DNA of 64,000 nucleotides, taken from assembly GCA_040954595.2 (NCBI GenBank), contig CM082594.2, forward strand, positions 5,897,862 to 5,961,861. The letters are read 5' to 3'. The DNA is from Balanoglossus misakiensis (Eukaryota; Animalia; Hemichordata). Of the stretch, positions 1-64,000 are shown piece after piece (the first letter of the stretch is position 1; each line of letters begins with the position of its first letter). The notes beneath the pieces were generated by a model. It saw nothing but the letters and a program-made list of their open reading frames with translations, was not told the DNA's origin and searched no databases. Position numbers and translations under genes: made by a program.

Positions 1-3000
1 ATAGTCTGTTTTAGTAAAGCCCGGAAGGGCGTCGTGCTGAAAGAGCGCCGTTGAAATCTTCGATGGCAGTAATGCAAGCCACATTTCTATCGTTTTAACT
101 GCTTTGTGAATCGGGTGGCATTGCCCTATCTAGATGATATTACTGCGATTCTGATAAATTTGCTGGAAAGTTCAGACATCAAAACACAGCATCAACCGCG
201 CGGAACCCCGTCTGGTGATTGTGCCTAGTTTCGTGACGTCATCGACAGCGACAGGAAATTTATGTTCCAACCAATCTTTGTTGACATGCTTCCGTGAATA
301 TCAATCTTGTTGGACGACACAGCCGTATGCAATCTGCTTGAGGCTTACAAACATACAGAAAACACGTATCTGATAGCGCATCTGAGATTTCTAATCTATC
401 CACGGCATAAAATAGGGTGAACATTTATGTTCTTGGTGCAGAAGGGCACAAATCTGGGTCGTCCTAATTTTCTGGAAAATTGCTCCCAAAAGTACGATTT
501 AGCAGTGGTTATGCTGTCATATTACAGAGACCTCGGTTTTCATTTATTTTTACTCGTCAGAGCTGGAAGCGACAAAAGAACAGTCACCTAAGGATTATCC
601 GTCTCTACGATGCAAACGCCTTGCTTGAATGATCACAATGACAACAAATTTCTTGCAGCATGTTGTTCTTTGACAATTTAAGATCTGATCCAAAGAACAA
701 AACAATGGGTTGCTTGGACAATGGAAAACAAAGAGTATAAAACGCATGGCCTTGATAAAATGCGCAGACGGCAAGATTGTTGCGCAAAGCTAGCTTGGAG
801 GAGATGGTCGCTCTTTACCTGCAGTTCAAGAAGTTTCTCAGACATTCCGCGGTGTCGGCTATGAAATATCACTGTCTAACTCCGTGATGGCGCCAGATAA
901 TTTTCGCTAACGACTTCCCATGTGTCTATATATTTGATTTATGCGCCATCTCACGCTTTAAACACAAACACCCAATCGCTGTAGGGAAATAATCGCACAG
1001 ACGTTTTAAAGTTACTCGAATATTTGGGATCCCAATTAAGAGAAGAACCGCAGTTAACACCTGGAATCCTCGAACTTTTTTATAAATGACCAATTTGCCC
1101 ACCGGGAAGGCATTAAACGACTACGGCGAGAGTGACGGTCCTATTCATGAATTTTGCATTGAGATTTGCGATGACAAAAATTAATAAGCTAACAGGGCCA
1201 CTGGGTGTACCTCCGTCAAACTGTGACAATCACCGCAGTCCTGGATGATTTACAATGTGAAGCTTTGGTTTACCGTTCCCCCTCTCTGTCTGTCTCTGCC
1301 TTGAAAAAAACCCAGAAAGTCAACGCATGCTGTTTGACTTACATGGCATCAGCAGTCGTAAGCCTGGCGATGTAATGTAAGCGAAATCTTTTATGATGTA
1401 CAAATGAAACGGCCGTCTGAAGAGATCTGTTGTCGCTTGCAGCCAGATAATGGCGATGTTTCGCGCAATCCTAACACTATGTAATGTTCGACGGTGAAGA
1501 AAATCCATATAACCTGTTATTAAAAATTTATTGGGCGCCATAAGCCTTAATTCTGGGCCCAGACAAACCTTTCTGTGAATACTAACGTGATAATATACCA
1601 AGTGTTTTGAATATTAAGTATATGTTATTGTCATTATCAGTAATATTTTGTCGTTGTTGTCGTTAACGGGTAAAATTATGAGGGATGGAAAAACAAAATG
1701 TACGGCTTAATTAAAGCCCCAGTATTTCTCGTGTGCATCCATTTTTCATCATCGAAAAAAGCCCGTTTTTCCAGTACATCCATCATGGAATACTATATAA
1801 TGAAGATGTAAGAAAGGTTTGGGCAATTGTAGCTACATGCAAGCCGAAAATATCGCCCGTAACACTTGAAATGATGCGTGGGTTTGTTTACAACGGAAAT
1901 GTTGTACATGTCGATCAGCAAACGTGCCACTTTGACATTTTGATGGTCAGACCATTTTCGGATTTGATCTGGTTCCATCGACTGATTTCTCCCATAAAGT
2001 TATCTTCCCAAATTTTCGCCGAATTAGTGCGCATTTCTTCGCTGAGTCGCTTGATTTGGGGCGACCAAACCTCTTCTGCGTAGATTCACATTTGAGTGCG
2101 CATGCGCACTAGTCACGTGTGTCAACATTAGCCTGACTCACGTGACTTTCTGTCCGGACAGAAAGTCATTCTTCACTCGTTATATTGTAAATTGTATGAG
2201 TTTATCAGCAGAGCTGGGGATGATGACTGTTCGATTCAGTATCAATTATCATCTACTTTTAGAAATTATAGATGCCGTTTCAAACAAAATTTTGCCCCTA
2301 CGAGAAATACTGTGGCTTTAATATGCATGGACGTTCGGTCGGTTTGGGCATTTCTTTCATGTGTCATAATGGTGAGGATACGATATGATGATAATGACAT
2401 GACATGAAATGATGATGTCGAGATGACGATATAACGTGAGAATATAAAGTTAAAATGGACAGCGTGCCAACAATTGGTAGAATATTTACTCCATATCCTT
2501 GATTGGATCGAATTCGTGTAACCAAACCAAGACATAATTTCTAGTGCAACCTGTCGGTTCAAATATGTGCCTAACTCGCACATTTTATGCTGCTGCACGA
2601 TTCAGAATTATTGAAATTTGTATTGGATCACTCAGAAAGCTTACTATTTGTAACTAAGTAGACAGCTGTGGTGAAATGATAAAAAATGAAATTCAAGTAC
2701 ATTTCACCACGGGTGGTTTTCTATAGAGACCTTTGAAATTGAAAAACGATGGTTGGACATAAAAAGTAGCGATTTAATATTGCTTGCTCCTATTGGTTTG
2801 GTGTGATATTTTATTGTGCTAGGACACAGTTTTCAATCAGAAGTCTTATTGCGTGGAGAATATAAAGATTCCGGTTTAGAGACAGAGAATTTGATTTACA
2901 GTTGCATGTGCGACAGCTGTCGACCGGGAAGGGGATAGGTGGAATAATGTTTGGTGAGAAAATTTCACCTTTAAAATTACGATGCACAATAATGCATTCT

Positions 3001-4831
3001 TCGTATTCCCCAATACCAAACCGTTATCGACGTATTTGGCATTACACTTATGTTGCTCACAGCCGCCATCGAAGCGATTGTTTGCATTTCGATTCATGGC
3101 GGTTGTTATAATACACATGATTTTCATTGTAACACTGAGGAAAGACATTGCTACTTATTTTTCTCATCGATGGTACGTTTTGCTGGCAGAGGCAAACCGT
3201 ACTTTCAACTCTGCAAACCCGTTGCCGGATATCGCCATACCAGTATTCAATTACGCGGTTCTGTATCGCCCAGCAATGATCTGTAATTCTCTAATTCTTT
3301 GATTCCCGGAATTTTTCTGGCTTACTTTTGTGCAAGCCGATATCATAAGTGGGGACAAAAAACAGACAATATCGCTCCAGTGAGCGGAGTCCATGTCACG
3401 ATAGATATTGAAATTCTTTAGGTGTCCCCTTCTTTAATTTGATAAAACTCCCGCGTTGCCATGGTTTGTTTATTCTGCCACACATCCGGTGTATCGGCGC
3501 GCTCGGCTGGACGCGTGTTCAAACACAAAAGCGTTCCTCCACCACGCTGGGTGCGTTCATCTAACTATTTCTATCCGCCTTCCCTCCACCATTGTGCGTT
3601 GCGAGGCAAGAAATATGCGCGATTCGGCGGGCCACTCGGGGAGCACATGCTAAAGCCCGGACCCGCTGTTATTGAAAAAAGTAAATCTGCATATCAAATT
3701 ACAGCTCAGGACATTGCATCAAAGGTAAATGTAATACTATCTCCCCTTTCATATTCCCCCTCTTTCTTGTAAATGATCACGATTTGATTTTGTGAGCGCA
3801 CTTCCCGTTGGATGTTGTGATCTCGCGTTCGACAAAAGTTTAATACACTCGTGTGTGATAGCAGGGAATTCAATAATAAAGTGCAGATAAGGTCTAGGTC
3901 ATTTATTCCGAGCGAGCTCACACATATTCTCGGCTTAAAGCTAATTCACATCCGATTTCAACATTTAAATTTGATTCTGGTGTAGCAAGTGCAAGTTGTC
4001 TTACGGAAAGGCCTTCAAGTTTGATGGCATTTCAAATTTAAACGTCGGATCTTTGCTACTTGTCTTCGCTGCCTTGGGTACGGTGATGTTCCAATAAAAG
4101 AAAATACAGAGATCAAAGACACGAAGTTGGTAATCCTGTGTCTCAGTGATACACCATTTCTATTTTTCTGTATTCTTGTTGATGTTCAAATATTTTTTTC
4201 CTACTGAACATTTACGTTTGATGCTCTGGACTTTATTATGGGCATTAGGGATTTCGTCTTGCAAATACTCTACGACCGAAAAATCTGAATGTCTGCTCAA
4301 TCACACAGGCAGTGGGCTATGATTCCTCGGATCTGTCAAACTTGTCTTCGACTGGGGGAATCCGCGTGTCATTTAACTCGACATGGGAGCGACTAGACAC
4401 GACTTGTCAGTGTACACCTCGCGCTATGACGCAGCCCGCTGCGCAACATTGCAATCACGCGGATGCGCACCAAAGAAATCAACATCTGAAATTAACATGT
4501 TTTTTCCCCTCCCTTTGTTCCTCCACCGTGTCGCGCAGCCAGGGATCAATTGATGACCCGTTAATGTGAGCGTTGATGCGATTCAATGCATTTGAAATTG
4601 TGAGTCAATTTCATTACGGTGACGCTAATCGTTGCACGCCGTACGTTTAATGGAATTTGCTAATCGTCTGTGCACATCACAGGTGAATGTACCGCGGGTA
4701 TTATGATTGCTGTAATTTTCCCTTTTCGCCTCGCAACGTTCAATCATATCACCGTCCTTTCCTCTCTCCTGTCCCGTGTGTGTCTGGTCTCCTCCCTGTG
4801 ACGCAGTTTTAAACAAACCCCATCACTAAGG

Positions 4832-5031
4832 CATACATACATACATACATACATACATACATACATACATACATACATACATACATACATACATACATAC
4901 ATACATACATACACATACATACATACATACATACATACATACATACATACATACATACATAGCACATACATACATACATACATACATACATACATACAAT
5001 ACATACAATACATACATACATATCATACATA
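4832..5031. repeat. (CATA)n microsatellite
   Basis: About 200 bp of slightly interrupted tetranucleotide repeat. Confidence 0.97.
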
Positions 5032-8000
5032 GGTTGCCTACCCAACTGCCTACCTACCTTCCAGGAAGACAGAGAACCTGGTACTGTGAATTTTGCCAAT
5101 GGGTCTGCCACACCCATTTAATATTAAACTACCAGATATTTAATAATATTAGATGTTCCGTGATCACCGATTTAATTGAAGCAATGGGATCAGGTGTTCC
5201 TGCCGTGCGTGTGTGGCCTCGACTGAGGACACGAATTGTACTTCTTGAGACACAGAAGTCTCGCTGTTGTGTTAGCAAGAATCAGAGTTTCCATGGAACA
5301 CAATCCAGGTTTTTTTTCTGCTGTGATAATAAATCATGATTGTTAGCCCCTTTCAAAACAGAACATGTTTGAATGGATGGAACTGGCAGGCGCACCTGAA
5401 CCGGCGTATGATGGATGCGTTTGTACCGGCGCGTCATATATTGTATACAGCCATCCTGTCCGTCTGAGGCCCCCTATTCATCTCTTAAATCGTACAATTA
5501 GGCAAGTTGCAATGTCAGAAGCAACCGTGGAAAATCTGTGTGCGTCTCTTTCTGAAAAGTGATATCCAGGATGCGTTGGACAAAGGAGCTCTAAACATGT
5601 AGAGACGGTATTAGATCGGTAATAGCTTTATTTTGCATGTAAAGAGGGTTCTGGATACCGGAGATTATGGGACGCAAATAGTTTTAGGAAGAGTACCTCA
5701 AAAGTAAATTTAAGTTTGATCACCTATCAAATGCACATTAATAAACATGAGTTTAACAAACAATCAGCAGTGAAAAGTTTCTACTTTATGAAGTGCTCTT
5801 TTTTCATGTTACAACTAACTCTGGTGACTCATCAAAGGTCAGAACTCAGTCGAAGAAAGGAAAGGCCGTTTTATCTTTCATGTACTTGACGCGCACGCGA
5901 GAACAGATTATTCGTTGCCATAATCACCTGTTCATTCAACCGAAACAGCTACAGCGATATACAAGCACGTGGTAAATGTCGAGAAACTTCTGAACAAACA
6001 CACACGTTGTACACAGCGTGGGCTTAATGAGCTGTTCTTAGTCAAGCCTCGGCGGAACGCAACCTGAAATGAATTCCATCAGATGCTGTGTGGCCGGGAA
6101 TGTGTAAACATAGATTCTAATTATCACTTGGGCACTTGTTTTGAAAGGGTGATGGTCTTTTCGCAGCGGGGATTTCTCGCCTCGCAAGATGTAATGTTTG
6201 ATATTCTGGGGGTGAAGGTCACTCGCGATACCTCCGCGTTTGTGATAATGGTTGAAATCGATCGATTGTATTAATCTGATCGAGATGTGTGCATGAATGC
6301 TTCGCGTTGGCGATCCGTTGTGAGCGAGAGTGTGTACCGGGGGCAAAATAATCATTTCACACATCGTGTTCAGATAGACAGTTTGGATGAATATGTCGAC
6401 ATGACACAGGTATTCACACAGCGCATTGCGTGCACACAAATTACTTTCTTCATGGCTGCTTGCCTTGCTAGCTTGATGCCTGCATACCAACGCATATCTC
6501 CCTCACCACTACCTCCCTACCGAGCCAACAAGCCACTGAACATCCTGAAACAAACCCGTGCCCCATTCTCGCGAGTCATCTATCAGAAACTGTTGCATAC
6601 CTAGAAACATATTTTTAATGTTTCTCTCATCTTGTGAGGTCACAAATACACTAGAGTCAAGACAAACAACCACTTATAGTCTGAAACAGAGAGAGACAGA
6701 AAATGGCGGCCCTGCCAGTTCCACAGTAAGGTGGACGCCCTATGACCCCTGCCACACGTGGCGCTGCAGGAAACAGCTGAGCTCTTGCGGTTTGATAAAA
6801 TTTACTTACTGCGCAACTACTTTTAACTCTCCGTCTATGGTATGCAACTACTTAATCCAATCAGTCATTCGTGAAATATCTTTTTAACATGGATTCAAAC
6901 AGCGAGTTCGAGTGTGAGAGAGAGAAGGGCAGGCAAATAGGCTGACTGACAGATGGACAGACAGATACAGGTGGCATTTCCCCCATAAGGCCATTTACCA
7001 TAGCCCACGTGACCATGGGAGTGAAATCCGGATCGGTGGCAGTATGTCGTACAGTGTCACCTGCGTACCCAGTGACTTTGCATCAATCAAATTGAGCTAA
7101 GGAACACTGCACAATAAACCCAGTCTTTCCACAGACTCAGGCTTAAAACCAGAGAATGCGGAATCTTTTGAAGCTGACGTTCACAGCTTTGTGACTCTTT
7201 CCTGTCAGTTTATTCATAGACTTTGGAAGAAGATGGTTTAACGTAATTCGTGTCGCACAGTGCTCAGACAGTGTCGATTAGTCGAATACTGCATGTCGTC
7301 TTCATCATGTTTTGTGAATAAATGCCAAAAGCTACTTATCAGTGCCGTTCGAACTCGACAACACATGGCACTTACATTATATTGGGCGACATTTCGTGAT
7401 TTGCTTTTAGGCGTCATTTGACACTGAGGTGGCAATAGTTCTTAGCACTAGTACAATTGTGTGAGGGAATTACTGTAGTGATAGCTCGTTTCGTGGAATA
7501 TATTTTAGGGCAAGTCCAGGTGCCCCTGTTCTGTTCGACATTTGTGAGTGTAATGTGTGTATTATGGCCGGCCTTCTGAATGCGTAATTCTCTGTTCTGC
7601 CGCGATATCACCTCACATGCACGAGCGTTGCTTGCTTGCCGAGCAGGAAGGGTACCGTACACCGGTGGCCGATGATATATCTATCGTATCATGTCGCCGC
7701 ATGACACGTCGTGAAATTAAAAGCTACCCAGTTTCTCGAGAAAACGAAATCACAGCGAGACAAGTGTTGGAAGCACCTCAAACACTGCGTAGGTTATTAG
7801 CAGTGAGTGGAGAAATGCCGAACTCCAAATTGCCAGGGATAATTTATTCGCAGGGAAATCGTGCGAAATTTATTAAGGGAAGGGCGAGGTAATGGCCCCG
7901 CGCGATGTACGAGTAGTAAATCAGATGACTACAACGCTCGGTTACGTCGATTGAGTAGACCTCGAGGTTTGATGAATCCAGCTCGAGTGCGCCGTATCGG

Positions 8001-9812
8001 ACGAGCAAATGATATTTTCCCCCAATTTCGATCTTCTATTTCCCTTCTTCGTTTGATGGCCGCCTGGAACTCGCGGTGACATCTGCGACAATCGAGGGCA
8101 TCTCTCTCCTGCCGACTCGTGGAATGCAAAGTATAATTTGCCAACGAGAAGCTTTCTCCTCCTCCGGGGAAGATGCATTAGAGTCCAGTGAATGTTGCAT
8201 AAACCATTATGAGCTATCTTCGCAGGAGAAATCTTACTCAGTTTGTGATCATATTGAGTAAGACGATATCAAAATTTCAGCTGAAAAATCCAAGTGCTCA
8301 TCGCCATGCATGTCGTATGTATGCATTTTCTGGTATTTTACCAGAGTACGAATTTAAGTCAGGCCACGCAAAAATTTCAACAACACGGCCATAATCTTCT
8401 ACTGGACTCCATCTGCGCATGTGCGTATTACAAGCTTTAGAGAGCGCAGACCGCGCTTGAGCACCATTAGATTATTAAATTTTATACAATCCAGGCAGAA
8501 TATCAAAAAGTTACTGCAGCTGCCGCTGTCCATCCAATATTGATGAGTGAATCACGCGACACGGTAGACAATCGTGATCACATTCCACAAGAATGAGATA
8601 AAGACGTAAAGCGATGGAAACGAATGCGTGAATATGAAATTAATTTTTGAAGTACATGTACACGGTCGTATAATGATGCATTTGCGGGTAATTGATTCCA
8701 TGGAGTCGGCTTTGCCACGACGGTGAAATTGTTCTCTGGGGACTTGAGGGATTTAGGTGATGTGACTTCTGAATCGTCTTTCTCTTTTTCTGGCAGTGGG
8801 CGAGTCGGTTGTCAACCCTTGTAGTTGTGTCTTAGAGTGAGAACTTTGAAACGGTTTTTGCGCCGCGGTTTGGCGTTCACGTAAAATGTTACTTGCTAAT
8901 AAAAGTGGCGGGATAATGCCGTCTTATAGAGTCTGGGGAGAATTCTGTCGCACAGCGGAAAACACGGGGGCTCGTTGAAGTTTAAATGTGAATAAAGTAA
9001 CACCTCCGGGGTTGTTAAATGTCAGTCTTTGTAGCGTTGAAACATGAAGGACTTGATGAATTGAGACTCGGTTCTGGTGGGGGGGGGGTGAAAATTGCTT
9101 TAGTTTTTTTGAAGGCTATCATGGTATTTCGGAGTCATAGTTGCCGTTTCGTGCTTTTGTGATTGCTTTCCTCACACACGAGGGAGCCCGAACACTTATA
9201 CGCCTACGGTACAGTTAATGGCTGTTCACAGCAAACGAGCGGAAGGCACTAGCCAGCGTAAAAATATTACACGGATGGATTTTTTGAAAAGTAATCGGTT
9301 TGTTACCCACTTTGATGGAAAGATTTGCTCGTCCTAGCATGGTATCAAAAACGGAAATGAGGGTTCGTTCCGCATCGTTTAAATGATGAAGTTTCGGTGA
9401 CTTCGGTTTTACAGTTTTCGAACTTCGAGCAGAAACTGACACTAGGAAAGAGTGTTACAGTATACGTTATAATTGTGCCCTACCCCCTTACAAGCCAGAA
9501 AAAAATTAATGTGCATGGTCATGTGTGATGGTGAATGGTGACAATACGTGCACCCAGCCATACGAGTACTAGCACTCCGTGTCTCCTGTTGGCTAATCTG
9601 TTTGAATATTCAATTATCGACGACCCCTAACCTCCGCACCGTCAGATGGATAGCCGCGCTCGCGTGGGAGCGCATTGTATAGCTGGTTATTTTTAACAGG
9701 GTATATACGGTTTGCTGTTCGGGCGACACGATCAGCTGTGACTACGCGAACAGCTTTCCTCCGCATTTGATGTTTTCCCGGCGTTCATGAACAGTGCGTC
9801 GGCTTATCGCCG

Positions 9813-9818
9813 TATAAA
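9813..9818 (+). promoter_or_regulatory. Candidate TATA box for exon 1A
   Basis: TATAAA in a CpG-rich stretch about 290 nt upstream of ATG 10104; motif match only. Confidence 0.3.
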
Positions 9819-10103
9819 CAAGCGCGTGTTCTGACAGAGCATCGATCCGCCCGTGTTAATCGCGGAAACAAATCAGATGGTGTAGAGCTAGGAAAAAAAG
9901 ACGGACATGTCGTATTAAGTCAGCTGTTTTATGGATAAGTGTAATTTAATCATATTCCAAGATTTGTAATTTCTCAAGGACTAAGGCAGATCGGGATTTT
10001 TTTCTCTCCTCAAATCGATTTCCCAGTAGCTGTGTGTGTCAAGTGGTTGGGTCATCAAGAATATTTCAGCGTGTCTTGGTTTAGCTGGGTTTTATCTGCA
10101 GGT

Positions 10104-10806
10104 ATGTTGCTTATGCGACAGATTCCTGTAGGTTGCCTGCCACTTACCGTCCTGCTAATGTGTATCAGTTGCTGTCGAGGCAGGGATTTTATCATCGGCG
10201 TGATGTTGAACTTGAACGATGACCAGTCGCAGTACTCGGCCAGGAGAGTGGCGCCGGCGATCGACATCGCCGTCGACAAGGTGAACAACGACACCGCGCT
10301 GCTGCCGTCGCACCGGCTGCGGGCACTGCTCAACAACAGCGGCTGCGACACCATCCCGGCGCTGAAGACGGCCACGGACATTCGCACCATCAACGACCCG
10401 GACGTGATCGTCGGGCCGGCGTGCTGGGTGCCGATGGACATCGTGGCCTCGCTGGCGGGACACTGGCGCCTGCCGGTGGTCTCCGGCGCCGCCGTCGACC
10501 CGACCTACAGCAAGCGGCAGCTCTTCCCCACCCTGACGCGCACCTACCCCCACCTGCTGAAGCTGGTCTCCGCCTTCGTCAGCATGCTGGAGTACTTCGG
10601 CGTGCAGCTGATCGGGATCCTGTACAGCCGCGACGGCGGCGACCTGCTGCAGTACATCACGGCGTTCTCGCTGGACAAACTGGTCCAGTCGACGACGACA
10701 AACGTCTCTTTTTCGAGCGACCCCGCAGGTACCAGGGAGATAAGTAGTTCAATGTCCCCCGAAGAGAAGGAGGAGGTGTATAATAGTGTCACTGGCGTCT
10801 CAAGAA
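10104..10806 (+). CDS. NPR1-like: Alternative first coding exon 1A: signal peptide plus N-terminal part of the ligand-binding domain
   Basis: ATG 10104 (or 10113); [26 protein letters not shown] signal-like segment; motifs [38 protein letters not shown]; donor TCA AGA A|GTAGGT, phase 1, compatible with exon 2. Confidence 0.9.
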
Positions 10807-13800
10807 GTAGGTACACCTTTATTCCCCCCACACACTTAAATTGACAAGATTATTCACTCACTGCCTAAACTCAAGCTGCGACAGCCTCAGTTGTGGTGAT
10901 TTCTCCACGCGACAAAAGTCGCCGTAGCTCTATCTTTAGTAAAATTCTATCGTGCCTTTGTCCGTTCGCTACGCCATTGAAATCCTTTAAAATCTGACAA
11001 AAGCGCGCTTCACCGATCTCGTCCGTGCTTCGTCATTAAGTCGCATGCAATATCATATACAATGTAGGATGTCATATTTTGGGTGCATTATTGCGTGGAT
11101 GTACAGCCTTACCCAACGTAAAATCTCCTCTATCCCCGAGAAGATTAGCGTGCCTGGCGGCGTTCCGCTAATTGACGTACTTTTGCTCGTTTGCTATAGA
11201 AATGAACCACCACGTTGTCGCAAAACCAGTAGCCTCGGATATCGCAAAATACCCCGGGGCTGACACGCGGTACTTAATCAATCTCCGAATATCTCTCATC
11301 CTAAATGAAAAGTCCTTTCCATAATTTCGTCCGTAAATCTCCAGTCTTTATTACTGACTTGAGAGCATGTTGGCAGTGTGCTTCTATTCAAATAAGCCTC
11401 TTGATGAAAGACTAAGCAGTACTGACAAGGTATTCTTGTCAACATAGTCTGAGACTGAAATGTCTGGTGGTTTATGTCAACCCACAGCTCAAGCAGCAAG
11501 AATTGTGAATGTATATGTCGACGAAAATTCCAATCTGAGCTGCATAATATAAAATATATTATTTTCATATCGTGCGATTTTTGCCTGCTGCGTATATAGT
11601 GTTTTGGGCAAATTTGTGAAACATTGAAATTCCACTATGACAATGACGACATCACAAAATGGACTAATACCACACAGACGAGATGATTCTAATTGAATAT
11701 GCAAATAATTTCAGTAACCTTTACCTCAGCCGTGCGCGTTGCGAGACACTTCCATCGCCATTCACATCTCATGCAGCGGTTGAAACGTATGCCGTGTTTC
11801 GCGCCAAAGCTATTTAGCTGGAATATGCGTAAGTCAGATTTGGGAGAGTAGGCGAACCGAATAGTGTGCTCCGTTGCGCTCTTGCTGCAGTTGGAATGCC
11901 TTTGAATATATTTGATCGATTTTCTTGAGAGTCTCGCGAGATGCGACACTTCGATTCGAGCAAAGCTGTATTGATGAAGGTATGAAAAGCTTTTGATCAA
12001 CGCAAGGCAGCATTGTTTCCTAAAAGCCACTGTAGATATTAAACTCTCAGTATAAAGCGGGGAGAGCAACAGAGCGGGGACAGCAGACGGCAGATGAGAA
12101 CACGCGACGAATGTTGCTTTATTTTAAAAAGGCTGAGAGAAAAATTTTGCTTCGTATAACTCGTAGAGTTTATACACACAAGTGATTTGTTTCTGAACTG
12201 AAACCTTCAATTATTCTGGGCGTCTGCGCCTACTCTCTCTGTTTGGATGTCGCTGACTTGGCGTATGTTCACACTTCAAAGTTTAAATTGGAATTTTCGC
12301 GAGTCAAGATGAAGCCTGGCATAGCGCTGCGTCTGTTCCGATTACTCTTGGCGTTGTCAGTGTGCGGCGGCGGCGGTGTCAGCCACGCCAGAGAATTCCG
12401 CCTGTCCGTCATCCTGAACATCACCGATGACCCGTACGCGAGTCCGTTCACGGCGACCCTGGTCAGTCCGGCCGTCGAGGTGGCCGTCGACTCGATCAAC
12501 AACGACACCAGCCTGCTCCCGGGCCACAGCCTGCGGGCGATGGTCAACAACAGCGGCTGCACCACCACCCTGGCCGTGTTCACCGTCACCGACGTGCGGA
12601 CCTTCTACGACCCGGACGCCATCATCGGACCGGCGTGCTGGGTGTCCATGGACGTCATCGCCCCGCTGGCCGGCCACTGGAACCTGCCGGTCGTGTCGGG
12701 CGCCGCCGAGGACCCGACCTTCAGCAACAAGGAGAAGTTCCCCACGCTCACCCGCACCTACCCGCACTACAAGACGCTGGCCAACGCCGTGGTGAAGTTT
12801 CTGAACTTCTTCGACCTCGGCTACTTGGGATTCCTGTACGACATTGAGAACCAATCGAACTTCATCATGGCGTTTTCGCTGGACGCGGTGGTGATGGACA
12901 CGCCGAATGTCACGTTCACGAGCGACCCAGCGGGCAAGCGCGGCTTTAGGGCGACCCGCACACCTCTGGAGGACAGACTGTCGTTATATAAAGATGTCGC
13001 AAGCAGGTCGAGAAGTAGGTCTCCCATTTTAAATAAATAATCACATTTCCAGTATTAAACAATAGGTGGCTGTCGTTTAACCAGCAGGTTCTAGTCAGAG
13101 CAGGTGGGGTGCACCTGGTTTACATATTTGTGTACTTGATGTTCCTGATATAACACACAAGTATAAGCGTTGATCAAGATCTTTGACATTCACCGCTTAT
13201 AGTTCTCGTTATCTGCCGTCTTTAGAGGTAGACGTGCAAAATCACCATTGTCAGAGGGGAATATTTTCTCTAGTTTGGCTGTTTGCGTCAATTGAATCTT
13301 GGCTTTCAGTCTGGCCGTTCACGTCTCGAAAGTGGCGGGCTCGGTCCACGTGATTTTGAATAACGCACCCAGGTTTTTGTGCCTGAATGGGTTGCGAACG
13401 AGGCTGTTGGTGATTGGCACTGACCGCAGAAATCCAGACTGTCATATCCCGAAATACCGAATGTAATTCCGCTCGTTACTGTCATAAAATGACACATTTC
13501 CAAATCTCTCGACACAAGAATGCAACGCCTTGTTTGCAACTGGCAGAGACAATCCGCACTGGCCGCGAGGTCTTCGTTTTCTGATAAGTTAATTTTCCGT
13601 GCCATTTCATCGCATTTCGCGAGCCCCACGCTCTGTATAGCGATGGTATTTTAGAATTAATTGGCCAGCGTGAACTCAGAAAGAACTATGTTACAGCGTA
13701 TGCGAATAATGTTGTAGCTGCGACGAACACTCAGTTCCAAACACGAACACCCGCTCATTTTCACGTTCGGAAACTTATAAGATTTCTCAAAACAGGAGCG

Positions 13801-16800
13801 TGTAAATATTCCTGTTTTTGTAGCAAATTGCTTACTTTTAAATTGTGTCGCTTGGTAAAGATTACTTCGTGTCCTTTTCTAGGCTTCATCGCACTTTTCA
13901 AAAGGGAGATTCCAGCAAAATTTGAATGACAAAACCAAAAAATAAATGATCAGGTGTTCAACTCGTGCTGTTAAAAAACGTCATTCCTTGTTACTTCAAC
14001 AAGGAAAACCAACTCCGTGCTCGTTTCATCCACATGGAGTTTTTTGCGGCGTCGTAATTACTTTCAGCCTTTGATAAACGTGACAGTCGTAAAAATACAT
14101 TATTTTCAGCTGAAAAGGAACAGTCGGCCAAACGATTAGTGGTGTTTTTCTTCTTTTTAATGACGTGTTTACACCGACAACATCGCGATGCGAACACTGG
14201 GGATAATGACCGAAGTCTGCAGGTTGCCGAATTCTAATTTTTCGATGTTAGTCAATTATATGCTAAACTTCCATAGGTTTCTCATTGCCCACGAAGAAGT
14301 TATTGTACCGGAAATGGAAGCAATTTGTATGATAATCCAGATTAAGTAAAACGGTCTCTTCTCCATATACCAACACGGTTCAACAACTGCCCGTTCCGTA
14401 CGCATCTTGCCCACGGTCGCGCATGCAAATTTAGCCATAGTTACCATGGTCAGCGGAGTCTTAGCCAATCACAGACTTTCACTTGGTTGGAGTCACATCC
14501 TCAGAAGGTTTGCGTGCATTCTTGTACATATGTAAACAAGAGAGGAGAGTATCCCTTTAGCATCTTGATCAACCATCCTTAGTGTGCTCGTATTCCCTTT
14601 TCATATTTCGTACCCTAAATTTCGGCAAACATGTGATATATAGCCAAAATACGCCAAATCACAACTATAGTTGTCACTCTGAAGTTGGAATTCTGCTCAA
14701 CATAAAATGGAGGCAAATGTGAATTATAAATGTAATATATATATATGGTATTAAGGACAATATATTTATCGATGGGCAGTTTGGCACGTCAGCATGGTTT
14801 AAAAACAAAGCTCCATGCTTTTAAATGTAATCAAGCAAAGGCGCGACCTGATAACATTTTCTTGTGATCGATTTTTACAAAGCGTAAATGGTCCCTTTAC
14901 CATTCACTGATAAATGTATTAGCGAATAATCCCAGCAGTTGAGTTGAGTTGAGCAGTTGATGTATTAATGTGAGGGGTTGCAGAGTGCTTGGAAATAATA
15001 TGAATATGCACGCGAATGAATATGTAACTATGTCTATATTGCCGGATGTAAAGAAAACATGTTTCGACTAATGTGGGTGTTTTAATACTGGGAGATATTA
15101 TTGTTTGATGTGGTTAGACTGTGTGACACAGTCTCGGTCAAAGGTCGGTTTAAGGCATTTTTGTCACCCCCTCTTAGATATCAAATGGTTCATCCCTAAT
15201 GCACGCTTTATTATATCATTGACTGACGATGTACGTTTCATTCAATTATAAAGGAAGCTTTCAAGACATGATTTTCCCTGCGATAAAGCTTCTCCGATAT
15301 TATATCGATGCCGCGTTTACATTGGCATTTGTTTTCAAAGAGAAGCCCTCGATATATAACGCGCGACATTTACTCGCTGATCTGCCAACTCGAAATGTAT
15401 CAGCGTACTTAACAGGCAGGAAATGAATTCTATTTACAAGTTTCCGCGCTGCAAGTACCGAGCCGTTTGTCGCTCTTCCGTCGACGGGCGAAATCAAAGC
15501 GATGGCCCCGGGGCCTGAATCACACACGGGGGATGGGACAGAAGACAGTGACATTTCTGGAAAAAGACCCGACCGTATTGTCGACTACTTTTCGCGCAAG
15601 TATCGCCCTCAGCGCGTTTGTTTCCTTGCGTCCACAAAGCTCTGATTGTCGGGGGAATTGGACACGGCCCCCCTTGATCGTGCTGCACACCACGCGTTAC
15701 ACAAAACATCATCCCGATATTCTTTGAAAGCTGAGTGTGTTCACTAGGGTGTTTAAATAGTCAAGGCATCAATCGAAATATATAATGATGTGGTATTGTA
15801 GTAGAGCAGTGAGCTACGGTATTAACCATATAGACCCTGGAACGTACAAAAACATTTTTGTTTTGTTTTTCTCCGATTCGCTTTGTTTTTTCCTGTACTG
15901 TACTGTACTGTACTGTACTGTACTGTACTGTACTGTACTGTACTGTACTGTACTGTACTGTACTGTACTGTACTGTACTGTACTGTACTGTACTGTAGCC
16001 AATTCTTACCACTGTGCAGTTGTTACTTGCCCTATATCTTTGTGCGTATACTTTCCGCAATGAAACTGACACTACGAGATGCTTACTACAGAGATGAAAC
16101 GGACGCATCCAGAAGTTGACAGCGCTTATCCAAGCACGCCAGCTCTGCTGATAGATTCGAGTCGTCACTTATCTGTTTGGCTGTCGCGGACAGACATGCC
16201 CCAAGTAATCTAGTACACGATTCTCCATCAACCGCGTTTTCTGATGATAAACGACTGATTTAAAATGGAAAGGTTTTGCTAGGGCTCGTACTCCAGACAG
16301 CCATTATTAACCTAGTATCTTCTTTAATCATTCCCTTGTAGAAATATTTCATTTTGAATTATTCTCTTACTTGGGTAATTGGCCAGTGCTTAATCCTCTC
16401 TTAAAGTAATGAATCGATAAATTAAATTTTCAACAAAATGCGAAATAAATCTTTAGCTCAGTTATAAAAAAAATGAATGTTCACATAGAATCTAGAAAAG
16501 GCTAAGTTCAAATTCGCCAAGCATCACCAATATATATCATTTTGCCTTTGGGACACTCAAGACTTGCCAAAAGCGAGTAATCATCAGATATTTATATAAT
16601 TGGACCTTCCATTTTAGGCTTGCCGAAGCAGCATGCACCCTTATTATACTGTACCTTTGGGGGGACTGTGGCGATAGACTGCAAACGACGATGGAGTCGT
16701 GCGGTGAACTCGCCTAACCTGTCTACTGAGTGGAGCCCTGGTGCCTTGAAGTTAACCCTTTGAACGCCTATCTGTCAAAATGTCATTTTCTCTCATTTCC

Positions 16801-19800
16801 CCCTTAATTTTAGACCAAGTGGACATACGTATCCACTGTCTTCAGGTCCTAATCAAAATTGGAGAAAATATGCGGAAAAAGTTATGAGGGTTTTACATTT
16901 TTGAAAGATGACGACAAGTTAATATGGCGTTCAAAAGGTTAACATTATTATCGATCGACGAGCCATTTCAGTAGTGCTGGAACTGAAAACATCACCGCGA
17001 AGACGGCCAGCTGCTTCTCTTTGACGAGGTCTTCGTTTGAAAAGATAGCTATGGACAGATATGTATATTAGCGAAAAAAGATGTTCCTCAGACTGTCATT
17101 TCAACATTCCTTTCAGCATTGTGCTGTAAGTTGCAAGCATCTCAGCACAGTTCTTATAACCGACAAAAATACATGAAATCCGATTATGGATGTTGCATTT
17201 TGGCATGATGTCTCTACAGGACGTTTTAGTAAGCCTTCACAGAGAGTAAGTTGTGAAATCCGTTTTAATGAGGGAAACAGACTTTATATGAACTTTGATC
17301 TGACATACAAACTCACCCATAATACATACAGGTGTTGCGTGTACCCGATGTCATATTGATAAATTTTTAATCTTTTAATAGACTCAACATAAATTCATAT
17401 TTGACAGTCAAATGATATAATTTCGTACTTATAGTGACACAACAACAAACTATTTACAAAACCATGTAGAGGAACCTAAAATAAAATATTGCACTCTTAA
17501 ATGACAGACCAAAACTGAAAGATTATTCATCGATTTTCAGACATCCCCCACCCTCAAACAGGAATAAAACGGAAGTCGCCCATTACCTCATTCCCAGTAG
17601 CTCACCGTCTGTCTCTGTAGACACGCATCCCAAGATGCCCTGCCGTGCAACCACTGCGACTGTCCACGTTTTATCACAAGGTGCGGGCAAGGTGATTGAT
17701 GAATATAGGTATAAAGTACATACCTAATGATACTTACACATCAGCCAGGCTTGTCTTGGATCGGAACTATTTGGCAATGGAAAGCGGGTCATTTCCTTAA
17801 CGCAGGCCTGTATCTCTCAAAGGATCACGTGCGCAAATTTGACAGATTGCTAAATCTAGCCACGCAAGCAACTCGAGGGTAATGTTGTAGCGCTACATGC
17901 AGATATCAGGCAAAAAAAATTTCGATGGTAAATGTATCTGCAAAAAAGTTTTATATTGAATATCAGAAAATTTGACCATCATAGTAAGCGCATGCGCATT
18001 ACACGATTCCCTGCGTCACCTGCAGGGCGTCAACCACCAAATCAAATGCGAGATCTTCCTTAATTTGCCCGATCAGCCGCAAACGTGTCAGCCACAAATG
18101 GAAGTCGATGCTGCAGACAACAAAAACCGTATATTCCCATAGATGCCGAACAATGATATTCGTAAATCAATATTCTGAAGGTTAAACGTAGCGCTTTGAT
18201 TCGCGATAATAATACGGTGCCGTGGCATAAGCAAAGAAGTCAAGATCAAAATTTGATATCATATTTCCGTTTCGCTTTGATTGGCTGGTAACAGACTTTT
18301 GAGCATGAAAACTATTTTCAAAAGTGGATGGTGGGATTATGCATGGACCAATTAACCCGCTTGGCTTCGAAAACTGTAATCTCATCGGTTCTGTGTAATC
18401 ATATCGGGGCCGGTTGCAACACGAGTATATTTGGTTGATTGGTAATTGCCGCGATGATGCGTGATGTAATCCGGTGAAAAATATGTTTTGGTAACCACAG
18501 CTTTTGAAATAGTTAATACATGTTCATCGAGTGAACAGCGTTCCTGAAATACCTTTCGGTGTGCGCGGTCGTCATCAACTAATCTTGCGCATGCTCTTGT
18601 GATAAAAGATGACCATCATACACACCTTCCGTCCCGCTTGTAGACACGAGAGTGAAAAATCTCGCCAAAATGAATAATCGGTCTCTACCATTTATTCGTT
18701 TTGGGTGAGATTTTACTCTCATATCATACAAGCGGGGTGGAAGTTGTGTGTGGTTTAACGTTCATTCACTACATACATACACATGTACCTTAACATAAAC
18801 GGTGTCTTGTATCAAACATAATTAATGGAAAATTGGCAGCGAGAGAGAGACTTTGTCCCTTTAATCACGCTTCTGAGATGTTAGCCACGTGACACTTTGG
18901 AAGACATTCACAAAGTGATTTTATTATCACGTGAATAACTTCCATATGTTGATATTTCCGCAGTGTTGTGGAAAACTCCCGTAAGTGGGAGTTACATGAA
19001 AAACGACAAGAGCTTGAGAAAACAATATCCCGATCTCCGATTAAATGTCCGCCGTTCCTTCCTGTCTCGCAATGTCCATTTCAAGTGAAATTAATCACGC
19101 CAGATAAATCAATCAAATGGGCGTTTTGCCAAGACTGACAGGATTAAATAGTTCGACAAATGTTGCGTGTGCGGTTTTAATTTCCGATAATACTCATCGA
19201 AGGCAGTAAATGGACAGGTTCTGTAAAGTTGTTGATTAGCGGCGCGTTTATGGGGCCTTCTGATGATTTCATTCGAAGGACGATTAAGCATCTTCGCCAC
19301 TTTGAGTTTAATGTGCTTGCGCGGTGAGACGCAATCAGCGGTACGATAATAACGACGGCACTTTTTTATCGGTTTCCTGTCTACCGCGTTCCCAAATAGC
19401 CGAATTAGGTATTTAATCATTCCCGTGCTTGGCCTATCAATCCTTCTCTGTATGTGAATGCAAACGAGGAAGTAATGGGTAAAATCTAAATATAAAACGC
19501 AGAAAATTAAAAACCATGGGTGTATTATGTACACTCAATCTGACGGCATAGCCAATTGAAAATGACACTCTTAAATGTAACTTCAGATGAAGGGAGATTA
19601 TTATGAATTGGCAAATTTGATGGTAACTGGTAGGGCTTCTGACATGTTTTAACCCTTGAATAACTATCCCAGTTTCACCTTCTTAAAATGTTTCCTCATC
19701 TGCCATATTCACATTCCGTCGACACGCTGGGCAGCTGATCTTTTCACCGCCCAGAAATGGCTTTGATTTGTATAGTGGGTTACACTAACTTATCAAAGGC

Positions 19801-22800
19801 ACTGTATCGATCTGCGCGGCCGTGTTCTCAACTAGGTCATACTGAGCACGGTTTTCGAGAGAGAGGAATATAATTGATCACATAAACAGCTGCAAGATTA
19901 CGTCAAGAGGCTGAAATCACAATAATTTCATGGCCGGTGAGGTCACAAACCATTAAAGACCTTCGCGAGTATATCAAACCGTTAAACTCGGTCAGTCAGT
20001 CAGTCAGTCAGTCAGTGTTTTGTTTGTGTGCGTGTGTACATACGTACGTACGTCAGTGCTATGCTACCCTGGTGTATTTTGAAGTCATATCGATATACGC
20101 ACATAATTATTTGACGCTACATTGAAAAACTTAAACTACGGAAACGCGTATTACACCAAGCGGAAAACATCTGATCCACCACAGAACTTTGAATGCATTA
20201 CTGATTTTGATGAGACGATATATACAAAGAGGGACACTGAAGTGTACAATTCCAATGTATCATTATCACTTTTTTCATAATCCAATGGCTTTGGTATATT
20301 GCATTGGGGGGGGGGGGTTGTACAAGAGCGTGGGCTGAAAACAAAACAGAACTCCGAATGGAAAGTAATGTACTGTTAGATTTCCCGTCAACCGTTAAGA
20401 GTTGCAGCAATTGACTGCGATATCCAAAAATCGTGGCGAGACGCCAATTTCCTGGCCGTGTCCAATAAAGAGGCTTCTTCACACGCGGAGCCTGCGATGC
20501 AGAAGGGAAATATTAGAAATCAATTGCGCGGAGGGGGCTGGGCTTAGTCAGGCATATTAACACTTCCCCTATCACGTCGAGATTATCTCCGTAGACCGCA
20601 CTCGGCGTTGAACACGTAGTGCATTCAAGCCCCTTTTCTATAGCACCAGGCTGTCGCCTCGAAAACGAAGTGAAACAGATATAACACGTCGATTTTCAGG
20701 ATAAGAGAGTTGTTTGTGTCCCGCCACGCGTGAAACATCGCCAGCCGCCGAGAACAGACACCGGAAAGACCGCTTGTGTGGAACTTTAGAACGTCCTAGA
20801 TTGTTGTAGTTTGTTGAAATGCAAGTAGGCTGATGTCTAAGTCTTGCAAATAACTGTAGATGGACATAAAAATACTCGTTAAGGGAGAATCATTTTATTT
20901 CTTGGGGAGAGGGTGGAAGATTTTGGTATCAACAATTGTTTTAACCACTGTTACAGCGATTTTTTTATTCGATTATACTAGGCCACTTTTTCTTCAAGGC
21001 AAGACACTGCAGATGAAACAAGTGTTTTCCTCGGCACCATCTGCCAACAGTTTTTTCCCCCAAAACCCTCCATCCACCCCCAAAAATCAAATGGTTCCCT
21101 CCTTATTGAGCGTTGTTCATGCATAAAACGCAACCACTTTCACAATCAAAACTATTGAATACACTGGGACTAATTTCTTGATTATCTGACTTCGCTTCCC
21201 TCGCGAAACTTCCCCTAATGCATGCAACGATTTCAGAGTAACAACCTGTCGTCGAGGCAAAAAAATAAAAATAGAGTGACGCAGTCTCTTCTATTGATTT
21301 ATATTTGTATCGAACGAGATTTGTGAAACACGTTTCTTCAATCAGCCGACTAAGGCCTGCCAACTTACCCGCGTCAAAATCAATCCCGTCACCCGCAAAG
21401 ACCCATAGTCGTCAAAACGGTTTCTGTTATGATTCCGGTAAAAAAGATGCGTTGCTATTCAACTGTTCAATAACAAAGTTTCGACTTAACAGTACAAGAA
21501 CAGCGGAACAATCGACGATAACAGGTCTTCTTCTAGGAAGAGCACTTTGCTAAAATTAAACTTTGAAACGCCGAAGTTTTGTCACGTCATTGAAAACGCC
21601 TTGATGAGTAACAGCTGTGGAAATCTAACAAACGCATCGTCTTGAATAGGGATACAAATCGTGGCATGCTATGAACTACTTTACGATGAGCTACGACAAC
21701 TTGAATACACTTTGTTCAATGGTTCCATTCTTTCACAGGCCATGAATAACGTTGATAGTTTATTTTAGCAAATGATATCGCGTTTTAAGGACAGATGTGA
21801 TGATCATTGTGGTTTTTTCTGAATTTTAACGAGACAAAATCTCTTAAGAGTAAAACTACATGTATTTTCAACATCAGAAATGTTGTTTTGAGATCATAAC
21901 AGCACTTACTATACAACTTATACAAACTGTTCTCATCTCCCAAACGACCAAGGTAGAACACGCCTTTGCTGACTTGAGTAATACTTTCATTAGGTACATG
22001 TTGAGTTGTTGTAAATGCTACCTGTTGTCCCGAAGAACCGGCGAGGGATACCGTATTAATGACTTCACTCTTAAGTTTCAAACTGGAAACACCAGGTGTG
22101 TATTGCCCGTGAAACTGTAATACGGTGTGATACAAGACGTTCCGGTTGCGTTTGCTGGCAGCGTCGCGTACAAGCTTGGATACTGGATACAACGAAGAGA
22201 ACATGTTTCGTTTTGGCAAACGGGGATCGTATGATCGTTAGAAATTCATGCCTTAAAACGACGGGATTAAATTTACTAAGTTATTAATTTCTGAGATTTC
22301 GCTCATATTTCAACAGCATCCACCTATTCTCAAATCGTTTCAAATCTCATATTAATTTTCTTGGAAAACCCGTAATGTTAGATCAAGATAATCTTGAGCA
22401 AATTTTTGGTGCGACAAATGTTCTCTTCACAATGTCATTTACGGCCATTTTATTGTGATTTAGAACTAAACGCACACAGACTAGATAATCCGCACAGATT
22501 TCATAACCGGGGAATAACAGACACCGTGGTATGTAATCTGTGTTACATCATCGACGTTGCAATATCCGGTACAGTCTCTCATTCGCCTGAAAAAAACCCG
22601 TAATATTCCTTTAAATTGCTACTCGGAGCTCGAGGCACACCCGTGACGTAACGATTTTTGAAGCGATCGGATTGCGAGACCCAGATGCCTGAATTGGCCA
22701 TCTGCAAAGGTCGACCTGTTGTCAGTTGTGGGCTGTACGTCACGGTTTCCGCGCTGACTCATTGGCCAGAAACTCTTGCTGCGGTTTTTGTCTCTCAGCG

Positions 22801-25800
22801 GGGAGCTCTGAAGGTACATCGCTCTACCGGCTCACAGGAGCACGAAAGTGCAAACATAATTTATTAATCTGCACGATGTGGTCGGTCAGAAACGAGTCGC
22901 CCAGGCGCGTGAAACAAGAACCAGATCTTGTCACGCTGTTCCCATTACCTCTCTTGTTCTCGTCAAAACACGAGTGTTCAGCACGTTCTTTATTACACTG
23001 TCGGTCACTGGTTCAACGTTAAAACTGTATCTGTAAAACATTAGCGCTTTTGCAATTAACGTCTCTAGACTGTGAACACCTTGCAAGGTTTCAAAGTTTT
23101 ACGCCTGTGATGGTCACTTGTGACGCATTCGCATCTTGCCTGGCGATAATATTAGATTGTACTCTATTAGGTTCGTTAAAGATTTTCGAAACTACATTTA
23201 AATTCAGGTTATCAGGCTACAACTTTTGTTTTACCAAAAGGGAATTTGACTTGATAGTTTAATGAATACTATTATTGTCTGTAAAGGGCATTTGCCAAGA
23301 AATGTGAAATGTTAAAGGTTGATTTGGATTAATCGTGACGATTTCTCCCTGCTTTGGGGTAAAACGATATCTCTGGAAGCCACTAGGGAACATTATTTAT
23401 TTATTTCTGTACAATTGGGAAAAAAATCAGGACAGGGTCGGATTTTGCCCAGACAGACACAGGGGACCAGTTACATCGTTAAGTAATCGGCATTTCTCGT
23501 GACGCTTCTGCCCACCGTTTGCAATTAATGACATTTCCCTGAGCGTTTACCTGCTCGATTCTGCTCGCGCTAAGCCGACACGCGCTGAAGGACCACGCTG
23601 TCGCGTACGCCCAAAATAGCAACGACCCAATGGCATTGACCGTCGATTGCGCCAATTTGAACTTAATGGGATCTTGCATCCTCGTTTTTTGCTGTGACAT
23701 TTATATGTTACACTGATTGATGTAGCGAACGAGCCCGCGGTGGGTAGGCGAGGTACATGTAGGCGTCGCCAGACATGACGTCTGGGCAGCCGACATGATG
23801 TGTGAAGTGTGTGAAATGTCGCACAGTGCTCTGCCAAATTACAGCGAAATGTGTGAAAATTCAATCAACACCTTCTTTAAGAAAAGACAGGGTACCCCGT
23901 GCCTATACGGCTCGTCCAATGACCCCTTGTCTACACACGGCCGTACTTTGTCAACTTATATGCTTATGTGCAATTTGTTATTTTTACCGAGTTACACAGT
24001 GAACATAGAAGTTTGTCGGAGCCAATAATGGTTACACAGGTGAATAAATATTTGAAGTGTAAACTGCTGACAGTTAACGAAATTCTCAATGCCTGTCATA
24101 CACAGTACGTTATTATGAAAGAACAGCGAGAAATGCCAGCTGAAAAATTGAATTCCGACCCAGCACCATTACAAGGCGGCGGATGTGTACTAGTTTCATA
24201 TGAAAATGCCTTAAACGTGTCGCGTTGCAAAAATTTACATCGTGTGCGTATATAAGTCCAAATCATTGATCCGAATTTACCGTTAAAATTGTCCGAGTCA
24301 GTATATAAATTGAAAACATTAATTTCATTGTTTGGACCATAGGTATGACAATGCTTCATGAAACACTGAAATTTAAAACGCTTTTAACTGAGTCAAGAAA
24401 ATCGGCGTTGTTCCTGTAAGCAAGTACAGCATACATGTACTTAGTAATAGACTCCAGACTCTCGACCGAAGTTAATTGCAGTGATGTTATAGCGATGTGT
24501 AACGGGAGAACGGGGACCCAATTATATTCTCTGTCTAAGAGGGGCTTTTAGTTCTTTAAATACAGATGAGTTGTCCTTAAATACACTTGCTGTGGTTAAG
24601 TGACTGGTATTATATAAAATACCGGTAATAACGGTTCGCTTGAAGGGTAAGCGGATGTCTGTGTTGTTTAGTAATGTCTCCTTTGAATTCTTGCCGATTG
24701 CCCGGATGTTAGAGGGTGTACTGCCGTTGTTTTCTGTTTTCTTGGGGGGGGGAGAGAGAGACGAGCAGGGAAGACACTGCACCAGGGTTCATATTACGAT
24801 GTGATTTATCTGAGTGCTTTCCACGCGAGACATTGCACTGCTGTAGGAAAATACCGTGCTGTACTCCCTTATTCAAGAGTGATGCAACGTTATTCTGTAA
24901 CTATCTCTTGATATTCATTTGAAAGGAGCAACGAACGCTCGGGCTTATTTTTTTATCAGCGCAATGCAATTTATATTAATGAAACAAACCTGGCTGGCAA
25001 AGGCTTGCCGTGAGGACTCAATCATTATTGCTTTTTAAATAATTGAATCTATAATAAAGATACCGGGAGGAGTTTTTTGGGGATTGGAAGGAGATAACTG
25101 CTTTTAAAGTACCGTGCATTACCCTTTGAAGTAAGCCCAACACTTAACTATAAGTTGCACATCGCCCGATTTGGTGCTTTTCGTAAAACTGTTAGCTTAT
25201 ACTGTCTTCACTGTGAACAGGGTGTGGTTAGGTGCAATCTCAGTACCGCATTGCAGAATCAGTCACGACTGAATGATCAATGATTACTACGTCATGCGCC
25301 AAGTGTCGCCATGGCACCCAGGAATTCACCCCGAAGTATTTTTCATTTCATTATTAATAATGGCCGCCGTATGGTGAAACTTCTTGTAGAACACATGGGA
25401 GTTTGTTTTGCAAGAATTCTTTTGCGAGAGTTTGTCTGCCTAGTTTGGGGCGGATTGTGTGTGTATATATGTACGTACGTACATGTATGTATGTGTGTTA
25501 GATGGTAGCCTTTATGTAATAAATCATTCAACTTTTCATCAAGTCCACCTCCGCCACCATCAAACGATTCCCTCAATAATTCCATCGACAGGCACAATAT
25601 TGAAGCGTCGTTATGATTGTGGCCACATGGGGTGTACATCACCTACTATTGAGCGAAACATATTTCAGCGTGTATGGCAACTTCCGTCTGAGCCATCGGT
25701 GAACCCCCAGCGACCACTTGGGTGAATCCACACAGACATCGGCTCGTCACGCGGCCATAAATAATATTCCCGACCGCCATTTGTTGAGATCACAACGTTG

Positions 25801-28800
25801 AAAATTCCATTAAATTGCCCCGCGGGCCAGATGGCACCACTAATTGCGTCATAAAACCCGCGACATCAATTACGCGAACACTATTCTCGCACGAGGTGAC
25901 ATTTGATCTCTTAGTGAAATTTCACATGACGTGAATTATGGTTCATGACGTGAAGAGGGAGAGAGGCATCTTCAAGATTTCTTCTTGGCAAAGCGACATT
26001 GCTGAGAGATGTGATCTCCTGTGTTTACTCTCTCATCCTAACCAAACCAAACCAAACCAAATAAACCAAGCCAAACCAAACCAAAACAAAAGTCGTTTTA
26101 TCACACTGGACAGCCTTAGTACATACATGTACATGGCGATACCAGAAAAGGATGTTTGGGGTATGCAAGGTTTAGGGGTCACGAAGATGACCTATTAAAA
26201 ACATAAACAGCCATCGATGTTCCAATATCGTGTGATGCAAACTTGCCACACGACGTAATGATGTCAACGCGCGTAGCTGTGGGGGAAATTCTTGGAGAAA
26301 ATCAAACGTCAACAATAATTATAACCCATGCCTGTTGAACCAATATCAATTAGTATCAGTATCAACCAGCATCAATTTATTCTACTCAACATTACTGCAC
26401 ACAATATGTAATCTCTATAATTGTACATCATTTTGAGCGAATATTGCGCCTATATTTGATGTGAATAGGTTCAGCCCCCCCCCCCCTCCCGCCTGTGGAA
26501 CTCATAAACTAATGACAAGTGTACGCGCGTCTTAATCTGCAAAGATTTTAGAGTCAGTATCTCCATCTTCGTATTGAAGATTTTACTTCTCTTTAAGTGG
26601 TAGATGGTTTATCTAATGAACGTAAAATTCAAGTCTCTCTTTGTGGCAGGCAGCGCCTTGGCAAAAAAAGCCGCATCGAAAATAACCCTTAATGGGTATG
26701 TGAACGGACTAAAAGCATTTATTTTTTTCCCCAGCCAAAGAAAGGAATCAAAGATTTTCAGTGTAAGAGCTCCCCGCGATTATCGATCCATCTATCTTTA
26801 CGGCCTGGCGTGCCCAGATTAGTATCATGCTCTTTCATTTTCTGCTCGTATTTATAGCCATAATGAAACTCAAATTTGGCCACGAGCAGCGTTTATCATC
26901 ATTCGGCTCGCCCGCGAACTGGCAGAGTGAGACCGCAATATGCACGCACTCAACATGAATTTATATTACCAGATCCGCGGACTGTTACTCATAAAACCTG
27001 ATGATCTATGGGCAGAGGAAGATTGAAAAGGCTGATCTCCGTCTTTGATTTATCAACGTTAAGGAGAAAATGCCCCCTTTTCCTTTCTAATCTCTTGTAT
27101 GTATTTCCTCCACGTGTGCTGCATTCAAATAATTCCACTTTGATTCATGGGAAGGGCGCATTCCGTTAAAGCTAAGGGGTCAGTCATACTACAGGCTATC
27201 AAAATATACGCGGGGCATAGCAAACTTTGCTGGTCTGGGTGATGGGGTCACGTAGTTCCCAACAGTTCTTACTTCACATTTTGAACACTTTCAACCGAAC
27301 AAAAACATCGCATGAACATACACAGAAATTACTAAGCTGTCGTGTCTTTCAATACTGTTACAATTACAGCAGGTCGCGTTCAAAGCACAGGACTACACAC
27401 GACCAATCAGAATTCGTCTTACAACGATTAGTAGGTACAACTCATACGCATGCGTGATAAAACGCGCACGGAAATCAAAATGGCGTCGAGTGTGGGCCCT
27501 TTCATCGAAGCTATCGAGTCGCCAAATACATCGAACAACCTGCAACACAGCCTGAACTCGAGGACACTCTCCACCAGTTGGATGTTAAAGTTAGTCTTTA
27601 AATGTACATTGGTATGCGAAAAACCGCAGTGAATGTATTTGAAGGTCTACATTTATCAAATGTAAATGTAAATTGAAAATGATATAGCGTTAAACTGGAA
27701 CTTGAATGTCATGATCATATTTCGTTCGCCGAAAAAAAGTCAATAACGAGCGATATTTGTGAGAAAAAAAACAATTTCCAATGTACATTCACATTGATCG
27801 ATTTTTCCCCCTACTTCGTAATATAGAAATTAACAGCGGCGCCTTCAAAGCGCCTGCACTGAAAGTGTTGAAACCTCAACCGTGTGGAAAACCAGGCAGA
27901 GCAAAATGGAACAGGTCACGCATGTGTTTGACATAGTTCTCTGGTAGTTTATAAATGCATGTACCCCGTCATATAAATGGCGCCTTCGCGCGCACGTGGG
28001 GACTTGTCATCGATAGCGCGATTACCAGCTGCATCGGACCCGCAGGCCACGCTATTAAAGACGTGCAAAACGCGAGTCGATCTTCTGCTGCAAATCGAAT
28101 CAGCGCGGTTAACACTGCAAACAGACGCGCATGTCAATTGTTATTACTCACGGCCGAACGACACATTTTTACACAATTCAATCGGCAACCGTACCGAACA
28201 AAGTAAACGCTCCAAACCCCTAGCATTTTCAAATACCAACTCAAGCGAAAATAATTTCGAATCGGTAGTAAAACGTCTTGCAGCTTAAATCCATAGCATG
28301 TTTAATCCCCTCTTTTACAATAAATCGATTTTCAGTTACAAAGAACCGATTAAATCAACCGATTAATATTTACCACTGCGGTGTTAAATGCGAGCTTTGT
28401 AAACGTATATTTGTTCCCAGCCGACTCTCTTGAACGTAACCGCGAACATATTGTTGATTTGAAATTTCTTGTCACGATCCCTTCCACTGAATGGTTTTTC
28501 CCAGAAAACTTTCACACTCGCGTGCGCTATAATTCGAACTGTAATGCAATATATGATATTTCCATATCAATTTGCGTAACTCACTGGGCATATTTGTTGA
28601 AATTATCCACGCTTTCTGCTATTAGTTGCCGGGAAATTTCATTTGACCCCAGTTGTCAGTTTACGCTCCGTCGGACGCGGTGCAAATGTGGCAATCTTCC
28701 GCATTGGCAGATTTTCCAGGGAGTGTAATGGTGGTTACCGAGGCAACCTGGCTGTTCACTCTTGCCGAAATAATGCAACCCGGGGCCAATGTACATAACA

Positions 28801-31800
28801 TTCTTAGCCGGATGTATAATCTACTTTAGGAACTTTAAAACACCTTAAACTAGGTCCTGCGCAAAAATCCGTGTCTGATGTGTAGACACGCTGAGCGTGA
28901 CAGGTTACTTTTTACAAACACCAGAAAGAGTTTGAATAATTTGATAAAGCTGCGCAACCGAGATTCTTGTGCAATGGCAAAGTTTTTGTGTCCAAGGTTT
29001 GGAGAGAATGCAAACAGCGACGGCGGCGGCAACAACAACAACAACAGCAGCATCAAAAACAACGAGAAAACCACGTTGATCATAGGCATATTAAGGGGAA
29101 TATCACGTACTCCATAACCTTACATATAGAATTTCGAGGAACTTCTGTTGTAAAATTGTCATGTTCTTGAAATTTTCTCAAAAGGTTCTGAGAGAGAAGC
29201 TTATAAAGGAAACACTAATGTAACTATGCTTGTTTTCGCGATACTTTCCCATATTTGAAACCCTCTATCTACAAAACACTCTGTTGTGTTTTCGTGATTT
29301 TAAAAAGTTCGTTGAATAAGTATAGCGTCACGTTGATAGTGCTACAGACAACATAGGCGTGAGTGAGTGCGTAAATGGGAATACACGTATTTCTATTGCC
29401 CTTCTTGAAAAATCTGTTGGCGACGCATTGTATAGTTTTGAAGACCACTGCAGCCAGCAGCTACTTGGATAGTAAAACTACTAGTATCTAAAAAGTGAAT
29501 GATTGATCACACATGCACAGTTTAATAATGGCGAGCCTGGAACAAGCACAAGAAATTAAGCAAAACAAACCACATGAAGTGACTGTAAAATTGATATAAA
29601 ACATGTACAAAGGAAAGTGCCTGGTCACAACAATTAAGGAATGGCTGTGTATAAGTGCGCGTTGCAACGTCACCCATATACTGGTGTTGGAATCAAGTCG
29701 CAGGGCCGGAGCTTGGATTACCATGGTAATACGTAATCCCATAACATTTGAATGGAGATTGGAAAGTTTCTTTTTTCAATCTATAGCCACCAAATGAGAT
29801 TCTGCGGAGAGGGCCGGCCAATATTTCGGCGCCACTTAAAGCGGCACGAAACAGAACTAGCACGCGTGCTCGCAGACTTGGCCAATTCCGTGGTCATTTT
29901 CGTTCATTTCGATGTAACGATAATCGTAATAGGCACCTTCTGACGGCGGTGCATCCGATCCATTGACGGACAACTCAATAATTGGCTGCAGCTTTGCGTA
30001 TTACGTATCTATTTGCCAGGAAATTTGCAATTAAAGGAAAAAAGGAGCCACTCGCCGAAATTATTAATTGGTTTCCCGTAATGCCTATTTCCTTCAATAT
30101 GTTCTTTCCCTTCGTTTCACTCAGGCGATGACGATATTATACATGTTATGACCACCGGTGTACATAAATGGGGAGGGGGAGGAGGAGGAGGAGGAGGAGG
30201 AGAGAGAGAGAGAGAGAGACACAGAAAGAGAGATCATTTACCCTGAATAGAAAGGGAATCATCGGAAATCGCTTTGCTTGGGCAAACAACATGCTTGTGT
30301 GAGCATTACATAGCAGTTTGATGCCTTTATTCACTTGTTTAAAATTTCATGGTGGTTCAGACCTGTATAGAGACTACGCGATTTAAGTGACTGCACACAT
30401 GTTACCCTTGTGTTCAACTCCAGTCACAAATTAGTGCGTGTGACAATTTCTTTCGTATAGGTTGGCCTTATCAAACCGCCGCATGCTAAAATAAATTAAT
30501 AAAGCCTTCCTCCATGGACGAGACACTAACATGATTTAATCAGTTTTAGTTATTAATTTCTACCAAAACATTTCTGGTGTGTGCACATGGTACTCCAAAG
30601 TCAGAGAACGTGGACAAAATGAAACTGACGACATTTATTTTGTTTATGTTTCAGTCATCGTCATATGTGCCTCCGCCGACGAAGTCAGAGAAATCATGCT
30701 CCACGCGTTCGACCACGGGATGATCAACGGCGAGTATGCCTTCTTCAACATCGAGCTCTACAGGGACCCGAAGTACGGCGAGTATCCGTGGAAACGCAAC
30801 GACGAGCGGGACGACGACGCCAAGAAGGCGTACGAAGCGCTGATGACGGTGACGCTGCTGCAGCCGTCCAGCCCGGAGTACATGGAGTTCTCCAACCAGG
30901 TGAAGAGCCGCGCCAAGTCCAACTACAATTTCACCTACGAAGATGACGTGGTGAGAACACAAATTCTATTAGCCATTCTCTTCACCATTGCACGCTATAT
31001 TCTTGTACCCCTTTGGACAACAATGCATTGCGGTTATGACGTCATCTTTGTGCAAAATCGGCCATTTTTCTTTTGCATTGTTATGGCCATATGTGAGTTG
31101 TACACCCGTTTATTATCTTATTCAAAACTGTGCACGCATACTGATATTTGCATGCACATCTATAAGTAAGTTCATTGAACTAAATTCTTGTTTGAAAGTC
31201 AAAATCACTCAAATAATCCAACAAAGAGATTGCAACGCAAGGGCCTTTAAAACATGCGTGCATCCGGTTTGATAGACACCAGTGAACTTAATCAAGGAGA
31301 GGCCAAGGCATTTGATTAATTGAACGAGCAAAATCATGGCCTCTAGTACAACATACTGTGTTCAGGGTTACAGGTCCTCGCTATTTTCAACATGAAAGCA
31401 AATGCGAACGTGAAGATTGCTCCAAAGTTAGTTTGTGTCAATAGGAACAGAGAAAAGACGATAATTTGTAAAGAAGAGTTTATCTAAGGATTACATGGTT
31501 ATTGCAGCTACTCGCAAATAAAAAAGGACCAATGAAGGTCAAGACATTAACTCGAGGGAAAATTCATTAAGAGCAATCAAAAGACGAAACTGGCCGATTT
31601 GAAGCGGTTTGATTTTTTTGACATTAGGACAAAAACACCGGTCGGTAGTAACATGTGACCAATATATTATCGTCTACAGCTTAACTGAAAATCGACAATC
31701 TATGACAGCCCTAAGGCATTTCACATGACTATTTCTGTGATCGATTGCATCGTTACTGGTCAAAATTTAGCTGGAACAGGTGTTAGCGAAGTAAATGATG

Positions 31801-34800
31801 CAATTTATCGATAACGCGGTTTTTGAGACGCGTCTGCGTGTATATTTAGTATTTCTGCTTCAAGAAATCAAGATTACGCCTATCCATCTCATTCATCTGA
31901 TATTCAACTTTCTTGCTTTGTCTACGCAAAATGTATGGGTTAGTGTTCTGTATCTGATAAGACACTGAGCCCATCGCTTACTTTTCGCGGAATGGCAGCC
32001 GTTGTCAAGGAGACCGTGTTAGTCATCATCTGTCAGAAAAAAAGATATGTTTTATGATTTAATATTCAATCTTTACATCTTTAAAGGTATACACTCACAT
32101 CTTGTGGTGTTCTGGCTAGATCTCCAATATCATTGACATCTGAGTGTGATATACTTGTCATGTAAATATTCACCTTTAATGCACACCACGAAAAAGTATT
32201 TTTGATTCAAAATCGGGATCATGATTTCTGCTTTTAAACTTTGAGTTGAAAGCAAAATCTGTTTGACAATGAGTATTATGGCACAGGGATTATTTTATAA
32301 TTGCCCGTGCTTACGTACAAAGGAGAACTTGAAGAAGAATGATTGCCAAAAACCTCTTAGGAGTCAGGATTCTCTGTCATCAAGCAATATCATATTCAAG
32401 GCATGTTTTGATATCGTGTCCTCCTGTGACCTCACAAGTGATCTCGGTGACCTTGACATGTTTTTTTTCCCTTCTTCTAAATTCACCAGGTAAACAACTT
32501 TGTCGGGGCATTCCACGACGCTGTCATCTTGTACGCGCTGGCGCTCAACGAAACCCTGGCCGCCAACGAAGATCCGCGCGACGGCATGGGGGTCACGCGC
32601 AGGATGTGGAACCGCACGTTCAAAGGCACGTATGGGGGGGGGGGGGGATAATTTTAACCTAGCTAAGAGGTCTGTATACCGTCTGCTAATATGGACAGTA
32701 TCGGCCAGACCTCTTTGCTGGGTTAAAAAAACAGTGTAAATATAGAATGCGAAAGCGGAATACTGATACCCCAAGGTGACTCGCACGTGGTATGGTTTTC
32801 GGAAGATAACAGCTCACTCAAAGTAATTGAAGACGTTTTAATAAATGGCGGATAACGTTAGCTTGCCAGAACGCCGGGCATACGCCTCGCAAAAGACGGG
32901 GCTAAAACTGATTGTCGCTGCAGGTCTTAAAGATGTCGCCTATAGGGAAGACGGTTTAAACTGATGCGATGATGCTAAGCATTTAATATTGACAGAGATG
33001 TCACTTCAAAATTATCGCATCGCAGAAAGAATTGGCAAGCTGTTTTTTCTCAGCTATTGGTAGAAATGAGCGGTTTTCTTCTAGAGTCATTTTCTGGTTT
33101 CGTTATCGTGACGTTTTTAGCATTGGGTCATATGCACCCCGTGCAATCAGATGATAAATGGAACACATTACAGTCTCCAACCCCGACATTATTCTTTTAT
33201 TTATCGCTGTTTCTCCCGATGTTGACGTTTTCAGGAATCACAGGAAATGTAACGATTGACGATAATGGGGACCGAGACGCGGACTACTCTTTGCTTGATA
33301 TGACTGACCCGGAGAGGGGCACGTTTGAGGTGAGGAGTGGAATTTTTATGCTCGTACATTGGACATATTTTACGCACAACATGACTGCTTGCAACTAAGT
33401 CGCTCGTTTTCTCTGACTACACGCATGTATATACATATATTCATTTTGATGATGCTTTCAATCTAAATGTTCTGCACCGGTCGAGAAAATCGCTCCCCCC
33501 CTACTGAAAGTGCAGTTGATCAGGCAGCCATGTTTGATTATTCCGACATGCGCACAACGGCATCGATCTGTTGATATGTAAATAATAATCAACCAAAGTG
33601 ACTGGGGTTTTTTGCGTAACAGACAAGAAATTAACCAACAAAAATCACGAAGCGAACTAAGTACTCCCGGGATGTGGGGGAAAAATCCCAGATTGAAGAC
33701 TTAAGTCTCGCTTTGTATGTTTTGGAAAGCCCTTACGTCACGTTCCTTCACACAGTGCGCTTTCATTCCGACGCTTACGACAAAATACACTTCGTCGCGT
33801 TTCAGAATACAGATTCCCATTATCTTTAATGGAGACTTTCAAACTGGCAGAGACGCAGGGTATCGATAGATTACGGACACTTATTAAAACGTACGATCAC
33901 AATGACAGTTTTCACACTAACGGCGCGTTATGTTGCGTCATCGTAATCGTCCGCTCGATTTTCGAGCTTTGTAAATTGCCCTTCTATCTCCAAGCGGCGC
34001 CGTTATCTTTTTTCATAATCCAAGTCGACTTGCTCTAGTTTATCGGATTTTTAAGCAGTGGGCCTCCTTAACCCACATTGGCCAACTGATGGAAACGCGC
34101 ACCTGGATTTTCTACTTCCCGCCGAGATCTTGGCGTTAAGACGTCCTGACTTGAACATTTTAGGATTGTTGCTTAGCGACCAATCGGGCGATATTAAGCG
34201 ACAGAGATTAAAGTATGGATCTTGCGTACTTCGAACTAACTGCGGTGCGCTAAATGGTGCGGTGTATCACCCCAATATGTAATAATTAACCCAATATGTA
34301 ATACTAACCCAATATGTAATAACACCTTAACCCAATACGTAATACTAACCCAATATGTAATAACACTTAACCCAATATGTAATACTAACCCAATATGTAA
34401 TAACACTTAACCCAATATGTAATAAACTTTAATTCTACATGTAATAAACGTTATCAGCTAGATGCATATGTAATAAACGTTAACCCTATATGTTATAAAT
34501 TTGAATTTTACATGAAATAAACGTTTTTAGTTAACCCTATATGTAACACTTACCCAATATGTAATAACACCTTAACCCAATATGTAATACTAACCCAATA
34601 TGTAATTACACCTTAACCCAATATGTAATAACACTGCCCTAATGTATTTTAATACTAAGCTTAATGAAATACACCAAATCAATATGAAATTATATCTGAA
34701 TATGAATTGAAATCCTTTTACTAAACATGTTTTAAAACTAAACTCACTGTTTTTCATTAACCCAATATGTAATAACACCTTAACCCAATATGTAATAACA

Positions 34801-37800
34801 CTGCCGTAATGTGTTTGAATGTGTAATATTAACCCAATAGAGTTGAAGTAAAACTCAAGTCTGTATAAAAGTAGTGAAATCAAGTTGTGTACGCATGCGT
34901 GACATCAACATATTGTCTCAGATAGAAGCTTCCAGACATATACAGAGTATACCCAGGACACATAATTGACATGGAAAAGTTATTAATGAAGCCATATACA
35001 TCAGGACACTTCAATCCTCACTTGTAGAGATGGGGGCAGGGGGGGGGGGTTACACTTTACCATCCGTGCACACTTCTTGCCCGTCAAAAGTGAAACAGAT
35101 ACTGATATTGAACGCCTGACGCGTCAAGTATACCTTTCTTAATTTTGAAGTCCAAAAGCGGGGGTCATCTTTTTTTAAAAAACGTTTAGGGGGTTCATAT
35201 ACTTTTGCCACAAAACTTGTGCTTTTGAGTCCACAAAATTGCAGTTTCGCACCCTTTATTTTACAAAATTTTCTAATCCCCAGCGTACCCCCGCGGCCTC
35301 CCCACCTCGGGTGATACGGGACAAATGTGGGGAATTAGCCCGGTGGTTGCAGTCCCCGGGTGGGTGGATCCGTATACTAACAGCCGATAGTAATAGTTTT
35401 GCGAAATATAGCATAAAGCTAGAGGTTCAAGCAACAAAATTTACCTTGATTTCATGTGGATGTAAAAATTAGGTAAATCTATCACTATGTTAACTTTACC
35501 AGGACTATCAAATGCTACCGGAACTTGCAAGTAATTCGTTGAGTTAAGCGGGAAATATGTTAAACAATAGGGTTTCCCCCTCTATCACCACCTCTATTGA
35601 AAATAGATGAAATAATATTATGGTCTTTTCCCAGAAAGACAAATGTACTCTCCCCCCCCCCCCCCGTAAAAAATTACAAGCCACCTTTACCATTACATAT
35701 TGGGTTAAGTGTTATTACATATTGGGTTAATGAAAAACATTGAGTTTAGTTTTAAAACATGTTTAGTAAGGATTTTAATTCATATTCAGATATAATTTCA
35801 TATTGATTTGGTGTATTTCATTAGCTTAGCATTAAAATACATTAGGGCAGTGTTATTACATATTGGGTTAAGGTGTTATTACATATTGGGTTAGTATTAC
35901 ATATTGGGTTAAGGTGTTATTACATATTGGGTTAGTGTTACATATTGGGTTAAGTGTTATTACATATTGGAGTAGTGTTACATATTGGGTTAAAGTTTAT
36001 TACATATAGGGTTAACGTTTATTACAAATAGGGTTAACTAATAACGTTTTTTCATGTAGAATTAACGTTATTTCATGTAGAACTAAAGTTTATTACATAT
36101 AGGGTTAACTAATAAAGTTTTTATCATGTAGAATTAACGTTATTTCATGTAGAATTAAAGTTTATTACATATAAGGTTAACTAATAACGTATTTTTTCAT
36201 GTAGAATTAACGTTATTTCATGTAGAACTAAAGTTTATTACATATAGGGTTAACGTTTATTACATATAGGGTTAACTGAAAACGTTTATTACACGTTAAA
36301 TTCAAGTTTATAACTTATAGGGTTAACGTTTATTATATATGCAGCTAGCTGATAATGTTTATTACATGTAGAATTAAAGTTTATTACATATTGGGTTAAG
36401 TGTTATTACATATTGGGTTAGTATTACATATTGGGTTAAGGTGTTATTACATATTGGGTTAATTATTACATATTGGGGTGATACAGTGCGGGGATAAGTA
36501 CTCGCTCGCTATCAGATTCCTCGTAAGAGTGTACCATTGCATAAAAATATGCGTAAGGCTCGCGTAAGACTGCAATTTGGATGGGAATTTTATAATGACT
36601 CAGTAGTTGTTCTTTTAAGCATCACCGTGTTTTCATAACGTGTTAATAAGATGATTCCTGTTTTATTATAGAATTTAATTACACATGTAAAAAGTACTAT
36701 TAAAACCGCACTGATAGTAAATGACTTTACTTTCACTTTTATGCGATTACATCCGACAGGTGTCTCAATCATAAACATGTGTATTTTATGCGTTTAGGAC
36801 ACTAGTCGAGAGGTTTTTTAAAATAACAAATTTCTTCCCCTAGGGGAAATGTACATTACATATGTCCACTGCAAATACATTTAACAAATAAAGATGAATT
36901 ACGAGTTGAAATGCTAATTGAAAATCTAACATATTTCCCTGCCTGTTGTAATAAACGTACGTTGAGTACGAAATAAAACACAACTGCCTACGGAATAGAC
37001 AATTCCGATCAAATCGCTGAATTCATGATTAAAAGATATCAAGTAAACATTAAACTACGATCCTCTAGACTTTTTTCGTTAAATTCGTTTAAGCACGTCT
37101 ACCTTTGAACTAACTTCACCAATTTGTGACGAGCAACTTTTTTACTGCAAAGTTACGGTATTTGTCCTTGTAGGTCGTGCTGAATTACTATGGTGACCGG
37201 AAAGTGGTTGAAAAAGTGGCCGATATCCACTGGCCAGGTGGCGCGACTGGGCCTCCGCCGGACGTACCCGTTTGCGGCTTCCAGAACGAGTTATGCCTCC
37301 CCCGAGGTAAGGAAATAACCCCATGCATGATATAACGCGTTTTTATTTTCAAATGCCGACGATCTTCTTATGCGATGTTGTTTTGATGTGAAGAGTGTGA
37401 CGTGGATACGTCATTTACACTGCAATTTGAAGAAATGAGTTGCCATGTCTTGTCTGTCGAGATAGACGGATATTTCCCCCTCCAGGCTCAACTTAAATAG
37501 CTAGCTCGCACAATCCAGCAGTCCTGAATTAATATCAGAAACTTCAAACGGCAGCCAGTACTGATCGGTAGATTTGCGAAACAACACGAGCTCAAAATCA
37601 CGATTAATCTTAATATCAAAATAAAACAATGTCACAACTCAATTTGACATCAATATCGAATGAGTATGGCTGGCACAATTTCAACTTTAATGCTCTACCT
37701 GCAAACGACGTCTGAACCTGTCCGCTTCAATTATTTAAGACATCGGGATTAAGTAACCGCGGCCCTGGGGCATGCCTCTGGATGTTGTTTTCGATCACTT

Positions 37801-39020
37801 ATAAAATCCAATGTTCGGCTAAAGTTGTTATGGCGTCAACGAAGATTCTGTCTGGCAGTCGTGAAATGTTGTGAATAATGACATGTAATCCTCCTTCAAA
37901 CGCCAGCGTCAATTTGTTTCGACTTATATACAAATTCACGTCAGTTTAATGTTTCCTCACATCGTTCTGTGTGTGTGTGTCTGTATGTCTGTATGTATGT
38001 ATGTATGTATGTATGTATGTATGTATGTATGTATGTATGTATGTATGTATGTATGTATGTATGTATGTATGTATGTATGTATGTATGTATGTATGTATGT
38101 ATGTATGTATGTATGTATGTATGTATGTATGTATGTATGTATGTATGTTACTTAATGTTTGTTACATGTATATACATGTATGTATCATTGCGGCTAAAAA
38201 ATCTTATATCGACCACAGCAGCCTAAACACGCCATTGATTGACTTGGCGCCACAATCATGTGACGAAAAAAAAACTCGTTGATTTTCAACGTCATCATGG
38301 AGTCACAGTGATCCCCTTAAATCATAACAAGCTCAAGGAGATTTCACAGCGCAATCCGAATCCCGCTCTCGACAAAACGGGGTAAATTTCGATTAAACAA
38401 CAGAACGAACTCGTTGATCACAGGGCTGTGATAACGTCCCCGTTTAGCATTGCCTGTATCCGGAGTTGTCAATACACGCGCGCGTTCTTTGATGTGTTTC
38501 CGTGCATTAAATTCTAGATTAGGCATATGCGTTTATTGTGTCACCGGTACATTCTTCACTACTCTGTATCATTTATTTTTGTGCACAAAAATGCTTTATG
38601 TGACGTCATCTCCAGTATTAGTGAGCCATATGTTTTGGACAGGAGAGACGATTTCCTCCTTCTGCGCATTCACCGCGCCTGGTCATGCGTAACATTGAGA
38701 AAAGATAATCCTCAGATGAGATAGTAACGACTTTTGATTCCATCTCCCAATGCAAAACATACAAAGCCTATTCTTACAGCGTTGATATTTTGGCAGCCAC
38801 GTTGTAATTAAAGCAGCTAATGTCATTGAGACTCATGGTGGAGACAAAGACTTTGCACCGCCCCGCCTATTTGGTTTAGTTCGTTAAATATGATATATTT
38901 CCTGAATATATACGACCACTGTTTATTATTATGTTGCCTGATTAAGCCATCAGATCAGAAGCCCACAATTCGCAATGTATTTATTACTGGAAGTTTCTTG
39001 TTATCGTTGTTGCTGTTGTA

Positions 39021-39052
<32 letters not shown>

Positions 39053-39063
39053 AATGGTGGTGG

Positions 39064-39132
<69 letters not shown>

Positions 39133-42100
39133 CCCGTCGGCAATTAACGCAAGCTGTTCTTAAAGCGGCGCGTCGTGATAACACCGCGTTGCAGTTGAGC
39201 ATGTTAGCGCCAATTCACGTATCCCCTTTGGTGCTCATCAAGAAAAAAATACACGACTTGAATTCCCCGGAGTCAAATTCCTACACTTTCATTTCTTTTT
39301 CAGAGGACTTCCACCTTCTTGGCATCATCGGAGTAGTTCTTGCGTGTTTGGTGATTATTGTCATCGTCATTGCCCTTCTTGTGTACAGGTACGTTACCAT
39401 GGGGACAACACGGACCCGTGACACTTCTACAAGTACAAGTTATTTTTTTACAAGTTTTCAAATGCTCACTTACTGGTGTGAAGTGTTTTCTTTTTCTTAG
39501 AAACGATCTGACTTCTCCAGCCTGAAGAATGTTCGCGAGGCCAAAAATAAAGTAGCATTCGCTCCAAACTGTATCAGACACGAATGAATGTCACAAATTG
39601 GTATCTTTTTCCTATAAAAATACTTAAGTGATCTAATTTTATCAATGCATGAATTGAAAAAAAAAGAAATACGATTGATTAAGAAATGTTTATATGATTT
39701 TCATGTGAAAAACGTATATCGTTTGTGATAAGTATAAGTGATAGGTATATTAGTTAAGTACAGACTCTGAATCAGCCGATTCACGAGTACAGGCTGTCTC
39801 GTCCGCCATCAATATTCAACGTTTGTTTCTTGTAAGTTGTTCTTATCTGCAGTTGTGAGGTTTTTTGTCATAAACACTCTCGCCTGATAACATGTATGCT
39901 ACATCTGCCAATATTGTCACTCTGTCGATTTGAAACGCCATGACCTTTCCGCGTGGGGCTCATTGAAATAATCAGAAAACAGAAATTGCTCTATCAATAT
40001 TTCAAATCTAATAACTATCATCAGCTGAAGCACTTCCCAAGTGGAGAAATTAAATATCCGAACGAGAATTTCACTCCCCGGGGGCGTTTTTTTGTTTTCA
40101 TCGCAGGAAGTACAAGCTAGAAGCGGAGTTGGCCAAGATGACGTGGAAGGTAAACTGGGAGGACATATCGTTGAGTAAAACCGACCGCAGCCGAGTGATG
40201 TCGACGGCAGCTGTCAACGCGGCGTTCAGCAAATCACAGGTATCTAGGGTAAGTGTAAAACGCTCAGCACCGTATACTTACATACATACACAAAGTGTGT
40301 CTTTTGATTAAAACTGGGTCACTCGCTAAGTCTCTCTACGCGGCGTTCCTATAGTTTCAACCCTCAAAGTACACTCCAACCAGCCGTGAATAAAGTAACA
40401 CCAATTCACCTCGGGGCAGGCCTGACGATGTTTCCGATAAAGCAACTATCAAATCAAGATTGTCGAAACTTTCGCAGCTGCGCGGTTGTAACGCGAATTA
40501 AAGGTATACAGTCACCTCCAATTTAAATATGCCCATATATGGCTGAAATGGCGTATTTGAGCGTTCTAAAGAACACATGGTGGCGCTCGTTTTTTTTCGC
40601 GTGTGCCACCCACTGAAATTCTGTGATTGGCTAGATCTCAATTTGCCATGGTAACTATAGCTAACTTTCAATGGGTGACCGTATACCTTTAACAACCAAG
40701 GTGCGCGCGAATGAACAAAAGTGGGAATGGAAAAAGTGCTATAAATGGCCCTTCTGCGGCGATTTCTGTTTTTATTCCATGGACTGTGAAATAGAATAGA
40801 AATTTAGTACAAATCCAGCAATTTATGGAATGTTACTAATTTACCGTTTCAAATCACAGAATATATATAAGACGCCTTAATACGACTTATTGCGTCTGGG
40901 AGGCTTTGCGCGCCTTGTTCAATTTTATTTAATCGAAGAAATAAAACACCTCACTTTTTCAAGTCTTGTTGTACTGCAATCATGGAAAGTATACACGCCA
41001 AGAACGTTTATACCACAAACTTTAATCCCACCAGGACGTGGAGAACACCTTTAAAGTTCACACTTTCATTTTCACTTGAAAATAGCTGTTTTGTCGGTAC
41101 ATGTCTATGTGTTTTGCAACTGGGAAACCTCCTGCAGGCCATATTGATAATTGTTTCGTACTTTCCAAGAAATATTCATATTATCACCCCAATCGTTGCA
41201 ACCCCCAAGCAATTTACCAACACGCATCTACTAATTGCATAAGTGATGTTGTTCGTTCAGAGAAGCAGTACCCGCTTATCGTCATTTGGAACCGCGGACA
41301 TGGATAGACAGATATTTACGAGGGTGGCACAATACAAGGTAATGCAATAAATTCAAAACTAAGTTGTATGATTACACTGGACGTATCTTTATTTATGCCC
41401 CGGGTAGAGCTTAAACTGTAGCTGACGAGAGAAAGTTTACCCTGTCAATAGCTGCACTCTATTTGATAATAAAATTAAAAAGCAGAAATTGCAAGTTTGC
41501 ATAAAGCGTCTGTTGCCTCAGGGTATAAGGGTTATGAAATTTTAAAGGGAACGTCTATATAGTTAGCAAACATGTCTCGCTTGACAAGGTGACATGTATG
41601 TGGCAAACGAAGTTATGTACATATTTAAATGATAAAAAAATGAAACGAATGATGGAAAGTGTTAAGTTTCTACGTTAATATGTTTGCCGTTCTGGCTGAA
41701 GTGTTTAGCTGTTTTTTGGCTTCACTTCTGGAATGTGTGCCAAATATCGTTCCTGTTACCCCCCCCCCCCCCCCCCCCCCACAGTCGGGCGTGACGGTTG
41801 ATTTCTCGGCATTAATGGAATAAGAATAAACCAAGATCTCGACGATTCTCACCTGGGGAGATGGATCGAACGATAACTATGCAAATGCAACCATCTATCT
41901 GATTGTAAAAACACTATGCATATCACGAGTGTCGGATGCACCATCAAGAATAACTGCATTAGACCGCAGGCAGGTGATGATTTTTATGTTTGTGTGTGCT
42001 GCTTACACAGGGCAACGTGGTGGCCATTAAGAAAGTCAATAAAAAGAAGATTGAACTGACAAGAGATGTGTTACTGGAATTGAAAGTTGTAAGTATTCCA

Positions 42101-45100
42101 AATAAGACGTGTCACGTGATTTGTTTCTCCTCCGGTGCACTTTATTCCCCGACCAAGCCCAACGCTAAGGTAAACTAATTTCGAACACAAAGCGCCGTTG
42201 TTTGACAAGGTTAATCAGTTGCCCTGTGTGTTATAGCAACTGGGACGACTTAAATCACGAGGGTCAAAGGTCGGAAGACATCGGCAGACATCAACCATGG
42301 AACAATAATGAATCTCTATTCAGGATTCGTGTCTTGAAGAAATTATGATTTCTTTGGAAGAATAGGAAACAACTGTCCCTATTTACTGCATTGTCGAGCC
42401 GGCCTTTTTCAAAAGATCACGCTCATGTCTTATTTGTTTCTCAAATGTAAGCTAAGGTCAGAGGTTACCGTCCACTCACAGGCTGCATCCCTCTCTTACA
42501 GATGCGGGACTTGGAACACAATCACATCGTGAGGTTCGTTGGCGCATGCGTGGATTCTCCACATATTGCCATTCTTACGGAATATTGTCCCAAAGGGAGT
42601 TTACAGGTAGGGAAACCAACCATCCATCAAACCAACCAACCAACCAAAATATATCGAAAATCGAAGTTATATTGTTTAATTTGGAATCAATGACTTTTTA
42701 TTGTCTTGCTGTTTAAACTGCAGGACATTTTAGAAAATGACGTCATCAAACTGGACTGGGTGTTCCGCTACTCCCTCATGTATGACATCGTAAAGGCAAG
42801 TATTGAACTGCAACACGCAGACAAAGATTCAAACCCACCCCTTTCAGTAATTTAGCATGCATGAAAATTTACCCTACAGCTACATGTAAGAGTATAGCTT
42901 AGTTCACTCACTGGCGTGAAAACCTTAAAGGTATGACTACGGAATATTCAACCCAGTCTTTTTAGTCTAATTAACTACGTGGAACAACACATAATCTGAA
43001 TTGTCGTCATAAGTGTATATAGAAGTCTTGGCCCTACATTAGTAGCAACGAGAACGGTGTAACCATGGATAGTTTCCAGGAATTCTAAATCCCAGTTATT
43101 TATGTCCGTTAAGATGATACAATTTATGTTATGTTGAGAACGTAATAATGTGTGGTCAAAGTTTGTGAGAAAGTATTTGAAGGGGACGCTTTCACTGTTG
43201 ATTAGGGTCAATTGCATAAAGAAACTGTTCGGAATAAATTAGTCACAGACAGACAGAGACTGGAAAATGTCAACACTGTCTCACTCTCTTGTAAGGCTAC
43301 TTAACTTACCCAGAACCCTTTGCGGGCGGGGTAATTTGTATGGCTATACACATATTGTATGATGCCTTGCTTATAACTATAATTATTCCCCGTCAATTTC
43401 TGGGAAATGTTTGTCTACGCTTTCTTAAACCTCATATTGATGTTTCAGTAAGATTTCTCCAATCACAAAATACACAAAATCCTTAGAGCTCACATATAAT
43501 TCAAGATAATGGCTCGTTCTCTCTGAAGCGTAACCAGCCAACTCAATGACATCAGCAAAATGTTGGCAGCTCACTCAGTGTTACCATTTGCAGGATGAAA
43601 TTACCCCACAAACAATATTTCGCAACGCAATTAAACTCACCTTAATGTCTCGTAATCGTCGCGATTATTTTTAGAATCGGCCCCCGTGCCCCGCCCTCTC
43701 GCATAGGCGATATCTCCGCCTGCTCGTCATTTCAAGACTTAGATAAGAGTTTTCATCCGCAGAACAGAAATCTATTTTCTCAATTAACCTTTGCCTGAGT
43801 GCTTTTAGCATGTTCATTGCAAGGCTTGATGAGTTCTACCTCAGTCTAATGACGTTCATTTGATGCAGGATCCTCAGTAGGAGGACCATAAGGTCTTATC
43901 TGGAGACGAGTGTTACCAACTCATATTGTGATTAGGTAGTTAAGTTTTGGACTTGGTTGTAGCAGCAGCCATGCATAAAAAACATACGCGTGTAGATCTA
44001 CAGGGTAGAAATAGAAATGCTTATTTTTTTTTGCTAGAAAAGGGAATTTCTTCACAGAAAAAGAAACATTTCTGTCTGTATCTGTCTGTCTGTCTGTCTG
44101 TCTGTCTGTGTGTCTGTCTATCTATCCATCTGTCTATCATGTATATATGTATGTCAGTCTAGACGCTACACTTTTCCAAATTCTCCCACACAATACTGCA
44201 ATATTCAATACTTGTTAATGCCGACATCTTCCACTTTCCCGAACAGGGTCTGTATTTCCTGCAGCACAGCTCCATCAAAGTACACGGCAATCTGAAATCT
44301 TCCAACTGTGTCGTCGACAGCCGTTTTGTACTTAAACTCACCGACTTCGGTCTGCAAAAGTTCAAGGAAGACAGCAGGGAAGCCGAAGAGACACACGCTT
44401 ATTATCAGAGTAAGTGATTACATAAAGGTTCATCTTCTACTTTTCGCACTTTCCTTTGGATTCATTTTCTTCGCCACGAGGCATGCGAGACACTTTGGAA
44501 ATAAGAAAACGAAGTAAAGGTTGTGTCGTCATTGAAACTGTCACGTGGATTGCCAGTGTGACACAAAATTGTTAGCATCGAGTGCAGACCTTTTACTGTG
44601 AGAAGATTACTGTAACTATTCGCGCGGATATGGCTGGCCATTATTCTGATGAACTGCCTCGTTGCACAGTTCCAAGAAAACAGACACACCATTAATTGGA
44701 TTCGCTTACAGTATGGCTATGTCCTGTGATTGTTGTTCCACAGACTGGCTGGAAACTGTTTACTATCGAGGGGGTGAAAAAAGACAACATTCTTTCAAAA
44801 CTTACCATCTGGTGTAAAGGCATTTATTTAACGCGTTGTGGTATATGGCATTCATTGAAGATCGTGAGTCATTTCAATGCCATCTCCAGTAGTACTTTAT
44901 ATCACTGTCTTTTTCTACATAGGTCTTGAGGGATAAAAAAAAAAATACTCTATGAATTGTGTGCAACGTGAACAAAAAGCGTAGTCCCCTATATAACATG
45001 CTCCAAACAGTAATCGCTGTGTAGTGAGTACTTGCTGACTACTGTAAGGATGTCTCTATGATAAAATAGGAGGGGGGAGGGGGGAAACATCGCCCCAGTT

Positions 45101-48100
45101 TTCTCCACTCGGCATTCAGATGACAGTGTCGAAGCCTGGGTCTGCTTATATTAATGCATGTTACCGACATGTCTAACGTATGTCAGGGAAATGATACCGA
45201 ACCGGTCTTTGTTTAGTGCGGTGGTTTCATTGATGGAAAATCTGTCGGGGGAAAACGCGCCATACGCGGCTACATTGTTGGAGTCGCGCGGCCCAATTTC
45301 CTCTTCACACTGATGAATAGAACTTTTTGAATTTTTTCCACCGTCTGTGTCACAACATTGATTATTTGCATTCAATTTTCAATACCCACTGGTACCAGTG
45401 TTAGCATTAATGTTCAATCAGAATAGCATGTTTTTTGCGTGTGCATATGACTTTGTGACTAGTCGTTCTATAGCTCTAACCGCCCCCAAACTCAGAGTCC
45501 AATTCGGTGGTTTATCGTCAACAGCTCTTTGTTCCTGCTACATCCACATTAAAACAGATCATCCATAGGTTTGGAAAAGTTACATGAAGACTGCTAATCT
45601 TGAATCGCCTAACTTCAAGACTTAGCAATCTGCCTAAACATTTACCCGAACTTCTCGGGTGGAAAACTGCCTTCGTGCGAAATATGACCGCTTTGGTTAC
45701 TGCTTTGCCTTGCTTAGCTTCTATTCTCTTTAAAATCTTTTAGAGGTACCCGAGAATATGATTGGCCTACAAGAGTTCGTGAGAGTGCCGCATAAAGGTA
45801 TTGACCAATCACGTTCTCTGTTACTTCTAACACTTCGAGCATCTTGTCTTTAACACTTTCCTCCAAATGAACAGTGTCTCTTGTATCCCCGGAAAAAAAT
45901 ATTTGAAGAATAGGACCACCGTGACATCGACACCATTACCATTACGTGTGCATGTGTTGAGTGAACTTATTTTGCACGTTCCCCCGTCACAGTAATCTTT
46001 CTAATTCAATGTGCCATTAGCATCCATTAAAGCCTCAGTAGTTGCATCTGTCGAATGAGTTTCGTGGTTTTAGCTTCAGCCCAAGATTATCTTGTATTAT
46101 TTTGCTCTCTGTAGATACATGTATGTGCCTGCTTGCCATTTCACTAAATGTAGAAACTATCGCGATACACTTAACTGTGGAGGTTAAGATGCAGTGTGGC
46201 CGAAATATGGCAGTTTTGAATGACGTCATTTCAAAATGGCCGGTTGAATTTAACGGTAGACACAAGGCACGAGGTTTCCAAGTATGTCGCTGGTGCACAA
46301 ACAAACAGCGTTTTTACAGCCTATTTTGTTTGGTAGCCAAGGGAAGTAGTGTAAAATTGTGTGTAGTTTGGGAGAGAGAGAGGGGGAGATGCAAAATGAT
46401 TCAGCTACTGGGGCTTTATCTAAGAGATTTTACCACCGTTGTATATCCTTTGTAAACATCTACTGCGTCATCATGTGTTCTGATCGATGGTTCGTGTTTG
46501 CTGCGGGTGATCACTATTTGGGTTGCCGCCAAACGCGCTGGCAGATTAGCGTTTTTATCACTGAGTATTCCAACAGTCTGCTGAAATTTCTCTTGACACA
46601 ATCAGAAGCAGAGATCAAAAGTACCCATCACCCATTTTAACAGAATCTGCGGACATGGACAGGGAAGATAGCCAGTCGTGATTCGCAAATACGTCACGTG
46701 ATACACCGCAGATTAGACAGCGACAATATGGCGGAGACGCTTTCTTCTGTGAGAGGTTCGCAATGACCTATCAGTGATAAGCACCTTGTGAACGAATCCA
46801 TGTTTCTTTCTTTACCACCACTCAGAACAACTGTGGCGTGCACCGGAACTGCTGCGGGACCCCGGCCGCAAGTCGACCGCGGAGAGCGACGTGTTCAGCT
46901 TCGGAATCATACTGCAGGAGATTGTGCAGAGAAGCGGGCCGTACGAGTCGTCGTCGTGCACTATGGGTCCCGAAGGTCAGTTCAGACTAAACGTCCTGAC
47001 GTTGACAAACATGAATATTGCTGCGAATCAAGATCATCACCACCGCATATCTTACAATTATAGTCGAATATCCATCGATTGATTTGTTAATCGGTTAATT
47101 AGTCAGTCTCTCGACCAATAGATAGTTCGGCCAAAAGCCAATCACTCAATCACAACCAGCCGTTGGGGTCGCCCTGCAAGCGTTGTGCAATGTCTTACCG
47201 TCCAACGTTCATTATTAAACACAACACAAAAACCAGACAAATATAGTTATTCTCCACTAGACATGTTGGTGTTTTCACCATTCACAAAGGTAAACGAAAA
47301 ACACCTTGTTCAGAACATGCAGAAAGTTAAAAATAACTGGCAATTGACGCATGCGTAAATCAGAAGACAAGAACAAAATTGCCATGTAGTCAACTGTGCC
47401 CCTCTGAGTATTACATTGATTTGATTATTCAAACGACTGACTTTACCACCCTTAAGTCATCCGCACCGTTAAATTCGTAATGAGCGTTAAATTTTTGATG
47501 CGCGTGATCTCCCAAACTCCAGTTTTAATTCGATTTCGCTTTTAACACGTTCACATCTTCTGCTTTGACTGGTCTTCTGTTCCACAGAGATTGTGGAGAG
47601 AGTGAAAAATGTGGAGACTCCTCCCTTCCGTCCAACGGTCAACAAAGACACTTGTCCGTCAGAAATCTTCAACCTAATGGACCGCAGTTGGGCTGAACTT
47701 CCATCCAACCGACCAGACCTCAACGAAGTGAGAAATGTCGTCAGAAAACTAAATAAGTAAGTGGTGCGAAACTGACGAATTTCTTATTCGTGATGGCGCT
47801 CTTCAACAAATCACAATTCCTTGGTTTATAACTTATCGTCAACTTCTCAATGCATTTGCCTTTTCAGAAACAGCGACAGTGACAATATTTTGGATAATTT
47901 GTTGCAAAGAATGGAGCAGTACGCCAATAACTTGGAAAGTCTTGTAGAAGAACGTACCGAAGCCTTTCTTGAAGAAAAACGAAAGTCTGAAGAACTATTG
48001 TATAGCATCTTGCCAAAGTGAGTATATATGCTTGTGTGTATTATGTGAGTGTTTTGTCTTCCTGGATATGTGCGCGTGCGCGTGATGTGGATTGATTCTG

Positions 48101-51100
48101 AACAATTATCAAAATGAAACTCGAATGTTAACTTTGACACGGCTGTTTGGTAGAAAACGCTTGACCTGCCACGGTATATTGTATACGTGGCACATGAAAA
48201 CAGGTTTATTTTTAATACGGTTCGTTATCTTTTATATTTTCTCTGTTAGTTCTGTTGCGAAGCAACTGACCAGTGGCCAGTCAGTGGAACCGGAAAGCTT
48301 TGAGATGGTGACCATCTATTTCAGCGATGTGGTCGGTTTCACGAAGCTGTCTGCCGGAAGTACACCCATGCAGGTTGGTGTGGCTTTATGTTTTTATCAT
48401 CCTGAAATCCGCGAGGAGAATCACATGTGTAGCTTAACATCACCTACACCAACTGTTGGAATGCATGGGAAAACTAATTTTGAATGGGTTTACAAATTGG
48501 AAGTTGGGTAATCTTTTGCAAACACTGACAACAAAAAACACTACATGCAGCTGTGTACCCCCAACATCTGACCAGCAGGATTTGCTCGACGCGCAATATT
48601 ACTCACAGAATAACTGCTTTTGAAAGGGCTATTTCCTTTTCGAAACCTTCAAAATGAGACCGCCAAAGTAATGGAAAAAGATGCGCTACTGAGGCTGCAA
48701 TGATCGTGAGAACAGTTATTAATTTCAGACCTACCGGGGCTGACGTAATGCTAACTAAACACAACCGCTGCGATCGAAGTAGAAGTTAATGTAACTCGTT
48801 CCGGCGGGTTATCCGTCTGATATGATAGGTATTTTCTGTCGGTGAAGAATTCAAGAAGTTGTAACCCTAGGGGGCGCAAAACATACACGTCATCCCTCCA
48901 GGCATTCAGCATTGTACTATTTGTCTTCAATTTATTTTTTTCCAGGTTGTTGACCTGCTGAATGACCTTTATACGTGTTTCGATACTATCATCAACAACT
49001 TCGATGTCTACAAAGTAAGTATGATGCCAAATAACAGAGGAACGCTGAAAGGTTCAGTTTGATCGTGGTGTGCCGGCGCTCCGCGACCTCCGTAGACTTG
49101 GAGCGCCCGCACACGTCAAGTAATTCTATCAGGGTAGTATAGAGGGCGCCAAAACTTAGTCAAATAACTGAGGCATAGTTTAGTATTCACACTTAGTACT
49201 TTTTTCACGTGAATAATACCAACAGATATAGACACTTTGCCAATTTAATCCCGATTTGGTGTTTCCTGAAAATCCGGAAGAAGACATAGAAAACACCAAG
49301 CCAAGAAATGTCTTAAAGAACCCAGTTTTAGTGTCTATTGTCACCTTACTCTTTATTCTATAATTTCACAATTCAGGTGGAGACTATTGGGGACGCGTAC
49401 ATGGTCGTCTCCGGTCTCCCCCAGCGCAATGGCAGCCGACACGCCCGAGAAATCGCCCGGATGTCTCTGGCGCTACTGGACGTTGTCGGCACCTTCCGTA
49501 TACGACACCGCCCGGATGACAAACTGAAGCTGCGGATAGGAATACATTCAGGTCAGTACAGGCTTACCGAGGACTCTAACTCTGCGAATGTACACGCACA
49601 ATATCCCGACATTTCACAAGATCATCATACTGAACCGAGAGGACCTGTTTAGACCCCGGATATGGATTAGATCATCCCTTATAAGCAGAACCGGCTTTAG
49701 AAATTACCCCATTTCAATCAACATCAGCCAGTAGGAGAAACTAGGGCTGGTTCATAAAATACGCCTTCTAAAATTAGAATATGAAAATTACACACGTTCC
49801 TTTGAAACGCCCGTGTCGCTACACAATTATGGGAAAAATAAAATATTTCAAAAACCATTAGTGACAAAATTAAGCTGTCACCGAAGTAGCTGTGAAGCAC
49901 AGTCAGGCCAATTTGTTAATAACGTCTTGACAGTTGATAAATTGATATTAATCATTGGTAAAACTTAACTATCATATGTGTCATTTGATTTGCGATGATA
50001 AATTACAACGGTGTTATTAATGATAATGTCATACGTATGCAGGCAATCTTCGCTTGATTGGGTGCCTTTATTTCATTTTCCCTAATTGTAACTGTGTACA
50101 TTATTTATCGTTTGAAGCGACCCCATGTCCATTTGTTCATGTTCAGTTTTTAATTCCAATACTGAGAAAGTGAGTATGCCGTCAATGATGTCATCCTCGC
50201 TTTAATTTGCATGGTTAAATGCCATAGATGTTACCTTTGAGAATGTTTCGGCCATTTTTGGTTAGGTGTATCCAAATATTTGTTACCCTGCGTTTTGTCA
50301 ACACTGCATGTGTGACATGGTTTATGTTGGTGGCGTTTGCCGTATTGAAAGTTTAATTTGGTCCGGACTGAAATGTATTCGCACAATGACTGTCTCTTGT
50401 GTAGACATGATTAATACTGGCCACTTAAATATGTCCTAGGGGATAGAACAAGAAACTGCGTTTTATACACTGTTCTGAAACACTGGAAACATTCTGACAA
50501 GATAAGCTACTGAAAGTATTCATCGCCATCGGGGCATTTCTCTGCACTGAGAATCTGATGCGTTGCTTGTGTTGGTGGGACATCGAACCATACAGTGTCA
50601 AAGTCACCTTCATGATGGGAAAGTAAAGTACTAATATATTAAAAACCAGCAAACTCATTTGTGAATGCTTATTACCTGTCATCTCTCTTTTATATAAAAA
50701 TGTATAGGCCCGTGCGTGACGGGGGTCGTCGGTGTGAAAATGCCACGGTACTGTCTCTTTGGCGACACCGTAAACACAGCCTCCCGAATGGAGTCCAACG
50801 GAGAACGTAAGTAGAAAAAAACAGTCACAATTTTCTTCAAAGCAAATTCACTCATTAAAAAGTTGATTTCCGAGCGCTAATGCATGGGAAAATATAGGTA
50901 TACTATTAGTACATATAATCATAATTATATAGATTTGTGTATTTATGTATAGGTTTTCTGAGGGATGATTTACCTGTGAAAGGTCACGTCCATCGCTGTG
51001 ATTTATACTTTAATTATGAACAAGTCCCATGAATCTATCGATGGCAGGACTGCCCGAAGGCATAAGATAATTGCCCGATTTATTTTCGCCCCTTTCCATT

Positions 51101-52961
51101 AGAACCCCCCTTTTTAAGACTTTGTGTGTGAAATGGAACTTCGAGTACAGGCTATTCTGTTAATGGATTTGTCAGGCAACGGGCAGTGTCATGACTTCCC
51201 CGCATCTCACATGGCCATTGTAGTATTCATTTTGTGTCGACAATTTAGGTCATAATTAAATTTATTAAACGAAACGAGTGTTAGTGGGGATGTCTTTAGA
51301 TTATGACTTGTAATGCATGGATATGAGAAAAAAAAGAATAATGTAATATCAAACTACTGATCCATTAGCTTGCGATGTCCTTGAACATACAAAAATCCAA
51401 TTATCTTTTAAAATCTAATGGGTCCTATATCGCTTTAACCCCCCTCTAGCTTTGAAGGTACACGTGAGTTTAACGACGAAAATGATACTGGACACGTTTG
51501 GGACATTCATCCTGCAGCTAAGAGGTGAAGTCGAGATGAAGGTGAGCAGATACCCGTTGTTCGAGTCTTGCTTCAAAATCACGGTGGTGTTTCAAAGACC
51601 GTGCGATTTTATTCCGTCATCGACGTAAACAACTGAGCTGTATGCTGCAGCATCGCTGGCATGAGCTCGTCGGCAAAGCTATGCGTGTGACCCACGAGAG
51701 TGGGCTGTTCCCGTAGAGGCACTGTTAATTCTTGAGGCTATTAGAAGAAATGGTGCTATAATTGTATACGTGGCATGAAATATGCAAATTTCAAGCCACC
51801 TGACCAAACAACCTGATGAGACACCGCCATATTTCTTGTAGAAATGTATGCCAACTGGTACAGCAGTCGTTTAATTATAAAGTTAGCTTAGCGCGAGAAG
51901 CTTTTTTTAAAAATCAAAGTGCCATTCATCTTATAGTGTATGACAAATGTCAGTTAACAGTTTATTGTTACCACAAATCATACCCGGAGGTGTTTTAGGC
52001 ATTTTTTTCAACTGCCACGGTGTTCAGGAAAATCGAAGGAATAGGCTGCGCTTGCTGTCATCAGATTAAATTAAATAATTTCTAACGTGAGCTGCGCTGG
52101 CAGACAGACCATGATGAACGATCTGGGACGGCAACCATGAAATTGGACTGATTAGAAGCCAGTGGGAATTGGTGACACAATTTTGCACCGAAATGACCCG
52201 TGAACTTCACCGCACTCTGGTTATTTGTCAAGAGAATTAGCAACGGGTGAAACGCGATCAAATTGAAAGCCATTAATAAAAGCGGTTGATTTAGTGGTAC
52301 GTATTTTCATGTATCAGAATCGCGAGTTCTTAAGTGGAAACTCGGTTAAAATAAACACCCAGTCAAAGACGAGAGCCTAACACACCACCGAACGTCTCGA
52401 TTGTTTGTTATACTGTACACATAGAATATGTCTCCATTTAACATCTATAAATATGGCGGACGAAATCAAGCAGAAATTTGATTGGAAATAATTGTCGCTA
52501 AACTGCCGCAAGACATCTTGCCGCACTTTGCCCCTTTTCTCCAGCTGATGTTTTACTTCGATAACTACGATTTCATGCATGGAAGGACAATCACGAAGTT
52601 CCTCTCCTTATTTACATTTGCAGAATTGTTTCAACAGCGTTCAGAATGATATTGGCCACGAGGCATTTTGATATGAAAAAATTAACATTATTTTAGACGT
52701 TCAATAAAACTAGCAAGAAAGGGTAACGATCGCTCCCCTTAACATGCACACTCGGCAGTTCAGAATGCTGAGTCAGGAGTTTCGAATGTTTCCACATCAC
52801 TTTCTCCAGTGCTACTGGGCCACCGTGAATATAGCATTAACGCGAGTTCACTTCTCTCACAGGGCAAAGGCAAACAGACCACCTACTGGTTGATGGGGGA
52901 ACGACCATCGTCGGCTTCGTCAGCGCGACAGGACAGTCGAACAACACTGAAGTCTTCGTAG
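10104..52961 (+). CDS. NPR1-like: Receptor guanylyl cyclase, natriuretic peptide receptor family. Spliced CDS: one of two alternative first exons plus 20 shared exons; 1070 aa with exon 1A, 1071 aa with exon 1B
   Basis: Manual splicing gives one continuous frame: signal peptide, ANF-receptor extracellular domain, TM helix, kinase-homology domain ([23 protein letters not shown]), coiled coil ([17 protein letters not shown]), cyclase ([28 protein letters not shown]). Shared exons total 2510 nt; adding 703 or 706 nt gives a multiple of 3. NPR1 versus NPR2 orthology cannot be resolved by eye. Confidence 0.96.
12051..12057 (+). promoter_or_regulatory. Candidate TATA box for exon 1B
   Basis: TATAAAG followed by GC-rich bases, about 260 nt upstream of ATG 12309; octamer ATGCAAAT at 11699-11706. 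Confidence 0.4.
12309..13014 (+). CDS. NPR1-like: Alternative first coding exon 1B: signal peptide plus N-terminal part of the ligand-binding domain
   Basis: caagATG at 12309; [27 protein letters not shown] signal-like segment; motifs [38 protein letters not shown]; donor TCG AGA A|GTAGGT, phase 1. Confidence 0.92.
15893..15997. repeat. (CTGTA)21 microsatellite
   Basis: Perfect pentanucleotide repeat. Confidence 0.97.
16756..16938. mobile_element. piggyBac-type MITE, 183 bp
   Basis: TTAA|CCCTTTGAACGCC ... GGCGTTCAAAAGG|TTAA; 12/13 terminal inverted repeat (TIR) match, TTAA TSD. Confidence 0.75.
20883..21102. mobile_element. Degenerate PIF/Harbinger-like MITE, about 220 bp
   Basis: TAA|GGGAGAATCATTTTATTTCTTGGGG... 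pairs imperfectly with ...CCCCCAAAAATCAAATGGTTCCCTCC|TTA. Confidence 0.5.
26040..26090. repeat. Imperfect (AACCA)n microsatellite
   Basis: aaccaaaccaaaccaaaccaaataaaccaagccaaacc... Confidence 0.8.
30170..30232. repeat. (GGA)n/(GA)n polypurine tract
   Basis: Compound purine-rich simple repeat. Confidence 0.9.
30655..30950 (+). CDS. NPR1-like: Shared exon 2 (extracellular domain)
   Basis: tttcag|TC ATC GTC; (I)[15 protein letters not shown]...[11 protein letters not shown]...[12 protein letters not shown]...YEDDV|gtgaga. Confidence 0.95.
32490..32625 (+). CDS. NPR1-like: Shared exon 3 (extracellular domain), GC donor
   Basis: caccag|[46 protein letters not shown]|gcacgt; 136 nt. Confidence 0.9.
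33235..33329 (+). CDS. NPR1-like: Shared exon 4 (extracellular domain)
   Basis: tttcag|(G)[31 protein letters not shown]|gtgagg. Confidence 0.95.
34263..36485. mobile_element. Non-autonomous foldback DNA transposon with long modular inverted repeats and a 6-bp TSD
   Basis: Begins TGTATCACCCCAATATGTAATAATTAACCC and ends with the exact reverse complement; arms (about 34263-34800 and 35693-36485) are built of TAACCCAATATGTAATA modules; GTGCGG lies on both flanks (34257-34262, 36486-36491). Confidence 0.92.
37174..37306 (+). CDS. NPR1-like: Shared exon 5 (juxtamembrane Cys motif)
   Basis: ttgtag|[45 protein letters not shown]|gtaagg. Confidence 0.94.
37967..38150. repeat. (TG)n plus (TATG)n microsatellite
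   Basis: About 40 perfect TATG units after a short TG run. Confidence 0.97.
39021..39132. repeat. (ATG)n microsatellite
   Basis: Trinucleotide repeat with a short GGT interruption; intronic. Confidence 0.97.
39304..39388 (+). CDS. NPR1-like: Shared exon 6 (transmembrane helix)
   Basis: ttttcag|(E)[29 protein letters not shown]|gtacgt. Confidence 0.94.
40107..40248 (+). CDS. NPR1-like: Shared exon 7 (intracellular juxtamembrane)
   Basis: tcgcag|(R)[20 protein letters not shown]...SKSQVSR|gtaagt; weaker in-frame donor after 40239. Confidence 0.9.
40502..40688. mobile_element. TTAA-targeting MITE (Kolobok-like ends), 187 bp
   Basis: TTAA|AGGTATACAGTCACC ... GGTGACCGTATACCT|TTAA; 14/15 TIR match; a related end (ttaaaggtatacactcac) sits at 32081. 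Confidence 0.78.
41261..41338 (+). CDS. NPR1-like: Shared exon 8 (Ser/Thr-rich start of the kinase-homology domain)
   Basis: gttcag|[26 protein letters not shown]|gtaatg. Confidence 0.88.
42011..42088 (+). CDS. NPR1-like: Shared exon 9 (kinase-homology domain)
   Basis: acacag|[26 protein letters not shown]|gtaagt. Confidence 0.95.
42502..42606 (+). CDS. NPR1-like: Shared exon 10 (kinase-homology domain)
   Basis: ttacag|[35 protein letters not shown]|gtaggg. Confidence 0.95.
42724..42795 (+). CDS. NPR1-like: Shared exon 11 (kinase-homology domain), GC donor
   Basis: ctgcag|[24 protein letters not shown]|gcaagt. Confidence 0.93.
44071..44140. repeat. (TCTG)n/(TCTA)n microsatellite
   Basis: Imperfect tetranucleotide repeat. 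Confidence 0.85.
44247..44409 (+). CDS. NPR1-like: Shared exon 12 (kinase-homology domain, pseudo-catalytic loop)
   Basis: gaacag|[39 protein letters not shown]...HAYYQ A|gtaagt. Confidence 0.95.
46826..46975 (+). CDS. NPR1-like: Shared exon 13 (kinase-homology domain)
   Basis: actcag|(K)[39 protein letters not shown]...MGPE G|gtcagt. Confidence 0.95.
47588..47756 (+). CDS. NPR1-like: Shared exon 14 (end of kinase-homology domain)
   Basis: ccacag|(E)[17 protein letters not shown]...[29 protein letters not shown]|gtaagt. Confidence 0.95.
47868..48017 (+). CDS. NPR1-like: Shared exon 15 (dimerisation coiled coil)
   Basis: tttcag|(K)[51 protein letters not shown]|gtgagt. Confidence 0.96.
48250..48373 (+). 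CDS. NPR1-like: Shared exon 16 (cyclase domain)
   Basis: tgttag|(N)[41 protein letters not shown]|gttggt. Confidence 0.96.
48946..49014 (+). CDS. NPR1-like: Shared exon 17 (cyclase domain)
   Basis: ttccag|[23 protein letters not shown]|gtaagt. Confidence 0.96.
49377..49551 (+). CDS. NPR1-like: Shared exon 18 (cyclase domain)
   Basis: attcag|[34 protein letters not shown]...[10 protein letters not shown]|gtcagt. Confidence 0.96.
50708..50806 (+). CDS. NPR1-like: Shared exon 19 (cyclase catalytic motif)
   Basis: gtatag|(G)[33 protein letters not shown]|gtaagt. Confidence 0.96.
51450..51541 (+). CDS. NPR1-like: Shared exon 20 (cyclase domain)
   Basis: ctctag|(P)[30 protein letters not shown]|gtgagc. 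Confidence 0.95.
52863..52961 (+). CDS. NPR1-like: Terminal coding exon 21
   Basis: tcacag|[32 protein letters not shown]; tandem TAG TAG at 52959-52964. Confidence 0.95.
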   Translation, partial: GKGKQTTYWLMGERPSSASSARQDSRTTLKSS

Positions 52962-55028
52962 TAGCTGTGTATTGACAAGTGCAACTTTCAGTATTTATTT
53001 TAGAGATGCCTTAGTCTATTCAGAATGTGTAGAACCACCAGATCAGTATCATGTTCACCTCCGGACCTTTTTCCTCGTGCGGTGACAAAATTCAATGTGA
53101 AATTTATTCACCATTTTTTAACAAAACTTGCAAGAAAAAGAAACAAAAATCGACACAAATTGTATATATATCATTGGAAAAGACCCATAGCTCAAATCAC
53201 GAAACACAGTTTGCTTTAAGCCGTTGTTAAAGTGTTATTTCTAATTTAATCTTTAAGATTTCTGCCATGCTTTGTTGATAATGATGTGCAATTTTTTTCG
53301 GAATCTTCCTGAATTTTAATTTTAAGAGATAGAAAATTCTTTTATTTTGGTTTAATGTTTATTTGAGTAAGGCGCCATTGCTTTGTGTAATATTAGCTTA
53401 AGCAGGTCTTACTCCTCGTGAAGTATATATAGTTTGCATATGTCACTTTTAATCAATTTGATTAAGAACCAAACTGGGCCAAGTGGTTCATTGTTGCATA
53501 TTTAATGTCACAGATCAATAGACATTTTATTGATTGAAGGGCACTCTGATTTCGCAAAGCTATTTATTCTGTGTACATCGAATCATTATTTGACACATTG
53601 TTTAGTAGTAGTAATGATTAAGTGTTTTTGTAAGATTTCCATAACAAAATACAAACTTAGTTTAAGAAAATGGAGAAAAAACACTTGAAGACCACAACAA
53701 CGTATTTATATACAACAGTTATTTATTAGACGAAAGTTTAAAATGCCAAATTTTAAGTAAGTTTAAAATCTTGGCGACTGATAGTAGATGTACATGTAGT
53801 AAAATTTAAAATCCAACAATACCTTTAATTATGATAGTGAAAATGTTGACCTATGCATAGCATCATGGTAATTAGTGATAGTAGAAGTTGTATATGATTT
53901 TGGTTACAGCCTTGGGAATGTGTTTGCACGATGCTAGTAGACGTGGTAAAGTGAATCTCGTCACACTTTAGGATAGAAAATCAACCACTAGGCAGCTTTG
54001 GTTTAAAGAGACTTTTGCAACACTTGGGCTTATAATTTCCCTTCGATGTATAATTCTGCATTTTGGTTACTAATAATACTGAACTGCTCACTATCTACTG
54101 GGTTTGTCATAAGCAGTGCAGGGACACGTAATTCGAGAGGAAGATGAAACCAGCAAGCTGCCCCATCAGAGTCTGCTGTTTAGTTTATAGCTACGGTAGG
54201 CCTAAGCTCCATCTCAAAACCGCCTTTAGTATAAAGGTATGATTGAAAAATAATAATAATAAATGGGTCCGAACAGCTTCCAACGTTTGGAATATACGGG
54301 TACGCAATAGTCTCAGAAGAGGTTTACTTATAAGATGCTGCCTCCACAAAATAACAAGAATTCAAAGTTTACATTTGAGACCAGATATCATTTAAATAGT
54401 CTACAGTCGTCTCCTTGTGTAAGAGCAGTTAGGGTTTATTTAGCATGAACGTTCATATTTGATGGGGTGTAAACAAGTAGCCGCGATTTCTTTTGCAAAC
54501 TAAATCTTAAAGTCGCTCCAGAAATGTAATAATTTTGAACATGGTTCTATTTGACGAGGATTGGATTTTCGAAAGGGTATGCATCTTAATCTAATTATAG
54601 TGGATGTCTGTCTGAATGGTCGGAAAGTTCAATTTTTTTATTGCATGTGCACAGTATAGTGTAGTATTTCGCTGGAAGAGGCTGGTTGGTTGGTTGTGGC
54701 TTAAAACTGAAAATGTGCTACATTTATGTCCGTGCACCAGTTATAGGTACAAGTTTACGTACTTGTCGATTTTCACACAATGTACGATTGAACCAGGTGT
54801 ATACCACATTGTGTCATATGACAATTTGCAGGTACGTCTAAACCCACAGTTTTAAAAGGTTTGAGACCAAACAGTGTACAATACACTTGATAACACTGAG
54901 TGTGGTTGTTAAGTAGTTACGTGTATATCTTTAAGCAAAACGCACTTTTGAGAATCACATTATCACAGTGTACATAAACGGAATTTTGGTGACTGCTGTT
55001 GTAAACCATTTTAAGCTTTGATGGTGGA

Positions 55029-55034
55029 AATAAA
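55029..55034 (+). terminator. Candidate polyadenylation signal (3' UTR about 2.1 kb)
   Basis: AATAAA followed about 20-40 nt later by a GT-rich stretch (gttgtcgtacggcgtggttt); another AATAAA at 54258-54263. Confidence 0.5.
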
Positions 55035-55108
55035 AAAGTTATCTTGCCAAGAACGTTGTCGTACGGCGTGGTTTAATATTTCAGTATAAAAGTGTCTTAT
55101 CTGCCAGT

Positions 55109-58100
55109 GAAAATTCCCAAAGTCGAAAAATTGTCATTTTTGGATGATTTTCATGAGCAATAACCCATGATTTTTTGTCAAAATCGGCCAAATTTCGAAA
55201 ATTCCCAAAGTTGAAAAATTGTCATTTTTGGATGATTTTCATGAGCTATAACCCATGGTTTTTTCAAAAAAATGAAGAAATTTTGATATTTCGCAAAGTC
55301 GAAAAATTGTCATTTTTGGATGATTTTCATGAGCTATAACCCATGGTTTTTTCAAAAAAATGAAGAAATTTTGATATTTCGCAAAGTCGAAAAATTGTCA
55401 TTTTTGGATGATTTTCATGAGCTATAACCCATGGTTTTTTCAAAAAAATGAAGAAATTTCGATATTTCGCAAAGTCGAAAAATTGTCATTTTTGGATGAT
55501 TTTCATGAGCTATAACCCATGGTTTTTTCAAAAAAATGAAGAAATTTTGATATTTCGCAAAGTCGAAAAATTGTCATTTTTGGATGATTTTCATGAGCTA
55601 TAACCCATGGTTTTTTCAAAAAAATGAAGAAATTTTGATATTTCGCAAAGTCGAAAAATTGTCATTTTTGGATGATTTTCATGAGCTATAACCCATGGTT
55701 TTTTCAAAAAAATGAAGAAATTTCGATATTTCGCAAAGTCGAAAAATTGTCATTTTTGGATGATTTTCATGAGCTATAACCCATGGTTTTTCAAAAAAAT
55801 GAAGAAATTTTGATATTTCGCAAAGTCGAAAAATTGTCATTTTTGGATGATTTTCATGAGCTATAACCCATGGTTTTTTCAAAAAAATGAAGAAATTTTG
55901 ATATTTCGCAAAGTCGAAAAATTGTCATTTTTGGATGATTTTCATGAGCTATAACCCATGGTTTTTTCAAAAAAATGAAGAAATTTCGATATTTCGCAAA
56001 GTCGAAAAATCGTCATTTTTGGATGATTTTCATGAGCTATAACCCATGGTTTTTTCAAAAAAATGAAGAAATTTTGATATTTCGCAAAGTCGAAAAATCG
56101 TCATTTTTGGATGATTTTCATGAGCTATAACCCATGGTTTTTTCAAAAAAATGAAGAAATTTTGATATTTCGCAAAGTCGAAAAATTGTCATTTTTGGAT
56201 GATTTTCATGAGCTATAACCCATGGTTTTTTCAAAAAAATGAAGAAATTTTGATATTTCGCAAAGTCGAGAAATTGTCATTTTTGGATGATTTTCATGAG
56301 CTATAACCCATGGTTTTTTCAAAAAAATGAAGAAATTTTGATATTTCGCAAAGTCGAGAAATTGTCATTTTTGGATGATTTTCATGAGCTATAACCCATG
56401 GTTTTTTCAAAAAAATGAAGAAATTTTGATATTTCGCAAAGTCGAGAAATTGTGATTTTTGGATGATTTTCATGAGCTATAACCCATGGTTTTTTCAAAA
56501 AAATGAAGAAATTTTGATATTTCGCAAAGTCGAGAAATTGTCATTTTTGGATGATTTTCATGAGCTATAACCCATGGTTTTTTCAAAAAAATGAAGAAAT
56601 TTCGATATTTCGCAAAGTCGAAAAATTGTCATTTTTGGATGATTTTCATGAGCTATAACCCATGGTTTTTTCAAAAAAATGAAGAAATTTTGATATTTCG
56701 CAAAGTCGAAAAATTGTCAATTTTGGATGATTTTCATGAGCTATAACCCATGGTTTTCTCCAAAAAAATGAAGAAATTTTGATATTTCGCAAAGTCGAAA
56801 AATTGTCATTTTTGGATGATTTTCATGAGCTATAACCCATGGTTTTTTCAAAAAAATGAAGAAATTTCGATATTTCGCAAAGTCGAAAAATTGTCATTTT
56901 TGGATGATTTTCATGAGCTATAACCCATGGTTTTTTCAAAAAAATGAAGAAATTTTGATATTTCGCAAAGTCGAAAAATTGTCAATTTTGGATGATTTTC
57001 ATGAGCTATAACCCATGGTTTTCTCCAAAAAAATGAAGAAATTTTGATATTTCGCAAAGTCGAAAAATTGTCATTTTTGGATGATTTTCATGAGCTATAA
57101 CCCATGGTTTTTTCAAAAAAATGAAGAAATTTCGATATTTCGCAAAGTCGAAAAATTTTCATTTTTGGATGATTTTCATGAGCTTTAACCCATGGTTTTT
57201 TCAAAAAAATGAAGAAATTTCGATATTTCGCAAAGTCGAAAAATTGTCATTTTTGGATGATTTTCATGAGCTTTAACCCATGGTTTTTTCAAAAAAATGA
57301 AGAAATTTCGATATTTCGCAAAGTCGAAAAATTGTCATTTTTGGATGATTTTCATGAGCTATAACCCATGGTTTTTTCAAAAAAATGAAGAAATTTCGAT
57401 ATTTCGCAAAGTCGAAAAATTGTCATTTTTGGATGATTTTCATGAGCTATAACCCATGGTTTTTTCAAAAAAATGAAGAAATTTCGATATTTCGCAAAGT
57501 CGAAAAATTGTCATTTTTGGATGATTTTCATGAGCTATAACCCATGGTTTTTTCAAAAAAATGAAGAAATTTCGATATTTCGCAAAGTCGAAAAATTGTC
57601 ATTTTTGGATGATTTTCATGAGCGATAACCCATGGTTTTTTCAAAAAAATGAAGAAATTTCGATATTTCGCAAAGTCGAAAAATTGTCATTTTTGGATGA
57701 TTTTCATGAGCTATAACCCATGGTTTTTTCAAAAAAATGAAGAAATTTTGATATTTCGCAAAGTCGAAAAATTGTCATTTTTGGATGATTTTCATGAGCT
57801 ATAACCCATGGTTTTTTCAAAAAAATGAAGAAATTTTGATATTTCGCAAAGTCGAAAAATTGTCAATTTTGGATGATTTTCATGAGCTATAACCCATGGT
57901 TTTTTTTCCAAAAAAATGAAGAAATTTTGATATTTCGCAAAGTCGAAAAATTGTCAATTTTGGATGATTTTCATGAGCTATAACCCATGGTTTTTTTTCC
58001 AAAAAAATGAAGAAATTTTGATATTTCGCAAAGTCGAAAAATTGTCATTTTTGGATGATTTTCATGAGCTATAACCCATGGTTTTTTCAAAAAAATGAAG

Positions 58101-61100
58101 AAATTTTGATATTTCGCAAAGTCGAGAAATTGTCATTTTTGGATGATTTTCATGAGCTATAACCCATGGTTTTTTCAAAAAAATGAAGAAATTTTGATAT
58201 TTCGCAAAGTCGAGAAATTGTCATTTTTGGATGATTTTCATGAGCTATAACCCATGGTTTTTTCAAAAAAATGAAGAAATTTTGATATTTCGCAAAGTCG
58301 AGAAATTGTCATTTTTGGATGATTTTCATGAGCTATAACCCATGGTTTTTTCAAAAAAATGAAGAAATTTCGATATTTCGCAAAGTCGAAAAATTGTCAT
58401 TTTTGGATGATTTTCATGAGCTATAACCCATGGTTTTTTTCAAAAAAATGAAGAAATTTCGATATTTCGCAAAGTCGAAAAATTGTCATTTTTGGATGAT
58501 TTTCATGAGCTATAACCCATGGTTTTTTCAAAAAAATGAAGAAATTTTGATATTTCGCAAAGTCGAAAAATTGTCATTTTTGGATGATTTTCATGAGCTA
58601 TAACCCATGGTTTTTTCAAAAAAATGAAGAAATATTGATATTTCGCAAAGTCGAAAAATTGTCATTTTTGGATGATTTTCATGAGCTATAACCCATGGTT
58701 TTTTCAAAAAAATGAAGAAATTTTGATATTTCGCAAAGTCGAAAAATTGTCATTTTTGGATGATTTTCGTGAGCTATAACCCATGGTTTTTTCAAAAAAA
58801 TGAAGAAATTTTGATATTTCGCAAAGTCGAAAAATTGTCATTTTTGGATGATTTTCGTGAGCTATAACCCATGGTTTTTTCAAAAAAATGAAGAAATTTT
58901 GATATTTCGCAAAGTCGAAAAATTGTCATTTTTGGATGATTTTCGTGAGCTATAACCCATGGTTTTTTCAAAAAAATGAAGAAATTTTGATATTTCGCAA
59001 AGTCGAAAAATTGTCAATTTTGGATGATTTTCATGAGCTATAACCCATGGTTTTTTCAAAAAAATGAAGAAATTTTGATATTTCGCAAAGTCGAAAAATT
59101 GTCATTTTTGGATGATTTTCATGAGCTATAACCCATGGTTTTTTCAAAAAAATGAAGAAATTTTGATATTTCGCAAAGTCAAAAAATTGTCATTTTTGGA
59201 TGATTTTCATGAGCTATAACCCATGGTTTTTTCAAAAAAATGAAGAAATTTTGATATTTCGCAAAGTCGAAAAATTGTCATTTTTGGATGATTTTCATGA
59301 GCTATAACCCATGTTTTTTTCAAAAAAATGAAGAAATTTTGATATTTCGCAAAGTCGAAAAATTGTGATTTTTGGATGATTTTCATGAGCTATAACCCAT
59401 GGTTTTTTCAAAAAAATGAAGAAATTTTGATATTTCGCAAAGTCGAAAAATTGTCAATTTTGGATGATTTTCATGAGCTATAACCCATGGTTTTTTCAAA
59501 AAAATGAAGAAATTTTGATATTTCGCAAAGTCGAAAAATTGTCATTTTTGGATGATTTTCATGAGCTATAACCCATGGTTTTTTCAAAAAAATGAAGAAA
59601 TTTTGATATTTCGCAAAGTCAAAAAATTGTCATTTTTGGATGATTTTCATGAGCTATAACCCATGGTTTTTTCAAAAAAATGAAGAAATTTTGATATTTC
59701 GCAAAGTCGAAAAATTGTCATTTTTGGATGATTTTCATGAGCTATAACCCATGGTTTTTTCAAAAAAATGAAGAAATTTTGATATTTCGCAAAGTCGAAA
59801 AATTGTGATTTTTGGATGATTTTCATGAGCTATAACCCATGTTTTTTTCAAAAAAATGAAGAAATTTTGATATTTCGCAAAGTCGAAAAATTGTGATTTT
59901 TGGATGATTTTCATGAGCTATAACCCATGGTTTTTTCAAAAAAATGAAGAAATTTTGATATTTCGCAAAGTCGAAAAATTGTCAATTTTGGATGATTTTC
60001 ATGAGCTATAACCCATGGTTTTTTCAAATAAATGAAGAAATTTTGATATTTCGCAAAGTCGAAAAATTGTCATTTTTGGATGATTTTCATGAGCTATAAC
60101 CCATGGTTTTTTCAAAAAAATGAAGAAATTTTGATATTTCGCAAAGTCAAAAAATTGTCATTTTTGGATGATTTTCATGAGCTATAACCCATGGTTTTTT
60201 CAAAAAAATGAAGAAATTTTGATATTTCGCAAAGTCGAAAAATTGTCATTTTTGGATGATTTTCATGAGCTATAACCCATGGTTTTTTCAAAAAAATGAA
60301 GAAATTTTGATATTTCGCAAAGTCAAAAAATTGTCATTTTTGGATGATTTTCATGAGCTATAACCCATGGTTTTTTCAAAAAAATGAAGAAATTTTGATA
60401 TTTCGCAAAGTCGAAAAATTGTCATTTTTGGATGATTTTCATGAGCTATAACCCATGTTTTTTTCAAAAAAATGAAGAAATTTTGATATTTCGCAAAGTC
60501 GAAAAATTGTGATTTTTGGATGATTTTCATGAGCTATAACCCATGGTTTTTTCAAAAAAATGAAGAAATTTTGATATTTCGCAAAGTCGAAAAATTGTCA
60601 ATTTTGGATGATTTTCATGAGCTATAACCCATGGTTTTTTCAAAAAAATGAAGAAATTTTGATATTTCGCAAAGTCGAAAAATTGTCATTTTTGGATGAT
60701 TTTCATGAGCTATAACCCATGGTTTTTTCAAAAAAATGAAGAAATTTTGATATTTCGCAAAGTCAAAAAATTGTCATTTTTGGATGATTTTCATGAGCTA
60801 TAACCCATGGTTTTTTCAAAAAAATGAAGAAATTTTGATATTTCGCAAAGTCGAAAAATTGTCATTTTTGGATGATTTTCATGAGCTATAACCCATGGTT
60901 TTTTCAAAAAAATGAAGAAATTTTGATATTTCGCAAAGTCGAAAAATTGTCATTTTTGGATGATTTTCATGAGCTATAACCCATGTTTTTTTCAAAAAAA
61001 TGAAGAAATTTTGATATTTCGCAAAGTCGAAAAATTGTCATTTTTGGATGATTTTCATGAGCTATAACCCATGTTTTTTTCAAAAAAATGAAGAAATTTT

Positions 61101-64000
61101 GATATTTCGCAAAGTCGAAAAATTGTCAATTTTGGATGATTTTCATGAGCTATAACCCATGGTTTTTTCAAAAAAATGAAGAAATTTTGATATTTCGCAA
61201 AGTCGAAAAATTGTCATTTTTGGATGATTTTCATGAGCTATAACCCATGGTTTTTTCAAAAAAATGAAGAAATTTTGATATTTCGCAAAGTCGAAAAATT
61301 GTCATTTTTGGATGATTTTCATGAGCTATAACCCATGGTTTTTTCAAAAAAATGAAGAAATTTTGATATTTCGCAAAGTCGAAAAATTGTCATTTTTGGA
61401 TGATTTTCATGAGCTATAACCCATGGTTTTTTCAAAAAAATGAAGAAATTTTGATATTTCGCAAAGTCGAAAAATTGTCATTTTTGGATGATTTTCATGA
61501 GCTATAACCCATGGTTTTTTCAAAAAAATGAAGAAATTTTGATATTTCGCAAAGTCGAAAAATTGTCATTTTTGGATGATTTTCATGAGCTATAACCCAT
61601 GGTTTTTTCAAAAAAATGAAGAAATTTTGATATTTCGCAAAGTCGAAAAATTGTCATTTTTGGATGATTTTCATGAGCTATAACCCATGGTTTTTTCAAA
61701 AAAATGAAGAAATTTTGATATTTCGCAAAGTCGAAAAATTGTCATTTTTGGATGATTTTCATGAGCTATAACCCATGGTTTTTTCAAAAAAATGAAGAAA
61801 TTTTGATATTTCGCAAAGTCGAAAAATTGTCATTTTTGGATGATTTTCATGAGCTATAACCCATGGTTTTTTCAAAAAAATGAAGAAATTTTGATATTTC
61901 GCAAAGTCGAAAAATTGTCAATTTTGGATGATTTTCATGAGCTATAACCCATGGTTTTTTCAAAAAAATGAAGAAATTTTGATATTTCGCAAAGTCGAAA
62001 AATTGTCATTTTTGGATGATTTTCATGAGCTATAACCCATGGTTTTTTCAAAAAAATGAAGAAATTTTGATATTTCGCAAAGTCGAAAAATTGTCATTTT
62101 TGGATGATTTTCATGAGCTATAACCCATGGTTTTTTCAAAAAAATGAAGAAATTTTGATATTTCGCAAAGTCGAAAAATTGTCATTTTTGGATGATTTTC
62201 ATGAGCTATAACCCATGGTTTTTTCAAAAAAATGAAGAAATTTCGATATTTCGCAAAGTCGAAAAATTGTCATTTTTGGATGATTTTCATGAGCTATAAC
62301 CCATGGTTTTTTCAAAAAAATGAAGAAATTTCGATATTTCGCAAAGTCGAAAAATTGTCATTTTTGGATGATTTTCATGAGCTATAACCCATGGTTTTTT
62401 CAAAAAAATGAAGAAATTTCGATATTTCGCAAAGTCGAAAAATTGTCATTTTTGGATGATTTTCATGAGCTATAACCCATGGTTTTTTCAAAAAAATGAA
62501 GAAATTTTGATATTTCGCAAAGTCGAAAAATTGTCATTTTTGGATGATTTTCATGAGCTATAACCCATGGTTTTTTCAAAAAAATGAAGAAATTTTGATA
62601 TTTCGCAAAGTCGAAAAATTGTCATTTTTGGATGATTTTCATGAGCTATAACCCATGGTTTTTTCAAAAAAATGAAGAAATTTTGATATTTCGCAAAGTC
62701 GAAAAATTGTCATTTTTGGATGATTTTCATGAGCTATAACCCATGGTTTTTTCAAAAAAATGAAGAAATTTTGATATTTCGCAAAGTCGAAAAATTGTCA
62801 TTTTTGGATGATTTTCATGAGCTATAACCCATGGTTTTTTCAAAAAAATGAAGAAATTTTGATATTTCGCAAAGTCGAAAAATTGTCATTTTTGGATGAT
62901 TTTCATGAGCTATAACCCATGGTTTTTTCAAAAAAATGAAGAAATTTTGATATTTCGCAAAGTCGAAAAATTGTCATTTTTGGATGATTTTCATGAGCTA
63001 TAACCCATGGTTTTTTCAAAAAAATGAAGAAATTTTGATATTTCGCAAAGTCGAAAAATTGTCATTTTTGGATGATTTTCATGAGCTATAACCCATGGTT
63101 TTTTCAAAAAAATGAAGAAATTTTGATATTTCGCAAAGTCGAAAAATTGTCATTTTTGGATGATTTTCATGAGCTATAACCCATGGTTTTTTCAAAAAAA
63201 TGAAGAAATTTTGATATTTCGCAAAGTCGAAAAATTGTCATTTTTGGATGATTTTCATGAGCTATAACCCATGGTTTTTTCAAAAAAATGAAGAAATTTT
63301 GATATTTCGCAAAGTCGAAAAATTGTCATTTTTGGATGATTTTCATGAGCTATAACCCATGGTTTTTTCAAAAAAATGAAGAAATTTTGATATTTCGCAA
63401 AGTCGAAAAATTGTCATTTTTGGATGATTTTCATGAGCTATAACCCATGTTTTTTTCAAAAAAATGAAGAAATTTTGATATTTCGCAAAGTCGAAAAATT
63501 GTCATTTTTGGATGATTTTCATGAGCTATAACCCATGGTTTTTTCAAAAAAATGAAGAAATTTTGATATTTCGCAAAGTCGAAAAATTGTCATTTTTGGA
63601 TGATTTTCATGAGCTATAACCCATGTTTTTTTCAAAAAAATGAAGAAATTTTGATATTTCGCAAAGTCGAAAAATTGTGATTTTTGGATGATTTTCATGA
63701 GCTATAACCCATGTTTTTTTCAAAAAAATGAAGAAATTTTGATATTTCGCAAAGTCGAAAAATTGTGATTTTTGGATGATTTTCATGAGCTATAACCCAT
63801 GGTTTTTTCAAAAAAATGAAGAAATTTTGATATTTCGCAAAGTCGAAAAATTGTCAATTTTGGATGATTTTCATGAGCTATAACCCATGGTTTTTTCAAA
63901 AAAATGAAGAAATTTTGATATTTCGCAAAGTCGAAAAATTGTCAATTTTGGATGATTTTCATGAGCTATAACCCATGGTTTTTTCAAAAAAATGAAGAAA
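55109..64000. repeat. 88-bp AT-rich tandem satellite, about 100 copies, truncated by the window end
   Basis: Unit GATATTTCGCAAAGTCGAAAAATTGTCATTTTTGGATGATTTTCATGAGCTATAACCCATGGTTTTTTCAAAAAAATGAAGAAATTTT; register recurs at 59341, 60661, 61981 and 63301 (1320 = 15 x 88). Confidence 0.98.

Follow-up and report, generated by a model that had tools for sequence, protein, structure and literature searches.

Two paralogous N-terminal exons and one constant exon set in an NPR-A/B-type receptor gene of the acorn worm Balanoglossus misakiensis

In the acorn worm Balanoglossus misakiensis, a gene for a receptor guanylyl cyclase of the NPR-A/B type carries two intact paralogous N-terminal exons, 1A and 1B, and a single set of constant exons. 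We consider it likely that these exons have their own promoters and that the gene gives rise to two receptors, probably with different pockets. According to this model, 1A or 1B would be transcribed from its own promoter and then spliced to exon 2, placing two likely different ligand pockets on one transmembrane/kinase-homology/cyclase module. Which pocket a cell displays would depend on promoter choice, and the A and B pockets would differ in their ligand or in their affinity. If both promoters are active in one cell, so that both isoforms are made there, AB dimers with a composite pocket could also form. Such dimers are plausible, given that A and B have identical intracellular parts and that NPRA or NPRB is able to pair with NPRC, as a published account states (PMC10334801).

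The gene lies in a 64,000-nucleotide stretch of contig CM082594.2, referred to here as the window. Its features, numbered from the first letter of the window, are the following.

9813..9818, + strand: TATAAA located 291 nt ahead of the ATG of 1A, putative core promoter
10027..10101, + strand: exon-like stretch of 75 nt delimited by a strong acceptor and a strong donor; it may be a 5' UTR exon or mark an alternative donor
10104..10806, + strand: variable exon 1A, signal peptide and N-terminal half of the ANF-receptor (Venus-flytrap) ectodomain, phase-1 donor
12051..12056, + strand: TATAAA located 258 nt ahead of the ATG of 1B, putative core promoter
12309..13014, + strand: variable exon 1B, signal peptide and N-terminal half of the ectodomain, phase-1 donor
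13015..30654, + strand: intron of ~17.6 kb, no further exon-1 copy detected
30655..30950, + strand: constant exon 2, the first shared exon, starting with the split Ile codon, 94% identical to Ptychodera flava
32490-32625, + strand: constant exon 3, remaining ectodomain, GC donor
33235-33329, + strand: constant exon 4, remaining ectodomain
37174-37306, + strand: constant exon 5, remaining ectodomain
39304..39388, + strand: constant exon 6, transmembrane helix
40107-40248, 41261-41338, 42011-42088, + strand: constant exons 7-9, juxtamembrane/kinase-homology span
42502-42606, 42724-42795 (the latter with a GC donor), + strand: constant exons 10-11, juxtamembrane/kinase-homology span
44247-44409, 46826-46975, 47588-47756, + strand: constant exons 12-14, juxtamembrane/kinase-homology span
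45744..45797, + strand: 54-nt in-frame cassette exon, kinase-homology domain
47868-48017, 48250-48373, 48946-49014, + strand: constant exons 15-17, dimerisation helix/guanylyl cyclase span
49377-49551, 50708-50806, + strand: constant exons 18-19, dimerisation helix/guanylyl cyclase span
51450-51541, 52863-52961 (the latter with the stop), + strand: constant exons 20-21, dimerisation helix/guanylyl cyclase span

Exons 1A and 1B are tandem paralogous exons of similar length and equal phase, as in variable-first-exon clusters. An earlier note had described two exons of about 700 nt with open frames and their own ATGs, and the measurements bear this out: 1A has 703 nt (234 codons plus 1 nt) and 1B has 706 nt (235 codons plus 1 nt), neither contains a stop, and the gap between them is 1,502 nt. 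The common donor claimed there is likewise present. Both exons finish in AGA A/GTAGGT in phase 1 (slashes mark junctions), and the exon-2 acceptor ttcag/TC at 30655 yields ATC (Ile) with either of them. In a matrix built from the gene's own donors, for which the leave-one-out scores of the 20 real donors range from 3.1 to 10.2, the 1A and 1B donors each score 7.5; the alternative GT located 4 nt downstream scores only 0.7 and -1.6, respectively. Each exon starts with its own ATG and a hydrophobic leader (judged by eye), which in 1A corresponds to helix 9-24 of the predicted 1A model. The Pfam ANF_receptor profile matches both exons with E ~1e-28, at positions 2-152 (1A) and 2-129 (1B) of 353, and positions 181-267 are matched by exon 2. 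GC3 over codons 30-200 is 0.96 in 1A and 0.94 in 1B, compared with 0.88 in exon 2 and a background GC of ~0.41.

The two proteins, previously judged roughly half identical, share 50-53% of their residues, and their DNA is 71.5% identical over 477 nt. Outside the coding part, no DNA similarity was found between the flanks of 1A and 1B. A third copy of exon 1 was sought in the 64-kb window by tblastn with 1A, 1B, and three P. flava N-termini and by a GC3 scan, and none was found. The dN/dS comparison of 1A with 1B that had been proposed was carried out (NG86) and gave 0.40/0.64 = 0.63, a value at which purifying selection is not strong. With GC3 close to its maximum (~0.95), dS between the two exons is probably compressed, and the ratio was therefore treated as uninformative; it is no positive evidence either.

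Each constant exon has one match in the window, in agreement with the single copy of exons 2-21 reported before. The 20 constant exons, which run from 30655 to 52961 with AG acceptors throughout and GT or GC donors, yield models without a stop, 1070 aa long for A and 1071 aa long for B. Inclusion of the 54-nt cassette adds 18 residues and keeps the frame, giving 1088 (A) and 1089 aa (B). The domain set is complete, comprising a signal peptide, an ANF-receptor ectodomain, one transmembrane helix, a kinase-homology domain, and a class III cyclase. Across the whole protein, NPR1 is the best solved-structure match by a wide margin (phmmer, 1040 bits), and the domain order equals that of vertebrate NPR1/NPR2 (GC-A, GC-B; 9bcl, 9dzh, 1dp4) over the full length. 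With the P. flava orthologue as proxy, a quick tree of the intracellular part, in which the outgroup is not monophyletic, unites it with fish NPR1 and amphioxus in a clade of 25 rows (SH-aLRT 92, not starred). Vertebrate NPR1 and NPR2 are known with a single N-terminal exon per gene.

The closest database proteins are RefSeq models from the acorn worm P. flava, and these orthologues carry PF01094, PF07714, and PF00211. Six of the models (XP_070536699-704) combine three N-termini with two cassette states, their remainder being 100% identical; the insert of isoforms X1, X2, and X4, missing from X3, X5, and X6, corresponds to the 54-nt cassette. The N-terminus of X4/X5 is the orthologue of 1A (68% identical), and that of X1/X3 is the orthologue of 1B (67% identical), as compared with 52-53% identity for the cross pairs of A and B between the window and P. 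flava. The third N-terminus, found in X2/X6, groups with Glandiceps X1. Identity between the window and P. flava is 84-97% in the constant exons tested and 67-68% in the variable exons. Among 205 ungapped columns of the variable exons, 86 are invariant, 20 split A from B in both species, and 5 split the species. In a 13-row tree, the window and P. flava A exons pair with support of 94/93 and the B exons with 98/97. A species-specific duplication, in which the two window exons are forced together, was rejected (p-AU 0.00066). The pairing of A with A and B with B across species indicates that both exons are old and that both have been retained.

[quoted passage not shown] These isoforms come from species other than B. 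misakiensis and are mostly automated models (XP_ accessions for the most part) rather than curated cDNAs. Automated models of this kind are usually guided by RNA-seq.

The swap layout does not appear to be peculiar to B. misakiensis; in database models, it recurs across six invertebrate phyla. In searches that used the constant ectodomain as query, 36 same-species groups were hand-picked from the best 120 of 430 and the best 120 of 254 matches, together with the cluster members of ten matches. At least one pair with different N-termini on a 100% identical remainder occurs in 33 of the 36 groups, and in those 33 the identity begins -2 to +1 from the exon-2 start. They represent 30 species: three hemichordates, two echinoderms, thirteen molluscs, one nemertean, ten insects, and one nematomorph. 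At the split codon, Ile in one isoform often stands against Val in another, in keeping with a phase-1 join, in which the first base comes from different exons. P. flava has three such genes, and Mercenaria has four N-termini. Within the 33 groups, the alternative part of two (Glandiceps g1 and Saccoglossus g1) consists solely of stubs of 6-13 aa. The three groups that failed are L. variegatus, in which the N-terminus is unchanged, and the Patella and Octopus pairs, which are separate genes. Taken together, the P. flava isoform models, the conservation of each exon across species, and the swap in 30 species support the earlier proposal of one shared receptor with a choice of two N-terminal exons.

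No second full N-terminus on a common remainder was found in eight additional groups, drawn from nematodes (two groups), a horseshoe crab, a mosquito, a flatworm, and flatfish (two groups), with one other pair. In the two flatfish isoform pairs, unlike in the acorn-worm gene, the N-terminus is common to both isoforms. Nematode proteins are absent from the best 120 of 254 longer-protein matches, and the representative-protein search gave one Caenorhabditis protein, in a cluster of one. Judging from the models, the insect variable module appears to be spread over two exons. The Logan protein P0051 combines an oyster-type constant region with an N-terminus unlike the three others of its group; its contig is likely a transcript, since a protein of 1088 aa sits on only 4,659 nt. 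A metagenome scan with exon 2 returned six short, distant loci (33-47% identity) that are uninformative about the layout, and a search of the ESM Atlas returned ANF-receptor clusters alone. Swapped isoforms already sit in RefSeq without comment.

The position of the variable exons within the ectodomain bears on ligand recognition. In NPR-A, one hormone is held between two monomers, and the binding passages of the structural study name 18 receptor residues, from Asp62 to His195 (10.1101/2020.07.09.196394). The boundary between variable and constant parts aligns to KGR/VIYICSS of NPR1, at approximately residue 209 of mature NPR1 when the numbering offset is set from the Asn13 glycosylation site. 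All 18 residues named in those passages precede this boundary and thus fall within the swapped half, such that a swap of exon 1 would replace the entire pocket without altering the signalling part. The predicted 1A model (pLDDT 85.5) has the NPR-A ectodomain 1dp4 as its best fold match (rmsd 2.4 A over 212 columns). Three charged or aromatic ANP contacts of NPR-A were checked, and the P. flava B exon, when aligned to NPR1, conserves none of Asp62, Tyr88, and Arg95. At the Arg95 position, the A exons of the window and P. flava both have Ser, and the B exons both have Pro. The pocket argument therefore rests on position and not on conserved contacts. By analogy with the NPR-A contact positions, the variable exon would set ligand specificity, and, because these three contacts are not conserved, a vertebrate-like natriuretic peptide is an improbable ligand.

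The upstream sites bear on how the two exons are selected. It is distinctly unlikely, in our estimate, that both exons are served by one upstream promoter, with a common non-coding exon spliced to 1A or, via the 10101 donor, past 1A. The 75-nt stretch in front of 1A is one reason to consider such a route: its acceptor at 10027 scores 7.7, and its donor CAG/GTATGT at 10101, which overlaps the 1A ATG, scores 8.5, a level of at least 8.5 being reached by 0.11 donors per kb. These sites resemble real ones, no such acceptor-donor pair exists in the 17.5-kb intron, and they may leave room for a 5' UTR exon or for a route that skips 1A. Insect models that join variable modules (Apis X1, Colletes X1, and Ptiloglossa X2, each with a whole YS-type module plus the second half of an R-type module) point in the same direction. 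However, no strong acceptor is found ahead of 1B. The best site in 10810-12309 scores 5.4, acceptor sites of at least 5.2 occur at 2.9 per kb of intron, and between the TATAAA at 12051 and the 1B ATG the best site scores 4.3. Moreover, a TATAAA precedes each exon at a similar distance, and known variable-exon clusters have one promoter per exon (PMC1885805). The TATAAA motif itself is present in 4.5% of 100-nt windows, with 27 occurrences over the first 53 kb. A homologous core promoter for 1A and 1B, plausible by eye, was rejected because 93 of 350 other TATAAA pairs score equally high.

Separate promoters could also drive two receptors for the same ligand, the duplication serving tissue-specific expression or affinity tuning with no new specificity; we regard this as a minority prospect, though a better one than a single promoter. 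It differs from the two-pocket model solely in the final step, that of specificity. A common ligand fits the 86 of 205 columns in which all four A and B exons agree, as well as the higher identity between 1A and 1B (52%) than among the protostome types (~25-38%). Conversely, a mere new promoter would not need a second 700-nt coding exon, intact in two species, and 20 A/B-diagnostic positions are kept across species, one of them at an NPR-A hormone-contact position. It is highly improbable that one exon is a relic, part of a separate truncated transcript (a secreted half-domain made by read-through of the donor), or an assembly artefact. Both frames do continue for a few codons past the donors before a stop, and exon-1-only proteins are annotated, for example, Saccoglossus P0126 and Patella P0151. 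Yet the P. flava models join the orthologues of both exons to exon 2, each exon is ~67-68% conserved across species with exon-like GC3, and an uncollapsed haplotype is ruled out by the 71% DNA identity of 1A and 1B and their unrelated flanks.

The model of two promoters and two pockets places a known device, variable first exons, in a receptor family where no description of it was found. Three features of variable-first-exon genes are present: tandem paralogous exons of the same phase, one constant set, and a start codon and signal peptide in each variable exon. The layout was unfamiliar to the earlier note in receptor guanylyl cyclases, and a literature search (few subscription papers, no supplements) gave no description of duplicated first exons. 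None are mentioned in the available parts of a family-evolution paper (PMC1435932), an NPRA review (PMC9846370), or two Drosophila papers (PMC13267572; PMC8710550). The UGT1A and GCNT2 clusters, as described in PMC1885805, encode enzymes, whereas the acorn-worm gene encodes a signalling receptor. In contrast to these clusters, the receptor genes have 2-4 variable exons each, the pocket lies between two monomers, some variable types are conserved across phyla, and the promoters are candidate TATAAA sites. Clustered protocadherins and chelicerate sDscam, in the accounts available, are likewise cell-surface proteins with variable ectodomain exons, constant intracellular exons, and possible isoform combinations in dimers. 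However, they have tens of variable exons and act in self-recognition, whereas the acorn-worm gene varies half of one ligand-binding domain and has a cGMP output.

Isoforms c and d of the nematode gene gcy-28 differ at the 5' end. The Caenorhabditis protein P0290, which we take to be gcy-28-like from its C-terminus, sits in the protostome clade of the same receptor family as the acorn-worm gene. In the relevant passages of published work on C. elegans, expression differs between gcy-28.c and gcy-28.d and a gcy-28.c promoter is named (PMC9249223), gcy-28d is used as a promoter (PMC4935464), and a functional splice variant of gcy-28 is noted by UniProt curators (PMC5290486). The odds are about even that gcy-28 c/d has the same arrangement and thus constitutes a published single case.

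The history of the variable exons was approached with a quick tree of 51 N-termini, which has long branches and a midpoint root. A mostly Arg-ending group comprises 36 rows (SH-aLRT 93, not starred), and a YS-type group comprises 15 rows, all protostome. Every deuterostome row falls in the Arg-ending group, and the acorn-worm exons of the present gene form their own clade (97). This topology suggests that the protostome pair is ancient and that the A/B/C set is an enteropneust expansion. Both one ancestral variable-exon locus with turnover and repeated origins at a permissive intron would fit these sequences. We tentatively raise the possibility, without favouring it, that the NPR gene of the bilaterian ancestor was already a variable-first-exon locus. 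Protostomes would have kept an R-ending and a YS-type exon, acorn worms and echinoderms would have re-expanded the R type, vertebrates would have moved to separate genes, and mixed dimers would add composite pockets.

If this scenario is true, YS-type and R-ending pockets have been retained from molluscs to bees, every orphan invertebrate receptor of the NPR family represents several receptors, and ligand screens with one isoform have tested one pocket. Invertebrate relatives of natriuretic peptide receptors are largely orphans. Before a 2026 paper, the eclosion hormone receptor was the only one of the seven receptor guanylyl cyclases of Drosophila with a known ligand, as that paper states (PMC13267572). 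If one gene provides two to four pockets, deorphanisation would be needed for each first exon, and knock-down through the constant region would remove several receptors together. The arrangement would bring a hormone receptor, one whose variable types are conserved across phyla, into the small set of variable-first-exon genes. It would also provide a testable account of vertebrate receptor specificity, in which whole-gene duplication took the place of exon duplication.

Some variable exons of these receptor guanylyl cyclases are entered in databases as short genes of their own (P0126 from Saccoglossus, P0151 from Patella, and the proteins P0144 and P0131), named "ANP receptor 2/3-like" or hypothetical, which adjoin receptors that lack an N-terminus. 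These split-off genes likely represent a repeated annotation error at variable-exon receptor loci. In the hymenopteran models P0182, P0184, P0206, P0236, P0262, and P0272, a complete YS-type module is followed by approximately 132 amino acids, which in Colletes, the case that was checked, correspond to the R-type module's second half. Such joined models are either genuine isoforms or artefacts of annotation.

Ptychodera flava has several paralogous receptors (P0001-3, P0058/61/70, P0106/107/108/113, and P0103), at least three of which have variable N-termini. All are listed with the same length of longest contig, 40,130,686 nt, and these data suggest that the variable-exon receptor genes of this acorn worm may form a cluster. 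The same picture is seen in Haliotis.

Within and beside the Balanoglossus misakiensis gene, the following features were located.

10027-10107: strong splice sites, an acceptor and a donor, on either side of a 75-nt stretch 5' of exon 1A
~14412-14486 and 40608-40682: two intronic copies of a 75-nt element, 77% identical, in inverted relative orientation
34271-36477: AT-rich minisatellite arrays in intron 4, with periods of 18-95 bp
45744-45797: cassette exon of 54 nt within the kinase-homology domain, with a conserved P. flava counterpart
55114-64000: satellite array of about 101 copies of an 88-bp unit, 98% match

The strong donor 5' of exon 1A overlaps its ATG at 10104, and a second in-frame ATG follows at 10113. 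Before exon 1B lies an out-of-frame upstream ORF (12247-12312, starting at 12247); as read by eye, its terminal TGA overlaps the 1B start codon. Two of the 20 constant-exon donors, at 32626 and 42796, have GC instead of GT. The satellite array begins approximately 2 kb 3' of the receptor stop codon.

Gene models of the P. flava orthologue occur both with and without the cassette exon. In combination with the variable exons, this cassette would double the number of receptor isoforms.
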